Virus record (IMG/VR): IMGVR_UViG_3300043037_000042
Span: 1-59,439 of that record
Source: a virus
Lineage: Duplodnaviria > Caudoviricetes
Length of the DNA stretch: 59,439 bases
Direction: 5' to 3' (one strand)
Shown: positions 1 to 59,439 of the stretch, piece by piece
Position numbering within the stretch: the first letter of the stretch is position 1
Layout of the letters: the number at the start of each line of letters is the position of its first letter
Position numbers and translations under genes: made by a program
Notes under the pieces: model-generated
The model's database searches: none
Seen by the model: the letters and a program-made list of their open reading frames with translations, nothing else
Told to the model about the DNA's origin: nothing

Positions 1-718
1 AATTAGTAGAACGGTCCACTCCGTAAAGCGTATTTCCTGCTGTCATTATTAAATCAAGTCCAGATATTTCCTTGCCATAAGCTCCACTTGTAACCAAGAT
101 ATCGCCTTCTGCAACTGAAATTGTAGATGCATAAGTAATAGTTACTGTGTTTGTAACTTTGTTTACGTTAGATATTATCGCTCCATCTGCAAGTTTTGCG
201 TTGCTATCTGTAATATCAAGAATATCTATTCTTTGACCTGGTGCAAGAAATTTTGCATTGTTTACTACAAATGTTTTAGTAGTTGAAGCTGCTGTTTTAA
301 CAGTTGTCAAAGTTCCTGTTCCGTCACCAAACATTTGTCTGTTTAAATTGTCCTTTGAATCTCTCATTTGTTCTTCCATTTCTAACGAAAGAATGTCAAC
401 AAATGCTGCGCCTGTTTTTCCGCTCTTAATTGCTCTATCAGTAAGTCTAATAGTTCCGAAGAAGTTTTTAGGGCTTGCTGATATTTGTTTTCTTCCTGCT
501 GATGAAGCTATTGGTAATGCTCCATCTTCCGCTCTACTTCCTAAACCGCCACTTCTACCAAAAGTAACTAAGAATGTAGAATCTGCGCCAAGTGCTGGGT
601 CTGTGTTTTTCTCCATCAATTTATAAAAGTATGAACTTTCCTCATTGATTTGTGCTACAAACCCCGGTAAATAATCCTTTTGTAGTATTTCGTTTAAGTA
701 TGCTAATGTTGCTCCCAT
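1..718 (-). CDS. Major capsid protein, N-terminal part (runs off the left edge)
   Basis: Not in the ORF track. ATG at 718 with AAGGAGTGAT RBS; open frame MGATLAYLNEILQKDYLPGFVAQINEES...RQMFGDGTG...LYGVDRSTN to the edge; directly downstream of the scaffold gene. Confidence 0.85.
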   Translation of the reverse strand, partial: MGATLAYLNEILQKDYLPGFVAQINEESSYFYKLMEKNTDPALGADSTFLVTFGRSGGLGSRAEDGALPIASSAGRKQISASPKNFFGTIRLTDRAIKSGKTGAAFVDILSLEMEEQMRDSKDNLNRQMFGDGTGTLTTVKTAASTTKTFVVNNAKFLAPGQRIDILDITDSNAKLADGAIISNVNKVTNTVTITYASTISVAEGDILVTSGAYGKEISGLDLIMTAGNTLYGVDRSTN

Positions 719-821
719 AGTGGTATCACTCCTTATAATATAGTTTTTTTGGTTTTGTCCTGTTTATGGTCTATTGACTAAAGACCAATAAAAAAACACC
801 CTTTAGGTGCTTAGTAACTTG

Positions 822-1622
822 TTATTGTTGGAATCTTCTCAATGCCGACATTCTCGCTTCTTTTAAATTCTTTGGCGTTTCTCCGCCACTTGCTGGAATT
901 GAACCGCCTTGTTGATTACCCATAATAGGTGGTATGCCTTTTGATGTTCCATTGTTCAAGCTCGCTTGATACTCTTGAATTATTGCTTCTCTTATTGCTG
1001 GATCACTCATTATTTGTTTTTTATATTCTTCGTTACCCAAAACACCTTGTACAACATTTCCACCATTACCTAGTAAGTTATTTGACATTGCTAGTTTATA
1101 GGCTATTCCTAGTGGGTCACTTGTTTGCATTAAATCTTGATTTTCTTCTAAAACTTGTTTGATTAATGGCATATTCTTTTGTGCTTCTGGATTTTCAGAT
1201 ACAAATTGTCTTATTTTATCTTGCCATGTTAGTTTGTTATTTAATTGCTCGGTTTTTTGTATCATAGGGTCATATTTAGCTTTAAATTCTTCCATAGCTG
1301 ATTGCTTAGCTTGTTCTTGTATTTGCCTTACAAAACCCATAGGGTCATTCTCGAGTTGTTGTCTTATCTGCTCGTTTTGAGCTTCTATTTCTTCCCTAGT
1401 AGGTTGCATTGGCTGACTTAACTTTTGCTCTATAGGCGATAAACGTTGATTTAACGTATCGTTTATTTTGCTTGATATATTTGATACTATATCGTTAATA
1501 TCTAACTGTGGCGTGGCTTGTGTTGCCTGTGGCGTTGGTTCAGTTAGTTGTGGTTCTGTCTTTTGTGGTTCTGCTGGTTCTGCGAAATGTTGCAAGTTTA
1601 ATTTTAAAATTCTGTTACTCAT
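822..1622 (-). CDS. Capsid scaffolding protein
   Basis: Lies between portal and capsid; Q/E-rich and helical; N-terminal KLNLQHFA Prp-cleavage motif typical of Firmicute phage head proteins. Confidence 0.75.
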   Translation of the reverse strand: MSNRILKLNLQHFAEPAEPQKTEPQLTEPTPQATQATPQLDINDIVSNISSKINDTLNQRLSPIEQKLSQPMQPTREEIEAQNEQIRQQLENDPMGFVRQIQEQAKQSAMEEFKAKYDPMIQKTEQLNNKLTWQDKIRQFVSENPEAQKNMPLIKQVLEENQDLMQTSDPLGIAYKLAMSNNLLGNGGNVVQGVLGNEEYKKQIMSDPAIREAIIQEYQASLNNGTSKGIPPIMGNQQGGSIPASGGETPKNLKEARMSALRRFQQ

Positions 1623-3643
1623 TAAATATTACTCCCTTCGTCTATATCAATTTGTTTTCTTTGCCCTTGTTGTGGCTGATTTTGTTGCTCTTGCTGTTGT
1701 ATTGCTTGTCGTTGGATATATTGTATATGTTCGGCTATATGTTTCTTAAATAGCTCCTTGATAGGTTCTTCTAATGTTTCAAACTCTGCTGATAACATAT
1801 ATTCAACATGCGTGTCAACTGCAACTGCATGTAATTCATAGAATTCTACTGGCTGTGGTTGTCCAACTGACATTTTAATGTTTTGTTCATTTGACTTAAT
1901 TTTCTGTAATCTCTTACTATCAAGACTTACATCTGCATCGCCAAATTCAAGTTTTTCTAATATTGCACTATCGTCAATTCTTCCTTGTTCATCTCTGAAT
2001 AACCCTATATTAATCAATTCAATTATCATGTTACGTTTTTGTGTCAATGTTTCTGAAATTCTTGCAAGTCCTTCGATTATAATGTCATCTGCTGTTATAG
2101 TGTTTTTGTCCCAATGTAACAGTTTTACCGCATCACCTTTACCAACTATTCTTAATAGCCTTTGATTGTCTGCAAATTGCTTATAGAGATAAGCTGTTTG
2201 CTTCGCTACACCTAGCATACAATCTTGTACTTGTCTTGCTGTAAGGCTTATTCTTGTTTCATCTTGTTCATTTAAAACAGTTAAGGCCTTTCCGCTTTCT
2301 ATTCCTGTAGGTGCTGAACTATCCCTTGATATTTCAGACACACCACTCATTTTAGTAAAGTTTGCTAAGTCTGCGTTCTCTTGATTAAAAAACTCGTTTG
2401 GCAATGGTGGTGCTTGCATATAAGTAGGAATTTGAGTATTGTCTGATTTGTCATAAATGATAATATCCCCAGGTGCTATTCCTTCTGTTTCTAGGTTATT
2501 ATTCTCTGCTGTCGTTGCATCTACAATAGTCACACCGACTGCTACACTTGCCAAATACTCTGTCATTCTATTTTTAATGGCATTGTATCTACGTTGTACG
2601 GGTATTAAACTATCTATAATAGATTTTCCCCAGAAATAACCAGGTCTTATTATTGACCTCTGAATTTTAAACGGCAACTCTCTGTTGTTGTAATCTGAAT
2701 TGATATATGGTAATTCACCTTCATATAAAAGTTTATTATGATTATCGCAACAAATTAAAAACCTACCATCTGGATATGCTTTGGTAGGAATTTCGTAAAA
2801 TTCATATAGCATTATTACATCATCTTTTTTCTTTGTGTCACTTCCTTTTAGCTGATTATTTAAGTTCTGTATAACATGCAATCCACTTGCAAATACATTT
2901 AACCTTTCACCCGGTAAATCAACTCCAAAGTTATCATATATATAGTCAATATCTACCGCCCTTGCATGTATTATTGACTTGCAATATTCAACATCTGAAT
3001 TGTATGAACTATCGGGGAATATCTCAAAAGGAGAACAGACAACATTTTCAACATTACCCTCTCGAATATATGAGCCATCTTCTGCTAGTCCTAATTTCTT
3101 ACCTTTGTTAGTGTTCCAAATGTTTTTCCAAACTGCTGTTCCTGTAGCCTCCATCCATGCGTTAGCGTTAGTCTGTGCCTTGTTTAATTCATTGTCATTA
3201 CTCCATTTTTGCAATATCATAGTAGTTATATGGGCGTTGTTAATATCATCTGAATCATTGCTTGCTGGTCTAGCTTTAAATATCTGATTAAGCCTTGATA
3301 GTTTCGCAAGTCTAGTTGTCCATATAGGCAATATATGATTATATGCTTCACGCTCCTGTGCTTTTAACATCTTAGGATATTCAACCAAGTCATTAGTTAT
3401 GTTTGAAATATATTGATATTGTTCGCCTTCTATAAACGCCATGTTAAGCTGCCATTTAAGTTCAAAGTACAATCGTTCAATTCTTCTTCGTTCATACTCT
3501 TGTTTAATGTAGGCGATTTTTTCTTGGTCTGTCGTTAAAGTTCGCTTGTATCTTCTTTTTTCTTTTTCGTCATAGTGTTTGTACGTCAATCCTTGTGCAA
3601 ACTGCATAGGAGTGCTTATTTTTCCGTAAATATCGCTATACAA
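1622..3643 (-). CDS. Portal protein (podovirus/P22-like size)
   Basis: 673 aa upstream of scaffold/capsid; SPFEIFPD, YFWGKSIIDSLIPVQRRYN and SGKAL segments typical of this portal class; Q-rich tail. Confidence 0.8.
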   Translation of the reverse strand: MYSDIYGKISTPMQFAQGLTYKHYDEKEKRRYKRTLTTDQEKIAYIKQEYERRRIERLYFELKWQLNMAFIEGEQYQYISNITNDLVEYPKMLKAQEREAYNHILPIWTTRLAKLSRLNQIFKARPASNDSDDINNAHITTMILQKWSNDNELNKAQTNANAWMEATGTAVWKNIWNTNKGKKLGLAEDGSYIREGNVENVVCSPFEIFPDSSYNSDVEYCKSIIHARAVDIDYIYDNFGVDLPGERLNVFASGLHVIQNLNNQLKGSDTKKKDDVIMLYEFYEIPTKAYPDGRFLICCDNHNKLLYEGELPYINSDYNNRELPFKIQRSIIRPGYFWGKSIIDSLIPVQRRYNAIKNRMTEYLASVAVGVTIVDATTAENNNLETEGIAPGDIIIYDKSDNTQIPTYMQAPPLPNEFFNQENADLANFTKMSGVSEISRDSSAPTGIESGKALTVLNEQDETRISLTARQVQDCMLGVAKQTAYLYKQFADNQRLLRIVGKGDAVKLLHWDKNTITADDIIIEGLARISETLTQKRNMIIELINIGLFRDEQGRIDDSAILEKLEFGDADVSLDSKRLQKIKSNEQNIKMSVGQPQPVEFYELHAVAVDTHVEYMLSAEFETLEEPIKELFKKHIAEHIQYIQRQAIQQQEQQNQPQQGQRKQIDIDEGSNI

Positions 3644-3684
3644 TTATGTCTCACCGCCTTTCTATGTAAAATAAAAAGAACACT

Positions 3685-3927
3685 CTAGTTGAGTATTCCG
3701 TTGTATCTATCGTCACCTAATATTTCACCATCTGTTAATGTTTGTTTCTTTGTTTCCTTCTTGCTAACTTGTATATATTCTTGTGTATTTTTAGCCATTA
3801 ATCTGTTTAACAAGTCTTTTCGTTCTTCTGCAAACTGTTTATCTTTTTTTGATAACATTGCCACTAAGCTAATAACCGTTATTACATAGATACAAAGCAT
3901 TGCTATAATTATATATATTTGTTCCAT
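3685..3927 (-). CDS. Small membrane protein
   Basis: N-terminal hydrophobic helix; GAGGTG RBS. Confidence 0.6.
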   Translation of the reverse strand: MEQIYIIIAMLCIYVITVISLVAMLSKKDKQFAEERKDLLNRLMAKNTQEYIQVSKKETKKQTLTDGEILGDDRYNGILN

Positions 3928-3992
3928 TATTTCACCTCGATTTAATTTAAATATGATTGTGTTTTGTAATCAATCTAATAAATGCTACTTTC

Positions 3993-4862
3993 TTATAATA
4001 CTTTATTAAATATATTATCAACGTCTTGTTTAACGCGTTTCATTGATGTTTGGGCGTAAATTTGAGTTGTTCCAATATTTTCGTGTCCAAGAACTTTTTG
4101 AATTTCATCAAGAGGAACAGAATTTTCAAGAAGCAACATAGCTACACCGTGTCTTAATAAATGGACATGTATATTTTTACTTATCCCTGCTCTTATCGAT
4201 GCTATCTTTACAAATCTTTGTATTGCACCAACCGACCATCTATTGTGTTCTCTTGAAATAAACAAAGCTTCTAAATCATCAGTTCTATTATCTAAATATT
4301 GAAGTATATATTTTTTAGCTTCTTCCGAAAACATACATGGTCTGCCTTTATCCCCTTTACCTATAACAGAAAACTCTCTATCGCTGAAATTCAAATCATT
4401 TCTATTTAATTTGTGAACTTCGCTTACTCTTAAACCAGAAGAAAATAATAAACTAAATAAAGCGAGTCCACGATAATTTTCAATGGACTCAAGATAGTTG
4501 ATTATTTGTTTATATTCTTCTAAAGTTACATGACCTCTTAACTTTCTTCTAACTTTAACCTTTTCGACTTTTGCAAGTGGATTTTTCATATCTAAATATT
4601 CTTTATCTATCATAAACCTAAAGAACGTATTTAAAGTATTATATTTTCTTGACAAAGCTTCATCGCCATTGTGTCTTTCTTCTGTACAATATTGAAAAAA
4701 TCCATCTAAATCAATGTGTGTCAATTTTTCTAATGGTTTATCATTGATGTATTCAAGGAAAACTCCTAAATCCCAACCAAAAGCCTGTCTAGTTCTTTCT
4801 GTTGTTTTGTTACTTCGTAATGATAAATATCTTTTAACTAATTGTTCGTTGCATCTATTCAA
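3993..4862 (-). CDS. Tyrosine recombinase, XerD-like
   Basis: SSGLRVSE (R), GKGDK (K), HLLRH, LGH, TTQIY (Y): full catalytic set; 289 aa with no arm-binding domain. Confidence 0.93.
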   Translation of the reverse strand: MNRCNEQLVKRYLSLRSNKTTERTRQAFGWDLGVFLEYINDKPLEKLTHIDLDGFFQYCTEERHNGDEALSRKYNTLNTFFRFMIDKEYLDMKNPLAKVEKVKVRRKLRGHVTLEEYKQIINYLESIENYRGLALFSLLFSSGLRVSEVHKLNRNDLNFSDREFSVIGKGDKGRPCMFSEEAKKYILQYLDNRTDDLEALFISREHNRWSVGAIQRFVKIASIRAGISKNIHVHLLRHGVAMLLLENSVPLDEIQKVLGHENIGTTQIYAQTSMKRVKQDVDNIFNKVL

Positions 4863-4889
4863 TTACATCACTTCTTTTTTATTTTAATT

Positions 4890-4917
4890 CAAAAGGGATA
4901 TTAATTTATCCCTTTTG
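4890..4917. terminator. Intrinsic terminator-like hairpin
   Basis: CAAAAGGGATA-ttaatt-TATCCCTTTTG perfect inverted repeat between the fibre chaperones and the recombinase. Confidence 0.6.
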
Positions 4918-5079
4918 TTACTCTGGTTGACTTGCTAATAATGCTGTCAATTCTTGATATTCTTCTGTAGTCAATCTTCCACCTGCAAAGAACACGTCTA
5001 ACATTTGTTGCATAACTTCTTTACTTTCGTATTGTTTCTTTTCAATTTTAGATTTACACAAAGTATAAACAAATACCAT
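4918..5079 (-). CDS. XkdX-like small tail-fibre-associated protein (53 aa)
   Basis: Not in the track. MVFVYTLCKSKIEKKQYESKEVMQQMLDVFFAGGRLTTEEYQELTALLASQPE; GAGGTGAT RBS; LTxEEYxEL motif. Confidence 0.7.
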   Translation of the reverse strand: MVFVYTLCKSKIEKKQYESKEVMQQMLDVFFAGGRLTTEEYQELTALLASQPE

Positions 5080-5097
5080 CACTTTATCACCTCTTTT

Positions 5098-5301
5098 CTA
5101 TAATAATCCTAATTCAATCATAACCAATCTATAATCAACATCTAGTACATAGTCACGCATCATCTCAATTTCTGTGGGTTGTGGTATGGGTATAGGTTCT
5201 GGTTCGGGTTCTTTTAACAGTTCTGCAAAATGATTATATTCTTCTTGTGTTATATCTCCATTTTGTAATCTATTTTGTAAAGCTTTAAGATATGGATTCA
5301 T
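5098..5301 (-). CDS. Tail-fibre chaperone-like small protein (XkdW-like)
   Basis: PQPTEIEMMRDYVLDVDYRL C-terminus; lies between fibre and XkdX-like gene. Confidence 0.55.
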   Translation of the reverse strand: MNPYLKALQNRLQNGDITQEEYNHFAELLKEPEPEPIPIPQPTEIEMMRDYVLDVDYRLVMIELGLL

Positions 5302-5302
5302 G

Positions 5303-7603
5303 CTACACCTCCACTAAAGTGTCTGTTAACACTTCATTTGCAACAGTTTGTACATTTTTGTAATATTTGCCCGTTACACTATCTTTTAGCACATATCTAC
5401 TATCATAAAATTCTGCCGTCATTTCACCCTCTGTTGATTCCTTGTCAAAGAAATACGTTACAAACACTAAATCATCTGCTGTTAAACTAGGATGCGTAAA
5501 ACTTAATTTATCTGATGCAACAACTGCTAGGCTTACATCTAACTCAGTTTCAACTCCTGTTGTAAAATCAATCTTGCTAATCTTTTCTAACTCTGCAATC
5601 GGTAAATCTTGTTGCAATATACTAAACTTGTCCGTATAAATACCTGCATCTGCTGTGGCTTTTTCAACCCACATTGAGCCAGATGGATAAGACATCACTG
5701 TTCCACTTGTTTCTATAGGCGTTATAATTGGCGTTGCTAACTGATAAGTTAGCGTTATTGGGTATAAATTTAGATATTCTTTGAATCCTTCTAAAGTTGC
5801 ACCACTAGTCATTACATCTAATTTTGATTTAGCAATAGTCAACATTAATCTCCCTGAAATAAAAGAAAATTGACTTGATTTTGATAATGTTAAAGATTTT
5901 GTATAATTACCATCACTACTTAATGCGGTTGCTTCAAAATTTTCTCCAATTTTTCTACTCGTTGCCCAACCGTCAATTCTCGCATAGCAAAAAGTATTAT
6001 CTGTATATATTCCAAAATCAGTCCAATTATCTATACCATTAACTGTTTCGTTATTACTAACCCTTTTAACGTGCTCATATTCCTCTGTACTTTGATTAAA
6101 CCTAACTTCATCTTTAGCTGTACCCACGCTTTTTGACTCAACTATATTTCCGTTGCTGTCTTTAGCACTATAATATAGTTCGCTGTGTTGGTGTGGGGTG
6201 TAGGCTGTCGCAACTGTGCCATATTCTAATTGAGGTTTTATATTTTCAAAATTTTGGACTGTAATTGAGGAGTCATCAATTTTTCTAATAATTGCTTTGT
6301 AATATGTTGCATCATAAGGGACTGTAGTATTTATTGGGCTTCCTGTTACTGCTGATATAAAGTTTTTGGCATTGTCATAATAAAAAATTGCTCGTACATC
6401 AAAACCGTTTTGACAACTAGGTACTACAACCGAATTTCTTTTGATTTTATAAAAATTTCTCATTCTCAATCGGTTTGTTGCAGTCTGCAAAATGCCATCC
6501 AAAGGATTTATAGTTCCTATTTCCCATTCACTTATATTAGTTGGCAATAAATTTACATTAACACCTTTTAACCTACCAGCACTAATTGTAGATTTAGCTG
6601 TACCGCCACTTATATAAGGATATTTCTGTGCTAATTGGTCTGCTGTTAGAGTGTTGAAGTCGGTTTCTATTTGTGAGCCTGTTGGGAGTTCAAAAATTCT
6701 TATGTCTTTAAGTTTAATTTTAAGCCCTAAATCACCATAAGCATTTTGTAAAATTTTCAATTGATTAGTCGTAATATTACTTTGAGTTGTAAAAATAAGT
6801 TTTATATTACCTATTATACCTGCGCCTACAAGTGTAATATAGTTACCTGTATATTCATTGCTAAGTTCAAGACGTTTAGTACTCAATGTGTTAGATGCTA
6901 CATTTAATAACAAACCGTATTTTTGACTATTTTTTACGCCTGTGCTTAATATCGCTGTTGCCGAGGGAGAAACATCACTAAATGTAAATTCTAATCCTGT
7001 ACTATCACCGACTACTTTCCCAACTGTTTTTGTCCACTCTTCCCAAGTATCTCTGTTGTAATTCAATTCATTTTTTAAAGTCCTGCCTTTCACACTACAA
7101 CTAACTTGCCCGTTAGCTGTGTTCTTTGGAAAGCTTACATTTCCATAACCTGTTACAGATTGCTTAGCTTCTTGGTTTATATTTACAGTTGCAAGGGTTT
7201 GTTGGTAGTCTTTTAGGTCTTTTTCAACGGTGGATATTTTTAGATTTGTTGTTTGTTGTTGTGTCGCTATATCTGCCATGTCCGACCCTACTTCTTGTAA
7301 TGCTCCCTCTGTATTATTGCTTGCATAATAATTCCCAGCATCGTTTATAAGCTGTGTGTCTGCTTGTACTTGTTCAATTAATACTGCTGATACATCTTCC
7401 CATGTTTCGCTTAAATACTGCTGATAGCCTGTACCAACTTTAATAAATAACCCTTCTGTTAATTCAGTGGGATTAGTCACAAAATATGCATCTCGAGCTG
7501 TAGCATCTGCAAATTGATGTGTTGTTGTGATAGATGTTTTACTTGCTAAATCTCTTATCGCTATTCGATTACTTCTTGATATGTGTTCATTTATTGGTCC
7601 CAT
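5303..7603 (-). CDS. Tail fibre / receptor-binding-like virion protein
   Basis: Likely start MGPINEH at 7603 (AGGAGG RBS); EGALQEV..ADIAT junction, carbohydrate-binding-like segments (PQLEYGTVATAYTP, LTYQLATP); followed by XkdW/X-like genes. Confidence 0.7.
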   Translation of the reverse strand: MGPINEHISRSNRIAIRDLASKTSITTTHQFADATARDAYFVTNPTELTEGLFIKVGTGYQQYLSETWEDVSAVLIEQVQADTQLINDAGNYYASNNTEGALQEVGSDMADIATQQQTTNLKISTVEKDLKDYQQTLATVNINQEAKQSVTGYGNVSFPKNTANGQVSCSVKGRTLKNELNYNRDTWEEWTKTVGKVVGDSTGLEFTFSDVSPSATAILSTGVKNSQKYGLLLNVASNTLSTKRLELSNEYTGNYITLVGAGIIGNIKLIFTTQSNITTNQLKILQNAYGDLGLKIKLKDIRIFELPTGSQIETDFNTLTADQLAQKYPYISGGTAKSTISAGRLKGVNVNLLPTNISEWEIGTINPLDGILQTATNRLRMRNFYKIKRNSVVVPSCQNGFDVRAIFYYDNAKNFISAVTGSPINTTVPYDATYYKAIIRKIDDSSITVQNFENIKPQLEYGTVATAYTPHQHSELYYSAKDSNGNIVESKSVGTAKDEVRFNQSTEEYEHVKRVSNNETVNGIDNWTDFGIYTDNTFCYARIDGWATSRKIGENFEATALSSDGNYTKSLTLSKSSQFSFISGRLMLTIAKSKLDVMTSGATLEGFKEYLNLYPITLTYQLATPIITPIETSGTVMSYPSGSMWVEKATADAGIYTDKFSILQQDLPIAELEKISKIDFTTGVETELDVSLAVVASDKLSFTHPSLTADDLVFVTYFFDKESTEGEMTAEFYDSRYVLKDSVTGKYYKNVQTVANEVLTDTLVEV

Positions 7604-7620
7604 GTTTCGCCTCCTGTGAA

Positions 7621-7794
7621 TTATAAGGCGTTCCAATGAGTACCGTCAAACACCTTATATCCTGTTATTTTATGAGTTTCTTCGTCTATAATTTCCATAT
7701 CACTACCATTAGGACAATCCGTTGGATAATCTTCTTCTAATTCAGTAGAACCAAATTGATAGTGCTTTACCTTATCTCTTATTTCCTTTCCCAT
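7621..7794 (-). CDS. Hypothetical protein (57 aa)
   Basis: Not in the track. AGGAGG RBS; MGKEIRDKVKHYQFGSTELEEDYPTDCPNGSDMEIIDEETHKITGYKVFDGTHWNAL. Confidence 0.65.
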   Translation of the reverse strand: MGKEIRDKVKHYQFGSTELEEDYPTDCPNGSDMEIIDEETHKITGYKVFDGTHWNAL

Positions 7795-7808
7795 TTAAAT
7801 ACCTCCTA

Positions 7809-8054
7809 TTATGGTGCTACAATAGTTATAGTGTCGTATTCGTATTCATCGCTAGCATTTTTGATACATATATACGGTACGTCTGCAACTCCTGTTCCAC
7901 CTAACAATACTTTAATTTTTCCTCTATGTGCTTCAACTGCTGTCGGTAATTCCGTTACATTTTCTATTTCTTCCGCTAATAAAATTTCGCCTTCTAATTC
8001 TTCTTTTGTATCTGCTATTCTTGCATTTGTTGATTTTACTTTGTATTTAGACAT
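7809..8054 (-). CDS. Hypothetical protein
   Basis: AAGGAG RBS; co-oriented in the late operon. Confidence 0.6.
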   Translation of the reverse strand: MSKYKVKSTNARIADTKEELEGEILLAEEIENVTELPTAVEAHRGKIKVLLGGTGVADVPYICIKNASDEYEYDTITIVAP

Positions 8055-8067
8055 GGCATTTCTCCTT

Positions 8068-8364
8068 TTATAATTTATTTTTTATTCCTTTGTTCACATT
8101 TACATATAATGTTTTGCTTTTGTTCTGTTTTGCTAATACATTATCTTTGTAGGATTCATCTAAACTAATTCTTAACACCGCATCTTGCAAGTACTTGCTT
8201 TTAGGTACTATTTTTTTATTCATTAGCTTAATCATCAAATAACAAGTTTTTAATTGCTTGAAATGTCCATGATTTCCATACTCGCCATTTAGGTTTATCA
8301 ATACATAATTTCTATTGTTATGGATAATTTTGTACTCATTATCGCTATAACAAACCTTGTCCAT
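8068..8364 (-). CDS. Hypothetical protein
   Basis: GGAG RBS; operon context. Confidence 0.55.
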   Translation of the reverse strand: MDKVCYSDNEYKIIHNNRNYVLINLNGEYGNHGHFKQLKTCYLMIKLMNKKIVPKSKYLQDAVLRISLDESYKDNVLAKQNKSKTLYVNVNKGIKNKL

Positions 8365-8484
8365 AAAATCAACTCCGATATGATTTATCTTCTTATCTTA
8401 CTGCATTTAGTACATTTCCCATGTATGTAATGATGATTACATAATCCTTTACAGAAAAATCTAAACAATCTACTTCTCATAAAA

Positions 8485-8751
8485 TCAATCCTCCACTAAC
8501 GCCAAAATATCATCAAAATCAATTATCAAATAATCTTCACCATCTTGTTTTAGCGTACTTCCTGCATACTTTGAATAAATAACCTTTTGACCGACTTTTA
8601 ATTCATTTGCATTGTCTGATACTGCAATTACCTCTCCTATATCATTTCTTTCTCTGTCTTCAGAGTTTGAAACTAATATAATTCCGCTTTTGTTTTTTAC
8701 TTCTTCTGATATTTTTTTGATGATTATGTTGTTTCCTAACGGTTTAAACAT
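8485..8751 (-). CDS. groES: Co-chaperonin GroES (Cpn10)
   Basis: KPLGNNIII, mobile loop KSGIILV, GEVIAV, LKVGQKVIYSKYAG, DYLII..DDILALVE. Confidence 0.93.
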   Translation of the reverse strand: MFKPLGNNIIIKKISEEVKNKSGIILVSNSEDRERNDIGEVIAVSDNANELKVGQKVIYSKYAGSTLKQDGEDYLIIDFDDILALVED

Positions 8752-9067
8752 TTGATTCCTCCCTGTTTATAAATATTTCTTGATTGTCTCTAATTATTTG
8801 ATGAAGTCCTCTCGCCAATTCTTCAACAATCAATTCTTCATCTTCAATTTCTAGGTTTCTATTTCTAATTATTCCGTGAAACATTTCATGTAAAAATGAT
8901 AATTCTTTGTGCTGTTTATCACCTAATTTATTATTAATTTCTATTAAATGATTATCATAGTTAATTCTTGCATAAACTTCTTTGCAGTTAGCAACTAAAT
9001 CCTTATCAGTAAAATCTACTTTATAATCACAGCTTCCAATCCTAATTGATTCTGGTATATTCACCAT
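8744..9067 (-). CDS. Small HEXXH zinc-metallopeptidase-like protein
   Basis: FLHEMFHGII followed by EELIVEELA. Confidence 0.6.
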   Translation of the reverse strand: MVNIPESIRIGSCDYKVDFTDKDLVANCKEVYARINYDNHLIEINNKLGDKQHKELSFLHEMFHGIIRNRNLEIEDEELIVEELARGLHQIIRDNQEIFINREESNV

Positions 9068-9489
9068 TAATCACCTTCTTTGACTAAAACTTCTGGGAAT
9101 ATCAATTCCATATACCCCTTAGTATTTAATTCATCAACATCTTTCGGTAATTCAATTCCATTTTCTTCACAGAATGATTTTAATTTTGCTTTGTTTGTCA
9201 TTCCTCCGCTACTGTATAGCATTTCTAGGTACTTTGATGTGAGTTCTTGATTAATTGCTTTATCATCTGCATTACTTTCGTTTAAAGTAGGTTTTAATGG
9301 CTCTGAATTGATATTGTATATTTCTAATAACTTATTGTACACCAACTCTAAATGTTCATCGCATATGTAATAATTTCTTGGGTCTTGTGGTTTTTCTTTA
9401 TCTCCTATGTAATGTGTCGCTATGCCCTTGCAAGTGTAATGTGCATCGCATTTCTTCCTGTTTTTTACTTTCCATACTCCTAGTTCCAT
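9067..9489 (-). CDS. Hypothetical protein with CxxH-like residues
   Basis: GAGGT RBS; C/H clusters at the N-terminus. Confidence 0.55.
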   Translation of the reverse strand: MELGVWKVKNRKKCDAHYTCKGIATHYIGDKEKPQDPRNYYICDEHLELVYNKLLEIYNINSEPLKPTLNESNADDKAINQELTSKYLEMLYSSGGMTNKAKLKSFCEENGIELPKDVDELNTKGYMELIFPEVLVKEGD

Positions 9490-9533
9490 TTCTATACCTC
9501 TCTTTTATTTTTTGTATTAAAAAAACGCTGAAA

Positions 9534-11204
9534 TTAATTCAAAACTCCCTTTCTGCGCTTTCCCTTTTTTAGATTCTTAATTTTTTCTTTTTTGTATTTT
9601 TCTATTGGCGTTTCTGGTTCACTGATAGCTTGCGTATTATTTCTAGGGCTACCAATTAACAAATATTTTAGACAGTCAGCTGTATTGTCTATTGCTGAGT
9701 TTCCTGCTATTACATTAGGGTTATTATCCTCAACTACTAATTTAGGTAAATGACTTATTAAATGCTTACAAGTACTAAATATTTGTATCTTAGCTGTTTT
9801 TTTACCAGTTCCATCATCAATATGTTTTAAATATTCATGTATTGTGTCTTTCCCTAGCTTTCTATCTGTGACCGCTCTTACAGTTGGATAATTGAATCCA
9901 GCACTTTTATACATATCTAAAAGACTTTTTCCTGTACCTTTAGCTGTATCTTTGTTAAATGCATCTGCTCCAAATATTACATATTTTAACTTTTCATATG
10001 TATATTCTTCGATTCCATATGTTTCATATCCTATGTGATAGCTGTCGATTTCTTCTTTTACTTGTTCTGTAATATCAATTTTACAATCTTCCATAAACTT
10101 TTTAGCTTGGTCTGTATAATAAATTTTAGGGTCTTTTTTATCTCTTGTATACTCATAATAAATATAAGTAATACCATCTTCTGATAATGCAGCTTTAAAC
10201 CAACAAAACGGGTCGTTTAATCCGTTATCTACAGAACCCCATTTAATCCAATGATCGGGAATTTCAAAAGGTTCACATACATGAATATCTCTTGAAAACT
10301 CTGGAAATGCTGTTAATTCTCCAGCTGATAAAGCTTGTTCTATTGTCTCTGGATATTCTTGTCTCCATGTATTTTTAAAAGTTTTCTTAGTTTGTTCATA
10401 CCATTCTTTTGTTCTTCTAGGGTCTGCATATACGCTTAAAAATATTAAATGAAACCCCATTTCTGCATTATTTTCTAAACAATCAAGTACTATGCTTTCA
10501 AAATAGCTACCTCTTTTGTTGGTTGATAATCCTATTAATTTACCACTATCGGGTCTATTGATAGTAGGTCCGATACCAGCGAATACTAATTCAGCATTTT
10601 CATGGAACGCCCATTCATCAAGTATTATAAGGTCGGCAGTAATAGAACGACCGCTTCGTTCAGTTGATACATAGCCATTTATAGTACTTGTTACCCGTAC
10701 CCCATCTTCTCTAGCTGGATAATATATAATTACTTCATCTGATTTCTTTTCATATAGGTACATACTTCCGTATTGTGCATTTTCTTTGTTGTATTCCTGC
10801 ATAAGCCATTTAGGAAGTCGCATAAGAATATATTCAACTCTATCTATTGCAGCATACATATATTCCTCTGTTTGTGATAATATTGCAACTGTATATTGTT
10901 GAGTACTTAGACAACCATGAGTTCCATATCCTAAAGATAACCACGTCATACCTAATTGTCTTGCTTTTATAAGTATGTTTTTTGAATTTTCTTCTATTTC
11001 TTTTAAAACTCTTTTTTGCTCTGGAAACATTTTAAATAATACAGAACGTTCATCTGGTGTTTTGCCGCTTTTATTTTCTATATACATGTAATTTTCAAAG
11101 AAATATTCTATATCTCTTATAATTTTTCTACGTTCGAGTTCTCTAGTTGCTAAAATTGAAAATGCTTGCTCTGATGTTAATTGTTTCTGTTTTTCATTTG
11201 CCAT
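9534..11204 (-). CDS. terL: Terminase large subunit
   Basis: Walker A KARQLGMT, Walker B IILDE, LST coupling motif, nuclease domain GSVDNG and DNTADCLKY. Confidence 0.93.
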   Translation of the reverse strand: MANEKQKQLTSEQAFSILATRELERRKIIRDIEYFFENYMYIENKSGKTPDERSVLFKMFPEQKRVLKEIEENSKNILIKARQLGMTWLSLGYGTHGCLSTQQYTVAILSQTEEYMYAAIDRVEYILMRLPKWLMQEYNKENAQYGSMYLYEKKSDEVIIYYPAREDGVRVTSTINGYVSTERSGRSITADLIILDEWAFHENAELVFAGIGPTINRPDSGKLIGLSTNKRGSYFESIVLDCLENNAEMGFHLIFLSVYADPRRTKEWYEQTKKTFKNTWRQEYPETIEQALSAGELTAFPEFSRDIHVCEPFEIPDHWIKWGSVDNGLNDPFCWFKAALSEDGITYIYYEYTRDKKDPKIYYTDQAKKFMEDCKIDITEQVKEEIDSYHIGYETYGIEEYTYEKLKYVIFGADAFNKDTAKGTGKSLLDMYKSAGFNYPTVRAVTDRKLGKDTIHEYLKHIDDGTGKKTAKIQIFSTCKHLISHLPKLVVEDNNPNVIAGNSAIDNTADCLKYLLIGSPRNNTQAISEPETPIEKYKKEKIKNLKKGKRRKGVLN

Positions 11205-11216
11205 AAAATCACAACC

Positions 11217-11453
11217 TTATTTCAGTAATTCCATTCCTTTATCTGTAACCCAACCAGAACGTAGTGTAATTCCACTTCCAATATACCCTCGGTCTTCTGC
11301 TCGTTCCATTGCTCGATAGCAAACTTTTTCTGGCTGTCCTGTCAATTCACTCAATAACTCGTAAGGATATTTTCTTTCGTTTGTAAATTTCATTTTATTG
11401 CATTCAAGATAAGCTTCTATAACTTGCTTATCTGATATGTGTTTTCTAGCCAT
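11217..11453 (-). CDS. Hypothetical winged-helix-like protein
   Basis: GGAGG RBS; W-T-KG wing-like C-terminus. Confidence 0.5.
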   Translation of the reverse strand: MARKHISDKQVIEAYLECNKMKFTNERKYPYELLSELTGQPEKVCYRAMERAEDRGYIGSGITLRSGWVTDKGMELLK

Positions 11454-11457
11454 AAAA

Positions 11458-11994
11458 TTACCTCCCTAACAAATAATTTCGCAAAAAGTAATAAAAGGTA
11501 TAGTAGATATATTGTGCCGAATACTTATTGTCTTTCATGAAAACAAATGGAATATTGTATCTCTCGCTAAAACTGTGCAATGTTCCAATAAATGATAACG
11601 GTTCATATTTTGTATTATATTTGTGGTTGATTATATCGTCATATGAGGCATTTTCAATAAGCAAGGTACATTTACCTTTATTTCTTATGAACTCGCTTTC
11701 TATGCGCAATCTATCGTTTGAAAAGTTTCCGCTAAGTTCTTCAAGGCTTGCTTTTCTTTCGATTTTAACTTTATCTGTGAAATATAAATCTCTTTGTATT
11801 CCTAACTCGGTATTAGATGGCAATAAAAAAGAGTAGTCACCTGTTTCGAGCTTTTCTACTATATAAGGTATTTTCTTGGTATCTAACCACTTTGTTATGT
11901 GCGAGTTTTCTTGTTCTCTACTGTCGATTAAAATTACCATGCTTTTTAGTAGTAACTTAACTTCTTTGTCTGTGTACTTGTACATATCTAGCAT
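11458..11994 (-). CDS. ERCC4/XPF-family nuclease domain protein
   Basis: IDSREQ, LETGDY and IERKASLEEL motifs. Confidence 0.88.
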   Translation of the reverse strand: MLDMYKYTDKEVKLLLKSMVILIDSREQENSHITKWLDTKKIPYIVEKLETGDYSFLLPSNTELGIQRDLYFTDKVKIERKASLEELSGNFSNDRLRIESEFIRNKGKCTLLIENASYDDIINHKYNTKYEPLSFIGTLHSFSERYNIPFVFMKDNKYSAQYIYYTFYYFLRNYLLGR

Positions 11995-12006
11995 TTAATC
12001 ACTTCC

Positions 12007-12333
12007 TTAAAGTGCAAATAAAATCAAGTCTATTAAAATATGTAAAGCTTGGTCTATGTATAAATGAGTCGTTAATGCTTTTTTCTTATCTTCAGCATTT
12101 GCTTTGACTTCATCTATTACTAAATGGCTTACAATCAATATGAGTACTTTCCAAATAGCAAATACGCCTATTAATTCAAAACACAATGCCATTCCTAAAC
12201 TATAAATCATTGAGTGAGCTAATAAACTATAAAAGTAATTACCTTTTGTTTGTGTTAAAAACTCACCTTGTAGTGGAAAATCTAACAAGTAGTGTGCTAA
12301 TATAATCCATAAGATTGATTTCATTAAAATCAC
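12007..12333 (-). CDS. DUF3307-like membrane protein
   Basis: AHYLLDFPLQ, SHLVID and IDQALH motifs; several TM helices. Confidence 0.75.
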   Translation of the reverse strand: MILMKSILWIILAHYLLDFPLQGEFLTQTKGNYFYSLLAHSMIYSLGMALCFELIGVFAIWKVLILIVSHLVIDEVKANAEDKKKALTTHLYIDQALHILIDLILFAL

Positions 12334-12341
12334 TTCCTTAT

Positions 12342-12428
12342 TGGCGGAGAATACAGGATTCGAACCTGTGAGACTTTTACATCTAATAGTTTAGCAAACT
12401 ACCACCTTAAACCCTCGGTCAATTCTCC
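12342..12428 (-). tRNA. tRNA-Ser(GCT) with encoded CCA
   Basis: Acceptor GGAGAAT/ATTCTCC-G-CCA; anticodon arm GTAGT-TTGCTAA-ACTAT; long variable arm; T-arm ACAGG-TTCGAAT-CCTGT. Confidence 0.93.
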
Positions 12429-12434
12429 ATAATT

Positions 12435-12462
12435 AAAAGCACCTCAATTAAGAAGTGCTTTT
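12435..12462. terminator. Terminator/processing hairpin
   Basis: AAAAGCAC...GTGCTTTT inverted repeat. Confidence 0.6.
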
Positions 12463-12466
12463 GCTA

Positions 12467-12671
12467 GGTCCATACGCCCTAAAACTCATTGATTTCTCGA
12501 CGTGGCTCAATGAGTAAGGCCGATCTCCTATTTATTTCAATAGGTCATCGCCACCTATAACCGTATCTTGTGGCTTGGCTCGTCAGCTAAGATTTTCCTT
12601 CCAATCATCTAACGGTCAATAACCGAAAACATAGTACATTGGCTGTAATCTTATATAGATTAACTCGGACA
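12467..12671 (-). ncRNA. Candidate structured non-coding RNA (unassigned)
   Basis: ORF-free and GC-richer than its surroundings; closed by GTCC/GGAC, with at least five internal helices and loop-loop complementarity (see findings). Confidence 0.55.
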
Positions 12672-12706
12672 TTTATATAATTAATCGCCTTCCATATAAT
12701 CACTTC

Positions 12707-12907
12707 CTAAATTTGTTTTGTAACTCCACCTTGCTTTTTATATTTTCTATGTCTCATGCATTCTTCTATTCCGTCATAAATTGATAGCGTAAGGTCTAAT
12801 TCTTCACAATTCTTAAAGTCTTGACACATTGGTTTTTTAATATAACAGGCACATATCAATTCTTGATTGTCCCATTTTGTATTGAATGTGAGTTTAATTT
12901 TTGACAC
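12707..12907 (-). CDS. Hypothetical protein
   Basis: GTG start after AGGAG RBS; operon context. Confidence 0.5.
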   Translation of the reverse strand: MSKIKLTFNTKWDNQELICACYIKKPMCQDFKNCEELDLTLSIYDGIEECMRHRKYKKQGGVTKQI

Positions 12908-12913
12908 ATTTAA

Positions 12914-13519
12914 TCAACTCCCTATACCTCTTTTTTTCTTGCTAATTTTCATTGATTCTCTATTGTTAGATTCTTTTTCTCTTTCTTCTTTAGCCATCAT
13001 CGCCCATTTGGTATCTTTGAACATATTATACAAGTCTTTACTTATCCATTGCCCTTTATATTGGATATACGGATTTAAGAAATATGATTTTTTCTTTTCG
13101 GTAACATTTAATGCTATAATTCCTCTGTCGACTAATTTTTTAATCGTCCTATTTACAGTCTTTTTATCAACATCTAGCTTCTTGGCAATCCAATCATTTG
13201 TCATTGAATGGTTGTTACCCATTGAAATGTACCCTGTTTTATATCCAATACCAGACATCATGAGAAGCAATATCCTATAATCAGAACTTGTTAAGTTTTC
13301 ATTAGCCAATCCTGCTATTGCAAAATTACTAAACATGTTAAAACTTCCGCTTTGACCGAAATCGTATATTTTATCTTTTTCAATTTGTACTTTGTTTTTC
13401 TTGTAATAATCAACTTGCTTTTTATTCCGTATAATTTGCGTATCTTTGTTGTATATGCCTATCAAATCACCAGTATTGGGATTAACGATAAGGTACTCAT
13501 TTTCTTCTAGATTCAACAT
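12914..13519 (-). CDS. RepL-like (Firmicute plasmid replication/maintenance) winged-helix protein
   Basis: VNPNTGD N-terminus, HTH IAKKLDVDKKTVNRTIKKL, YFLNPYIQYKG; likely start MLNLEE with AGGTGAT RBS. Confidence 0.7.
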   Translation of the reverse strand: MLNLEENEYLIVNPNTGDLIGIYNKDTQIIRNKKQVDYYKKNKVQIEKDKIYDFGQSGSFNMFSNFAIAGLANENLTSSDYRILLLMMSGIGYKTGYISMGNNHSMTNDWIAKKLDVDKKTVNRTIKKLVDRGIIALNVTEKKKSYFLNPYIQYKGQWISKDLYNMFKDTKWAMMAKEEREKESNNRESMKISKKKRGIGS

Positions 13520-13783
13520 ATCACCTACTTTGTGAAAAAAGTTTGCAATTGGACATTTTTGTCCCGAAACAAAATGCTTGTTTTTATTCAAATTTCAATA
13601 CCTATATTGATTTTTTAGGCGATTTAGTCCTTTTATTAAGTTATTATACTAAAATGGAGGGGAAGCCGACATTTTGTATGCACTTAAATTAACTACTTTT
13701 GATTAATTTCTAGAAAAAAATAAAAAATATATTTTTAAGGGTTTGTTATTTACCCCACCCCCCACTTTGTCGGTAAAATTCTG

Positions 13784-13834
13784 TGTCTTTGGGAATGGAA
13801 TAAATCTTTAACCAATTTTACATGTCTTTGGGAA
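13784..13834 (+). repeat. 12-bp direct repeat TGTCTTTGGGAA x2
   Basis: Copies at 13784-13795 and 13823-13834. Confidence 0.8.
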
Positions 13835-14133
13835 CAGGAGAACCATTATAGATATTTGAAACCCACCCCGGGGTCAATCGGGGATAGGGTACACTCCTAC
13901 ATCTGCATTCACAATCTCCACAATGCCTGTATTTTCAACATGTTTGCCATACCCCTATGCTATACATATTAAATCAAAGGACCTTTTACGCGCACCAAGA
14001 GGGATTTTACAGTAAAGCAGCTAGAGCAATAAAACCTATTTGCATAGGAAAAATTAGGAGGAATACTCTAACTGCATGAAGTATGCAATAATTTAAGGTG
14101 TTTTTGCATATTTGGTGTAGTTCGGTAGTTATT

Positions 14134-14161
14134 ATGTCGCAAAATAAATCTTATATGACTA
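14134..14161. other. dif-shaped candidate tyrosine-recombinase site
   Basis: ATGTCGCAAAA-TAAATC-TTATATGACTA: 11-6-11 imperfect inverted repeat. Confidence 0.4.
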
Positions 14162-14439
14162 ATTACAATTTATTGCATTAAGCATTTGCAATGATTACAG
14201 CAATTATATAAATACCTTTGCGTATTTGCATAAATATTAGTAAAAAACAGTGCATATTTGAAATGATTTTATACATGTAATTTTGTGAATTGATGGTCTG
14301 GATATCGATAAAACCATGCAATATTTTGCACGAAATAAGGTTCTTTTTGTATTTGCTTCTATTTATTCCAAGAATATTCAGTCTTTTCATATCACAAATC
14401 ATTTACCCTTATTTAACAAACGTTCAAATTCCAACAATC

Positions 14440-15072
14440 TTACTCAACTTCGTAATCAATATTATCCAATAGCTCCGTATTAGCATATTTGAGTAATTCC
14501 TCGTCTGGCAAGTTTTGGATCTGATTTACGTTGATATTTACAGTATTTACACTTTCTACTCTATCCTTGTACTTATCACTATATAGATTTTTTAGAGAAA
14601 ATATTAACGCTGTACTATCTGGTACATAGTTTTTTTGCGTAACTGTATTTTTAACAATACGGCCCTTTTCTGGGTCATCTGTTACAACTGTTTGTGATTC
14701 TGTTGCTGTAAATCCTTCCGCTCTCTTTAATAATGCTTTTTCTAACGTATATTTTCTGTTGTCGATGCCTTGTTCGTATGCTTGTTTAAAATCTGCATTA
14801 GTGCTAAGTAATTTATAAAAAGTAGACACAGCCATATCTAACGCTTCTGCTATCTTATAGTTTTCTATTGGTTGTGATGCGTATTCTGTTAATTTATCTA
14901 GATCAACAAATTCCATAGCAGATTTTCTACCGCTATTATGTCTATTGTTTGGTTTTAGTGTTTCTGTTTCTATATTTACATTATCAGAAGCCACAGAATC
15001 ACTTTTAACACTACTTTTTTTACTCTTAGATGTATTTACACTCTTCGACTTCTTACTATTTTTATTAGCCAT
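14440..15072 (-). CDS. Terminase small subunit (probable)
   Basis: HTH IAEALDMAVSTFY, ALLKRAEGF and PDSTALIFSLKN motifs typical of Firmicute TerS; first gene of the leftward late operon; GGAGG RBS. Confidence 0.78.
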   Translation of the reverse strand: MANKNSKKSKSVNTSKSKKSSVKSDSVASDNVNIETETLKPNNRHNSGRKSAMEFVDLDKLTEYASQPIENYKIAEALDMAVSTFYKLLSTNADFKQAYEQGIDNRKYTLEKALLKRAEGFTATESQTVVTDDPEKGRIVKNTVTQKNYVPDSTALIFSLKNLYSDKYKDRVESVNTVNINVNQIQNLPDEELLKYANTELLDNIDYEVE

Positions 15073-15286
15073 TTTGTGACCTCCTCGCATATTAAAATAA
15101 AAAAGCTACATCTCTTTGACATAGCTTTTTAAGTAATTATTCTATTATTTGTTACAAATGCATGTAACTTTGTATCGTAATTGTAACATTTACGCTAGGT
15201 ATAATTAAGTCTAATTTGGTCTAAGTTGCATTTTTCAATATTTTGATGTTATTTTAAATATTACAAACAGTTAATAAAATAATCTA

Positions 15287-15315
15287 TTGACATTACATCT
15301 TTAAAGTAGTATTAT
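15287..15315 (+). promoter_or_regulatory. SigA-type promoter of the rightward operon
   Basis: TTGACA-17 bp-TATTAT, with A/T-rich upstream sequence. Confidence 0.75.
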
Positions 15316-15358
15316 AAGCATGTAAGGTAAAACAATTATTTTATAGGAGGATTTACAA

Positions 15359-15565
15359 ATGTTATATAAAGCAATAGTTACAGATAAACAAACAAAGCAA
15401 ACAGAAATTATTGAATCAGATTATAACACAAAGAAAGATTTTATAAATGATTTAAGAGGGAACGGATATTCTGTTAACCCTTTAAAAGTTAAAAAAGCAA
15501 ATGTATTTGATTACATCATGAATGAAACAAATTGCTACCCATGGGATTGGAAAGAAAATAATTAG
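15359..15565 (+). CDS. Hypothetical protein
   Basis: AGGAGG RBS immediately after the promoter. Confidence 0.75.
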   Translation: MLYKAIVTDKQTKQTEIIESDYNTKKDFINDLRGNGYSVNPLKVKKANVFDYIMNETNCYPWDWKENN

Positions 15566-15627
15566 TATAATAAAACATAAAATTTAATGGTTTGCGGTTG
15601 GCCATAAAACCGTTAGGAGGTCCCAAA

Positions 15628-15804
15628 ATGAAATACGCAGTCAAGAATACCAAAGGCGAATACGCAAAAATGGACATCAACGGAAATTTCAGCTTTACAG
15701 ATAATGAAAATTTCATGTACTTATTGCCATCTGAGCAAGATGCAGAAAGACTAGTAAAATTTCTAGGTAATGAAAAATTAAAAGTGGAGGAACTAAAGAA
15801 ATGA
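15628..15804 (+). CDS. Hypothetical protein
   Basis: AGGAGG RBS; start MKYAVK. Confidence 0.7.
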   Translation: MKYAVKNTKGEYAKMDINGNFSFTDNENFMYLLPSEQDAERLVKFLGNEKLKVEELKK

Positions 15805-17072
15805 ACAAAAACTATATCAATAATTTAGAAACTGGACACATCGAATTGCATTTTGAAAAATCAGAATATCAAGCGTTATCAGATGTAGAAAAGAAAGAAA
15901 TTAAAGGAGCATATTTATTTAGCAGATATGCTAATGCGTGGGTAAGCAGAAGCACAAAGAATCATTATAATGCTTTAAGAGTTGCGGAAAAATTAGGTTT
16001 TACAGAAGAAGAAAAACAAGGCGAAAAATTAAGCTTTGCTGAAGAATTAGAAAGAAAAGCGGAAAAAGCAGAACGTAGGGCGGACAGATACGAATATAAA
16101 GCAGAAAAAGCAGTTGCAACAGGTAAAAGCTTACAAAGTGAATTAAACTCAATGCACGGTGATATAGCATTCTTTACACAACCAATCATCGCAGGTCATG
16201 CAGGAAGTCAAGCTTTTGCAAGAAGAAGAGAGAGAATTTATAATAGATATCACAAAGGGTTTGAAGAGTACCGCAAAAGCGAATATTACAGAGATAGAGC
16301 AGAAACAGCAAGAGAGACCGCAGATATGAAAAAATTAAACGATGCTGTATATCTAACAAACAGAATAAAAGAATGTAATAGCACAATTAAAAAGTTAGAA
16401 TCAAATATTGTAAATTACGAAAATAAACTTCACAGAATAGAACAAGGTGAAGAATTGAAAAGCTACGCAGGCAATATATTAACAGCAGAACAATTTCAAA
16501 AGTGGATTGATGAAACGCTCGATAAAATGGAATACGAGATAGATAAATTATCATTTTTAGAAAACCGCATTGAAGAAATAGGCGGAAACAAGTTCTCAAG
16601 AGAAAATATTAAAGTTGGTTACATTGTAAATATAAAAGATTTTAGAAAATCTGAAATTGTGTCAGCTGGTCCAATGAATGTAAAATATAAAATCCTTGAA
16701 GGCGGAGCTGCTGGAATGGTTTTAACCGCCCCATATGCAGCAATCACAGAGATTGTACAAACAAAAGAAACTAGCGAAATTAAAAACCCCTACGCTATAG
16801 GTGATATATTATGCCATTACAACGCAAGCAATACAAACATTATATCTGCATATCAAGTCATGAAAATCACTAAAACAGGTGTAAGATTACAAGAAATAGC
16901 AATAGAAAACGGAAAGCCGATATCAAATAATTTTAAAAGCATAAAGCAAATACAAAAGAAAATTGTTAAAAGTAAATGGAGTGATTTTGTAGGGGTTTAT
17001 ATGGATAATTGGCAACTTTATAAATTTGAAATAGGAGGTCTTGAAAATGACAGCATATCAAGAATTTGTTAA
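15801..17072 (+). CDS. DUF3560-domain protein
   Basis: AERRADRY, QPIIAGHAGSQAFARRRERI and EYYRDRAETA match the DUF3560 signature (QPILVGHHSE). Confidence 0.75.
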   Translation: MNKNYINNLETGHIELHFEKSEYQALSDVEKKEIKGAYLFSRYANAWVSRSTKNHYNALRVAEKLGFTEEEKQGEKLSFAEELERKAEKAERRADRYEYKAEKAVATGKSLQSELNSMHGDIAFFTQPIIAGHAGSQAFARRRERIYNRYHKGFEEYRKSEYYRDRAETARETADMKKLNDAVYLTNRIKECNSTIKKLESNIVNYENKLHRIEQGEELKSYAGNILTAEQFQKWIDETLDKMEYEIDKLSFLENRIEEIGGNKFSRENIKVGYIVNIKDFRKSEIVSAGPMNVKYKILEGGAAGMVLTAPYAAITEIVQTKETSEIKNPYAIGDILCHYNASNTNIISAYQVMKITKTGVRLQEIAIENGKPISNNFKSIKQIQKKIVKSKWSDFVGVYMDNWQLYKFEIGGLENDSISRIC

Positions 17073-17304
17073 TAACCCAGCTTTAAAGCATGGAAAAACA
17101 TCAATATTATTCGAGATTGAAGTTGATAGAACTATTAATGATTTAATAGACTTTATAAACAACTTTTTACACACAAGAGGATTCAAGAAAACAGGACACA
17201 TGAAGCATGAAGGAGTATACAATGCAGTTTATAACAACTTATATATCTTTGGCGGAGTGATCCAAGAAGAAAACAAAATAGCGGTTAGAATTAATCAAAT
17301 ATAG
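17047..17304 (+). CDS. Hypothetical protein
   Basis: AGGAGG RBS; start MTAYQ. Confidence 0.65.
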   Translation: MTAYQEFVNNPALKHGKTSILFEIEVDRTINDLIDFINNFLHTRGFKKTGHMKHEGVYNAVYNNLYIFGGVIQEENKIAVRINQI

Positions 17305-17315
17305 GAGGGTTAAAA

Positions 17316-17447
17316 ACGAGTTTTGAACAATGGTTTAAATGGTATACAGGTTTATCCGTTGAACAATTTAAGAACCTATCATTGTCAGATGAAAAATACG
17401 AAACAGAATTAAACAAATATCAAGAATTATATCAACGATTAAAGTAA
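17316..17447 (+). CDS. 43-aa ORF with ACG at the start position (non-canonical start or pseudogene)
   Basis: AGGAGG, 7 nt, then ACG AGT TTT GAA CAA TGG...; no in-frame ATG. Confidence 0.45.
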   Translation, partial: TSFEQWFKWYTGLSVEQFKNLSLSDEKYETELNKYQELYQRLK

Positions 17448-17549
17448 ATAAAAATAGTGTAGCACAAGCCGACCAAAGCTATTGAGATGCTACACTAACC
17501 ACCAAAAGAGCGGTATAAATACTCTACACTATACCGTTCTATTTGTCAA
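17446..17549 (-). ncRNA. Candidate small antisense RNA unit (promoter + hairpin terminator)
   Basis: TTGACA(17549-17544)-17-TAGAGT; 10-bp stem TAGTGTAGCA/TGCTACACTA with inner AGCT-TTGGTC-GGCT hairpin and T-tract. Confidence 0.5.
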
Positions 17550-17564
17550 TAGAGAGGTATAGAG

Positions 17565-17657
17565 ATGGAAAAAGTATTGTTTATCGGATTGTATGCGCTG
17601 GTATTTTTAATATTAGCTGGCATACTAGAGATAACATTTAAGAATCTTGATTTTTAG
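17565..17657 (+). CDS. 30-aa hydrophobic peptide
   Basis: MEKVLFIGLYALVFLILAGILEITFKNLDF; GAGGT RBS. Confidence 0.6.
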   Translation: MEKVLFIGLYALVFLILAGILEITFKNLDF

Positions 17658-17675
17658 ATTCGGAGGTATGGGGAT

Positions 17676-17843
17676 ATGATGAGGGATATAATAAATGCCA
17701 CAAATAAAGTAAATGCAAGGGTTGTTGACTTAATGTTTATAGGGCATTCTCGGGGATTAAGTTCGGAGGAATATTTAGAACTACAAGAATTAGAAAGAAT
17801 AGCGAAAGATATTGAAAAATGCATAAATAAAAACAAGGAGTGA
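17676..17843 (+). CDS. Hypothetical protein (55 aa)
   Basis: GGAGG RBS; MMRDIINATNKVNARVVDLMF... Confidence 0.55.
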   Translation: MMRDIINATNKVNARVVDLMFIGHSRGLSSEEYLELQELERIAKDIEKCINKNKE

Positions 17844-17847
17844 CAAA

Positions 17848-18030
17848 ATGAAAGAAGAACTAATACCGCTTACAGAGTATGCTAAAATGCATGGAATAAC
17901 ATCTGTAACAGCTAGACAAAGAGCAGCAAGAGGAAGTTTTAAAACAGCTAGAAAGATGGGTCGAGATTGGTTTATTGATAAAAACGAGCCATATGTCGAT
18001 AATCGTTTCAAAAAGAAAACAGAGGAATAG
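17848..18030 (+). CDS. Small HTH (excisionase/HTH_17-like) DNA-binding protein
   Basis: LTEYAKMHGITSVTARQRA..G...ARKMGRDWFI. Confidence 0.75.
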   Translation: MKEELIPLTEYAKMHGITSVTARQRAARGSFKTARKMGRDWFIDKNEPYVDNRFKKKTEE

Positions 18031-18045
18031 TTCCCCTGTTTTTTT

Positions 18046-19524
18046 GAGAGTGTGAAATAATCTCTGTAAAATAACTTTCTATGATAAATTTCTAAGCACA
18101 TATATAAAATAATAAAGTAACGAATTATCATATATGCTTAGAAACAGTATAATTAAAAGTTTATAGTATGTCAACTAACACCCTACTAAAAGGGTGTTAG
18201 CTTTTTTGAACTAAAATTGCTATCTAAGTCGACCTTCAAACATAATTGAAAGTTCACCATAAACCTTGCCCCAATTTCTTAATGGCATAGTCCACTTTTT
18301 AGTAGCTTCAAATGTAGATAAATACAATGCCTTAAGAAGGGAAATATCACTAGGAAACACACTTCTCTGGCGGTTTAATCTACGGTATGTACTGTTTAAA
18401 CTTTCGATAGCATTTGTGGTATATATTACTTTTCTTACTTCAGCTGAATACTTGAAAATTGGGCTTATTACATCCCAGTTAGCTTCCCAACTTTTCATTG
18501 CATTAGGATAATGAGCATTCCAGGTTTCTGTAACCTCAAGCATACGCTCATAACCATTAACTTCGCTAGGAGCCTGATAGATGGTTTTTAGATCTGCAGC
18601 AAATTTCTTTTTATCTTTATCAGCAACATATTTCAATGTATTTCTAACTTGATGCACTATGCAACGTTGATATTCTGTATTAGGAAATGCTGCATTTACG
18701 GCTTCTTTCATTCCTGTCAAACCATCAGCGCATAGAATCAGAATATCCTTTACACCTCTGTTTTTTAGTTCGTTGAGAGTGCTTAACCAGAACTTGCTGC
18801 TTTCATTTTCGCCAATTTGAATACTTAACACTTCTTTATGTCCTTCATCATTAATTCCCAATACTACATAAGCTGCAAGCTTTTGAATTACATTGTTGTT
18901 ACGTACCGAAAAATGAACAGCATCTACAAATACTATTGGATAGACTTTTGAAAGAGGGCGATGTTGCCAGTCCTCTATCTCAGGAAGAAGTTTATCTGTA
19001 ATATCTGATATTAATCCTTCGCTTACTTCGAAGCCATAAATATCTTCAATTTGCTCTGAAATTTGACGTGTTGATAGTCCTTTAGCATACATTGATATTA
19101 TCTTATCTTCAATATGAGAAATGTCCTTCTGACGTTTTTTTACGATCTGTGGTTCAAAAGAAGATTCCCTGTCTTGAGGGACTTCAATATCAAACTCACC
19201 ATACTTACTTCTAACAGATTTTGACTTTAGCCCGTTGCGTGCATTGCTGTTGACTGAGCGTTCATATGCCTCATAACCTAAATGGTTGTCCATTTCTGCC
19301 TCAAGCATACTTTCGATTGTTCCGCCCAAAAGATCTTTTAATGCATCTTGGATATCATCTGCTGTCTTAATGTCATATTCATTAATTAATGACGCGATGA
19401 TATTTTGTTTTCCTTCTGATAATCTTGTCCTTCTCTTTGCCATAAAAAAAGCCTCCTATAATTTTTATTTTATCATAGAAAGCTATTTTTTAAAATTAAT
19501 TTACAGACTTTTCTTCACAGGCTC
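18046..19524 (-). mobile_element. IS256-family insertion sequence (1479 bp)
   Basis: Imperfect terminal IRs GAGAGTGTGAAATAATCTCTGTAAA / GAGCCTGTGAAGAAAAGTCTGTAAA; 8-bp target duplication GTTTTTTT at 18038-18045 and 19525-19532. Confidence 0.93.
18220..19443 (-). CDS. IS256 (Mutator-like) DDE transposase
   Basis: VFVDA, CADGL, QRCIVH and YTTNAIESLN motifs. Confidence 0.96.
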   Translation of the reverse strand: MAKRRTRLSEGKQNIIASLINEYDIKTADDIQDALKDLLGGTIESMLEAEMDNHLGYEAYERSVNSNARNGLKSKSVRSKYGEFDIEVPQDRESSFEPQIVKKRQKDISHIEDKIISMYAKGLSTRQISEQIEDIYGFEVSEGLISDITDKLLPEIEDWQHRPLSKVYPIVFVDAVHFSVRNNNVIQKLAAYVVLGINDEGHKEVLSIQIGENESSKFWLSTLNELKNRGVKDILILCADGLTGMKEAVNAAFPNTEYQRCIVHQVRNTLKYVADKDKKKFAADLKTIYQAPSEVNGYERMLEVTETWNAHYPNAMKSWEANWDVISPIFKYSAEVRKVIYTTNAIESLNSTYRRLNRQRSVFPSDISLLKALYLSTFEATKKWTMPLRNWGKVYGELSIMFEGRLR

Positions 19525-19530
19525 GTTTTT

Positions 19531-19998
19531 TTATTTTAACATCTTATTTATTTCTTTAAACATATTAGATTGCTGTACATACCAAGCTTTTAAGCCTCGC
19601 CATGTATGCGGATTCTCTTTTTTATCAATCTCCATTATCTTGTCCCAACTAAGATTTTGGAAATATTTCTTTTCTGCAATTTCTCTATGTACAGGTTTTA
19701 AGTTGTCAATAATCCTTTCGATTTCTCGTTTTTCTTCGTAGTAATTTTGTATTCTGTTGTTTAAATATTCCACCTGGTCCGCGAATGTTTCTTTTAACTT
19801 TTCTATCCTAGCTGCTGAATTAAATGTCTTGTCTGATATCCCTGTCCCATGTGGCATATCGCTTATTGCAGAGATTCCAACATCATAATTTACGCTTATT
19901 TTGTCTCGTACTTCTTGCAGTTCCTTTTCGCAGTCAGCAATCCATCTATCAATGTTTTTGTAGTTATAGAGCATTTTTTTTATATCTTCGGTAGTCAA
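19531..19998 (-). CDS. ArpU/RinA-like late transcriptional activator
   Basis: ISDMPHG, LKPVHREIAEKKYFQNLSW; last gene of the early/middle operon. Confidence 0.7.
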   Translation of the reverse strand: MTTEDIKKMLYNYKNIDRWIADCEKELQEVRDKISVNYDVGISAISDMPHGTGISDKTFNSAARIEKLKETFADQVEYLNNRIQNYYEEKREIERIIDNLKPVHREIAEKKYFQNLSWDKIMEIDKKENPHTWRGLKAWYVQQSNMFKEINKMLK

Positions 19999-20001
19999 TC
20001 T

Positions 20002-20202
20002 TTACACCTCCACTATTAACCCTGGATTCCTCAAATAATCATTCTTGTCGATAGTCTCTTTTCTTACATTCCCTTTATCGTTCACATACTCAAAAGTGCA
20101 AAAGTGTTCATTTTCAAATATTTTCTTAGCCTTGTACTCTTTTTTAATTAATCTTTCATCAAGAGTTTGTATGAGTATTTTGATTTTGTATAGCTTATCC
20201 AT
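20002..20202 (-). CDS. Hypothetical protein
   Basis: AAGGAG RBS; operon context. Confidence 0.55.
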   Translation of the reverse strand: MDKLYKIKILIQTLDERLIKKEYKAKKIFENEHFCTFEYVNDKGNVRKETIDKNDYLRNPGLIVEV

Positions 20203-20778
20203 CTAATCAGCTCCTTTAATACCCAACAAAGCCTTTATATGCTCGATATACATCAAGCCGTCTATCATTTCTTCCTGTAAGTATTCTAGCCTTGTTTTCA
20301 TATCCATTTTGAGATTATCTTCTAGTACTTGTCCGTAATGCTTTATGCCTTTATCTGTTTGCCTTTGTTGCATCTTACATATATTATCCCAATAGGAGTG
20401 TTTCGACTGACCGATAAGGCTTTTATATTCTTTGTTTATCAAAATAGATTTAGTAACACTGTTTTCATCTATTTTAGATGTGTCTGCTGTTTCTAATGGC
20501 CCCCAGTATGTAGGCTCTATTAACCCTATTCCACTTAAACAATTACCGCATGCACTAGAACCTTTATTCACGCAATTATCACAAGTTTTATTTTCTTCTT
20601 CCACTAATTCAAATTTAGAAGTGAATCCATCGCACAAATCATCAATGTTGCTATATTCATTCCTACAAAGTTCACCATCATCATCTTCAAATTTCCCATT
20701 TACAACATCATAAATCTTACCTTTCGTATGAAATTTTCCTTTGTCGTCAATACATCTTACCTTGGCATTCCAACCCAT
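20203..20778 (-). CDS. Hypothetical protein (Cys cluster; C-terminal helical domain KGIKHYG..LQEEMIDGLMY)
   Basis: Operon context and motif appearance. Confidence 0.55.
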   Translation of the reverse strand: MGWNAKVRCIDDKGKFHTKGKIYDVVNGKFEDDDGELCRNEYSNIDDLCDGFTSKFELVEEENKTCDNCVNKGSSACGNCLSGIGLIEPTYWGPLETADTSKIDENSVTKSILINKEYKSLIGQSKHSYWDNICKMQQRQTDKGIKHYGQVLEDNLKMDMKTRLEYLQEEMIDGLMYIEHIKALLGIKGAD

Positions 20779-21062
20779 TATATCGCCCCTTCGTAGTATA
20801 TTTTCTTACCATTTTTCAATCCATGTTGTCGCTCAATCTTCGCCCCTTTGCTATCTTCCCAATCTTTTAGCATGTAGAGTGCATCTGCTACATCGACCAT
20901 TGCTAAATCAATATGCATGTGCTGTTCATAACTCAATCCCGCTTTTATCCAGCAAGGATTTAATGCTATATGTCCCATGGCAGTTAGCTTGTCCTCTGCT
21001 TTTTTAAATTTCTCCATGTAATTAAAATCATTTGATATTCCACCACTTATATAGACCTTCAT
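20778..21062 (-). CDS. DUF4406 / nucleoside deoxyribosyltransferase-like protein
   Basis: KVYISGGIS, LNP, ADALYMLKDWEDSKGAKIE. Confidence 0.8.
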   Translation of the reverse strand: MKVYISGGISNDFNYMEKFKKAEDKLTAMGHIALNPCWIKAGLSYEQHMHIDLAMVDVADALYMLKDWEDSKGAKIERQHGLKNGKKIYYEGAI

Positions 21063-21276
21063 TATTTTTTCTCCATATTTTTAATTTTTAACTATCTCTA
21101 AAACACATCTATACTCTATGCCATCATTATCCGCATGCATATCTATGCTTATATTTTTAAGTATCTCATTCGCCAAAGACCTTGCTAAATACTTTTTAGC
21201 TAATTCTTTTCTGTTGTCCGATGGTATACGCTGTATATCTAAATTATTAAATTTGTAACTTACTCCTATTTTCATT

Positions 21277-21465
21277 TTAGACCTCCACATCTTTAATCTT
21301 AACTATCCTCACGCTACTCTTAGCCTTCAAATCCTTTAACTCTACTAAATGTTGCCACTCTCTGCCATTTAACCGCAGTATGTAAGCTGTAATTTTATAA
21401 TTGGTATTATCATACTTTACGATTGTTTTGCTCGTTATTGCCTGTTTTACGTCTTTTAGTTCCAT
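21277..21465 (-). CDS. Hypothetical protein
   Basis: Operon context; AGGAAG RBS. Confidence 0.5.
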   Translation of the reverse strand: MELKDVKQAITSKTIVKYDNTNYKITAYILRLNGREWQHLVELKDLKAKSSVRIVKIKDVEV

Positions 21466-21571
21466 TGGCTACTTCCTGTTCAAGGTGTGCTTTTCTCTAA
21501 AATCCATAATTCGGTTACCTATTTTACAAGTCGGAAGTAAATAGCTATATAATTGTATTTTGCATAATATT

Positions 21572-21934
21572 TTATCTATCATTTTCAACCTCCCATATTT
21601 CAATAATAATGTTTTTGCCCTCATGAAATTTCTGTCTAACTTCCGTTACATATTTTCGTTTATCGTCCTCTATTAAGTAACCTTTTAATCCATCTACAAG
21701 CATCTTTGTTATATATCCATGATTGTCACAATCTAATTTATCATTGTAGCTAATACTTATTATTACAGGGCGTTTAAATAGCTTTTTAGGCACATGTTGT
21801 GCTATCATGGAGTAATACATCAATTCGTGTATTTCTTTAGCTTGTTTCTGCCTTTTAGTCCAATGTATGCCCGAATATATTTTGTTCATGCCATATTGTC
21901 CATCAACTTTTAGTGGTATTTCTATTTTAATCAT
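21572..21934 (-). CDS. RusA-like Holliday junction resolvase
   Basis: DCDNHGYITKMLVDGL...IEDDK (DxDN..K..D.L...DD). Confidence 0.75.
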   Translation of the reverse strand: MIKIEIPLKVDGQYGMNKIYSGIHWTKRQKQAKEIHELMYYSMIAQHVPKKLFKRPVIISISYNDKLDCDNHGYITKMLVDGLKGYLIEDDKRKYVTEVRQKFHEGKNIIIEIWEVENDR

Positions 21935-22216
21935 TTAATCACCTTCCAAAATTTCATTTATCACACATACTGGCAATATTACATGACATTCAATTATTAA
22001 TTCTTTTGATAGTTCTTCGGCTGTAAAAACATTACCAAGACCTTTAATACCCTGTTTTACTGCTGTTACAGTTAAACAATCGTCCATGTAAGCCTTTACT
22101 GTAAAATCAATATATTCTTCTAGAAATGGTCTTAGCCTTTCTCTTATTTCTCTTGTGAAAGTGTACATTATTCCTCCTTTGGAAGTCACCTTTCGGCAAC
22201 TTCCTTTGTTATCTTA

Positions 22217-22600
22217 TCAATCCATCAAGTCAAAATGAATTACATCATATCCTTTATTTTTCAATACTTCTGCAAATTTATCTCTAACTCTAGTTCTGTC
22301 ATTTCCTTGATTGCCACCGCTTGTATTAAGCATATAACCCATGCCTATCCACGCTCTTTTACCTTTGCAATATAAACCAGCGTTTTTTATTGATTCAAGA
22401 ACTTTTTCTTCTCTCCAACCCTTTAATCTTAAAAATGTTGCATCAAGATTGCATGTTCCTCCATCATTGCCCGTTTGAGCTTTTAAAGCTTCTTGATATG
22501 CTTCTTTTAAATCTATTGTTAATTGTTCGTATTTGTCCATAATTTCCTCCCTAACAAGCTTCTGCAAGCCATGTATAATTTTTGTTTCGTTCTTCGTCAT
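22217..22600 (-). CDS. Hypothetical protein (DGGTCNLD motif)
   Basis: Operon context; start uncertain. Confidence 0.5.
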   Translation of the reverse strand: MTKNETKIIHGLQKLVREEIMDKYEQLTIDLKEAYQEALKAQTGNDGGTCNLDATFLRLKGWREEKVLESIKNAGLYCKGKRAWIGMGYMLNTSGGNQGNDRTRVRDKFAEVLKNKGYDVIHFDLMD

Positions 22601-22619
22601 CTTTGTCCATATTTCCCTC

Positions 22620-23033
22620 CTAAAATGGCACATCATTCATATTATCTACTGGCTGAAATATATCCTCTTCCCCTAGGAAATCATCAAAGCTGTTAGTCTG
22701 TGGTTTAGCTTGTCCATCTGATTTCTTGTCTAAAAATTCAATTTGATTTACAATTAAGTCCGTTGTATAGGCTTTTCCAGAACCGTCCTTTTTATCGTAA
22801 GAGCCTAATTGAATTTTTCCATCTATCAAAACTTTTGAACCCTTTTGTGTATAATTTGCAATAGCTTCTGCTGTTTTTGCAAACGCTGTACAATTAAAAT
22901 AGCTAACTGTTTTCTTGTCTCCCCAACCTTCGTTGTTTGCTATAGTGAACTTTACAACAGCCATTCCTGTCGATGGTACAAATTTTAATTCGCTGTCTTT
23001 AGTGAGATTTCCTGTAACTACAAATTTGTTCAT
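22620..23033 (-). CDS. ssb: Single-stranded DNA-binding protein
   Basis: MNKFVVTGNLTKD, FTIANN, KGSKVLIDG; acidic C-terminus ending DVPF. Confidence 0.95.
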   Translation of the reverse strand: MNKFVVTGNLTKDSELKFVPSTGMAVVKFTIANNEGWGDKKTVSYFNCTAFAKTAEAIANYTQKGSKVLIDGKIQLGSYDKKDGSGKAYTTDLIVNQIEFLDKKSDGQAKPQTNSFDDFLGEEDIFQPVDNMNDVPF

Positions 23034-23572
23034 ATCAATTTATTCTCCTTTAAATTGTATTTTTGTATATAATTTCTTACTGTTTTTATTGAACAATTTA
23101 GTATTTTAGATATATCTTTTATAGGTAGTTTTTTGCAATTATATAAAAGATTTAATTTTTGCTTGTCAAGATTTAATATCACAGGATTTAATCCAGTATC
23201 ATAAGCGTGTCTAATGTTTTCGCTGAATGTACACCATTCAAGGTTTTCAACTTTGTTGTTTGACTTATTTCCATCTCTATGATTGACAAAATCTTTTCCT
23301 TTGATACCATTTATAAAAGTTTCAGCGACTATTCTGTGTACTCGATATGTTGTTTTTATGCCATTTTTATATAATTTAACACAATGATATCCGTCACTGT
23401 TTGTAGTAGTCTTTAAAATTCGTTCTTTAATAATTCCTTTCTTGCCATTACCTTCTCGTTTTCTTGACAAGCTTTTGACTTTGCCTAAATTGCTAATTTG
23501 ATAATAACCTTCATATCCTTCTATTGCTTTCCATTCTTCAATCGTAATATCATTCCTCCTTATAATTAACAT
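23030..23572 (-). CDS. NUMOD4-HNH homing endonuclease
   Basis: EEWKAIEGYEGYYQISNLGKVKS (NUMOD4); VHRIVA..VNHRDGNKSNNKVENLEW (HNH). Confidence 0.9.
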   Translation of the reverse strand: MLIIRRNDITIEEWKAIEGYEGYYQISNLGKVKSLSRKREGNGKKGIIKERILKTTTNSDGYHCVKLYKNGIKTTYRVHRIVAETFINGIKGKDFVNHRDGNKSNNKVENLEWCTFSENIRHAYDTGLNPVILNLDKQKLNLLYNCKKLPIKDISKILNCSIKTVRNYIQKYNLKENKLI

Positions 23573-23793
23573 CTATCAGCTTTTATGCCTATAAATTTTA
23601 AAATCTCAACTATAAACCCTTCGCCCCATGCACTGAATCTATAATATTCACCGTCAAAAGCGTACCATTCCTCTGTATCTTCCTCAAACGGATTAATTTC
23701 ACTAACCGAAACAACATCATTATCAACCGATATTTCATATTTTTTAGGTTCTTGTTTACATTTTTCTAACCAAAATTTATCTTGTTCGTTCAT
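23566..23793 (-). CDS. Hypothetical protein
   Basis: Operon context. Confidence 0.5.
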   Translation of the reverse strand: MNEQDKFWLEKCKQEPKKYEISVDNDVVSVSEINPFEEDTEEWYAFDGEYYRFSAWGEGFIVEILKFIGIKADRC

Positions 23794-23797
23794 TCAT

Positions 23798-24250
23798 TTA
23801 CTCCCTCCCTGTACTTCCAAAACCGCCTGTACCTCTGCTAGTTTCGTCTAATTCTTCTACTTCTTCCCATTCTGCTTGATATACGTCAACTATTATTCCT
23901 TGTGCTATCCTATCGCCATGTTTCACCTCAAAAGGTTCCTTGCCATGATTAGTTAAGCATATCTTTATTTCACCTCTATAATCAGAATCTATAGTGCCTA
24001 TGCCATGTGTTACACTTATACCATGTTTAAATGCGTTTCCGCTTCTTCCTGGTATTAATAGCGCCTTGCCTTTTGGTAGTTGTATGTATAATCCTGTGTC
24101 AATATTGCATTGTTGACCTGGTGCAATCTTAATATATCTACAACTTTTGATATCGTAAGGCAATACTGCTCTTATATCAAATGCTGCTGCCCCTTCTGTT
24201 TCATACTTTGGCAATGGAAATCCACTTTTATTTATTATTTTTACTTTCAT
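23798..24250 (-). CDS. dut: Trimeric dUTPase
   Basis: AAAFD, RSG, GTIDSDYRGEI, DRIAQ, RGTGGFGSTG. Confidence 0.96.
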   Translation of the reverse strand: MKVKIINKSGFPLPKYETEGAAAFDIRAVLPYDIKSCRYIKIAPGQQCNIDTGLYIQLPKGKALLIPGRSGNAFKHGISVTHGIGTIDSDYRGEIKICLTNHGKEPFEVKHGDRIAQGIIVDVYQAEWEEVEELDETSRGTGGFGSTGRE

Positions 24251-24547
24251 TTATTTCTCTACCTCCGTTATCTCAATTCCCATAATTTCACCCAAAACCT
24301 CTAATCCCTCACTTGTAACACAATACAGTTTAGGATTCTCTCCAAACCCTTGTTGAAAGTTTGTCTTTCTTGCCAATCCTTGTTCAACTAAGTTGTCCCA
24401 TTCTTTATCATCACCAGATGTTGTAAAATAGTTTCTCCACGCTTTATATTTTCTGTGCTTAGTTCCTGTTACCCTTCTATTTTCAAGACCTATGCAGTGT
24501 TTTATAAGTCTAATTTGACTTGTTGTTATTGTGTAATTTTTGTTCAT
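24251..24547 (-). CDS. Hypothetical protein
   Basis: Likely start MNKNYT after AGGAGG RBS. Confidence 0.55.
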   Translation of the reverse strand: MNKNYTITTSQIRLIKHCIGLENRRVTGTKHRKYKAWRNYFTTSGDDKEWDNLVEQGLARKTNFQQGFGENPKLYCVTSEGLEVLGEIMGIEITEVEK

Positions 24548-24951
24548 TCGATTTCCTCCTTGTAAGATTTTGGTTTTTCTTGCCATGCTATAACATTGCA
24601 TTTGCTTTCTTTGAATGTAATGGATTTTTTATTAAATTTATATTTTCCCCAACCTAAACACATATCATAATTCATGATAAAAATATCTTTGCCATCGCTT
24701 ACAATATATGTATCGTCGTAACTCGGTAATCTCTCTTTACAAGATATCCAACCACCATTTAATTGTTTTTCGAGAGTTTCTATTGCTAAATCAAATATTT
24801 CTTTAAATTCCAATCCACTTTGTTTTAATTCTTCAAAATTACAACCAACAATTCCTAAATCTATTGCTTTTTTAATTTCTTCATCTTCTAAGCTTTTATC
24901 TAATGTAACTATTGATTGCTTTAATTTTTCTATCGCTTTTTCAATCTCCAT
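24544..24951 (-). CDS. DUF551-domain protein
   Basis: GWISCKERLP ... VIAWQEKP. Confidence 0.7.
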   Translation of the reverse strand: MEIEKAIEKLKQSIVTLDKSLEDEEIKKAIDLGIVGCNFEELKQSGLEFKEIFDLAIETLEKQLNGGWISCKERLPSYDDTYIVSDGKDIFIMNYDMCLGWGKYKFNKKSITFKESKCNVIAWQEKPKSYKEEIE

Positions 24952-25059
24952 CTTTCCCCAACCTTTCATTTTTATATTCTTCAAGTCCAACAATAATGAC
25001 AATACTCATTCCAGTAGCTCCAAAGATTGAGCCTAGTATAAAAGTTATGATGTGTGCAA

Positions 25060-25497
25060 TCATTGTTGTTTTCCTAGTGCCTTTTCAGCTTCTTCTCGTG
25101 TTAGAAATAAATCTTCCATTCTGTGGCTTTCACCAGTTTCAAACCAACTACCATTATCTTCATTTTGAAAAGCTAGCATAACCCTAGTTTCATCTTTGTC
25201 TATGCAAAAACCGCTAATTTTACAGATATGTGTTTTATTTTTTATATTTATAAAAACTGTATCTCCAAACTTAAAATGTAATATAATTAACAGTTTTTGC
25301 ATTTCTAAATCTTCATACTCTTTTAATTGTTCTAAGATTGTATCAACTAATTCTTTGTTAAATGGTGATATTTCCTCTGGCTCTAATCCTGTAGATTTAT
25401 AATCTGCCAATTTATTCAAAGCATCTGATAAATTAAAATGATGTTCTCTTAATGTTTCTATGGCTCTATCTGTTTTGTTATTAGTTAATTGTTCCAT
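25060..25497 (-). CDS. Hypothetical phage protein
   Basis: LADYKSTGLEPEEI and FLTREEAEKAL segments common in Firmicute phages. Confidence 0.6.
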   Translation of the reverse strand: MEQLTNNKTDRAIETLREHHFNLSDALNKLADYKSTGLEPEEISPFNKELVDTILEQLKEYEDLEMQKLLIILHFKFGDTVFINIKNKTHICKISGFCIDKDETRVMLAFQNEDNGSWFETGESHRMEDLFLTREEAEKALGKQQ

Positions 25498-25508
25498 CTT
25501 CTACCTCC

Positions 25509-26261
25509 CTAATTCACGTTATAAATAGTTGTTTGAACATTCTTAGCTAACTTATTATTAAAATCACTAACAAATTGCTTTACAATTTCAAACCCGTATG
25601 ATTTCCTCCCCAACTGTTCGGCAGCTAACAAAGTTGTTCCGCTCCCTGCACATGGGTCAATTACCACGTCGTTAACATCTGTAAATATGCTTATTAATTT
25701 TTTTAGCACTGGTAATGGTTTTTGGTTAGGATGTATTTTCGGAACCGAATTATCTTTTTCCCAATGCATCCAATTAAAAATCATTTTTCCGTCATTATTA
25801 AATTTTGGTAGCTTGTCTCTATATAAAACAACTGCATGCTCTGTCGCTCCGACTATTTTCATATTTGCTTTTAGCACTTGTGGGCTATAATTTTTAATAA
25901 AGAACATTGGAAACCCATGATTAAAACCATATCTTTTGCCTGTATCAATCAGCATTTGCATTTGGTCGAATGCACAAAATATTATCATTGCTGGTGCTTT
26001 GTTTACTTCTTTAGGTTCTTTTATAAGTAACTTGCTACAAAAATGCATATACTCTACTAGGTTAAAGTTTGAATCACTGTTGAAAAATTGCTTGCCTGCT
26101 TTCTTGCTTTCACCTTTTTTGTTATCACCGTCAATATACCATTCCGTTGAACTGCCATAAGCATTTTTGCCAATGCAATATGGTATATCTGCTATCACTA
26201 ATTGCGCTTTTGGTATTCCATATTTTTTATAATTTTGGAAATTATCATGATATAGCTTCAT
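25509..26261 (-). CDS. DNA N6-adenine/N4-cytosine methyltransferase (beta class), orphan
   Basis: DIPY catalytic motif precedes HPNQKP and DPCAGSGTT SAM-binding motif. Confidence 0.9.
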   Translation of the reverse strand: MKLYHDNFQNYKKYGIPKAQLVIADIPYCIGKNAYGSSTEWYIDGDNKKGESKKAGKQFFNSDSNFNLVEYMHFCSKLLIKEPKEVNKAPAMIIFCAFDQMQMLIDTGKRYGFNHGFPMFFIKNYSPQVLKANMKIVGATEHAVVLYRDKLPKFNNDGKMIFNWMHWEKDNSVPKIHPNQKPLPVLKKLISIFTDVNDVVIDPCAGSGTTLLAAEQLGRKSYGFEIVKQFVSDFNNKLAKNVQTTIYNVN

Positions 26262-26265
26262 ATTG

Positions 26266-26514
26266 TCATCTCTCTTTCTTAAACTGTTCTCTAAGCTCTA
26301 ACATTTTCTTTCCCATTTTTGCATCTTCTTTATTTTCTATTTCTTCAATCAAATTAACATTTCTCATGTTCAAAAGATGTTGACTTCCATCACTCGTAGT
26401 TATCAATGCTGTGTCTTGTTCTTGCCTAATTTGACTAACATTCTTAAAATTCCTTGATGTTGATATAGAATTGAACCAGACTTTTATAATTGCGTTGTTA
26501 AATTCTGCTATCAT
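26266..26514 (-). CDS. Hypothetical protein
   Basis: GGAGG RBS. Confidence 0.55.
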   Translation of the reverse strand: MIAEFNNAIIKVWFNSISTSRNFKNVSQIRQEQDTALITTSDGSQHLLNMRNVNLIEEIENKEDAKMGKKMLELREQFKKER

Positions 26515-26530
26515 ATAAATTCCTCCACTT

Positions 26531-26890
26531 TTATTTATTTAACCACTTATCCATTTTTTCATATAACTTTTTAGCACACTCTTTGCATAATGACATTCCA
26601 CAGCCGTATTCATCGCAAAAGCTAAATGAAGTTTCTATCCATTCATCAACATATTTTCCGCAAGATGAACATTGTTCTTTACCTTCTAATGGATATTTTT
26701 TCTTTATTTCTTTAATTGGTTTGCACATTTTATAATAAACATGTTCTAATGGTGATTCTTTGCTTAACATTGTTTCTTTGCTACATTTATGCGACCAATA
26801 CGAATTGAACCAACTATCAAATCCGTCTTTAGTATTTTTAATAATAGTTTTGAGCTTTTTATCTTCGTTATTTACTTTCCATTCAAGCAT
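26531..26890 (-). CDS. Hypothetical Cys-rich (zinc-finger-like) protein
   Basis: Start MLEWK after AGGAGG; CSSC ... CKEC. Confidence 0.55.
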   Translation of the reverse strand: MLEWKVNNEDKKLKTIIKNTKDGFDSWFNSYWSHKCSKETMLSKESPLEHVYYKMCKPIKEIKKKYPLEGKEQCSSCGKYVDEWIETSFSFCDEYGCGMSLCKECAKKLYEKMDKWLNK

Positions 26891-26900
26891 TTTGCACCTC

Positions 26901-27434
26901 CTAATCCAACAAATAAACTTTAGCCATATGCCTACCAATAGACGGTATATCTTCTAAGTTCTTTGTATAAATATCCAACTTGTTACCAATTATTGCACTT
27001 CCGCTATCCTCTACGGTTCGTATACCAATTCCTTCGATAAACACTCTACTTCCTACAGGCAATACCGACCAGTCTGATGCGATAGTATAATCCTCTTTCA
27101 CAGGTTCACCGCTAGCGGTAATACCGTAGTCTTTATCTCCTGGATTCTTGCCTGTGCTTTCAAAATTCGCTGTGTAATATGTAATTTGAAACTCTCCGAT
27201 ATAATTATTTTCAGATAATAAACTCTTAATTTCCCTAGCATCTTCCAAAGCATATTTCAAAGCCATATTTTCGATTTTAAGCTTGTCAAGGTTCGTTGTG
27301 GTGTAAATATACCTTGTCGTGCTTTTTGTTTCTTCTTGACATGTCCCATAAGCTGTGATAACAAATATTGTAAGTATTAAAAGCCACGAAATTATTATTG
27401 TTAGAATTATGTTTCTTTGTCGTTTATTTTTCAT
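26901..27434 (-). CDS. 3D-domain (Asp-Asp-Asp) peptidoglycan hydrolase-like membrane protein
   Basis: N-terminal TM; GITASG, IASD, EDSGSAIIGNKLDIY. Confidence 0.85.
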   Translation of the reverse strand: MKNKRQRNIILTIIISWLLILTIFVITAYGTCQEETKSTTRYIYTTTNLDKLKIENMALKYALEDAREIKSLLSENNYIGEFQITYYTANFESTGKNPGDKDYGITASGEPVKEDYTIASDWSVLPVGSRVFIEGIGIRTVEDSGSAIIGNKLDIYTKNLEDIPSIGRHMAKVYLLD

Positions 27435-28222
27435 TAGTTACCTCCATCAATCTTTAACCGATAATTATTCTTAATATTCTTGTCAATCTCTACAAGATAA
27501 TCCTTGCACATTTCATATATCCTAGAGCCAATAGCTTCATCAAAATTCAATAAATCGTTCATGTCGTGTTCGCTAGATAAGATAATCGGCAATTTGTTCA
27601 TGTATCGGTAATTGATAATCTCAAACATGATGTTTTTATCACTATCCGTTGTCTTACCTTTCAACATATCGTCTATTAGCAATACTTTTGCATTTCTGTA
27701 TTTGTCTAGTTGCTTTTGATAATATTCTTCATCGGTCATGTTTTGCTTTAAGTTTGTAATCACATCTCTATAACTGAAATAAGCAACTGACATTTTCCTT
27801 TTCTGCAAAAGACTTAATCCTAAGGCTATTGTTAAATGACTCTTGCCTGCTCCAACTTGTCCAATAAATGCTATACTATTTTGCTTAGTGTTTTTAATTT
27901 TCATAAAGTTTTTATAATATGCCAATCCAACGTTTTTCATCAACTTTGAAGTCTCGTTCCATTCTTCAAAATTTGTGAATGTGAACTTATCATCTTTGAT
28001 TCCGCTATTTTCAAACATTTTCTCTGCTTCTGCTATCTCGAAACATTCGCATCTTTTGCAGTTATTATTATCGTCCATTATCCAGTATGTATCTTTGCAT
28101 TTAGGACATTTATATAAGTCCAAGTTCTGCGATTTCTTCATCAAGCGATTTTCCGCTACTCTCTGTTTTAATCTTTGGAACGTCAAATTTAATTCTGTTT
28201 CCGTACTTTCCATTGCTTTCAC
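27434..28222 (-). CDS. DnaC/IstB-like helicase loader ATPase
   Basis: CPKC..CKRCEC zinc motif, Walker A GQVGAGKS, Walker B LLIDD, SRI sensor. Confidence 0.88.
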   Translation of the reverse strand: MKAMESTETELNLTFQRLKQRVAENRLMKKSQNLDLYKCPKCKDTYWIMDDNNNCKRCECFEIAEAEKMFENSGIKDDKFTFTNFEEWNETSKLMKNVGLAYYKNFMKIKNTKQNSIAFIGQVGAGKSHLTIALGLSLLQKRKMSVAYFSYRDVITNLKQNMTDEEYYQKQLDKYRNAKVLLIDDMLKGKTTDSDKNIMFEIINYRYMNKLPIILSSEHDMNDLLNFDEAIGSRIYEMCKDYLVEIDKNIKNNYRLKIDGGN

Positions 28223-28934
28223 CGCCTTTTTTATCCTTACTAGCCCATTTGGTTATTGCTAGATAATGATTTTTATACTTATATCCTTTAAGCTCAATGC
28301 CTTCTGATAATGTATTTATCCAATATTCCCATTTACAAGGAAACTTTTCTTTGAGTTGTTCTAATTGTTTGTCAGTAAGTAAAACATTTTTGTATTCACC
28401 ATATTTATGTTTTTTATTAATATCTATTTCTTTATCTTTATCTATTTCTTTATCTATTTCTTTATCTATATCTTTATCTAGCGAGCTAACATTAGCTTTA
28501 CTGTTAGTTTTACTGTTAGTTTTACAATCCTCTTTACCCTCTGCGATTAGCTTTTGTTTTTCTCTATATTCTTGCATATAGGTTCGCATATACTCTTTTT
28601 TATTTTCCAACTGGTCTAACGTTTGATGTTTGCTCCAATTCGGAATTGTTATTGCATTATTTATCACTTCAATCATTCCAAATTTTTCAAAAGTACTAAT
28701 TGCTAATCTTACTGTGTTTATAGGTCTCCTAAATATTGTTGCAAGCATTTCATCCGTATATGGTAATTTGTCATTAAATAATAAAACTCCACCATTATTA
28801 ATTTTTCCCGCTAATGTCAATAATTTGAACCATATTACAATCATTGCATCTGATTCGGGCATGCTCTCCACTAACAATATTTTTTCATCATCGAATATAT
28901 CTGTTACAATTTTAATCCATTTAACATCTGCCAT
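28110..28934 (-). CDS. Phage replication initiator (replisome organizer, Phage_rep_org_N)
   Basis: MADVKWIKIVTDIFDDEKI..IWFKLL..AGK N-terminus; DKEI repeat linker; KYGEYKNVLLTD C-terminal domain; GAGGTG RBS. Confidence 0.88.
   Translation of the reverse strand: MADVKWIKIVTDIFDDEKILLVESMPESDAMIVIWFKLLTLAGKINNGGVLLFNDKLPYTDEMLATIFRRPINTVRLAISTFEKFGMIEVINNAITIPNWSKHQTLDQLENKKEYMRTYMQEYREKQKLIAEGKEDCKTNSKTNSKANVSSLDKDIDKEIDKEIDKDKEIDINKKHKYGEYKNVLLTDKQLEQLKEKFPCKWEYWINTLSEGIELKGYKYKNHYLAITKWASKDKKGGESNGKYGNRIKFDVPKIKTESSGKSLDEEIAELGLI
28421..28526. repeat. Iteron-like repeats within the initiator gene (probable origin)
   Basis: TTTATCTATTTC-type tandem repeats, then TTTACTGTTAGT repeats; lambda-O-like initiators carry ori within the gene. 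Confidence 0.65.
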
Positions 28935-29422
28935 TATTTTTTTATCACCTCTTGCTTGTGTAATTGCACGTGACATTGTTTACAAAGCGTTATTCCATTA
29001 TCAATGTTATATCTTTCGTTTTCATATTCTGAAAACTTTTTAATATGATGTGCTTCAAGATTTAAATTACTTCCGCATTTTTTACAGACATAATTATCTC
29101 TTTTGAGAACACTTTCTCGCCATTGTCTATATTTGTAAGTTAGCCTTTTCTTTGCTATTTCTGCTCTTCCGATTACAATATCCCAATTTTTTATTTCGTA
29201 TATTCCACTATCGTTAATATCAATGAATTTAGACTTTATTAGTGAATCTATATCATTTTTATTGCAACCTAGCATTTTGCAAATAGACCTTAAATTATTT
29301 AATAAACCCTTTTCATTTGCTCTAATTACTAGATGAAAATATAATGCTTGTGTCGATAGAGGCATATCTAAAAATGCGTCACTATCTATTATTGTTTTTG
29401 CAAACATTCTTTTCTCTGCCAA
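28934..29422 (-). CDS. Chimeric protein: replication-initiator N-terminus fused to HNH endonuclease
   Basis: MAEKRMFAKTIIDSDAFLDMPLSTQALYFHL plus WRESVLKRDNYVCKKC..EAHHI..NGITLCKQCH. Confidence 0.8.
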   Translation of the reverse strand: MAEKRMFAKTIIDSDAFLDMPLSTQALYFHLVIRANEKGLLNNLRSICKMLGCNKNDIDSLIKSKFIDINDSGIYEIKNWDIVIGRAEIAKKRLTYKYRQWRESVLKRDNYVCKKCGSNLNLEAHHIKKFSEYENERYNIDNGITLCKQCHVQLHKQEVIKK

Positions 29423-29426
29423 TTTC

Positions 29427-29870
29427 TCACCTTCTTGCGTTATTAATTACCGCATTTGCTGTTGGATCACTATTGCTCTTGTTAGAAAATTCATTTTCAT
29501 AACTACCGTAAATATTTTTAATAATTTTTTCTTCGATAGCTATACTTTCTTTTGATTTTTGTCTTGCGATATCTTTAATCTTGTCAAGTTTTTCTTCTGT
29601 TATTAAATTGTTATATAATAAATAACTAATTAATTCACAATTGATATTTCTTTCTTCAAGACTTTTTTCTTGTATAATTGTTTGTCGATGCTGAATTTGT
29701 GTAACCATTTTTTTCAATTGTGAAGCTTTTTGAGCGTAGATATTTTTATGATAACCTTTAGCTTTTAACGCTTTTGTATTATACTCGTTCATTTCATCAA
29801 GCATATTTTCTAGTAATTCTTCTTCGACCATTAAAGTTGTGCCGCACTTTTTACATTTGATTAATCTCAT
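29427..29870 (-). CDS. Hypothetical protein with N-terminal CxxC
   Basis: AAGGAG RBS. Confidence 0.55.
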   Translation of the reverse strand: MRLIKCKKCGTTLMVEEELLENMLDEMNEYNTKALKAKGYHKNIYAQKASQLKKMVTQIQHRQTIIQEKSLEERNINCELISYLLYNNLITEEKLDKIKDIARQKSKESIAIEEKIIKNIYGSYENEFSNKSNSDPTANAVINNARR

Positions 29871-29915
29871 TCTTATTCTCCTTTCATTTGGTGTTAATCA
29901 AAGGGGATTTCTCCC

Positions 29916-30881
29916 CTATAAATCAAGCCAATAAATAGGCTCTGTAATTTGTTTTATACTCTTGCAATAATCGCATACACCGCAACCTATAGGCTCTGCT
30001 GTACCCTCTTTAAGTTCTTTAACTCTTAAAATATGTGGCTTGATTTCTTCAAGAGTTGTTTTTACAAAATCCTCAAGACTATTTTCATCTTCTGTCTCGA
30101 ATGTTATTAACGCTTTGTCTGGAACATCTTCTTTGCTAGCAGCTATAATATTCGGTGTAAAATATTCACCTAAATTCTGTTTGATTATTTCACAATAAAT
30201 AGCCATCTGCCAATCATAATGCCAAGCTAAAATAAAATTAACTTTTCTTTTGTAGTCATCGGACCAAGTTTTATCAGAAATATTTCTCATGAATTTCAAG
30301 TCTGCAAAATATTTCTTCTCTTTGTTCAATAAGTCAACCTTAATTTTTATTGGTAGACCGAATATATCGCCTGTGAAGATAAATTCTTTCTCACATTGAG
30401 TGATAATACTATAGATAGCCTTGTCGTTCTTTAAAACGTCGATTACGGTGTCACAAATTTGAAATGAAGCTTTAAGTCCACCAGCATTTTTTCCTTTAGA
30501 AGCCATTATCTCTGGATGCTCTTCAATAAACTTTTGAAGAGTTCCTTCGCTCCATGCGTGGATATAGCTACCTTGCAACATTGCTTCTGACGATTCTTCC
30601 TTTTGATATTTTCCTTCAAGAATAGCCATTTCTCTAGCTTCACATTCAATAAATGCTTTTAGTTGAGAGGAACCGCTATATAAGCGATTCATCTCTGGAC
30701 TAAAATAATTATCATCTGTTGGTATTGGCAATGTATTAATATTCATTTTTGAAGGTTCTGCTTTGTCAATTTCTATAGGCTTGTTTTTGCCATATAAATT
30801 ATTTTCTTTGCAAAAATTATCAAAACATCTATCTGCCAATGATGGCTCTATTGTTAAATCAGTAAATTTAATATTATTCAT
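29916..30881 (-). CDS. PD-(D/E)XK exonuclease (DUF3799/RecE-like)
   Basis: SSQLKAF, GSYIH, KIKVD..FADLK, YDWQMAIY, C-terminal CGVCDYC; adjacent to recT. Confidence 0.85.
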   Translation of the reverse strand: MNNIKFTDLTIEPSLADRCFDNFCKENNLYGKNKPIEIDKAEPSKMNINTLPIPTDDNYFSPEMNRLYSGSSQLKAFIECEAREMAILEGKYQKEESSEAMLQGSYIHAWSEGTLQKFIEEHPEIMASKGKNAGGLKASFQICDTVIDVLKNDKAIYSIITQCEKEFIFTGDIFGLPIKIKVDLLNKEKKYFADLKFMRNISDKTWSDDYKRKVNFILAWHYDWQMAIYCEIIKQNLGEYFTPNIIAASKEDVPDKALITFETEDENSLEDFVKTTLEEIKPHILRVKELKEGTAEPIGCGVCDYCKSIKQITEPIYWLDL

Positions 30882-31683
30882 TTTCTGATTCCTCTTTTAA
30901 GCAATCTGGTAAATCATCGTCTAACTCTGGATTTACTTCATCGACTATAGAATATTCCACGTCCTCAACTTCTTTTTCTGTTAAAATATTTTTAGCCTTA
31001 GATTTTGTTTCTTTAACTTCACTATCTCCACCATCATCAAAAGCTTTTTTTTGTTCTATATTGTCAAAGTCTAATGAAATATTTTTACACAATCTCCTTA
31101 AAACTGTTTTCTTGTACATTTCGCCCGTACTCTTTACCCAGCTTGTACCATTTGGCATTTTAGAATAATCTTTCCTAGTCTTTTCGATTTCTGCCTTACT
31201 CATAGTTTCATAAATCATGCTTCCGTCTTGATAATAACAAACTGCAAAGGCTCCGATTATTTCACCATCATTAAATGCCATAGGTTTAAAACTTATAATT
31301 TGTTGACCGTCTTTTATTTCTTCTACAAACTCATCATTCTCACGTACAAGCTTTGCATATATATCTTTAATAGGATTGATTGAATACTTTTTAGCAAGCT
31401 TTATTTCGCCTTTGTAATCGGTCTGAAACTGTAAGCTGTTTCCATAAGGAATTGCATAACATTCTTTATTTAGGAAATCTAAACCGAGAAATGCACCTTT
31501 TAACATTGTTCTTGCTACTGATAGAGCATTGCACTTTTCTATACCTTTTGTATCTTGCAATACTGTAATTGAGTTTTGTAAAAACCTAGTTTTGTTAAAA
31601 TCTTGCGGTAATGCATCAGCCTTGCTTTCTAAAAGTGTGTTTAAATTTGAATGTACGCTTTTTAAAATTAAATCATTAGCCAT
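30874..31683 (-). CDS. recT: RecT-family ssDNA annealing recombinase
   Basis: GAFLGLD, CYAIPY, FQTDYKG, W....EMYKKTVLRRLCK. Confidence 0.92.
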   Translation of the reverse strand: MANDLILKSVHSNLNTLLESKADALPQDFNKTRFLQNSITVLQDTKGIEKCNALSVARTMLKGAFLGLDFLNKECYAIPYGNSLQFQTDYKGEIKLAKKYSINPIKDIYAKLVRENDEFVEEIKDGQQIISFKPMAFNDGEIIGAFAVCYYQDGSMIYETMSKAEIEKTRKDYSKMPNGTSWVKSTGEMYKKTVLRRLCKNISLDFDNIEQKKAFDDGGDSEVKETKSKAKNILTEKEVEDVEYSIVDEVNPELDDDLPDCLKEESENE

Positions 31684-33345
31684 TTATATTTCCTCCCCAA
31701 ATTTGTTTTCAATCTCAAAACCTTCTGTATCTTGATATTTAGTAACCGTCATAAAAGTTTGAATATCGTTGCTCTCACAAATTTCAATAACTTTCTTTTG
31801 CATATCTTCATCTAAATTTTGGAATCCATCAAGACACATTACTCTAAGTTCGCCCATTCTTTGTAAAGCAATTTTGAAAGCTGCATCTAATTTTTCGCCG
31901 TCTGAAAGACCATCTAATAAAGTGCCATTAATACGAATTAATCCGTTTTCATCAACTGATATACCGTCAAGTGGAAGTTCGTGTATTTTTAATAGCTCTG
32001 ATGGCTTCTCGCGTGCTATCGTGATTAGTCTAGTCAAATAGTCTGCATGACCTTTCTTTGTAGCAAGTTCACCATCACGAATGAATAACATTCTGTCCCA
32101 ATCCCTTAAATATCCTTGCATCTCAACGACTTTTTCAGCTTCTATTTTTAGTGGCTCAATGTCTATTTCCTCATTGTTTTCAAGATATTCAGAAGCTTTT
32201 CCAATTCTTTGCTTTTCAAGTTCAATTAGCTGTAATGTATTTTTTTCAATGGATTCTTTTTCAAGTTCTTTCTTTTCGTCAAGTGTTGATATTTCTTGCT
32301 CTTTTACAGCTATTTTTTGTTGCTGCTGTTTGATTTCTTCTTTGCTTTGCTGTTCTGCTTTTGTTGTTTCTCTTTTAGCTGTCTCTTTTAATTCAATGTA
32401 ATTTGCTTTTAGCCTTGCAATATCTTTTTCTAGCTGATTATCATAATCTTTTAGCTGATTCTCTAAAAGAGTTCCTAAACCTTCTATTTTGCTGTTTTCC
32501 TTTTCAATCTTCTGTTTTGATAGTTCTATAAGGTCCTTTAAATCTTGTTTTAATTCGCTATATTTGACGTCTAATCTAGCCTTTTTAGCTTCTTCATCAG
32601 CTTTAATTGAATTGACTTTATTATCAAAATTTTCTTTCAAATTTTTTGCTTCGGTAATAAATTTATTAACTCTTTCAGCATCAGAAACTTTGTTGTAATA
32701 CTCTTGAATTTTCTTATCCTTCCACTCGTTTCCGTTATAATTGTCTGGAAGTCCTCTTTCAATATTTTTAACTTGTATGTCAAGATTTTTAATATCTCTA
32801 TTTACTTCTTCACGCTCTTTATAAAACTTGTTTTCAACGTCTTTTAAGACTTGCAACATATGCTTGTCTGTATTTATTCCACTTAGAACATCTTTATCGT
32901 CTAAAAACCATTTAACTATTTCCTCTGCTGAATAATTCATCTTTATCATGCTTAAAATGATGTTGGTTTGTTCTTTAGCTGTTAGATTAATGAAGTCTAA
33001 CGGTCTAAAAACATCACCTTTTATAAATTTTCTAAGCTCTGATTCTGTAGATTTTATACCTTCACCTTGTTTTCTAAGTTTGAAATAATCCGATTTATCA
33101 TTTCTTAGTTTTCTTTCAATTTCTAACCCGTCATCAGTTTCAATAAACAAGGTAGCTTCATTTTCTCCGTGACTTATTAGTTCAGTTCTTCTTCCTGTGT
33201 TGTTAAATGCCTTTTCTATGCCCTCTAGCACGCTTGTTTTTCCGCTTCCTGTTTTACCTTTTAGTATGTTTAATTTTGGATCTGCATCATAATTAAATTC
33301 TTTTACACCTATAAAGTTTTTGATTTTAATATTTTTAATTTTCAT
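31684..33345 (-). CDS. SMC/Rad50-like AAA ATPase with coiled coil
   Basis: Walker A GKTGSGKT, long coiled coil, LSDGE signature, MCLDG Walker B. Confidence 0.85.
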   Translation of the reverse strand: MKIKNIKIKNFIGVKEFNYDADPKLNILKGKTGSGKTSVLEGIEKAFNNTGRRTELISHGENEATLFIETDDGLEIERKLRNDKSDYFKLRKQGEGIKSTESELRKFIKGDVFRPLDFINLTAKEQTNIILSMIKMNYSAEEIVKWFLDDKDVLSGINTDKHMLQVLKDVENKFYKEREEVNRDIKNLDIQVKNIERGLPDNYNGNEWKDKKIQEYYNKVSDAERVNKFITEAKNLKENFDNKVNSIKADEEAKKARLDVKYSELKQDLKDLIELSKQKIEKENSKIEGLGTLLENQLKDYDNQLEKDIARLKANYIELKETAKRETTKAEQQSKEEIKQQQQKIAVKEQEISTLDEKKELEKESIEKNTLQLIELEKQRIGKASEYLENNEEIDIEPLKIEAEKVVEMQGYLRDWDRMLFIRDGELATKKGHADYLTRLITIAREKPSELLKIHELPLDGISVDENGLIRINGTLLDGLSDGEKLDAAFKIALQRMGELRVMCLDGFQNLDEDMQKKVIEICESNDIQTFMTVTKYQDTEGFEIENKFGEEI

Positions 33346-33708
33346 CTATTTCCCTCCAAATAAAAAATTATATAAAGATTCGTTATTATCTTCCTGTATC
33401 TCAACAACTTCTGTTGCCAACTGTTCAACTAAAGACAAATATTCTTCATGAGTTAAATCAATTTGTTGTTTTACATATCCCTTTTCATCAACCGTTGCTA
33501 TTTTGTGGCTTATTACTGTATTTAACATTGGTTTTTCATCTTTGATAAGTTCGCATTCTTCTTCACAAATCCACCATGATTCGTTGTTGTTTTTTGCTCT
33601 ATAACCATTACCCTTATTTGTTTTTTCGATTGTAACAATTTCTCCTATTTTAAAACCATGTGCATTTATATCGCCTGTAATCCTTACTTTATCGCCTACT
33701 TTTAACAT
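33346..33708 (-). CDS. Hypothetical protein (KOW/SH3-like N-terminus)
   Basis: LKVGDKVRI..FKIGEIVTI. Confidence 0.55.
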   Translation of the reverse strand: MLKVGDKVRITGDINAHGFKIGEIVTIEKTNKGNGYRAKNNNESWWICEEECELIKDEKPMLNTVISHKIATVDEKGYVKQQIDLTHEEYLSLVEQLATEVVEIQEDNNESLYNFLFGGK

Positions 33709-33711
33709 TAA

Positions 33712-34254
33712 CTATTCACCTCTCAATTCTTTTAATAATGATATATTTATAGTTGACATTACCTCATTTTTTACAACATTTGTTTCTGGTATCTTAAATC
33801 CTAGTTCTTTCAAATATTCAGTAGCCTGTGCGCCTGTCATTGAAGAAATATTACCTTTTAACTTTGTATATTCGTTTCTTATTTGCTCTCTTTGTGCTTC
33901 GTATTTAACTGTCGGTTTATCTGACATGTACGATTTTTTATTTAACGTTTTTAAAATATCTTTTTCCAATCCACCTCTATTTAGCAATGATTCTAAATAA
34001 TATGTCGCTTGTCTAGTGTATGAATTGTAATACGAATAACTATCGCTTTTTTCAAAATACATATCTATTTGTTTTAGCTCTTTTAGTAATGTTTTTATTT
34101 CAATTTCAAGTTCCTTGACATCTAACCCTTTCAATGATTCGATTACTATTTTTTCTTTTAGTTTTTCAACTTCTCTATTTCTGATGTTGCGTATATTTTC
34201 AATCGTTGTTTCTTCCTCTGATTCAAGAAATTTCTTTATTTGAATTTTATTCAT
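33712..34254 (-). CDS. Hypothetical protein
   Basis: GGAGG RBS. Confidence 0.6.
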   Translation of the reverse strand: MNKIQIKKFLESEEETTIENIRNIRNREVEKLKEKIVIESLKGLDVKELEIEIKTLLKELKQIDMYFEKSDSYSYYNSYTRQATYYLESLLNRGGLEKDILKTLNKKSYMSDKPTVKYEAQREQIRNEYTKLKGNISSMTGAQATEYLKELGFKIPETNVVKNEVMSTINISLLKELRGE

Positions 34255-34267
34255 TTATATTTCCTCC

Positions 34268-34525
34268 CTAAAATTTATCAAATGTTGGTTTTGTTGTTAT
34301 TCTCTCAAACTTATTATCTTCTATTTCTATCTTTGCATCTTTAGTTCCCAAGTGATGAATCCATATAGGTATATATCCATGTCCTTTGCTGTTGCAACTT
34401 TCAACTTCTCTACCACTTGCGATTAGTTCCTTAATCAGTTCGTTTGCCAAATAACCTATTTTTTCATCTGAATTCAGCCTTTTAATTTTTATATCAATTT
34501 TCCATTTCCAAAATTTAAATTTCAT
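34268..34525 (-). CDS. Hypothetical protein
   Basis: GGAGG RBS; overlaps upstream stop. Confidence 0.55.
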   Translation of the reverse strand: MKFKFWKWKIDIKIKRLNSDEKIGYLANELIKELIASGREVESCNSKGHGYIPIWIHHLGTKDAKIEIEDNKFERITTKPTFDKF

Positions 34526-34959
34526 ATTATTTCCTCCCTCAAAAACTCAATCCAATTTTCCATATCATCTAAAATATAATTTTTAAGATGTTCTAGTTGT
34601 TTATTACTATCTCCATCTAAATCAACCTTACTTAAAAAGTCTTTCTCTAAAACTTCTATCAAGTCACTTTCCAACTCTTTATCAACGTTTCCTATGCCCC
34701 ATATCTCTAAGAAATATTCTTTGTGCTTGTCCAACCATTTAAGCCCTAGTCTGTCTGTATATTCCTTCTCAGCACACTTGTAACATATATTGTTATGTAT
34801 TTGTTCCTCAAAGTAATATCTTTCGCATAAATCGCATTTGTAGGCTTCTTCGTAGCCTGTGCTATTACAACCAGGACAAACATTTAATAATTCGCCTGTA
34901 TCATCTTTAATTGTTTCTACTTGATTAAATATTGTTTCACAATCTCTGCAGCTATACAT
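34522..34959 (-). CDS. Zinc-finger hypothetical protein
   Basis: CRDC, CPGC, CDLC, CYKC. Confidence 0.6.
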   Translation of the reverse strand: MYSCRDCETIFNQVETIKDDTGELLNVCPGCNSTGYEEAYKCDLCERYYFEEQIHNNICYKCAEKEYTDRLGLKWLDKHKEYFLEIWGIGNVDKELESDLIEVLEKDFLSKVDLDGDSNKQLEHLKNYILDDMENWIEFLREEII

Positions 34960-35476
34960 TTTTAGCCTCCTTTTTAGTTCGTTTCAATGGTTGTTTGCTA
35001 TTAGATTTAAGTTTTCTATATTTTCTCCAAGTTGCAATATTGGAACTTGATGTATTTGTTAATTTAGCAATTTGACTATCAACAAAACCTTGATTATATA
35101 GATCCATTCGTATTTTATTTTTCTTCTCAATTTCAATAGTTCTAGTTGATGGATTGGCTTCTAAATTATTCTTTTCTCTCCAATATCTAACACTTGAATC
35201 TTGCGAACCCTCTATCTTTGCTATATCGCCATCAGATAAACCTTGATTGTATAATTTCAATCTGCTTTCGTGTGAATATTCTCTTTGCCATTTTTTAGCG
35301 TTTCCGTATTTCTTTTCTAAAATTTTGTCTGCTAGTTTATTTAATTTTTCATCGGCTTTTTTATTATCTGGGAGAACTTCATCTAGTTTTAATATGCTTA
35401 CTAACTCATCTTTTGTTAATTCACCATCTGCTGCTATCATTCTTCTGTAGTCGTTTATAAAATTTTGTAGTGACAT
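34952..35476 (-). CDS. Tandem-HTH DNA-binding protein
   Basis: Two repeats of LYNQGxxDxxIAKxxxxxxSxxxxWRxxxxLxxN. Confidence 0.65.
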   Translation of the reverse strand: MSLQNFINDYRRMIAADGELTKDELVSILKLDEVLPDNKKADEKLNKLADKILEKKYGNAKKWQREYSHESRLKLYNQGLSDGDIAKIEGSQDSSVRYWREKNNLEANPSTRTIEIEKKNKIRMDLYNQGFVDSQIAKLTNTSSSNIATWRKYRKLKSNSKQPLKRTKKEAKNV

Positions 35477-35477
35477 T

Positions 35478-36035
35478 TCATTCGTTCACCTCGTTTGTAA
35501 ATATTTCTCTGTTTAAATAGACAGGTTGATAGTCATTTCTTACCGGTAACATCATCAACATTTCTTCGCTATTTTCATGTGTGACATATATAGGTCGAGT
35601 AGGAATATTGCCATATATTTGTACTGGTGAAAATTCGTTTATAAAACTCATAAAAGTTCTATCCATATAAACATAATTTTTAGATGCTTTTAGAATCTGC
35701 AAATCTTTATCGCTGTGAATTTGCGTTAATCTTGTATCCGTCAACACTTCTGCATCTTTTGGAAGTTCCAACAATCCAATGAAATTATTTATTTGTTCTT
35801 CTGTCATTACTTCTAATCTACCGTCAAATTTAAGCGCGAATCCTGTTCCGATGTCTGGTATTGTCTTAAATAAATTTATTAAAGGGACGAAGATCCATTT
35901 TTCTACATGTAAAGTTTTCTTTGTTCTAAGTCCAAAATATCCTGTAAATAAATAGTTAAATTCCTCTGTCCTAAACCAAAATATTTGAGTTGACTTCCCT
36001 TTTAAGTATTTGCTTATATTTTTAAAATTTATCAT
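35478..36035 (-). CDS. Hypothetical protein
   Basis: AAGGAG RBS; C-terminal MMLPVR reminiscent of a clamp-like fold end. Confidence 0.55.
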   Translation of the reverse strand: MINFKNISKYLKGKSTQIFWFRTEEFNYLFTGYFGLRTKKTLHVEKWIFVPLINLFKTIPDIGTGFALKFDGRLEVMTEEQINNFIGLLELPKDAEVLTDTRLTQIHSDKDLQILKASKNYVYMDRTFMSFINEFSPVQIYGNIPTRPIYVTHENSEEMLMMLPVRNDYQPVYLNREIFTNEVNE

Positions 36036-36055
36036 ATGAAATCTCCTTTATTTTT

Positions 36056-36137
36056 TTGACATATCTGTTTTAATGTGCTATAATTCTGTTTGAATGTTTT
36101 TTATTGACCGTTCCTATTGGCGTAGGCGGTCTTTTTT
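36056..36137 (+). ncRNA. Candidate tiny antisense RNA unit (consensus promoter + UUGGCG-loop terminator)
   Basis: TTGACA-17-TATAAT with extended TG; hairpin GACCG-tt-CCTA-TTGGCG-TAGG-CGGTC then TTTTTT; no plus-strand ORF. Confidence 0.65.
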
Positions 36138-36238
36138 CTTTTTACGCAATCTGGACAAATGTAGTGTTTCCTGTACCTCTCTTTCTTTTGTGAACTAATG
36201 CCCCAAGTTGTGTGACATTGAATACATTTTAGTTTCAT
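36101..36238 (-). CDS. 45-aa zinc-ribbon peptide
   Basis: Not in the track. GAGGT RBS; MKLKCIQC...YICPDC... Confidence 0.5.
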   Translation of the reverse strand: MKLKCIQCHTTWGISSQKKERYRKHYICPDCVKRKKTAYANRNGQ

Positions 36239-36366
36239 TGTTTACCTCACTTTCTGGCACTTCTTCGTCCCAACATTTTTTACATCTTTTGTTTCCACAA
36301 TTTGTTGTCAAGTTAAATTCAATGTCTCTACATTTTGCAGTTTCAAAATCTTTGTTCGGATTCTGT

Positions 36367-36627
36367 TTAATCCATAGTTCTTTGTATGTCATTGTCAACC
36401 TCACTTTCTAACTTGATTTTTAAAAACTTAATACCTTTAATCTTTCCGTTGGCATTCCTATTAATTGCCGACGATATATTATTTTCTTTAACTCCTGTAA
36501 GCTTGCTTAATTCTCTTAAATTTCCAGCAACTGCAAATGGCAACTCATATGCATCTGGACTTACTGCTAAATATAAAGTGTTCGCTCTGCTACTCATTTT
36601 CTCCATACTCCTTACAACTAATTGCAA
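36367..36627 (-). CDS. Hypothetical HTH-like protein
   Basis: YLAVSPDAYELP..LRELSKLTGV; start uncertain. Confidence 0.5.
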   Translation of the reverse strand: MQLVVRSMEKMSSRANTLYLAVSPDAYELPFAVAGNLRELSKLTGVKENNISSAINRNANGKIKGIKFLKIKLESEVDNDIQRTMD

Positions 36628-36761
36628 ATCTATTCTTGTCCCACTCGCTAGGTGTTGTTTCTTGCTTGTCCTCGAATGCGCTGCAAGATGGTTTATCTTT
36701 GCAATTTGTACATCTTCTTTTTTCTGCTTCTTGGGATTGTATGTAGTTCATTGGGTACCTC

Positions 36762-37631
36762 CTATTTAATATTTTTAAATATGTGTGCTATTACATCTAC
36801 TGTCCAACCATCACCAACAGTTGAATATCTTTCTGTATCGCTTATCCCATATGTATAATTATCTGGTAAAGTTTGAAGTCTTTCGTATTCCAATGGAATT
36901 AACTTTCTACATTTTCCGTCTTGAAAAACTTTCTTTTGAAGATTTCCACCTCTGCAAGTTGTCAATGTATTACACTTTCCGTTGAGATTATAAACTTCTT
37001 TCATATGTCTATGACCTTTCATTTCAAGAGTACATTGAACCTTTTTATCATAACCATGAAATATAAAATCTTTGGAGTACCAGTATTTTTCAGGAATTTC
37101 ATCAGCGTTCAAAACAATGTCCTTTAACATTATTTTTTTATCTATAGGTTGTGTTACATTTGGAATATTAGTCCAATATAATCTTCTCCTGTCTGCAGCA
37201 CTAACCAAGTTAGAATTTATTTCTATTGGCTCAACTCCTAAAAAATTTGTTATTTCATTTTTCCATATATCTTGCATAGGAACATTCTCTAATAAAAAAT
37301 ATTCTGGTTTTAGTCGTTCCAAAGCATCTACGTAATAATAAAATAAACTGCTTTTTTTACCATTTAATCCCTTTACATCATTTCTATCGAATTTATATAC
37401 ACTTAAATCTTGGCAAGGGCTTCCTCCAATTAACAAATTTATATCTTTTAATGAGGATATATCTAATTTTGTGATATCACCTAATTGAATTGTGTTTTTA
37501 TAATTTTTTTGAGTGATACTTATAGCATATTTGTTAATTTCGCTTGCATAATACTTATCTACTTTAATCCCAGCTCTTTCAAGTGCTACTTGACCGCATG
37601 AAATGCCATCAAATAAACTTAATACATTCAT
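36762..37631 (-). CDS. DNA cytosine-C5 methyltransferase, orphan
   Basis: LSLFDG (motif I), GGSPCQ (IV), LLENV (VI), RRRLYW (VIII), YERLQTLPD (IX). Confidence 0.92.
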   Translation of the reverse strand: MNVLSLFDGISCGQVALERAGIKVDKYYASEINKYAISITQKNYKNTIQLGDITKLDISSLKDINLLIGGSPCQDLSVYKFDRNDVKGLNGKKSSLFYYYVDALERLKPEYFLLENVPMQDIWKNEITNFLGVEPIEINSNLVSAADRRRLYWTNIPNVTQPIDKKIMLKDIVLNADEIPEKYWYSKDFIFHGYDKKVQCTLEMKGHRHMKEVYNLNGKCNTLTTCRGGNLQKKVFQDGKCRKLIPLEYERLQTLPDNYTYGISDTERYSTVGDGWTVDVIAHIFKNIK

Positions 37632-37743
37632 CTACTTTTCCTCCTACTCTCGACCAAACAATAACCACCTAGCCAGAGTACGCAATTTATTAAAAATCCT
37701 TGAACTAGTAGGGTTATTGGCTGGCTGTGATTTAATAAAAAGT

Positions 37744-38085
37744 TCATATCTTTGCACCTTCCATATTTTCTATAGCAATCCGCATAAGTGCTATCAAATC
37801 TCCGTTTGTAAACTTTTCATCAATAATTATGCTTATACCATATCGCTCTTTGATTCTTTCTTCTAAGACGGGATATTCATTTAACAATGATTCTTTTGCA
37901 TGTCTGATTGCTCTTTCTACTCTGCTTGCTTTAGTATCGTGTTTTTCTGCTATCGCTGAATATACGTCCATCATCTTTGTGTTAGGCTTGTACAATTCGA
38001 TAGCTGTTGATATGTATTCAAAGCCTTTTGTTGATGGTTTAATGCCTATGTAGAGTAGTTCTTTTTGTATCTGTTGTTTGTTCAT
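37744..38085 (-). CDS. Stand-alone Spo0A C-terminal DNA-binding domain protein
   Basis: LLYIGIKPSTKGFEYI..AI, VYSAIAEKHDTKASRVERAIRHA (Spo0A recognition helix), FTNGDLIA; no receiver domain. Confidence 0.88.
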   Translation of the reverse strand: MNKQQIQKELLYIGIKPSTKGFEYISTAIELYKPNTKMMDVYSAIAEKHDTKASRVERAIRHAKESLLNEYPVLEERIKERYGISIIIDEKFTNGDLIALMRIAIENMEGAKI

Positions 38086-38094
38086 GGTTTCCTC

Positions 38095-38808
38095 CTAAAT
38101 ATTAATTTGATTATTACACTGTTTAATTTCGCAATTTAACGCAAAAGGTGTCTTATATTCACTAATCATTTTTAAAGCGATGTCGGTTTGATTTCTCTTG
38201 ATTGCTTTGTAACTTGTTACCGCAAATTCTCTTTTAAGTTGTCTATGTATGTCTGAATAAATTTTGCCTCTAATAGATTTATCATTGTACGCTTTAGCAT
38301 CTTTACCGCCTAAACACTCGACACCTTTTTTCTTTACTGAGTAAGTTATCTTGTCGCATTCGATACCTAGAATAGGCATGTCCAATTTAAAATCTTGTAG
38401 GTCTTTGTTTACTGCATCTACTTTGTTGTCAATTTCTTTTAAAGCTTCAAGTTGTAATTCCAGCAATTGTATAGGCGTTTTAGGTTCAAGTTGATATGTT
38501 CCTGTTTTTCTTATTGATGGTATGACTTCGTGAGTAATCCATCTTTTAAAATTCTTAGCCTCTTGTTTTCTGCTACCTAATACAAGTGAATACAAACCGT
38601 ATTCGTTTACAAAATTAGTTTCACCAGATAAGCCTCCTATGTTTAACATAGTCACCTCGTCAGCATCTAATCTTTGCATTGCTTGTGTTGTGTTTTTAAT
38701 ATCCAAAATGTCACATGTATCTTTTGCTGCGAACCATGGTTCTCCGTCTTTCTCAATTACTCTTATTTCTCCAAATTCTTTGTTGTTAAAAATCTTTAGT
38801 TCGTTCAT
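38095..38808 (-). CDS. Antirepressor (BRO-N + ORF6C)
   Basis: FGEIRV..GEPWF.AKD, FKRWITHEVIPSIRKTG; C-terminal REFAVTSYKAIKR. Confidence 0.88.
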   Translation of the reverse strand: MNELKIFNNKEFGEIRVIEKDGEPWFAAKDTCDILDIKNTTQAMQRLDADEVTMLNIGGLSGETNFVNEYGLYSLVLGSRKQEAKNFKRWITHEVIPSIRKTGTYQLEPKTPIQLLELQLEALKEIDNKVDAVNKDLQDFKLDMPILGIECDKITYSVKKKGVECLGGKDAKAYNDKSIRGKIYSDIHRQLKREFAVTSYKAIKRNQTDIALKMISEYKTPFALNCEIKQCNNQINI

Positions 38809-38833
38809 GTTTTTCTCCTTTGTTTTTTATTTT

Positions 38834-38862
38834 TTGACATATTTTTACTTTCGCTATATAAT
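38834..38862 (+). promoter_or_regulatory. Consensus SigA promoter
   Basis: TTGACA-17 bp-TATAAT. Confidence 0.8.
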
Positions 38863-38880
38863 TATAGTGGAGGTGATTAT

Positions 38881-39048
38881 ATGTCTGAATTTAGTACATT
38901 TCCTAAAGATAAAACATCTGCGTTGACAATGCTTTATCTAGAAAAACAAGATTTGTCCTATCTTTCTCCAGCTGAATTAGCTGAAAAATACGATGAAATC
39001 TATAAGGAAATATCAAATTATTATGAATCAATGCGTTACAAGTATTAG
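38881..39048 (+). CDS. 55-aa hypothetical protein, counter-oriented
   Basis: Not in the track. GGAGGTG RBS after the promoter; MSEFSTFPKDKTSALTMLYLEKQDLSYLSPAELAEKYDEIYKEI... Confidence 0.75.
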   Translation: MSEFSTFPKDKTSALTMLYLEKQDLSYLSPAELAEKYDEIYKEISNYYESMRYKY

Positions 39049-39200
39049 AATTGTCTAAAATGTTTTGATATTTCGGTCATAGCTTTTGTTAATTCAATTA
39101 AATCTTCAATGTTTTTTATTTTTTGAGAATACTCTGCTAAAAGTTCGAGCTGATGGTAGAGTATTTTATCTACTTCCTGTAAGTTGTTTTTTTCTTCCAT
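39045..39200 (-). CDS. 51-aa hypothetical protein
   Basis: AAGGAGG RBS; MEEKNNLQEVDKILYHQLELLAEYS... Confidence 0.6.
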   Translation of the reverse strand: MEEKNNLQEVDKILYHQLELLAEYSQKIKNIEDLIELTKAMTEISKHFRQF

Positions 39201-39316
39201 AATTTTTCCTCCTTAGTGGTATATTTTTATTTTTGTTACATACTATGTAGGTTAAGGGTTTGTCCTAGTTAAAGTGTTTTTATAAAGAGCCTAAGCTCTC
39301 TTTGTTATTTTACCCT

Positions 39317-39784
39317 CTTGTGTTTTTTTGTTACGTTTCGCAACTTTTTAATTAAAAATAAATTGTTTATCGGTGCAATAAATTTGTTTAATATGTAACG
39401 GTGCTTAGTTTTTCGCTCAATATGACGGTGTAATCGACATCTAACTCATTGCACAACTTAGCAATTTCATCAACTCTAAAATCTACTAAGCCATTGACTT
39501 TGTTAGAAAATGCGGACACTGATAAATCAGCCATTTTAGCAGCTTCCTCGTAGGTTACCTTTTTTTCAAAAAGTATAGTTTTAAGTTTCTTGTATTCTCC
39601 ATATTTGCTTTTTTTATTTTTCATTTTTCATTCTCCTTTTGTCATGTGTTTTTTTAGTTGCGTTTTGTAACTTGTCCTAAGTATAATACAAACTTTTTAT
39701 AATGTCAATATCTTTTTGTAACTTTTTTATATATTTTTCTTGAATAAAAGTTGCGTTATGTGGTATACTACAAAAAAACACAAG
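39317..39784. promoter_or_regulatory. Lysis/lysogeny switch: divergent promoters and operators
   Basis: Leftward TTGACA(39708-39703)-17-TATACT; rightward TTGAAT(39740)-18-TATACT; palindromic operators GTTACGTTTCGCAAC (39330-39344) and GTTGCGTTTTGTAAC (39657-39671), plus half-sites. Confidence 0.7.
39388..39624 (-). CDS. Cro-like XRE HTH regulator
   Basis: VTYEEAAKMADLSVSAFSNKVNG..F...EI; divergent from the repressor. Confidence 0.85.
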   Translation of the reverse strand: MKNKKSKYGEYKKLKTILFEKKVTYEEAAKMADLSVSAFSNKVNGLVDFRVDEIAKLCNELDVDYTVILSEKLSTVTY

Positions 39785-39796
39785 GAGGTAATAAAA

Positions 39797-40429
39797 TTGA
39801 AACTAAATGCTGAAAAAATAAAAGAGCATTTTGGTAAAAGGTTAAAGGGACTAAGAATAGGGGACGAATTAACACAAGATGACGTTGCTAAAATACTGGG
39901 TACAACTAAAGCAACTATTTCGAGATATGAAAGTGGTAAGCACTCACCAGGTGTTAGTGAGATTGTAATGTTAGCGAATTATTTTAAAGTGAATCCATAT
40001 TGGTTGGCTGGTCTTGACAACATAAGGAATATAGAAAACAACACAGGATATAAAAAGATACCGGTTGTAGGAGAAATAGCATGTGGAACGCCATTACTGG
40101 CATATGAAAATATTTATAGTCACGAATATGTTGATATCAATGAAAATGTTGATTTTGCTCTAATTGCTAAAGGTGACAGCATGATTAATGTTAGAATTTT
40201 TGACGGAGATCTTGTTTTTATAAAGCAACAATCAGATATTGAAGATGGAGAAATAGCCGCTGTGCTTATAGAAGATGAGGCTACACTCAAAAGAGTTTAT
40301 AAACTAAATGGCGATATATTATTAAAAGCCGAAAATCCAGTTTTTAAAGATATTAGAATCACAGCTAAAGATAAAAAGAATGTTCAAATTTTAGGTAAAG
40401 CCATATATTTTAAATCAAATCTGAGGTGA
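39797..40429 (+). CDS. CI-like repressor (XRE HTH + S24 peptidase)
   Basis: HTH LTQDDVAKILG.TKATISRYESG; IACG cleavage site; GDSM (Ser) and ATLKR (Lys); TTG start after AAGGAGG. Confidence 0.92.
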   Translation: MKLNAEKIKEHFGKRLKGLRIGDELTQDDVAKILGTTKATISRYESGKHSPGVSEIVMLANYFKVNPYWLAGLDNIRNIENNTGYKKIPVVGEIACGTPLLAYENIYSHEYVDINENVDFALIAKGDSMINVRIFDGDLVFIKQQSDIEDGEIAAVLIEDEATLKRVYKLNGDILLKAENPVFKDIRITAKDKKNVQILGKAIYFKSNLR

Positions 40430-40433
40430 CGCC

Positions 40434-41483
40434 ATGGCAAGCATACGAAAGATGAAAAACGGTAAATTTCAAGCTACCATTTATATTGGAAGAGATTCCG
40501 ACGGAAAGCAAATTAGAAAATATATAACCGCTGACACCGAGAAAGAATGCAAAAGCAAAGCAAGAGCATTAGAAACAGAAACAGAAGAGGGAAAATTTGT
40601 TAATATAAGCAATATAAAAGTAGGTAAATGGTTAGATGAATGGTTAGAGTTGAATAAAAATACTCTAGCTTCATCAACATACGTTCTTTATAAGGGATAT
40701 ATTAAAAATCATTATAAGCCATCATTAGGAAATTTGAAGTTGTCACAACTTAACGAAATACACATCAGAAAATTTGTTAATGAGAAATTAGAAACACAGG
40801 CACAAAACACAGTGAGAAAACTTATATTTGTATTGCGTAAGGCATTAAATGACGGTATGAAAGACAAAAACCCTGCTAAAGATATCGAAATACCATCTAA
40901 ACAAAAAACTCGTTTTAGGCTTGTTACAGAAGCTGAATTTAGTATTATACATGAAGAAGCTAAAAAAACTATATTTGACGAGTGCATTATTTTACTTGCA
41001 GCTTGGGGCGGACTTAGACGGGGTGAAATATTTGCATTAAAACCAGATGATGTTTTTGTAAAAGACAATATTATTAGAGTTGATGAAGCAAGGTCGATTT
41101 CCGACGAGGGTTACAAGGACAAGCGCCCAAAAAGCGAAAATGGTTTTAGAGATGTTACCATTCCAAAATATTTAATGGACTTAATTGTTGTATACCGAAA
41201 AGAGCAAGGGAAAATAACAGATAGATTATTTAATATGCGACCAGATAGATATAGCCACAGATTCAAAGAGTTAATCGACCGCACAACTCTGTGCGGTGAG
41301 AATATAGTTTTTCACGATTTAAGGCATTATCATGCATCATGGCTTTATAAAAATGGAATGCCCGATTTATACTCTGCTGAAAGATTAGGTCACGATATTA
41401 ACACATTGAAACAAATCTACCAACACATGGACAAAAATATTAAATTAGAAAATGATAAGAAAATAATAGATATGATGAATTAA
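40434..41483 (+). CDS. Phage integrase (tyrosine recombinase with arm-binding N-terminus)
   Basis: GGLRRGE, HDLRH, LGH, QIY; adjacent to attP. Confidence 0.95.
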   Translation: MASIRKMKNGKFQATIYIGRDSDGKQIRKYITADTEKECKSKARALETETEEGKFVNISNIKVGKWLDEWLELNKNTLASSTYVLYKGYIKNHYKPSLGNLKLSQLNEIHIRKFVNEKLETQAQNTVRKLIFVLRKALNDGMKDKNPAKDIEIPSKQKTRFRLVTEAEFSIIHEEAKKTIFDECIILLAAWGGLRRGEIFALKPDDVFVKDNIIRVDEARSISDEGYKDKRPKSENGFRDVTIPKYLMDLIVVYRKEQGKITDRLFNMRPDRYSHRFKELIDRTTLCGENIVFHDLRHYHASWLYKNGMPDLYSAERLGHDINTLKQIYQHMDKNIKLENDKKIIDMMN

Positions 41484-41489
41484 AAATTT

Positions 41490-41770
41490 TGTGCGTTTTT
41501 TGTTCGGTTTTTGTATTAAAAAAGCACCTACCGAAAATCGATAAGTGCTTCGTCTTGGTGCGGATGACAGGAGTCGAACCTGCACGCGTAAGCGCTAGAT
41601 CCTAAGTCTAGTGCTTTACGTTACGCAACTAAATTGATGATTATTGAAATTCAAATACATTGAAATTATATACAATAGTTACGTTGTTCATCATCTTATA
41701 GATAACTAATTTTTAATTATGTGCGTTAAATATCTTTTGTGCGGTTTTTTGTGCGGTATGTGCGGTAAAT
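41490..41770. other. attP: core is the 3' 59 nt of tRNA-Leu(TAG) (41556-41614, minus strand), flanked by arm-type repeats
   Basis: GCACTAGA-CTTAGGA-TCTAG...GCAGG-TTCGACT-CCTGT-CATCCGC-ACCA with no D-arm or 5' acceptor strand; TGTGCG(G)TT repeats on both sides (41490, 41501, 41720, 41738-41767). Confidence 0.88.
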
Positions 41771-41793
41771 CTTTATGATAAAAGAGCTGTCGA

Positions 41794-42309
41794 TTATAGC
41801 AGTTCTTTTATACTTTTAGATATTATGTCAATCCTGTTGCTACTAACATCTGAATTGCTAAAAATTAATAGTTTTTTAAATCTTCCATTATCCTCGTACT
41901 TTTTAATTTTTCTAGCGATATTGTTATTTGACAATTCAACTTCTACAGCAAGAGTTCCTTTTTTACCATCTTTTTCAATCTGTAACACCATATCTGGTAT
42001 AAGTTTATCATAATCCTTTTGTACTTCAAAATCATGTATTTTATATCCGTTCTGATAGATCCATAAGTACGTTCTAGCTATATAATCAAGATGTAGCTTT
42101 TGTTTAGGTTCTCTCTTAGTAAAGTAAAAATATTTGTCATTGGCCCCATGTCTGGACCTTCTCAAGTATAAATAATCATGTAGAAAAGTTAATCTTCTGT
42201 TTGTTACTCTCTGGCTTGTGTTAGAAAAGAATATTTTTTGAATAGTATCGGAATAACAAGGCAGCTTACTAACAAACTCTACAACCTTATAATCCCTATC
42301 TGTAATCAA
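41794..42309 (-). CDS. Replication-relaxation (Replic_Relax)-like protein
   Basis: ITDRD wHTH start, RRL..L, H..YI, IPD...AVEVELS nuclease-like core; overlaps the FtsK stop. Confidence 0.75.
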   Translation of the reverse strand: MITDRDYKVVEFVSKLPCYSDTIQKIFFSNTSQRVTNRRLTFLHDYLYLRRSRHGANDKYFYFTKREPKQKLHLDYIARTYLWIYQNGYKIHDFEVQKDYDKLIPDMVLQIEKDGKKGTLAVEVELSNNNIARKIKKYEDNGRFKKLLIFSNSDVSSNRIDIISKSIKELL

Positions 42310-43121
42310 ATCAAGCTCACTTCCTTTAATTTAGTATGTTCAATCCTTTTGATGTTTTGTTGAGGGATCATATTGCCCATATAACATTTCATAAATATCA
42401 TCTTTTTAATTTCTCTATCTTCTAGGAAGTAACTTTTAAATTCTACATCTTGATTGTCATTTGTCAATATAGCTTCACCTTTACCATGTAGATTATTAAC
42501 AGCTCTGTAATCACCCTTATCAAGTAATATTTCGCTGTTGTATGTATTTCTAACCTTAAATGCTATCGTATGATTTAGGTTAGCTTTAAGCTTTGTATTT
42601 AAATTTTCGTGGCATGGTCTTTGTATGCTGAGTATAATTTTTATATTGACAGCTCTAGCCTGTGCTAAGATTATATTTAATTCTTTATTAAACTTCTTGT
42701 CATCACTTAACATGGTATATTCTTCAATTAATACAACTATAGGCTTCATAGTATTTTTAAACCTCTTGTTGTAGTCTTTGAAGTCTTTGCAATTAGTTCT
42801 ATCTAGTTCTTGGAATCTATCAATCATTAATGTTCTTATTTTATTAATCTCAATTTCAGCATCTTCAATATTCTTAATAAAAGCAGTAAGATATTTGTAG
42901 TTTCTGAATACATTGTAATCCCCGCCCATTTTCATATCAATTATTTTTAACTCTACATCTTGTAAGCACATGGCCGTCAATAAACACTTAATACATGATG
43001 TTTTACCGCTGCCCGTGATTCCTCCGACCAAGATGTGTGGTTGACTTTCTAAATCAATATATACAATTTTGCTTCCCTCTGCGGTAATTGTAACTCCTAA
43101 TGGAAATATCATTTTATTCAT
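42306..43121 (-). CDS. FtsK/SpoIIIE-family ATPase domain
   Basis: PHILVGGITGSGKT, IIDMK, VLIEEY, ARAVNI..LSIQRP, GKGEA; own GGAGG RBS. Confidence 0.92.
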   Translation of the reverse strand: MNKMIFPLGVTITAEGSKIVYIDLESQPHILVGGITGSGKTSCIKCLLTAMCLQDVELKIIDMKMGGDYNVFRNYKYLTAFIKNIEDAEIEINKIRTLMIDRFQELDRTNCKDFKDYNKRFKNTMKPIVVLIEEYTMLSDDKKFNKELNIILAQARAVNIKIILSIQRPCHENLNTKLKANLNHTIAFKVRNTYNSEILLDKGDYRAVNNLHGKGEAILTNDNQDVEFKSYFLEDREIKKMIFMKCYMGNMIPQQNIKRIEHTKLKEVSLI

Positions 43122-43131
43122 AATTATCCTC

Positions 43132-43551
43132 CTAATAATTTGGCTTGTAGACGTTTTTATACTCAACGTCGAATATTTGTATCAAAAGATTGTAATTGCT
43201 CGTTAATTCTAATTTAATAGGCTTCTTGATGATTGTTTCTAGTTCTTCTTGACACTTGACAAAATCTTTTAAGCATAAGCTTTCTGGTATGCTGAAAATA
43301 TATCTATCTCCTAATTCATTACAAGATTTTTTTAACAATTTAGGTGTTTTTTTCTCTGAATTGTACAAACCTAAATTTACAAACATCATTTTCCATTTAT
43401 CCCTTTTAAAATCACTAACTATCATTCCACCGCTCAACAAAGATAAAGCTATACTACATATCTTTATACCAGGAACAAAACTACCGAACACAAATAAAAA
43501 TATACAACCTATCAAACAATAAATATCTTTCATGAAATTCTTAGTATTCAT
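43132..43551 (-). CDS. Membrane protein, probably the N-terminal (TM + alpha-domain) half of FtsK
   Basis: Two N-terminal TM helices; YIFSIPESLCLKDF..L-like alpha-domain segment; directly upstream of the ATPase. Confidence 0.6.
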   Translation of the reverse strand: MNTKNFMKDIYCLIGCIFLFVFGSFVPGIKICSIALSLLSGGMIVSDFKRDKWKMMFVNLGLYNSEKKTPKLLKKSCNELGDRYIFSIPESLCLKDFVKCQEELETIIKKPIKLELTSNYNLLIQIFDVEYKNVYKPNY

Positions 43552-43910
43552 ATTAATTAATATTAACCTCCTATACTTTCAACTGTACTAACACCTATAC
43601 TAATGCATAAGTACACCAATATACAGTAATACAAGTGTATGGACAAACTTATTCATAGCCTTGTAAGAACGAATGTAGCGAAGCGGAGTTCTGTTCTGTG
43701 CCGAATTTTTTCAGATGATATTTTTCCTTATTTTTCTAATTTCGTCTTTGTCATTTGTGCCATAAACCCAGTCATTAAATTCCTCTTTAGTAATAGTTCC
43801 TTCCTTGATTTCATTCCTTAGATTCCTCATACCTTTTTTATTAGCTTTATGCATACCTTTGTAACAAGCTTTCTCAAACATTTTATATGCTTTACCCATG
43901 GTATCACCTA

Positions 43911-44036
43911 CTATTTTATAATTTCTATCAAGCATATTACAATAATCATTACAACCAAGATTCTATTTATTATCACATTAGTTCTATAAAATTTATCTTC
44001 AAATTTATTGTTATCGAATTCATCGTGGTAACTCAT
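43911..44036 (-). CDS. 41-aa membrane peptide
   Basis: GGAGG RBS; C-terminal ILVVMIIVICLIEII. Confidence 0.45.
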   Translation of the reverse strand: MSYHDEFDNNKFEDKFYRTNVIINRILVVMIIVICLIEIIK

Positions 44037-44104
44037 TCTTTGTTTTCCTCCCTTCTTGCAATTCTTCAATTTTATTTTTTAATAATTCTTTCATAATACT
44101 CTCC

Positions 44105-44362
44105 TTATACTTCTACTAATCTAAAAACAATATCTTCGCCATCTTCAAAAATTTGTATAGTAAAATTTCCGTCATCTGCTTTTAAAAGTATTCCAAATGG
44201 TTTGGTGTATTTAAAGCCAATGATTTCTGGAATTCTTCTATGTGTAAATTCATAATAAATATAGGCATTTTCTTTATTAATCTTGTTGTGTTCACGATAC
44301 AAGAAAAGCAAGGTTTCTTCCTGTTCCTTGGCAATTTTATTAAATAATTCTACTTTATTCAT
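44105..44362 (-). CDS. Hypothetical protein
   Basis: GGAGGGG RBS. Confidence 0.6.
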   Translation of the reverse strand: MNKVELFNKIAKEQEETLLFLYREHNKINKENAYIYYEFTHRRIPEIIGFKYTKPFGILLKADDGNFTIQIFEDGEDIVFRLVEV

Positions 44363-44385
44363 AATACCCCTCCATAAAATTCTAT

Positions 44386-44574
44386 TTATAAAACAATCTG
44401 ATAATTTTCTTCTTCTATCATTTTTGTCAAATGTTCAATCTGTATATTAAGTAATGTAATTTCAATATAAACCTCCCTGTAAAGTTGAATATCATTCATA
44501 ATGATACGTTTATTTTCAAGTGTTTTCTTATCCTTTTCTAGTTTTGCAATTTTCCTTTCAATCAATTCTTTCAT
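44386..44574 (-). CDS. Hypothetical coiled-coil protein
   Basis: AGGAGG RBS. Confidence 0.6.
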   Translation of the reverse strand: MKELIERKIAKLEKDKKTLENKRIIMNDIQLYREVYIEITLLNIQIEHLTKMIEEENYQIVL

Positions 44575-44584
44575 AAATTCCCTC

Positions 44585-45451
44585 CTATATATTTAACGGA
44601 TTGCTATTTATAGCATTTCTTAATTGTTTACTATCAATGTGAGTATAAATTTGTGTTGTAGCAACGCTTTCGTGACCTAGTATTTCCTGTAATGCTCTTA
44701 TATCTACATTGCCATACTGATACATTAACGTGGCTGCTGTATGTCTTAACTTATGCGGTGAATATCCTTTACCAGATAAATTGACTTTATTTAAATATTT
44801 TTCTAACATGTGCTGAATTCCCTTTTGTGAAAATCTGCTATTTCTATTGCTTAAAAACAATGCATTTTCATTGCTATTTCTTGTTTTTAAATATTCATCA
44901 ATGGCTTTTTTACAAACTTTATTCAAATAAATCGTTCTTTCTTTATTACCTTTTCCTACTACTGTCAATGTATCGTCGTTAAAATTTGCAATATCAATAC
45001 TTGTTAATTCCGATAGTCTTAAACCGCAATTTAAAAACAATATAACAATAGCATAATCTCGTTTATTATTTATAGAAGAAAGTAATTTTTTAGATTCCTC
45101 TAACGATAAGTGAATAGGTAATCTTTTTTCAATCTTTGGTATTTCTAAGTCAATAGTAGGGTTATTGGAAATGACTTTTATAGTACTGTGTAGGTATTTA
45201 AAGTACGATTTTAAACAAGCTATCTTTCTTGCCTTAGTTTTATTTGAATTGTCTCTGACGTTGCCTAGATAAGCTATAAATGCGTGTAAATCAGATATGT
45301 TTATTTTGTTGAGTATGTCAATATCTATTTCCTTTGAGTATCTCTCTTTTAAAAATTCATAGAATATATTTAAATCTAACCTATATTCATTTATTGTTTT
45401 TTGTGATTTTCCTTTAACTGATAGTAAGTAATCTAAATAATTTTCAACCAT
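44585..45451 (-). CDS. Tyrosine recombinase, XerC-like
   Basis: NCGLRLSE, GKGNK, SPHKLRHTAAT, LGH, TTQIYTH; likely start MVENY after GGAG. Confidence 0.93.
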   Translation of the reverse strand: MVENYLDYLLSVKGKSQKTINEYRLDLNIFYEFLKERYSKEIDIDILNKINISDLHAFIAYLGNVRDNSNKTKARKIACLKSYFKYLHSTIKVISNNPTIDLEIPKIEKRLPIHLSLEESKKLLSSINNKRDYAIVILFLNCGLRLSELTSIDIANFNDDTLTVVGKGNKERTIYLNKVCKKAIDEYLKTRNSNENALFLSNRNSRFSQKGIQHMLEKYLNKVNLSGKGYSPHKLRHTAATLMYQYGNVDIRALQEILGHESVATTQIYTHIDSKQLRNAINSNPLNI

Positions 45452-45543
45452 TTTAACATCTCCATAAAATTTTATTTGGCTTACAAAATGCGACAAGCTA
45501 TTTAACGATTATTTGGTAACATAATAAAAACACTCTTGTGTTT

Positions 45544-45582
45544 ACTCCCTCTATTGCTTGCCGGCGCTGGGGGAGTTTTCTT
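45544..45582 (+). promoter_or_regulatory. Hairpin + T-tract with TTGCCG loop in the recombinase leader (antisense orientation)
   Basis: ACTCCCTC...GC-TTGCCG-GC...GGGGGAGT-TTTCTT. Confidence 0.5.
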
Positions 45583-45760
45583 ATTCCATTGTAAAAAATC
45601 CTTTCATAACTTTTTGGTCTTTTGGCATTTCTAATCTTTGTTTTTCTCTTTTAAGTATATCTTTAATAAATCCACTTTTGCCAGTAGTGCTTTTGCAAAT
45701 CCACTCGTACAAATCAATTTCTTCCTTATTATTCTTAAATGTCAAATTTATTGATGGCAT
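45581..45760 (-). CDS. 59-aa ribbon-helix-helix/ParR-like protein
   Basis: Not in the track. GGAGGTG RBS; MPSINLTFKNNKEEIDLYEWICKSTTGKSGFIKDILKRE (strand-helix-helix pattern). Confidence 0.55.
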   Translation of the reverse strand: MPSINLTFKNNKEEIDLYEWICKSTTGKSGFIKDILKREKQRLEMPKDQKVMKGFFTME

Positions 45761-45866
45761 TTTGCACCTCCATACTAATTTATATTAATTTATACGATAT
45801 AATATGACTATTAAATAGAAAAGTTACTAAAAAAATATTAAAGAGTATGAATTATTTAAATTGTTG

Positions 45867-45895
45867 TTGTAAAAATTAACCAACGAGCATATAAT
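45867..45895 (+). promoter_or_regulatory. SigA promoter of a moron operon
   Basis: TTGTAA-17-TATAAT. Confidence 0.6.
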
Positions 45896-45928
45896 ATTTG
45901 TAAATCGTATATTGTTAGGGGGAATAAT

Positions 45929-46228
45929 ATGTTTTCGGTAGATGTGACAACATTAGCGGGGGCAATAGCTTTATTTTTAGCAGCGTTTAATTTGCCATAT
46001 GGGTATTATAACTTTTTAAGGGTTTTTATAAGCTTAATATCTGTTTATGGAATTTTTACAAGGTATAAAGATTCTAAATTGATGACTGTGATATATTTTA
46101 TAACATTGGCAATATTTAATCCTATATGGAAAGTTGTGTTTGATAAAGGAACGTGGAAAGTTGTAGATGTGTTGTTTGGATTAGTATTTTTATATTTGAG
46201 TTATGCTCCAAAGAATTATAGAGATTAA
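45929..46228 (+). CDS. DUF6804-like membrane protein
   Basis: LPYGYYNFLR, AIFNPI, W.VVD motifs; multiple TM helices. Confidence 0.7.
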   Translation: MFSVDVTTLAGAIALFLAAFNLPYGYYNFLRVFISLISVYGIFTRYKDSKLMTVIYFITLAIFNPIWKVVFDKGTWKVVDVLFGLVFLYLSYAPKNYRD

Positions 46229-46259
46229 AAATATGTATTGTAAAAATAGGAGGTATATT

Positions 46260-46649
46260 ATGGAATCAAAAGAAATTGATGTAAATGAAACAGTAAAAAG
46301 CATATCAAAAAAAATCGAGGAATCCTTGGAACAAAAAATGTCAGAAAACAGAAAAACAGATAAGAGATTAAAAAAGTTTTTAATATTTATATATACAATT
46401 AGTTCTGCCTTACTTTTAATATTATTCACTCCATATAAACAATTTGCCTATGTTTCTAATAATGCTGTATTCACTGGACACAGAGGATTTAAGTCATTAT
46501 TTTTATTTAATAATCTAGAAGAATCGTTCAATGGAAGATTAGCTATTTATTACATTGATTTTCAAGTGTTGTTTGTAGAATTGATTACTTTAACAATTAT
46601 ATTCATAGGATTATATTTGATATCAAAAAAGGCAACAAAAAAAGACTAG
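46260..46649 (+). CDS. Two-TM membrane protein
   Basis: Start MESKE after AGGAGG; two hydrophobic helices. Confidence 0.65.
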   Translation: MESKEIDVNETVKSISKKIEESLEQKMSENRKTDKRLKKFLIFIYTISSALLLILFTPYKQFAYVSNNAVFTGHRGFKSLFLFNNLEESFNGRLAIYYIDFQVLFVELITLTIIFIGLYLISKKATKKD

Positions 46650-46655
46650 GTTTCC

Positions 46656-47216
46656 CTAGTCCATTGCTTTAGCTAACTTCAAAATTAAAGCTTCGCCATA
46701 TTTATAATCATTAGCCATGTAGTCAATAGTCTTATCGTCTAGCTTGGCTTTTTCTTTTACTATTTTTTTTGCTTCGTCAATAGTCATATTTTTATTCTCT
46801 CTTTCTTTTAGTATTTTAAAATATATCTGCGGATCTATCGACACGCCCTTAGAATCTCTAACCTCGAAGTGACAATGTGAACCAAAGCTATATCCTGTTT
46901 GTCCTTCTACACCTATCCTTTGACCTTTCTTTATTTTTGAACCGATTGCATTGACTAGTCTTTGTAATAAATGACAATAAAACAACGAATAACCAAATCC
47001 ATCATCTAATTTAATATAATTCCCCCATTCCCATGTAGGGTTATTTTTATTAGTTATAATTTGAGAAGATTTTAAAACTGCATCACAAACAGCAACTAAA
47101 TATTTATTTGTTATTCCTACGGTATCAATGCCTTTATGAGTTCTTGTGTCTCCATTTAAATTACGAGGTCCAAACGGTGACGTTATCTTATATTCGCTTT
47201 CGTATAAATTACTCAT
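46656..47216 (-). CDS. Endolysin, M23 peptidase
   Basis: ITSPFGPR, HKGID, YCHL, GQTGYSFGSHCHFEV. Confidence 0.9.
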   Translation of the reverse strand: MSNLYESEYKITSPFGPRNLNGDTRTHKGIDTVGITNKYLVAVCDAVLKSSQIITNKNNPTWEWGNYIKLDDGFGYSLFYCHLLQRLVNAIGSKIKKGQRIGVEGQTGYSFGSHCHFEVRDSKGVSIDPQIYFKILKERENKNMTIDEAKKIVKEKAKLDDKTIDYMANDYKYGEALILKLAKAMD

Positions 47217-47532
47217 TCTTACCACTTCCCAACACAATATTGTTTATATCTTCGTTGGTTTCAATCATTTCCCGCATTTTATCTAATGCAATATCTACCA
47301 ATTTTTTAAACAAATCAAAAGTTATGAATTTTACGAAAATAGGAAACTTTGCTATTGCTAAATCATAAACATATTTAAGTTTGAGTTCACCCGTTCCACT
47401 CCCTAGATATATTTCCGCTTCTGTAACACCCCATACTAGCCATTCACTAAAACTTTTAAATTGCAATGCTATTGCACCTGTTATCATTACCACTATTACC
47501 ATTTTAAATATTGTCATTAATTCCATCAACAT
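47209..47532 (-). CDS. Holin-like protein (LL-H-type)
   Basis: N-terminal TM; VTEAE..GSGTGELKLKYV motif; adjacent to the endolysin. Confidence 0.7.
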   Translation of the reverse strand: MLMELMTIFKMVIVVMITGAIALQFKSFSEWLVWGVTEAEIYLGSGTGELKLKYVYDLAIAKFPIFVKFITFDLFKKLVDIALDKMREMIETNEDINNIVLGSGKNE

Positions 47533-47758
47533 TACCTCCGATTTTCTTTATATTTTCGTTTTTTGCTTTCCAACAATAAAAACCTATAGTTGTTGCTGTT
47601 GGTGTACCTATGTAAGTAAACATAGCAATTAATGCTTGTACCGCATATTCTGGATAATCCATTAGTATTTTAAATACTACATAAGAACCAATAAATAACC
47701 CTACGAAGTAAGTAAACATTACTAACCCTACAACTCGTTTTGTATATTCTTTTTTCAT
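47504..47758 (-). CDS. Two-TM holin-like protein
   Basis: Two TM helices; FYCWKAKNENIKK basic tail. Confidence 0.6.
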   Translation of the reverse strand: MKKEYTKRVVGLVMFTYFVGLFIGSYVVFKILMDYPEYAVQALIAMFTYIGTPTATTIGFYCWKAKNENIKKIGGNVDGINDNI

Positions 47759-48084
47759 TTTATCGCCTGCTTTTCTGTTGGTAATTCAAACAATTTCTTA
47801 ACTAAGTCAGTCACTGTACCATTTCCACCTAAAGCGTGATACTTGTCGTACATATTTTGTATATTTTCCCTTGCATATATCGGGCAATATTCTCTGTCGA
47901 TATAATCATTATAAATCTTGATTATTTCATTTCTTAGTAATGCTTGTACTCCATCTCTAAGCATTTCTTCCTCTTTGATTTTATGTTCTAAGTAGCTTAT
48001 CTTTTTCTTTCCCCAAAATCCAAATATAGTAACTATTGCTCCGAACAAAGTTTTTAGCCAATATTCCTTTATCCATGTTTCCAT
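47755..48084 (-). CDS. Lysis-cassette membrane protein
   Basis: TM plus GVQALLR...YHALGGNG motif common upstream of Firmicute holins. Confidence 0.65.
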   Translation of the reverse strand: METWIKEYWLKTLFGAIVTIFGFWGKKKISYLEHKIKEEEMLRDGVQALLRNEIIKIYNDYIDREYCPIYARENIQNMYDKYHALGGNGTVTDLVKKLFELPTEKQAIK

Positions 48085-48128
48085 TCAACACCTCCAAATT
48101 ATTAAAAAAGAGTAACATTTCTGCTACT

Positions 48129-51100
48129 CTATTTTTGATTTACTAAACTTTGATAATATTTAATCGCTCTTTTAACTGTTTCCCTCTCGTCTTCAGTAAG
48201 CCACATATAGAATTGTTGCTTTTCGTTTTTCTTATCAACTAATCCATATAAAGGGTCCAAAGATGCAAGACTTGTCGCAAGTCCTCTAGCTGTACCACCT
48301 AAATCCTTATACTTCTGCAAATATTTTTCTGCGATTTTTTCATCACCATATCTCAAGGCTTGTTTATAATAATACAAAGCTTCTGATGTCTCTTTACCTC
48401 CTAACGATTTATTAGACTCTTCTTTTAGTACTTGCTTTTTAAATTTATACTTTAAATCTAAAGCCTTATAATATGCATTTACTTCTGGTTTACTTTTGTA
48501 AATAAAAGCCTTTTGCCATGTCTTTAAATATGACGTTTCCATTGGTAAGCCTGCTAATTTTGTGTATTCATCTTTAACACCTAATGAACTTGCGATATAA
48601 TATCCATTATCTCTTATAATTCCTGGATTCCTTATGTCTGGATAGAATGTCATACCAGGTAGTAATTCAAGCGGCATTTTAATAAATGGGCTTAACGAAT
48701 TTGCAATTTTATTAATAGGTGCAATAGCCATATCGGTTAATTGGTCTTTAGCTGTTTTTCTTTCATTAAGCAATTCTTCAAAATCTGATTGTATTTGGTC
48801 TAATCCAAACCAATCGAGAACGTCGTTTAATGCTCCTAATCTACTAAAATAAATAATATTTCCGTCTTTATCTTTTCCTAAAGTTAAGTGAGGCGTATTT
48901 TTAATATCATCTGGTAATTCGTCATCTTCATCGGGCATAGCAAATCTATTCCACGCCATAAACAAAGCTGATGCAAATAACACCCTAATAGCCATCTTGC
49001 CTAATAATTCTGCTGATTTTACGCTTGTAAATCCTGTTAATTTTAATCCAGACATTACTTTTTTCCCTACTTCTTTTTGGTATTTAATATCTTTTATTGT
49101 ATTTTCAAATACTCTTTTGTAACGTTTCATGTTGACCTCATTCCAACTTTGAAAAGGTATTAAATATTTTTTTAGAGCTTGGCCCACCTCTGTTATTTCG
49201 TCATATGCCCCTAATGCATCTTTGCTCAACTGATATGCTTTATCCTCTATGCTCTTTAACCCATCAATTCTATTTCTGTTAGATGCACCATAATAAGTAG
49301 GTTTACCGTTGTTCTTCTTTATATCTTCTTTAAAATACAAGTATGAAGAATATCGGAATATACTTTCTCGGTAGTTCGTGGCGTTTTCAGTAAAATTTGT
49401 ATACGTGCTTAGTCCTGGTATGCTCTTAGTAATTTTTCTAACTATATTATCAGTATCTTGTTTATTGTATATTTTGAATTTCTTCATTTCGTTTACTTCA
49501 CCTAATTCTTGTGCGTACATTAAATCAGAAAAACCGCCAGCGTTTCTAAAATCTAATAAATCATTAGTGAACCTACCGAACTTCATAGCATTGTATAATT
49601 CTTTAGATGCTCTACCTACTATTTTAGGATTAAAAGCTTTAAAGCCACCAGCTGCCATAAGGCCATCAATATCGCCTGTTATGTTTCTAATGTTATATTT
49701 AACAACTTGCCTTGGGTTTACAGTTAATACCCATGATTTAAATAATTTCATCGGAACACTTAGCAATTGATGCAATATATCGTCTTGAGAAGTTATTTTT
49801 TTATAAGTATTGTCTAATGAAGTTGCTATATTATTTGGCAATACAAACTGTTCTTTGTCTAATCCCATAGCTAACATTTTTCTTGTCTTTTTATCAGATG
49901 GTGAAAGTTGGTCTAATGTATCATTGATTAAAGCTTCTGCGAAATTTTCGGAAACTGTATTTACAGAAAACATATGCTTTCCCGGTATTGGCTGCCATAT
50001 TGAGTAATCATCGGGTACAAAATCTTTCCATGTAAAATTAGGTTCTTCGTAATTTTCTCCTGCTTGTTCTTTAATGAAATCCTTTCTTTCTCTATCGCTT
50101 TCAAGCAAATTATAAGCATCTTCTAATTTTTTATTACCATTAATTGCATCCATAGCAAAAGTTTTATTACTTTCTCTTATTCTTTTATTTTCTTCCTTGG
50201 CTTGCGCTTTTAGTTTATTTTTAATTCCATATTTATTGTCTATTCTTTTTAACATTTGCGCTACTTCTTTATCGTATAACATAGTTGCTAATACTTCATA
50301 TTCGGCTTGCAAGTAATCTTCATTTATGGCCTTGTTAGTACCTTGCCTTTGTTTGGTATATCCTCTATTAGAATTAACCTTAACTTTATTTCCTGCCCCT
50401 GCTAGATTCTTAGCATTAACATATTCTAATACTTGATGTCTAAAATAATTCTTCTTGTTGAACCTTTCTTCAACATTAAAACCAATAGCGCCCATAGCTG
50501 TTGAATAATCTTTAATTAGATTATCCCAATATGCGGTCCTTCTTTCAAAAGCTTTTTCTATGTTAGGTGTTAATGATTTTTTTAATCTTTCATAATTATT
50601 TTTTACAGATTCCTCTGTCCATAATCCAGGTAATGTGTGTTCTAATTCTATTTCTTCCATTAAGTCAGACAGTAAAACAAATCTTTCAAACCTACTATAT
50701 TCCTCTGTTGATAATTGTTCGTTTTCTTTTTGTGTTATGTCAGTAAGTATTCTAGTTGCTTCATCACCCGCTATTGATTTTATTTTAGGATATCTGACTA
50801 GTTCTTTCATTATTTCTGCGTTTTCCGAAAGATTAGGATCCAAATTTCTAAACGTCCTAGTTGCAGCTTTTTTAAATTCACTAGCCATGGTCTTTATTTT
50901 ATCTATTTTTCTAGTTTTGGTAATTCTGTTATTTTTATATTGTTCCTCTAATTCTTTGCTATCATAAGTGAATTTATTTTCTATTGGAGTAGGTTCTTTA
51001 CCTAGCCTTATATATCCATCTTCGTTGTCTAATGGGTTGACAGGAGTTTCACCTATGAATTGCGATGGTACTTCATCTTTGACTTGTTGCACTTCTTCCT

Positions 51101-53483
51101 CTGTTCCTTGTACTGTGTCAGTCTTTTCTACAATTTCATTTTCTTTATTATCTATTTTTTGAATTTGGTCTGGACTAAAAGCAACTATTTCAAGTCCGTC
51201 TATATTATTACTACCTTTGCCTATAAAGCCATCATATCCTAATTCTTGAAGTGATTTTTTTATAATTTCAATATTGCCATCTTCGTTATATAGATTATCC
51301 CATTCTAGTTCCCAATCTGGATATCCTTCTTCTTCTAAATATTCATCGACTGTCATGCCTTCGTCTTTTGCACGTTCTTTTATGATTTTACTTTCGTATT
51401 CTTTGTATGCCTTTGTATTAGAAATATCAACTTTTCCATCGTTATCGTAAAAAGGCTTTTTAATGTTTGCATACGCCTTGATTATATTTTTACCATAATC
51501 TTTTGCATTCTCCATATTGTCGGTTAAATAAATACCCGTTCCCCAACCAGGCGCATAATTAGGAGTGAATGTATCAAATTTGGCATCTGTGCCATGGTAA
51601 ACAGTTAATAAATTGCCGTCTTTGTTTCTTACCTTGCTATCTTTAAAGGTTTCTTGTTGTTCTTTGGTTAATATGTTTTTTTCGCTATCTTCTGCATAAT
51701 TATTCATGTTGTCATTTTCATCTATTGGTTGGATTTCTTCTTGTTTATTTCCGATAATCTTTTCTTGTGCAATTTCTTGCATAGTACTATCTTGATTAAT
51801 AGGCTCACTAACAACTTGATTTTCCATTTGTGGTACATCTTCGATTTGTCGTGTTTCTATATTAGATACATTTTCAATAGGTTGTATCTGATTTTCTTCA
51901 ATTTCTTTTATAACGTCATTATTTGCGTTTTGAGCGATTTTAACATCGCCATTGACTAATTGCTCGCCATTGTTATTTTCGTTCGCCTGTACCTTGTTTA
52001 TGACTTGTGTTTTATACTCATTTAACTTGTTAATATGACCGTCAAAGAAATCTGTTAATTCTGGATATGCTCTCTTAGTAACTTCTAACATTTGCTTAGT
52101 GGCTTCTATGCTTTTGTCTAGATTGTCACCTTTTATGTTTTTGTTTTCTAAGCCATTGTATAAAGTTTTTAAATCTTCATCAATTCCAGTTTGAAGATTA
52201 GTTATTTGTTGATTATAGTTTTGTGGTTGATTATTATTTGATATTTTATTTATGCCATTATTAATTGCTCCACCAACTCCACCCATTAATGCACTAGATA
52301 CAAAAGCAGTAGCAGCATTATATCCTTGTTGTCCTGGATTAATTACAGCATTTTCAGTTGTAGAAAAGTAAGGCATACTTGAATCATAAGCAACTTTTTG
52401 TCCTAAATTTTCTAAAGGATATTGCATTATTTCCTCAAATGCTTCACCTAGTCCACTTTCTATAGTTAATTTACCTATTGACATTTTAGATGCAAGTTTT
52501 TTTGCCAAATTTTCAGTACCGCCCATAACCTCTATTAATCCGCTAGGTATACCACCTAGTAAAGATGATTTAATAGCTTGCTCTTTTGTGGCCCCGTCTT
52601 TTATAGCTTGATAGTATTGATTACCTACACTTTGTATCATAGAAGGTATTAAGTTAGGATTTTTTACAACATCTGTTAATGCTTGCTGTGTGGTTAATGC
52701 TAAAGTTGGATTAGATAATTGAGCTGCATTGCTAATTAATTGCGTACCATTAGATGCTAACAATGGATTAGTTGCTGCTATAGGTGCGCCTGCTAATCCT
52801 ATTCCTACGCTTGGTATTGATTGCCCTATTCCTCTAAATACTTGCCCTGCAAACTCTCCGACATTACCTTGATTAATTTCTGCTAATCTCGCATCTTCTT
52901 TTGAAGTATCTTTCTTGATAGCATTTAAATAATTGTCAACAAAAGGTATATTTTTATCTCCTAAAGTCATATCAACTACATTTGCAACACCTCTACCTAA
53001 ATCACCAAACCCCGCCCATAAATTAGTAGCAGCTGATTTTACAGGATTAGTTCCCCATTCGCCTTGTTTAGATGCATCTATTTTAGGCAAGTATTGAGAA
53101 GTAGGACCTACTTGACTACGTTCATTTTTTATAGTCTTACCTCTGTTCATACTTAAATTAGAAAGTAAATCCACTAATTCATTTTCTGGATTAGTGGATT
53201 TTGTTTGTTGTGTAATTGGTTTAATTTTTGGTTGTTCATAATTTGGCGTATTAAAGTTTGTTTTTATTTTAAAAGGTGAATATGTTTCGCTAGTTTTAGG
53301 AACAGCAGTATTAGTATTGCTATCTAAATTAAACTTTTTAACTGTTTCTGGCTTAATCTGATTCACTGATACTTTTTTACTATCTACCATATATTTATAA
53401 ACATCACCAATTTGTTGTTCGCTTAATTGAGATTTTTTAATCTTTCCTGTTTTCAGTCCTTGATACAGTTCTAATGTGTCCAT
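48129..53483 (-). CDS. Large internal-virion/ejection-type polyvalent protein with ADP-ribosyltransferase-like domain
   Basis: 1784 aa in the structural module; Gly/Ala-rich hydrophobic stretches; VYHGT..GIYLT..GYDG..EIVAF..QI domain at ~51160-51640. Confidence 0.75.
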   Translation of the reverse strand: MDTLELYQGLKTGKIKKSQLSEQQIGDVYKYMVDSKKVSVNQIKPETVKKFNLDSNTNTAVPKTSETYSPFKIKTNFNTPNYEQPKIKPITQQTKSTNPENELVDLLSNLSMNRGKTIKNERSQVGPTSQYLPKIDASKQGEWGTNPVKSAATNLWAGFGDLGRGVANVVDMTLGDKNIPFVDNYLNAIKKDTSKEDARLAEINQGNVGEFAGQVFRGIGQSIPSVGIGLAGAPIAATNPLLASNGTQLISNAAQLSNPTLALTTQQALTDVVKNPNLIPSMIQSVGNQYYQAIKDGATKEQAIKSSLLGGIPSGLIEVMGGTENLAKKLASKMSIGKLTIESGLGEAFEEIMQYPLENLGQKVAYDSSMPYFSTTENAVINPGQQGYNAATAFVSSALMGGVGGAINNGINKISNNNQPQNYNQQITNLQTGIDEDLKTLYNGLENKNIKGDNLDKSIEATKQMLEVTKRAYPELTDFFDGHINKLNEYKTQVINKVQANENNNGEQLVNGDVKIAQNANNDVIKEIEENQIQPIENVSNIETRQIEDVPQMENQVVSEPINQDSTMQEIAQEKIIGNKQEEIQPIDENDNMNNYAEDSEKNILTKEQQETFKDSKVRNKDGNLLTVYHGTDAKFDTFTPNYAPGWGTGIYLTDNMENAKDYGKNIIKAYANIKKPFYDNDGKVDISNTKAYKEYESKIIKERAKDEGMTVDEYLEEEGYPDWELEWDNLYNEDGNIEIIKKSLQELGYDGFIGKGSNNIDGLEIVAFSPDQIQKIDNKENEIVEKTDTVQGTEEEVQQVKDEVPSQFIGETPVNPLDNEDGYIRLGKEPTPIENKFTYDSKELEEQYKNNRITKTRKIDKIKTMASEFKKAATRTFRNLDPNLSENAEIMKELVRYPKIKSIAGDEATRILTDITQKENEQLSTEEYSRFERFVLLSDLMEEIELEHTLPGLWTEESVKNNYERLKKSLTPNIEKAFERRTAYWDNLIKDYSTAMGAIGFNVEERFNKKNYFRHQVLEYVNAKNLAGAGNKVKVNSNRGYTKQRQGTNKAINEDYLQAEYEVLATMLYDKEVAQMLKRIDNKYGIKNKLKAQAKEENKRIRESNKTFAMDAINGNKKLEDAYNLLESDRERKDFIKEQAGENYEEPNFTWKDFVPDDYSIWQPIPGKHMFSVNTVSENFAEALINDTLDQLSPSDKKTRKMLAMGLDKEQFVLPNNIATSLDNTYKKITSQDDILHQLLSVPMKLFKSWVLTVNPRQVVKYNIRNITGDIDGLMAAGGFKAFNPKIVGRASKELYNAMKFGRFTNDLLDFRNAGGFSDLMYAQELGEVNEMKKFKIYNKQDTDNIVRKITKSIPGLSTYTNFTENATNYRESIFRYSSYLYFKEDIKKNNGKPTYYGASNRNRIDGLKSIEDKAYQLSKDALGAYDEITEVGQALKKYLIPFQSWNEVNMKRYKRVFENTIKDIKYQKEVGKKVMSGLKLTGFTSVKSAELLGKMAIRVLFASALFMAWNRFAMPDEDDELPDDIKNTPHLTLGKDKDGNIIYFSRLGALNDVLDWFGLDQIQSDFEELLNERKTAKDQLTDMAIAPINKIANSLSPFIKMPLELLPGMTFYPDIRNPGIIRDNGYYIASSLGVKDEYTKLAGLPMETSYLKTWQKAFIYKSKPEVNAYYKALDLKYKFKKQVLKEESNKSLGGKETSEALYYYKQALRYGDEKIAEKYLQKYKDLGGTARGLATSLASLDPLYGLVDKKNEKQQFYMWLTEDERETVKRAIKYYQSLVNQK

Positions 53484-53495
53484 TGTATCACCTCG

Positions 53496-55124
53496 TTAAT
53501 TCAAATAGTTTCTTAATATGCTTGTTGCTGGGTTTGAATAATATGTTGGTTCTGATAAATTTTGACTTTTTTGTAATTCTTCTAGTAACATTGCATCTGC
53601 TGGGTCTGTGTTATAAAGCTCATACAAATAATAATACAACTTTTGAATATCTGCTTCGGTGTATTCTTTCTTGTTAGGATTAACCCCTGCCGATTCTGCC
53701 ATACTTCCCCATTCTCCCGTATCAGAACCACTCTTGTTTAAAGTAGCTAAAGTTTTCGCTAAATCACTTGCATCTTTAAACAAACTAGCGCTATCTTTTG
53801 GTGTCCATTCCTTTTCGGTGCTACTGCCACTAGATTTTCTAGTGTTATCTGCTAACATGTTTGTATAGCTTTGTGTATATTGCCCCGGGTTTATACCTAA
53901 TATATCTGCCATCCAAGGCTCGGCGTAACCTAATTCTTTAAACATCGCAAGTGCTAAATCTTGTAATTGACTTTGATTTTTCGCTTCTGCCTGCGCTTGT
54001 GATTGTTGCTGTCCTGTAATTTTATTATTTCTTAAAATATTCAAATATGGTATTTGCCAATCGTTAGAAGTGTCACCGTCATTCTGCAATGCATTTATTT
54101 GTGCTTGATAGTCGTTTGAGTAAGCGCCTAGAGTTTCAATTATCTTTTGTTGTTCATTATTTTGATAATTATATTGATTGTTTAATAAATCTAATTGCCT
54201 ATTAATATTGTTGTAATAATCCTGGTCTTGTTGTCTGCCTACGTTATAGTCACTTGTATATCTATTTACATCTGCTTGATAGCGTCCCGATTCCGAATTA
54301 TATTGTTGTCCTAATAAATTTGCTAATTGATTCATTTGATTGTAATAATTTTGGTCTATTGTTTGAGCTCTGTCTAAATCCTGCGAATACAGATTAGAAC
54401 CTAAAGTGTTAATTGCACTTGCTTTATTCAATTCACTTTCTGCTATTGCATTTTGTTTTAACGATTCAGTAGGAAGTTGTCCAAACATTCCCCTTGATGT
54501 GGCATTTTTATTGTAGTTGTCTAAAGTTTTATCAAGCGAGGAATTGTACATACCGCCCAATTGTGAATTAGCTCTTGCGAGTGCTTCATCTATACCCATA
54601 TAGTTAGCACCTTCGTAATTGTTTAAATCTTTTGTAAGATTGTTTAATTGTTTTTGAATACCGTTAAAATTATAGTCTCCCATATCTGGATAAGGAATGT
54701 CCGGAACTTGACTTTGATAATTTTCTACAGCGCTTAACAAATCATTCGTTCGCTGAGAATAGCCATTAGACAATGACGGTAATTCCTGTTGCTTTGTGTT
54801 TTGGGGAATAGACAAGTTATATCCTACCCTCAAGGCATCTTTGTCTAATCTTTGTAATAAATCATAATCGCCTGTCTGGTAAGCTTTGTTATACCTATCT
54901 TGTTGTGTTTTGGTATATGAATTTAAACCGCCTGCATAATTCTGATTAATATAATCAGCGTGTTCATTTCCTGTGCTTTTTGGTGTCGTGGATTTTGTTG
55001 TTGTAGTTGTTTTTGATGTTGTAGTCTTGTTCGTTGGTGTAGTTTTTTTCTTTTCTGCTGTATAATTAGCTGCTGCCTTTGCTAATCCAGTACCTATTGC
55101 ACCCAATAAACTTCCTAATGCCAT
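53496..55124 (-). CDS. Probable DNA ejection/internal virion protein
   Basis: MALGSLLGAIGTGLAKAA N-terminus, Q/N/Y-rich coiled coil, ATSRGM motif. Confidence 0.6.
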   Translation of the reverse strand: MALGSLLGAIGTGLAKAAANYTAEKKKTTPTNKTTTSKTTTTTKSTTPKSTGNEHADYINQNYAGGLNSYTKTQQDRYNKAYQTGDYDLLQRLDKDALRVGYNLSIPQNTKQQELPSLSNGYSQRTNDLLSAVENYQSQVPDIPYPDMGDYNFNGIQKQLNNLTKDLNNYEGANYMGIDEALARANSQLGGMYNSSLDKTLDNYNKNATSRGMFGQLPTESLKQNAIAESELNKASAINTLGSNLYSQDLDRAQTIDQNYYNQMNQLANLLGQQYNSESGRYQADVNRYTSDYNVGRQQDQDYYNNINRQLDLLNNQYNYQNNEQQKIIETLGAYSNDYQAQINALQNDGDTSNDWQIPYLNILRNNKITGQQQSQAQAEAKNQSQLQDLALAMFKELGYAEPWMADILGINPGQYTQSYTNMLADNTRKSSGSSTEKEWTPKDSASLFKDASDLAKTLATLNKSGSDTGEWGSMAESAGVNPNKKEYTEADIQKLYYYLYELYNTDPADAMLLEELQKSQNLSEPTYYSNPATSILRNYLN

Positions 55125-55143
55125 AATATCACTCCTTTATAAA

Positions 55144-55746
55144 TTACTGTATCTGTCCATACGTTAAAACTATATACTCATACTCTTTTCCGACTTCATT
55201 TAAAGCACCGTAAACGCTTAGTGTTCCGTTGCCAATTTCTGCTGCTGTTTCTATATTAATTTTATAAATTGAATCTTTCATTATGATGTGTGTAACTGTT
55301 GCATCGCCCGAATTGTCCTGTATTACAACTATAGCAGGAACAATTAAAAAATTAATAATTTGTCCTTCTGTAACACCATCGCCAACATACGAACCTAAAT
55401 TTATCATATTGGAAAGCTTGTCATTTACGATGGTTGCAAAATTAGAGAAATTAGTTACGACATCTTGAACATTACTATCCGTAGTATCTATTCTATTATT
55501 TAAACTTGTTACATTGCTATTTAAATCGTCTGCAACTTCTTGTTTTGAATCATCTACATATTTTTTAGTTGCAGGGTGATAATCTTGAGTTGGAATGTAT
55601 ACTTCTGTATTGGTTCTAGTTAATACATCTTTGTTCCATGCCTTATTACTATAAAGATTATCTAAATCCTGCTCTATTCCATCTGGCCCAGCATTTCCTA
55701 TAGAATCATCGCCAACATTTGCATTAAATATTCTTTCTAATTGCAT
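55144..55746 (-). CDS. Short tail/fibre-like virion protein
   Basis: DYHPATKKYVD fibre motif, coiled coil, GSYVGDG C-terminal domain. Confidence 0.6.
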   Translation of the reverse strand: MQLERIFNANVGDDSIGNAGPDGIEQDLDNLYSNKAWNKDVLTRTNTEVYIPTQDYHPATKKYVDDSKQEVADDLNSNVTSLNNRIDTTDSNVQDVVTNFSNFATIVNDKLSNMINLGSYVGDGVTEGQIINFLIVPAIVVIQDNSGDATVTHIIMKDSIYKINIETAAEIGNGTLSVYGALNEVGKEYEYIVLTYGQIQ

Positions 55747-55761
55747 AATAAACCTCCTTTT

Positions 55762-57783
55762 TTAGCTAATACCCGTACCGTATTGATGTGGAACTAATGG
55801 CTTGTAGGATATTACAAAACCATAAAATATTATATTTGTCCCATTGTCATCTAATCCTTTATTTGTGAAATCCAGTGATATCCTGTTCCCTTTTTCTCTA
55901 ATAATCGTACCTTCTATTTCAGTTGTATAATTGCCCCATGGAGTACCCCATTTATTACCCCATACAAAACCACTTTGTAAAGTCTGAAATTCTAAATCGA
56001 TATTACTAGAATCTATTTTCATTTGTACCATCAAATGTGCTTGTGTTGTCTCTGAACTTATATTTACATGAACAAATAGTTTATCAAAAAATTTATACGC
56101 TACATAATTATCTAATGCTAGATTAGTTGTCTTAATTTCAACTTCTATTCGTTTTTCTAGTCCTGTATCAACATTTATATCAACAAATTTCGAATTATTA
56201 AATCTTAATGAGTAATTCTTGCTTGTAAACTCCAAATCGCCATTCTTTCTATATAAGAATGAATTTACTTGTACACCCGTATATAATGTAAAAGCTTTTT
56301 TATCTGTGTAATATAATAGTATTTTATTGTTGTTACCTATTCTATCGTTGTATGCAAGATAATAAACTCCTTTATAATACACACTTACACATTTTGATTT
56401 ATCTACAATAGATTTTATAGTATTTTCAACTTTACCATCTGTAATACTTTTGACCGCGGAATTGTTTTGCGTTGTAGTACCGTACTGATTAAGAATATTA
56501 ACGCTCACTGAATAAATTCCGTTATCTGATAAATACACAAAATTATACAAATCTAATACTTGTACGCTATATTCGGCAGCACAACCATTCGGAATAGCTA
56601 ATTTTCTCCAAGTGCCATCTGTAGAAGGTTCTATTCCTGTGTATTCATACCAGCCATGTTTATAACCAATCAATACGCTATCCATCATATTTAATAAACA
56701 TACTGACGAGCCTTCCGATGATGTTGGAGATAATATATTGAATTGTTTAAAATAATTAATTTGCATAGATTCACTAAAATAAACATTGTATGGTTTATTT
56801 GGATTTCCTGTTGCAACATATCTTCCACTTTTAGTATGCTGAATAAATTTAGTACATTTCTTAACATCGTTTAAAATATTATCATTGTTTTGTCCATTTT
56901 CTTCTATTGTTACAACTAAAGAAAGTCCCGTATTGTAAGATGTGGCATAACAATTCTCTTTAAAACCTATCTCATTAGCTGTTATAGTTACTTCGTTTTG
57001 ACTTACTGTTGCTGTGTAGCCTGTAAAAGTTGTGTTACCAATTGCTGTAGCTACTTCTCTTGCATCTTGTCCGCTTGTTACATTTATTTTATATTCCACT
57101 TTGTTTAAATATATCGAAATATATCCAGTTGCTGATACTGAATTAAATACCGATATTGTTGTTTTCTCCTTTGTTCCAGCTTCATATGCCTTTAAAGGTC
57201 TTGCTATATTTGAAGTTGCATAACGTATATCAGTTACATTTTCCCATTTTGTTGTATCTGAATAATTTGCAATACTAAGGTCTATTTCACCTTGATTAAC
57301 TTTTGATTTATAAAAGTTCCCTGCTATTGTTTGCAACGAAAAATCATCTGCAATTTGTACTATGTCATTTTCTTTTATGTCAACTATACCTATGTTTGAA
57401 AAGTAATCTTTATTTCCTATCTCATAAATTTCATTGCCATCACAGCAATATAAAACATCAAATTGTTGTAAAAAATATGGTTTATCAGTATTCAATGATT
57501 GAAGTAATACATCTGGATTACCTACTTTGTAAAGTTTTTTATTATAAACTTCTAATATAATTGAAGTATCTCTTATAAGATACTCAAATCTTTTAGTTAT
57601 TTCATAGCCTTTAGATGTATCGTTTATTTTAGCTGTACCATTTCTTAATATTAATTCTCCCCTTGGTGATATGTTCATATTTTCGCATGCTGACAGTTCG
57701 TTTTCTTTTAATCTATCTTGTACTGAGGTGTCATTATATCCACCGCTAAAATCAAAATATCTTTTGTATTTCACATTAATCAC
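55762..57783 (-). CDS. Tail tubular protein B / nozzle-like (stabilization) protein
   Basis: DFSGGYN..ENELSACENM..G.L..R.GT N-terminus typical of podoviral nozzle proteins; beta-rich. Confidence 0.7.
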   Translation of the reverse strand: MINVKYKRYFDFSGGYNDTSVQDRLKENELSACENMNISPRGELILRNGTAKINDTSKGYEITKRFEYLIRDTSIILEVYNKKLYKVGNPDVLLQSLNTDKPYFLQQFDVLYCCDGNEIYEIGNKDYFSNIGIVDIKENDIVQIADDFSLQTIAGNFYKSKVNQGEIDLSIANYSDTTKWENVTDIRYATSNIARPLKAYEAGTKEKTTISVFNSVSATGYISIYLNKVEYKINVTSGQDAREVATAIGNTTFTGYTATVSQNEVTITANEIGFKENCYATSYNTGLSLVVTIEENGQNNDNILNDVKKCTKFIQHTKSGRYVATGNPNKPYNVYFSESMQINYFKQFNILSPTSSEGSSVCLLNMMDSVLIGYKHGWYEYTGIEPSTDGTWRKLAIPNGCAAEYSVQVLDLYNFVYLSDNGIYSVSVNILNQYGTTTQNNSAVKSITDGKVENTIKSIVDKSKCVSVYYKGVYYLAYNDRIGNNNKILLYYTDKKAFTLYTGVQVNSFLYRKNGDLEFTSKNYSLRFNNSKFVDINVDTGLEKRIEVEIKTTNLALDNYVAYKFFDKLFVHVNISSETTQAHLMVQMKIDSSNIDLEFQTLQSGFVWGNKWGTPWGNYTTEIEGTIIREKGNRISLDFTNKGLDDNGTNIIFYGFVISYKPLVPHQYGTGIS

Positions 57784-57786
57784 CGC

Positions 57787-58050
57787 CTAAATAAAAGGTG
57801 CATATTTTATTCTTTTCCTTGATTTTTTCATTGCTTTTAATCTCGAGTTTGCAATTTCCGCTCGTTGATTGTATTCAATTAATAAGTTTAATTTATTATT
57901 GCTTTGTGATAAATCCTCATGCATAAAAATAGTTGACAATTCCTTGTACGCTACATAGTAAGCTATCGCTTGATGATAAGCTTCTGGTATAGGCAAAAAG
58001 GAGTTTATATCTATAGAACCAATATCGTCGTATATGTTAGAATCGCTCAT
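57787..58050 (-). CDS. Head-tail adaptor-like protein, C-terminal part
   Basis: LPIPEAYHQAIAYYVAYK motif; own AAGGAGG RBS. Confidence 0.55.
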   Translation of the reverse strand: MSDSNIYDDIGSIDINSFLPIPEAYHQAIAYYVAYKELSTIFMHEDLSQSNNKLNLLIEYNQRAEIANSRLKAMKKSRKRIKYAPFI

Positions 58051-58065
58051 ATTTAACCTCCTTTA

Positions 58066-58599
58066 TTAAACTAAAATACTTGGAAAATCATATATATTGT
58101 AATAACTTAAATATTCAATTGTGTATACGCCCTTTTTAGGAAATTTTATATATCCGTTTTCTGTTATAAAATCATCTGTTTGTTCGCCTTTGTTTCCTAC
58201 ATAATCGAGCGTATAGTATGTGGCATTTGGATTTTGTATTGCGTAATTTTCACGAAAACCGTCAATACTCATATTTGTACTAAATAAACATCTTTTTACA
58301 GATATACACCCTTCGGGCAAATCCGCCCAATTACCGATAGCAGATATACTTCTAGTCATAATTTCGGAAATATTTGGGTCTGGTGCAGTCTCTATTGATT
58401 CACTTAAAAATTGTTGAGCTTCTTCAATTGTATCAAATATAATATACATAAATAATTTTTTATTTCCAGCGCTATCATATTTCGTTACTAAATCATTCAT
58501 AGCATCTAGTGTAAAATAAATAACTCTTTCGTCTGATATTGCACGTTGCCCCGATAACATAGTCGCTATATTTTTTATATCTTTTAATTTTAACCTCAT
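58066..58599 (-). CDS. Head-tail adaptor-like protein, N-terminal part
   Basis: Position; DAMNDL, ADLPEGCISV segments. Confidence 0.5.
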   Translation of the reverse strand: MRLKLKDIKNIATMLSGQRAISDERVIYFTLDAMNDLVTKYDSAGNKKLFMYIIFDTIEEAQQFLSESIETAPDPNISEIMTRSISAIGNWADLPEGCISVKRCLFSTNMSIDGFRENYAIQNPNATYYTLDYVGNKGEQTDDFITENGYIKFPKKGVYTIEYLSYYNIYDFPSILV

Positions 58600-58603
58600 T
58601 TAA

Positions 58604-59017
58604 TCACCTTCCCATGTGAAAGTATTTCTTGCCTGTTACAATTTTATCTTTAACATTATTTGCAAAATCATATATCAAGTCTTTTTCTTTTTTATTGGCG
58701 TTTACCTCTCTTTGTAATTCTTCTTTCTCTAAAATATCCATCTTTTCTCTAAAACCAAACTCTGTGCGATTATCCGCTCTTTTTAACATAAGTATTAATT
58801 CGCTATCCAAATACGAACTACCTACGCAATATGTAGGTAATTTAGATGGAAAAAAAGAAGAAGTATGAATTTCATACCTCTTCCTGTTTGGATTAAAGAA
58901 AAGAACTAAGTCTTTGTCATACTTTTCAATTCTATTAGCTATGTTGTAACTATCGCTTGTTATAAGCTTATATCCTAATGAAGTGAATCGGTTGATAAGT
59001 AATTCTTTTCTTCTCAT
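58604..59017 (-). CDS. Hypothetical virion-associated protein
   Basis: Start MRRKELL after AGGAGG; follows the capsid gene. Confidence 0.6.
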   Translation of the reverse strand: MRRKELLINRFTSLGYKLITSDSYNIANRIEKYDKDLVLFFNPNRKRYEIHTSSFFPSKLPTYCVGSSYLDSELILMLKRADNRTEFGFREKMDILEKEELQREVNANKKEKDLIYDFANNVKDKIVTGKKYFHMGR

Positions 59018-59025
59018 AGATCCTC

Positions 59026-59439
59026 CTAAGCTACTATGCCTTTTACACGAACATTTGCATTTGGTTTCTTGCAAGCAATCTCAGCATATGATGCTAATAT
59101 AGCTTCATACATAGGATAACCAGATACAGCCTTTAATACTGAACCGTCCGCGTCCATCCATGAGAATAATTCGCCTATAGACAATAATGAGAATGTATCC
59201 ATCTTCAAAAAGTCCATAGTATTGTCATTTTGATACTTGTCTCTTTCAACAGGAATACCGTCATATGACATAGTTTTATGTCCTGCATCATATCTAGTAT
59301 CAATAGTTGAATATCTTTGATATTGAGATAAGTAATTTTTAAGTACTCTTTGAGCTGCATAACCAGCAAGTATTAAGTCTGGTTGCATACCAGCTTCTAA
59401 GTCAACCATTTGTATAGCTTTTTCCATGATATCATCATC
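59026..59439 (-). CDS. Major capsid protein, C-terminal part (enters from the right edge)
   Basis: Frame is open to the edge (DDDIMEKAIQ...); MSYDGIPVERD and C.KPNANVRVKGI typical of capsid C-termini. Confidence 0.85.
   Translation of the reverse strand, partial: DDDIMEKAIQMVDLEAGMQPDLILAGYAAQRVLKNYLSQYQRYSTIDTRYDAGHKTMSYDGIPVERDKYQNDNTMDFLKMDTFSLLSIGELFSWMDADGSVLKAVSGYPMYEAILASYAEIACKKPNANVRVKGIVA

Follow-up and report, generated by a model that had tools for sequence, protein, structure and literature searches.

A near-invariant 47-nucleotide non-coding core upstream of nuclease and terminase genes in a narrow group of temperate phages

The window analysed here comprises an entire virus record of IMG/VR (59,439 bp, rated complete), whose DNA is present in two shale-gas metagenome runs. 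Of the sequencing runs listed as containing it, three are of DNA and none of RNA, and their aligned contigs give tRNA-like pieces only, the phage contigs themselves being absent. The minus strand carries nearly all of its genes. The phage encodes a CI-like repressor and an integrase, and the surroundings of the locus are AT-rich, with a G+C content of ~30%. The phage group, known from subsurface and shale samples, has Clostridia-like relatives. Two relatives are classed as proviruses; the group is thus considered temperate. The minus-strand gene order is TerS, 850 nt of non-coding DNA, a 225-aa winged-helix (wHTH) protein, a 66-aa ORF, the candidate region, a hairpin, tRNA-Ser, DUF3307, an ERCC4 nuclease, a 78-aa protein, and TerL. 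The original prediction placed a single unassigned multi-helix RNA of about 205 nt in the candidate region, immediately upstream of the tRNA gene. The features of the locus are as follows.

14440–15090, minus strand: TerS gene (phrog_309, E 3.4e-25)
Between TerS and the 66-aa ORF, minus strand: gene for the 225-aa wHTH protein, with weak matches to RepL and replication initiators
12707–12907, minus strand: 66-aa Cys-rich ORF, located 5’ of the core in 3/3 loci that show that side
12681–12695, minus strand: four-codon mini-ORF (MEGD, stop), behind the phage’s usual ribosome-binding junction AGGAAGTGATT
12597–12680, minus strand: window-specific 5’ flank with the GTCC strand, the TAATCT/AGATTA hairpin and the CCAAT/ATTGG helix; unalignable to the three homologues
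12550–12596, minus strand: near-invariant non-coding core of 47 nt, defined by alignment of four sequences
12574–12591, plus strand: small hairpin on the strand opposite the core, with a perfect 7-bp stem (one G.U) followed by AUUUU; terminator-like
12476–12549, minus strand: window-specific 3’ flank with two hairpins, not present in the homologues
12435–12462, minus strand: 11-bp hairpin with A- and U-tracts on both sides (-15.2 kcal/mol, z -3.65), 6 nt before the tRNA
12342–12428, minus strand: tRNA-Ser (GCT) (ARAGORN; Rfam tRNA, 55.1 bits)
11458–11994, minus strand: ERCC4-domain nuclease gene (Pfam ERCC4, E 1.1e-15), located 3’ of the core in 4/4 loci
9534–11204, minus strand: TerL gene

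The TerS and TerL genes are ~3.2 kb apart with other genes between them, a layout also found in the relative L007. The 850 nt between TerS and the wHTH gene (13592–14439) contain no credible ORF; they include a G+C bump of ~40% at 13800–14000, G-runs, and a well-folding part at 13982–14227 on the plus strand. Terminator-like hairpins on the gene strand are located before TerS (15130), after TerS (14333), at 12435–12462, and among the later late genes (3699 and 812). Those around TerS lie upstream of the core, so the late region as a whole does not begin with the core. With hairpins on either side, the wHTH gene, the 66-aa gene and the core of the window have the look of one unit. The junction motif AGGAAGTGATT that precedes the MEGD mini-ORF also precedes the DUF3307 and ERCC4 genes, and the mini-ORF looks like the remnant of a gene start at a recombination joint, the gene itself having likely been lost upon insertion of a non-coding block.

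The 66-aa protein belongs to a family represented by three clusters in a large protein search, five variants altogether; two further variants, P0002 and P0003, are encoded on contigs of 3.1 kb (ENA) and 3.8 kb (Logan). Its predicted structure has a mean pLDDT of 56.6, too poor for a structure search, and inspection of 10 nearby ORFs reveals no sigma factor or known regulator. Distant homologues (34–43% identity) are encoded at 3974–4186 of L172 (NZ_CP148603.1) and 4001–4192 of L173 (NZ_CP086150.1). In these Clostridium perfringens / C. estertheticum records of 50–57 kb, which are filed as plasmids, the homologue is separated from the terminase genes that follow it by one small gene, with no long spacer. 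L172 and L173 may be phage-plasmids, since both contain terminase genes and L172 a portal gene. These homologues point to Clostridia-type hosts for the phage group.

All of the complementary segments on which the predicted RNA was based are present at their minus-strand positions. The confirmed pairs are GTCC/GGAC, which would close the structure; the TAATCT/AGATTA hairpin (12662–12646); CCAAT/ATTGG around CGGT/ACCG; TCTT/AAGA around GCT-GACG-AGC; ATACG/CGTAT; ATAGGT/ACCTAT, in competition with CCTATT/AATAGG; and GCCTT-ACTCATTGA/TCAATGAGT-AGGGC (12520–12476). The hairpin before the tRNA (12462–12435), the complementarity of GTGGC with two GCCAC segments and of GACG with CGTC, and the CUGACGA box followed by GCCA...UGGC and GAUG are likewise confirmed.

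The expectation that the 205 nt fold better than shuffled sequence also holds for the segment as a whole, at -57.5 kcal/mol versus -44.2 +/- 4.0 for 200 dinucleotide shuffles (z -3.29, 0/200 as good), but the signal is local to the 3’ flank. By part, the z-scores are -3.30 for the two clean hairpins of the 3’ flank (12470–12547; 1/200 shuffles as good), -3.65 for the terminal hairpin (12426–12472), +0.12 for the 5’ flank (12597–12674), and -0.07 for the central 58 nt (12545–12602). The fold signal of the 205 nt therefore derives from two window-specific hairpins in the 3’ flank, to which the 5’ flank and the centre contribute nothing. These hairpins are CCUAUU/AAUAGG (12544–12527) and a 9-bp ACUCAUUGA stem with GCCUU/AGGGC (12520–12476). 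The opposite strand of the 205 nt beats its shuffles as well (z -2.74). When the genome is scanned in 2890 segments of 205 nt on both strands, six reach -57.5 kcal/mol, three overlapping the locus and three at 18.0–18.4 kb, and the GC-corrected fold residual of the locus is -2.9 SD.

The best-folding 205-nt segments of the genome lie at 18000–18370 on the minus strand, where the residual falls to -5.2 SD. They overlap the 3’ end of a transposase gene of the Mutator family (IS256-type; 18220–19443; Pfam Transposase_mut, E 4.5e-112) together with the sequence directly beyond it, and the presence of this gene indicates an insertion sequence inside the phage. Residuals of -3 to -3.9 SD, beyond G+C expectation, also occur in the genome scan at 58713–58917 (minus strand), 38787–39032 (plus strand), and 17426–17712.

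An exact 22-nt pattern from the centre of the candidate is found in three contigs of a metagenome collection (L131, L132 and L133), all from a single metagenome. The three contigs represent distinct phage genotypes, with flanking genes 59–89% identical to those of the window and among themselves. The order of 66-aa ORF, spacer, ERCC4 nuclease and TerL is kept in the homologous contigs; the core lies on the coding strand upstream of the ERCC4 gene in all four loci, and TerL is next in the three contigs that reach that far. L131 is truncated at its 5’ side just ahead of the element, as expected if the assembly graph breaks where co-occurring strains share sequence. L132 is truncated at its 3’ side before TerL and contains an extra 53-aa ORF between the 66-aa ORF and the core.

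Alignment of the four sequences reveals that 46 of the 47 columns of the core are identical, including an invariant run of 32 nt. The differences consist of a single A>G change (12564) and one 2-nt insertion, both within the large loop between GCCAC and GUGGC; if changes were evenly spread, the chance of this placement is estimated at ~1 in 10. Three-sequence alignments of the flanking genes give 59–89% pairwise identity and longest invariant runs of 11–14 nt. Outside the core, the spacers are unalignable except for 56 nt common to L133 and L132. The G+C content of the core is 47%, versus ~30% in the region, and the core occurs once per genome with no related copies. The firm conclusion from this alignment is that the core is strongly constrained at the nucleotide level.

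The 56-nt block shared by L133 (764–819) and L132 (559–614) begins directly after the preceding stop codon and contains a CCUAAC/GUUAGG hairpin. This block, which is not part of the core, gives a sub-threshold match to the abiF RNA motif (RF03085; 25.5 bits against a threshold of 37, E 0.28).

Within the core, a small hairpin, CUUAGCU-GACG-AGCCAAG, has a stem of 7 bp in which one position is an A.C mismatch in the sense orientation and a G.U pair in the antisense orientation. It is followed by GCCAC, a loop of 15–17 nt, and GUGGC. The segments AUCUU and AAGAU interleave with the GCCAC/GUGGC stem, so that a pseudoknot of the form AUCUU...GCCAC-AAGAU...GUGGC is possible; two complementary 5-mers in 47 nt are, by our estimate, about what chance provides. 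Folded by itself, the core exhibits no excess stability (z -0.07 to -1.03 across the four copies), and the antisense core gives z -1.51. None of the eight consensus pairs varies, so that covariation speaks neither for nor against any pairing in the core.

The homologous loci do not bear out a multi-helix RNA of 205 nt. The 47 nt alone are common to the three homologues, in all of which the peripheral helices are missing: the closing stem, the TAATCT hairpin, the CCAAT/ATTGG helix, the CCTATT hairpin, and the long ACTCATTGA hairpin. The competition of ATAGGT/ACCTAT with CCTATT/AATAGG is found in the window alone of the four copies, and the homologous spacers fold as their shuffles do (z -0.45, -0.45, and -0.51). 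What survives of the original prediction is a genuine non-coding element without an Rfam family, made up of its TCTT/AAGA, GCT-GACG-AGC, GCCAC/GTGGC and CUGACGA parts; its length of 205 nt does not survive. Judged from these alignments, the candidate is not one RNA but a mosaic of a window-specific 5’ piece, the 47-nt core, two window-specific hairpins, and a hairpin-plus-tRNA module common to other phages. The ORF stump upstream and the L007-type hairpin module downstream indicate that this mosaic was built by recombination around the core. There is a methodological lesson in this locus: a strong single-sequence fold (z -3.3) beside a tRNA consists mostly of lineage-specific hairpins, and the truly conserved part carries no thermodynamic signal.

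The GGAC segment and the hairpin, predicted to form the 3’ end of the RNA, are instead a separate module that also occurs in a relative without the element and before a different tRNA. This relative, L007, contains the same hairpin (4838–4866) and ~25 nt before it ahead of tRNA-Thr, and it does not contain the core. The hairpin at 12435–12462 is terminator-like in either direction, and its stem sequence forms a terminator-like hairpin in unrelated viral contigs too; a search anchored on it gives 21 matches, of which L007’s own record is the sole related one. In both phages the hairpin lies 5–6 nt before the tRNA, Ser-GCT in the window and Thr-TGT in L007, and the gap leaves no space for a promoter. 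As the tRNA of the window begins 6 nt past a terminator-type hairpin, its expression needs read-through, as would that of the genes beyond it. Nor is the association of the element with a tRNA gene constant: tRNA-Ser in the window is replaced by tRNA-Thr in L133 and L131, and L132 has no tRNA at this position. A terminator-type hairpin follows the core by ~90–190 nt in two of the four loci (the window and L132), and a terminator scan shows none between the core and the tRNA in L133 and L131.

Further copies of the core were sought widely. A query of GenBank phages with a 501-nt region returns only tRNA matches, in 12 records; the core is not found among PLSDB plasmids; and of two scans of IMG/VR with core patterns, one gave 0 matches and the other 32, all unrelated. 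Relatives identified through TerL, wHTH and ERCC4 do not contain the core as judged by BLAST, approximate matching, and a covariance model, R1. The closest of these by TerL or wHTH are L002, L007/L009, L008, L006, and the MAG prophages L094 and L095. Across 21 sources, R1 recovers the four known copies only, other matches being at or below 15 bits except for one of 16 bits inside an ORF of G002. Among 801 bacterial genomes (401 of the order of G005 and 400 of its class), just chance matches of 19–37 nt occur, and two that were inspected are both within coding sequence. At the equivalent position, the L002 spacer has no similarity to the element and gives a fold z of -1.36. The core is also absent upstream of more distant ERCC4 genes; because the distant homologues are without it, the core is restricted to a narrow phage group and is not tied to the 66-aa or ERCC4 family generally.

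The original prediction could not be matched to a known motif, and this is confirmed: at the gathering thresholds of Rfam 15, the candidate region matches the tRNA model only. Permissive scans (12300–12800 at E<=10, and L131–L133 at E<=1) yield chance-level matches, and no hammerhead, other ribozyme, riboswitch, GOLLD or ROOL is listed for 12300–12800 at E<=10. The resemblance to a hammerhead core noted in the original prediction is not sustained. Its CUGANGA-type box, CUGACGA, is invariant in 4/4 copies, but the position of the GAAA box after GGUGGC reads GAUG, GACA, GAAA and UAAA, no hammerhead model matches at E<=10 over 12300–12800 or at E<=1 in L131–L133, and no stem I/III junction with a cleavage site is seen. 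An attP, a cos site, a group II intron domain V, a guanidine-III riboswitch and a sigma-54 promoter were also considered and dropped, there being no match or suitable position.

Two readings of the core lead, neither of them with a strong claim. The one we tentatively favour is that the core is a cis-acting regulatory site, read as nascent RNA, ahead of the packaging genes. Its conservation, position, sense orientation and lack of an Rfam family are observed; that it acts as RNA, and what it controls, we infer. The core would lie within a sense transcript running from the 66-aa gene into the tRNA, ERCC4 nuclease and TerL genes, and would present two short hairpins that may interleave into a pseudoknot. 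This RNA may be bound by a protein or by RNA polymerase, and binding would control read-through, processing or translation into the packaging genes. It is conceivable, though rather unlikely, that the core represents a new kind of compact phage cis-RNA: a two-hairpin or pseudoknot module recognised on the nascent transcript that licenses read-through or processing into the tRNA, nuclease and terminase genes, and that stays invariant while its surroundings are swapped.

Several observations favour the RNA-site reading. First, the core is invariant amid diverged genes and unalignable flanks. Second, its position and sense orientation are fixed, and its G+C content exceeds that of the region. Third, its changes are confined to a loop; a 2-bp shift in spacing would be harmless in an RNA loop and awkward for a dimer-bound DNA palindrome. 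Fourth, a terminator-type hairpin lies downstream in two of the four loci, and conAn provides a precedent. Other observations weaken it. The core lacks excess stability and 0/8 of its pairs covary, and its small hairpin contains the A.C mismatch on the sense strand and is better formed on the antisense strand. No terminator is found in L133 and L131, and hairpins are located upstream around TerS. Finally, the relatives L002 and L007 do without the core, and one metagenome supplied three of the four copies.

The second reading, of almost equal likelihood, takes the core for a site that acts as DNA. Such a site could be a promoter, late or regulated, together with the region transcribed first from it (Q-utilisation-like), an operator, a pac-like site for the terminase or nuclease, or a recombination site at a module boundary. 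Contiguous invariance that includes the predicted loop bases, in the absence of thermodynamic structure, is what a DNA site would exhibit. All four copies open with NAAAAT, a minimal -10-like hexamer, and in the window TTGACC is located 16 nt upstream of it, scoring 9/12 in a promoter scan. However, a sense-strand promoter scan finds no promoter at the core, and no -35 element, in L131, L132 or L133; the hexamer differs in its first base (G, T, C, and T); and promoter-like matches are no commoner in the window than in shuffles (68 versus 73.8). A tandem AGCCA-AGCCA inside the core also favours a DNA site; against one, the core occurs a single time per genome without related copies, and its GCCAC–GTGGC spacing differs by 2 bp between copies. 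The core adjoins nuclease and terminase genes; the TerS gene is 2 kb off. L133 and L132 have the left flank of the core in common and not the right, as expected of crossovers at the core.

The remaining explanations follow behind the RNA-site and DNA-site readings. It is unlikely that the core is the 3’ end of an antisense sRNA transcribed from the plus strand, with two stem-loops of which the second is a Rho-independent terminator (CUUGGCU-CGUC-AGCUAAG + AUUUU), acting on the sense transcript. A terminator scan flags this plus-strand hairpin and its T-run in 4/4 copies, versus 0.2–0.6 expected per region; the stem is perfect on the plus strand only, where a G.U replaces the sense A.C; and the antisense core folds slightly better than the sense core (z -1.51 versus -0.07). 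Against this, a promoter-like site upstream on the plus strand is found in no copy, the would-be 5’ part is not conserved, and the U-tract is merely 4–5 long. Moreover, a plus-strand transcript entering from the late-gene side of the window would first meet the two-way hairpin at 12435–12462.

It is quite improbable that the core has no function of its own, whether as a short piece that co-occurring phages have lately exchanged or as what is left of a small coding frame. The origin of three copies in one metagenome is compatible with exchange, as are the mosaic gene identities, with the window and L131 being 59% identical in ERCC4 and 77.5% identical at the 5’ end of TerL. Yet exchange would have to have occurred several times independently, and with exact boundaries, to leave 47 nt flanked by unalignable sequence in four genotypes. 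In favour of a coding remnant, every one of the four copies has a short open frame, KILADEPSHK(I/M)RL, spanning the core. The four copies of this frame do not share a start codon or ribosome-binding site; it ranges from 17 to 51 codons and contains zero synonymous changes, its sole substitution being non-synonymous, which is the opposite of a coding pattern.

That the whole 205 nt form a single structured and autonomous RNA, be it a new large ncRNA or a tRNA-associated hammerhead-like ribozyme, is very improbable: the segment is among the best-folding stretches of the genome, has a G+C content above its surroundings, and contains the CUGACGA box before a GCCA/UGGC stem, but three homologues retain 47 of its 205 nt and none of its peripheral helices, their spacers fold as shuffles do, the GAAA box is variable with no ribozyme, GOLLD or ROOL match, and the closing GGAC strand belongs to the module of L007, which has none of the rest. 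The firm result is thus negative for the 205-nt RNA and positive for a constrained element of 47 nt. Should the core function as an RNA or DNA site, it would mark the way in which a scarcely sampled group of temperate phages turns on or insulates its packaging genes, and it would be a compact, portable control element.

As in a hammerhead ribozyme, the CUGACGA box stands directly before a GCCA...UGGC stem; unlike in a hammerhead, the GAAA box is not conserved, and no variation is seen in the would-be stem II and its loop, a part that differs among real hammerheads. GOLLD and ROOL are large phage-associated ncRNAs, hundreds of nt long, that are found beside tRNA genes. The core resembles them in being non-coding and phage-borne and in adjoining a tRNA gene in three of the four copies. 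However, its conserved part is 47 nt and not hundreds, it has no Rfam match, and the tRNA differs or is missing. The species 1 and 2 RNAs of T4 are stable small RNAs co-transcribed with phage tRNA genes. They too are non-coding and directly upstream of a phage tRNA, and RNase P cleavage would define a 3’ end here; in contrast, one copy of the core is without a tRNA, and in the window a hairpin terminator intervenes.

The closest likeness is to the antitermination sites lambda nut, HK022 put and pLS20 conAn2, and it is one of position and architecture alone. A terminator follows the core in two of the four copies only, the core is not promoter-proximal as far as is visible, and no relation is detected between the 66-aa protein and ConAn1, N or Q. 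The published description of pLS20 conAn has a protein gene followed by a spacer of 260–600 bp, in which antitermination requires a GC-rich segment of 16 bp together with a stem-loop (PMC8191782). As described there, the essential parts of conAn2 sit in a much longer, poorly conserved spacer (PMC8191782). Like nut, put and conAn2 as these sources present them, the core is a short constrained cis element with small stem-loops in a long same-strand operon of a mobile element, with a small protein gene before it and terminator hairpins after it (PMC8191782, PMC11658703).

What the first reader, a model, noticed from the sequence alone, without database searches (positions are those of the whole stretch)
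41794..45760. Candidate phage DNA-translocation system: split FtsK/SpoIIIE + Replic_Relax, with XerC-like and ParR-like genes upstream
Seen: a co-oriented block between attP and lysis comprising an RHH/ParR-like ORF, XerC-like recombinase, small ORFs, TM protein, FtsK ATPase and Replic_Relax-like protein (coupled to FtsK), with no T4SS. Established: SpoIIIE pumps DNA into forespores, Streptomyces TraB moves dsDNA with a single FtsK-like protein, and FtsK/Replic_Relax pairs occur in Bacillota phages with function unknown to me. Inference: a virion-independent route that moves excised phage circles across a septum (into spores) or between cells, tied to Spo0A control and Xer monomerisation. This is my best candidate for an undescribed system.
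Basis: partly seen in the sequence, partly recalled or inferred. Interest (0 to 1): 0.78.

Follow-up and report, generated by a model that had tools for sequence, protein, structure and literature searches.

The report
Phage DNA pump plus nicking nuclease
A temperate phage carries a small operon for a membrane-anchored DNA pump and a site-specific nuclease, a gene pair already noted in many Bacillus and Clostridium phages but whose purpose has never been tested.

Summary
The block is real. Nine co-oriented minus-strand genes lie between the lysis genes and attP. attP is a 59-nt copy of a host tRNA-Leu 3' end.

The conserved core is a 2-TM anchor, a TcpA/FtsK-like ATPase and a translationally coupled 171-aa protein. 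That protein is a winged helix plus a PD-(D/E)xK nuclease. It scores below the Pfam cut-off for Replic_Relax, but 71 of 98 profile-found relatives match that family. In relatives the anchor and ATPase are one protein. Here they are cleanly split, with a new ribosome-binding site.

The Xer recombinase is variable cargo. A Spo0A_C gene occurs in only 1 of 8 pair-bearing relatives. The RHH label is unproven.

The system is not undescribed. Pathria et al. (2012) described this "DNA translocation operon" in Bacillus phages. The pair is routinely annotated in Bacillus, Geobacillus and Clostridium phages and in clostridial plasmid prophages. Schwartz et al. (2023) proposed that phages use chromosome segregation genes for spore entrapment, and list spoIIIE among phage-carried sporulation homologues.

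The function is still untested. My best guess (0.4) is that the nuclease processes phage DNA at a specific site and the pump moves it across a membrane, most likely the sporulation septum. Rivals are conjugative mobilisation, defence and episome maintenance.

It is a new member of a known kind, of moderate interest.

The parts
45581..45760 (-). First gene of the block: 59-aa small protein, possible ribbon-helix-helix regulator (unproven)
   Evidence: It matches phrog_4223 (unknown function) at E 2.6e-7 and has no Pfam match. Homologues sit in the same position in L002, L004 and L006. The model has pLDDT 58.6, with an extended N-terminus and two helices.
44585..45496 (-). Xer-family tyrosine recombinase (likely ATG start at 45451, 288 aa); variable cargo, not part of the core
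   Evidence: PF00589 at 124.4 bits and PF02899 at 47.3 bits. NF040815 at 220.6 against a cut-off of 220. It is absent at this position in L002-L006. It is present beside the module in contigs about 90% identical to the block, in runs X3 and X4.
44386..44574 (-). 62-aa protein that looks like a coiled coil (my reading of the sequence)
   Evidence: 65%-identical homologues in L004 and L006. No family match at E below 0.01.
44105..44362 (-). 85-aa protein, variable
   Evidence: A homologue occurs only in L003. The relative in run X4 skips 43911-44390.
43911..44069 (-). 52-aa ORF with a hydrophobic C-terminus, variable
   Evidence: ORF list. No homologue in L002-L006. Skipped in the X4 relative.
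43711..43935 (-). Small basic protein (74-aa ORF; homologue in L006 is 62 aa), conserved core member of unknown role
   Evidence: Homologues in 5 of 5 close loci at 40-79% identity. No family match above threshold.
43666..43698 (-). Conserved inverted repeat CAGAAC-N21-GTTCT upstream of the anchor gene, followed by a conserved TTGTCC (-35-like); candidate operator or processing site
   Evidence: Conserved in 6 of 6 sequences, with one two-sided change that keeps the pairing in L006. It is the only match in the window; 8 of 100 shuffles give one or more. A promoter-like site lies at 43646-43618.
43132..43551 (-). 2-TM membrane anchor plus soluble domain; the N-terminal part of a translocase that is a single protein in relatives
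   Evidence: It aligns to residues 1-136 of the 421-aa fused protein of L002. The junction in the window reads stop, GGAGG, ATG. Fused forms of 413-435 aa make up 6 of 34 homologues.
42306..43121 (-). FtsK/HerA-superfamily ATPase, TcpA-like, without an FtsK gamma domain
   Evidence: PF01580 at 51.1 bits. With the profile, the best solved relatives are 6o1w-6o1z 'DNA translocase coupling protein' at E 3.7e-27, against FtsK 2ius at 9.3e-21. The Walker A motif GSGKT is invariant in 18 sequences.
41794..42309 (-). 171-aa winged-helix + PD-(D/E)xK nuclease of the Replic_Relax / MOB_C kind, translationally coupled to the ATPase
   Evidence: Model pLDDT 92.9. Residues 1-66 form a wHTH at Z about 9. 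Residues 72-171 match AF1548 at Z 8.8 and NucS at Z 8.4. D106 and E123 are invariant in 98 sequences. 71 of 98 relatives match PF13814.
41556..41614 (.). attP core, identical to the 3' part of a host tRNA-Leu(UAG)
   Evidence: Read directly from the sequence. Host contigs of 14,257 and 8,174 nt in runs X1 and X2 match only this stretch.
41278..41766 (.). Cluster of TGTGCGGT repeats on both sides of the attP core, probably arm-type integrase sites
   Evidence: All 5 exact matches, plus 3 of the 22 one-mismatch matches in the window, lie here. The repeats are not conserved in relatives that have other integrases.
40434..41483 (+). Phage integrase (context, not part of the module)
   Evidence: PF00589 at 60.9 bits and PF14659 at 55.1 bits.

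Best explanation
The block is one accessory operon of a complete temperate tailed phage that integrates into a tRNA-Leu gene.

Its conserved core is three genes:
- a 2-TM membrane anchor;
- an FtsK/HerA-superfamily ATPase whose nearest solved relative is the pCW3 coupling protein TcpA;
- a small winged-helix + PD-(D/E)xK nuclease of the Replic_Relax (MOB_C relaxase) kind, overlapping the ATPase stop codon.

Anchor and ATPase are one protein in relatives. Here they are split.

This is a new member of the FtsK-like + replication-relaxation pair ('DNA translocation operon') already annotated in Bacillus, Geobacillus and Clostridium phages and in clostridial plasmid prophages.

Shown here: the homology, the domain architecture, the conserved catalytic residues, the strict pairing of the two genes, and the position at the prophage end next to att.

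Inferred: the nuclease binds a specific site on phage DNA through its winged helix and nicks or cuts it. It hands the DNA to the membrane-anchored hexameric pump, which threads it across a membrane. I think the sporulation septum is the most likely membrane, so that the phage genome is carried into the forespore. The reason is that the carriers found include strictly lytic, integrating and plasmid-type phages, nearly all of endospore-forming Bacillota.

The Xer gene and the Spo0A_C gene are not parts of the system.
For: **Identity**
- FtsK_SpoIIIE domain at 51.1 bits.
- The TcpA structure is the best solved relative at E 3.7e-27, over profile positions 41-263.
- The anchor is fused to the ATPase in L002, L009, L010, L017 and in 6 of 34 database homologues.
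- The nuclease has a wHTH plus restriction-endonuclease-like fold, with D106 and E123 invariant in 98 sequences.
- 71 of 98 relatives match PF13814.

**Pairing.** In 17 of 17 instances of the nuclease gene, an FtsK-like gene ends within a few bases of its start on the same strand. These are the window, 8 viral loci, 4 metagenome loci, phage DLc1, phage c-st, pMU3262 and C. perfringens p4.

**One family across hosts.** One profile (A2) unites the window's nuclease with those of pMU3262 (6e-49), C. perfringens p4 (4e-29), phage c-st (1e-27) and Bacillus phage DLc1 (4.5e-21).

**Range of lifestyles**
- Integrating phages: the window, and L006 with a different integrase.
- Plasmid-type prophages with ParA, ParB_N or actin-like partition genes: L009, L010, L017; c-st and pMU3262.
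- A phi29-like lytic phage, DLc1.

**Hosts named in the records**
- 4 of 4 phage records and 23 of 23 plasmid records are from Clostridia.
- 30 of 33 phage records are from Bacillus, Geobacillus or Cytobacillus.

**Sporulation-type neighbours.** SpoIIIAC/AD-family and Spo0E genes flank the pair in pMU3262.

**Print.** spoIIIE (K03466) is listed among the phage-carried sporulation homologues that Schwartz et al. report as enriched in phages of spore-forming hosts (PMC10294663, passages).
Against: - No experiment supports any role. Deleting the operon in 0305phi8-36 gave no growth defect in the laboratory (PMC3357382, abstract and section 15); spores were not examined there.
- The ATPase is nearer to a conjugative coupling protein than to FtsK, and Pfam finds no FtsK gamma domain.
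- SpoIIIE needs no nuclease, and it is unclear how a free circle would be threaded through a septum.
- The apparent restriction to spore-formers may be a search horizon. All queries were from Bacillota and reach only about 30% identity. Three of 33 records bear Staphylococcus or Stenotrophomonas labels.
- The window's own host is unknown. The source label is 'shale gas metagenome'.
- Spo0A_C co-occurs in only 1 of 8 pair-bearing relatives.
- An Mrr_cat restriction endonuclease gene precedes the pair in L075, and genes annotated 'restriction endonuclease' precede it in c-st and pMU3262. This points rather to DNA conflict.
- I could not reproduce a direct link to CloDF13 MobC.
Confidence: 0.4

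Rival explanations
1. Conjugative mobilisation module. The nuclease is a MOB_C-type relaxase that nicks an oriT on the excised phage circle. The TcpA-like ATPase is its coupling protein. The phage genome then hitches a ride through the type IV secretion system of a co-resident conjugative element, like an integrative mobilisable element.
For: - PF13814 is the MOB_C relaxase family in CONJscan terms (PMC5357655, passages).
- MOB_C TraX has the same winged-helix + PD-(D/E)xK build (PMC12857230, passages).
- TcpA is the best solved relative of the ATPase.
- The order coupling protein, relaxase, att/integrase resembles the compact IME layout described by Coluzzi et al..
- Pathria et al. read the Bacillus phage operon this way.
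- The 'non-mobilizable' typing of the clostridial plasmids is not evidence against this reading. CloDF13 itself, the MOB_C prototype plasmid, gets that label.
Against: - The pair also occurs in a strictly lytic phi29-like phage. Per Pathria et al. it occurs in the lytic phages SPO1 and 0305phi8-36 as well. Mobilisation makes little sense for these.
- In streptococcal IMEs, TcpA-type coupling proteins were never found with MOB_C relaxases.
- No T4SS part was seen in the window.
- The proteins are shorter than typical relaxases.
- No oriT has been shown.
Confidence: 0.2
2. Defence or exclusion system. A membrane-anchored ATPase and a nuclease, expressed from the prophage, attack or expel incoming phage or plasmid DNA.
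For: - The block sits in the moron region between lysis and att, behind a strong terminator (46662-46643) and with its own promoter-like sites.
- In three provirus records the pair lies 0.7-1.2 kb from the provirus end.
- ATPase-plus-PD-(D/E)xK-nuclease pairs are common in defence (my own knowledge).
- The ATPase domain matches SspH (E 5e-25) and mad8 (E 1e-19) in PADLOC.
- An Mrr_cat endonuclease gene is a neighbour in L075, and genes annotated 'restriction endonuclease' are neighbours in c-st and pMU3262.
Against: - Of the 9 proteins scanned, only the ATPase matches any PADLOC model. The nuclease, the anchor and the small proteins match none.
- The PADLOC matches are to a shared ATPase domain that also sits at the end of unrelated proteins of about 1,800 aa.
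- The pair's relatives are conjugation and translocation proteins.
- The pair also occurs in lytic phages.
Confidence: 0.15
3. Episome maintenance. The pump and nuclease help segregate or resolve circular phage or plasmid molecules, with Xer resolving dimers, as FtsK does with XerCD at dif.
For: - The pair lies beside partition genes in L009, L010 and L017, c-st (TubZ-like) and pMU3262 (ParM and a tyrosine recombinase).
- A Xer-family gene sits inside the window's block.
- Genome papers on Bacillus phages make this association (PMC9658697 and PMC7685451, passages).
Against: - The window's phage integrates: it has an integrase and an attP in a tRNA gene. It shows no partition genes in the parts examined.
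- The ATPase lacks the gamma domain that activates XerD in FtsK (the mechanism is from PMC3130261, abstract as listed).
- Xer is not conserved with the pair.
- The pair also occurs in a linear, protein-primed phi29-like phage.
Confidence: 0.1
4. The block is a separate small integrative element nested in the phage, using the Xer-like recombinase as its own integrase.
For: - The block carries its own tyrosine recombinase.
- A contig about 90% identical to the block in another study shares 41800-43911 and 44390-45586 but not the flanks. The block therefore moves between genomes as a cassette.
Against: - No flanking direct repeats beyond short, chance-level matches.
- Five relatives keep the core in the same place without the recombinase.
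- Exchange of cassettes is ordinary phage mosaicism.
Confidence: 0.05

Closest known systems
'DNA translocation operon' of Bacillus phages (0305phi8-36 orf200/201/203/207; SPO1 gp27.3/27.4; Gamma, Cherry, Fah, WBeta, GBSV1, BV1), Pathria et al. 2012, PMC3357382
   Same: A MobC-family nuclease/relaxase gene lies next to a translocase ATPase, with membrane proteins. In the temperate members it sits beside integration genes. It is non-essential, and no complete T4SS is present.
   Different: In 0305phi8-36 the ATPase was described as VirD4/AAA_10-like without TM segments. Here it is FtsK_SpoIIIE/TcpA-like with a separate 2-TM anchor. I did not compare the sequences of 0305phi8-36 or SPO1 directly.
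FtsK/SpoIIIE-like + 'replication-relaxation / replication initiation' gene pair annotated in Bacillus and Geobacillus phages (DLc1 gp11/gp10, phiCM3, BtCS33, BceA1, GBSV1 and others)
   Same: The gene order is the same and the genes overlap. The DLc1 nuclease matches the window family's profile at E 4.5e-21, and its ATPase matches at 1e-29. 33 phage records hold such a nuclease.
   Different: Identity is low: tblastn with the window's own nuclease finds nothing in the phage collection. In DLc1 the ATPase is one 384-aa protein. DLc1 is lytic and phi29-like.
Clostridium phage c-st CST193/CST194, and the same pair on clostridial and Thermoanaerobacterium plasmids (C. perfringens p4, pMU3262)
   Same: An FtsK-like gene followed by the nuclease gene. 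Profile matches run from 1e-27 to 6e-49. The hosts are low-GC anaerobic Bacillota.
   Different: Those replicons are plasmid-type, with TubZ or ParM partition genes. The window's phage integrates. Their translocases are single proteins of 383-621 aa.
TcpA, coupling protein of Clostridium perfringens plasmid pCW3 (PDB 6o1w-6o1z; Traore et al. 2023, known to me only through the review PMC12857230)
   Same: It is the best solved sequence relative of the ATPase, at E 3.7e-27. It has an N-terminal membrane anchor plus an FtsK-like motor. The review says its hexamer resembles FtsK more than TrwB does.
   Different: TcpA works with a full Tcp T4SS and a tyrosine-recombinase-like relaxase, TcpM. Neither is present here. 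Here the anchor is a separate protein. That 6o1z is TcpA is my inference from the molecule name and from the review, which prints the code as '6OZ1'.
MOB_C relaxases (TraX of pAD1, MobC of CloDF13)
   Same: An N-terminal winged helix plus a PD-(D/E)xK catalytic domain. Same Pfam family, PF13814, by transitive evidence (literature).
   Different: The direct Pfam match is below the cut-off. No link to any CloDF13 ORF was found by profile or hhalign. In streptococcal IMEs, MOB_C pairs with VirD4-type rather than TcpA-type coupling proteins. Nicking has not been tested.
SpoIIIE / FtsK-XerCD and Streptomyces TraB
   Same: The same ATPase superfamily. All are membrane-anchored DNA pumps. TraB moves DNA without a T4SS (my own knowledge).
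   Different: There is no gamma or other DNA-reading domain on the ATPase. The equivalog scores are far below cut-off: FtsK 54.8 against 1566, TraB 53.6 against 800. None of those systems has a partner nuclease.

Membership tests
Replic_Relax (PF13814) / MOB_C relaxases | Sequence membership in PF13814 | tested here: inconclusive
   The direct match is 16.7 bits, below the 25.3-bit cut-off. Transitively, 71 of 98 profile-found relatives match PF13814 at E<=0.001. The ESM-Atlas nearest clusters carry PF13814 on 19-50% of their members.
Replic_Relax (PF13814) / MOB_C relaxases | N-terminal winged helix plus C-terminal PD-(D/E)xK core with conserved acidic residues | tested here: met
   Model pLDDT 92.9. 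The wHTH scores Z about 9 over 62-64 residues. The nuclease core matches AF1548 at Z 8.8 and NucS at Z 8.4. D106 and E123 are invariant in 98 sequences.
Replic_Relax (PF13814) / MOB_C relaxases | Site-specific nicking at an oriT and dependence of DNA transfer on it | not testable with these tools
   Only a candidate conserved inverted repeat was found, at 43666-43698.
Replic_Relax (PF13814) / MOB_C relaxases | Works with a type IV secretion system, its own or a helper's | not testable with these tools
   No T4SS part was found among the ORFs scanned in the window. The host genome is not available. The genome-contig scans failed.
TcpA-type coupling proteins (FtsK/HerA superfamily) | FtsK_SpoIIIE ATPase domain with intact Walker motifs | tested here: met
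   PF01580 at 51.1 bits against a cut-off of 24. GSGKT and the acidic Walker B residue are invariant in 18 sequences.
TcpA-type coupling proteins (FtsK/HerA superfamily) | N-terminal transmembrane anchor | tested here: met
   The anchor is present but on a separate polypeptide (43132-43551). It is fused in L002 and other relatives.
TcpA-type coupling proteins (FtsK/HerA superfamily) | Closer to TcpA than to FtsK or VirD4 | tested here: inconclusive
   With the profile, 6o1z scores 98.4 bits against 77.4 bits for FtsK 2ius. With the single sequence the gap is small, 58.5 against 55.6 bits. No tree was built.
FtsK / SpoIIIE proper | C-terminal gamma (winged-helix) domain that reads KOPS/SRS and activates Xer | tested here: not met
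   PF09397 is not among the Pfam matches of the 286-aa ORF at E<=0.1. The protein ends about 30 residues after the motor domain. The FtsK equivalog scores 54.8 bits against a cut-off of 1566.
Xer recombinases | Tyrosine recombinase catalytic domain plus SAM_1 N-domain; equivalog score | tested here: inconclusive
   PF00589 and PF02899 are both matched. The NF040815 cut-off is just reached (220.6 against 220). The XerC score (232.5 against 335) and XerD score (202.6 against 330) are not reached. No dif-like site was sought.
Ribbon-helix-helix / ParR | RHH fold; for ParR, a partner ParM and a centromere | tested here: inconclusive
   No Pfam match. None of 10 homologues carries a precomputed Pfam domain. 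The model has pLDDT 58.6, with an extended N-terminus and two helices; this is compatible with RHH but not shown. No ParM-like gene is present in the block.
Known anti-phage defence systems (PADLOC-DB 2.0) | Matches to the set of proteins that defines a system | tested here: not met
   Only the ATPase matches (SspH, mad8, HerA), and it is 1 of 9 proteins scanned.
Phage FtsK-like + replication-relaxation pair ('DNA translocation operon') | Nuclease gene directly after, and overlapping, a membrane-associated FtsK-like ATPase gene in a phage or plasmid prophage, with homology to the Bacillus and Clostridium phage pairs | tested here: met
   The two genes overlap by 4 nt. 17 of 17 instances are paired. 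Profile matches to the DLc1, c-st, pMU3262 and p4 proteins.

The most novel reading that the evidence does not exclude
The pair is a self-sufficient DNA conduit that needs no T4SS. The nuclease opens the phage genome at a specific site. The membrane-anchored pump then drives it through the sporulation septum, or a septum between cells. This would give lytic, integrated and plasmid-type phages of endospore-formers a route of transmission that does not need a virion. The split translocase and the inserted Xer gene seen here would be variations on that machine.
Probability: 0.25. Interest if true: 0.8.

Novelty: new member of a known kind. Interest (0 to 1): 0.35.

Why it matters
Phage genomes of spore-forming Bacillota have carried this gene pair in their annotations for about twenty years, without a tested function. 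If it moves phage DNA into spores, it would explain how phages outlast host dormancy. If it mobilises phages by conjugation, it would blur the line between phages and mobilisable elements.

This window adds four things:
- an integrating phage from an uncultured low-GC anaerobe;
- a clean natural split of anchor and motor;
- a conserved candidate cis site;
- evidence that the Xer and Spo0A_C genes are not parts of the system.

It does not by itself make the open question easier to test, because the host is not in culture.

Tried and rejected
- **Complex prediction** of ATPase with nuclease: no answer, score 0.14 against a mark of 0.32. This is evidence in neither direction.
- **Expression**: no RNA holder is listed among the public runs, so nothing can be said about expression.
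I therefore have no host genomes, no census of T4SS and no census of sporulation capacity. Relatives cannot be drawn for a virus record.
- **Metagenome scan with the fused homologue P0029** found nothing. The scan with alignment A3 gave 53 loci. Only 4 of them carry the nuclease. Many of the rest are proteins of about 1,800 aa that share only the ATPase domain.
- **Similarity searches with the window's own sequences**: DNA of the block against phages gave no match. The nuclease by tblastn against phages and plasmids gave no match.
- **PDB sequence searches with the nuclease profiles** gave only chance-level or generic winged-helix matches.
- **Foldseek against PDB** gave no match at E<=0.001.
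- **Link to CloDF13 MobC**: neither hmmsearch nor hhalign against all ORFs of the plasmid record gave a match. The record's reading frames may be imperfect.
- **RHH fold** of the 59-aa protein: low-confidence model.
- **Nested-element idea**: no meaningful flanking repeats.
- **TGTGCGGT repeats as binding sites for the nuclease**: rejected in favour of integrase arm sites. They flank the attP core on both sides and are not conserved in relatives with other integrases.
- **Frameshift or sequencing error as the cause of the split**: rejected. The junction has a stop codon, a GGAGG and an ATG, and four close relatives are split in the same way.

Full report
**What the window is.**
- The window is a whole IMG/VR virus record of 59,439 bases. 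CheckV rates it 100% complete, and no end repeats were found.
- A 59,516-nt contig in a public run spans the examined stretch without a difference.
- It encodes a portal, a large terminase, a weak tail-sheath match, an exonuclease, a methyltransferase and an IS-type transposase.
- Around the block it also has a Peptidase_M23 endolysin, a LexA-like S24 repressor, a Cro-like protein and a Bro-N/ORF6C protein.
- It has an integrase and a Spo0A effector-domain-only protein.
- So this is a temperate tailed phage of a low-GC host; GC is 27-36% in 2-kb windows.

**The attachment site.**
- Just after the integrase gene, 41556-41614 reads as the anticodon stem to the CCA end of a tRNA-Leu(UAG) on the minus strand. 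ARAGORN finds no whole tRNA there.
- In two runs that hold the phage, separate contigs of 14,257 and 8,174 nt match only these 59 nt and continue into unlike sequence on both sides.
- This is what an empty host attB looks like, so the stretch is the attP core.
- All five exact TGTGCGGT copies in the window, and three one-mismatch copies, flank it within 41278-41766. I read them as integrase arm sites.

**The block.** Nine minus-strand ORFs fill 41794-45760. In transcription order they are:
1. a 59-aa protein;
2. a Xer-family recombinase;
3. four small ORFs of 62, 85, 52 and 74 aa;
4. a 139-aa protein with two hydrophobic segments;
5. an FtsK_SpoIIIE ATPase;
6. a 171-aa protein whose start overlaps the ATPase stop.

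- A strong terminator follows the endolysin gene, and two plus-strand genes separate lysis from the block. The block therefore has its own promoter region upstream of the 59-aa gene.
- The likely true starts are the ATG at 43121 for the ATPase (AGGAGG seven bases upstream) and the ATG at 45451 for the recombinase.

**The ATPase and its anchor.**
- The ATPase matches PF01580 at 51.1 bits. Its Walker A is invariant across 18 homologues.
- A profile of these homologues finds PDB 6o1w-6o1z, 'DNA translocase coupling protein', as the best solved relative. That hit scores E 3.7e-27 over nearly the whole domain. FtsK follows at 9.3e-21 and an EssC/YukB ATPase at 1.7e-18.
- A recent review gives the TcpA(102-530) structure of pCW3 as '6OZ1' (Traore et al. 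2023). I take this to be the same entry.
- With the single sequence, the lead over FtsK is slight.
- No FtsK gamma domain is found.
- Six of 34 database homologues are 413-435 aa long. They begin with the two hydrophobic segments and the soluble domain that form the separate 139-aa protein here.
- The 79%-identical relative L002 has one 421-aa protein. The window's two proteins align to it end to end, with a ten-residue linker missing. The window's junction reads ...VYKPNY-stop, GGAGG, ATG.
- L003-L006 are split in the same way, whereas L002, L009, L010 and L017 are fused.
- The split is therefore real and recent.

**The nuclease.**
- Pfam gives only a sub-threshold Replic_Relax match (16.7 bits). 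PHROGs gives an unknown family and a weak 'replication initiation by nicking' match.
- The word-indexed search found 12 proteins at E<=0.001 among 77 candidates.
- A profile of them found 356 representatives at E<=0.001, 99 at 1e-10 and 8 at 1e-30. Most are 170-200 aa long.
- I aligned the window's protein with 97 of the first 104 representatives listed. I left out seven fragments or partial matches (P0059, P0060, P0097, P0119, P0121, P0125, P0139), and I did not use ranks 105-150.
- Of these 98 sequences, 71 match PF13814 at E<=0.001.
- D106 and E123 are invariant. R5, D6, R39, R51, Y62, H73 and Y138 are nearly so.
- The AlphaFold model is confident: pLDDT 92.9, pTM 0.88.
- Residues 1-66 superpose on MarR/ArsR-type winged helices at Z about 9. 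Residues 72-171 superpose on the restriction-endonuclease-like AF1548 (Z 8.8, rmsd 2.8 over 92 residues) and on the NucS nuclease domain (Z 8.4).
- Foldseek gives weaker matches of the same kind. Among viral models it picks Bacillus phage G gp146 and a phage JL protein.
- ESM-Atlas neighbours are 'replication-relaxation family' clusters, mostly from Bacillota.
- PF13814 is what CONJscan calls MOB_C. The studied member TraX of pAD1 has the same winged helix plus PD-(D/E)xK build. It binds direct repeats 70-120 bp from its nick site and forms no detected covalent adduct (I saw only the review, not the original paper).

**Relatives and what is conserved.**
- Five close viral loci (73-87% identical ATPase) keep the order 74-aa protein, anchor, ATPase, nuclease directly after lysis genes. 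Three of the five also keep the 59-aa protein and two keep the 62-aa protein.
- In L006 the nuclease gene is again followed by an integrase on the other strand, but it is a different one, with an Arm-DNA-bind_4 domain.
- In three records typed as proviruses, the nuclease gene ends 0.7-1.2 kb from the record's end.
- The module therefore sits at the prophage end, reading outward towards att.
- The Xer gene is not at that position in any of the five. One of them has a 66%-identical orthologue about 33 kb away.
- However, two contigs about 90% identical to the block, from other studies, keep Xer beside the module. One of them lacks the 52-aa and 85-aa ORFs.
- Spo0A_C is found in 1 of the 8 relatives that carry the pair.
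- Upstream of the anchor gene, an inverted repeat CAGAAC-N21-GTTCT and a TTGTCC box are conserved in all six sequences, with one two-sided change that keeps the pairing in L006. It is the only such site in the window. It could be an operator or the site the nuclease acts on.

**Wider distribution.**
- Of 20 viral loci with an FtsK-like match, 8 have the nuclease gene directly downstream.
- Of 53 metagenome loci, 4 do. Many of the rest are proteins of about 1,800 aa that share only the ATPase domain.
- L009, L010 and L017 carry ParA-type, ParB_N or actin-like partition genes near the pair. They look like plasmid prophages.
- The L017 nuclease finds Clostridium phages c-st, D-1873 and LPCPA58 (4 of 4 records are Clostridium). 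It also finds 23 plasmids, all from Clostridia.
- In c-st the pair follows TubZ/TubR-like genes and a gene annotated 'restriction endonuclease'.
- In pMU3262 it lies among ParM, a tyrosine recombinase, a 'restriction endonuclease', a SpoIIIAC/AD-family gene and a Spo0E-family gene.
- Bacillus phage DLc1 is a phi29-like lytic phage. It has the pair annotated as 'FtsK/SpoIIIE-like' and 'Plasmid replication-relaxation'.
- The DLc1 nuclease finds 33 phage records: 27 Bacillus, 2 Geobacillus, 1 Cytobacillus, 2 labelled Staphylococcus and 1 labelled Stenotrophomonas. Most have the FtsK-like gene under the same match.
- One profile unites all of these with the window's protein.
- In all 17 instances I examined, the two genes abut or overlap on one strand.

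**What is in print.**
- Pathria et al. 2012 described the relaxase, coupling ATPase and membrane proteins of 0305phi8-36 as a 'DNA translocation operon'. They found partial versions in SPO1, GBSV1, BV1, Gamma, Cherry, Fah and WBeta.
- They noted that the temperate members have neighbouring integration genes. They also showed that deleting the operon causes no growth defect in the laboratory.
- Genome papers link Replic_Relax and FtsK/SpoIIIE genes with plasmid-type lysogeny, or suggest roles in sporulation or DNA injection.
- Schwartz et al. 2023 report sporulation-gene homologues that are enriched in phages of spore-forming hosts; their table lists spoIIIE (K03466). They suggest that chromosome segregation genes raise the chance of entrapment in the spore, and they describe truncated phage spo0A.
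- In six full-text searches I found no experimental demonstration of what the pair does. Subscription journals and supplements were not searchable.

**Mechanism.**
- Shown: a membrane-anchored hexameric-motor-type ATPase, and a sequence-specific-looking nuclease with intact catalytic residues. The two are always encoded together and translationally coupled.
- Inferred: the nuclease marks and opens phage DNA, and the motor moves it across a membrane.
- Which membrane is the open point.
  - I favour the sporulation septum (about 0.4 including the general mechanism). The carriers span lytic, integrating and plasmid-type phages, and nearly all named hosts are endospore-formers.
  - Conjugative mobilisation (0.2) fits the protein families best but not the lytic carriers.
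  - Defence (0.15) fits the moron position and the restriction-endonuclease neighbours, but no known system.
  - Episome maintenance (0.1) fits the partition-gene neighbours, but not this integrating phage or a linear phi29-like genome.
- The host-range argument is weak, because my searches could only reach relatives of Bacillota queries and because the scan of bacterial genomes failed.

**Verdict.**
Its claimed links to Spo0A and Xer do not hold up.
- It is a new member of a known kind. Its own small novelties are the split translocase and the conserved candidate cis site.

Noticed in passing
window 37744-38085 (-): [quoted passage not shown] Schwartz et al. 2023 describe this kind of truncated phage spo0A. 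Among the pair-bearing relatives it recurs only in the record of L006.
   Followed up: partly
window 18220-19443 (-), with 17790-18131 (-) beside it: An IS-type transposase (phrog_2331, E 5e-156) lies inside the phage genome. The neighbouring 113-aa ORF has no Pfam match.
   Followed up: no
window 48129-53483 (-): A 1,784-aa tail-region protein. By eye, its middle part (around residues 600-760) resembles an enzyme domain. A relative in L004 is 69% identical over the C-terminal 1,010 residues only.
   Followed up: no
L009:9427-9828, L010:6936-7370; L024 and L025 ('metal-dependent hydrolase'): A YdjM-family inner-membrane protein gene lies next to or near the pair. It directly flanks the pair in L009 and L010 (PF04307, E 6e-23 and 5e-14) and lies 0.8-1.9 kb downstream in L024 and L025 (annotation). 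The window's block has none.
   Followed up: partly
L075:3320-3934; c-st CST191; pMU3262 TSAC_RS14200: A restriction endonuclease gene sits just upstream of the pair in three unrelated contexts. In L075 it is Mrr_cat-type (PF04471, E 1.6e-25); in c-st and pMU3262 it is annotated 'restriction endonuclease'.
   Followed up: partly
window 41556-41614 in runs X1 and X2: Contigs with an unoccupied tRNA-Leu site (depth about 20 and 31) coexist with the phage contig (depth about 24 and 57) in the same runs. So free or replicating phage and uninfected or cured hosts were both present. The Logan contig is 77 nt longer than the record, which could be the overlap of a circular assembly (my inference).
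   Followed up: partly
L032 (plasmid CloDF13, PLSDB typing): CloDF13, the prototype plasmid of the MOB_C family, is typed 'non-mobilizable' in the PLSDB/MOB-suite table. That label therefore says little about plasmids with MOB_C-like genes.
   Followed up: no
window 45929-46228 (+) and 46203-46649 (+): Two plus-strand membrane-protein genes lie between the lysis genes and the block. The first is DUF6804 (E 8e-21). Relatives in runs X3 and X4 replace part of this stretch (joints at 45893/46419 and 46231/46638).
   Followed up: no
window 12342-12428 (-): The phage carries a tRNA-Ser(GCU) gene.
   Followed up: no
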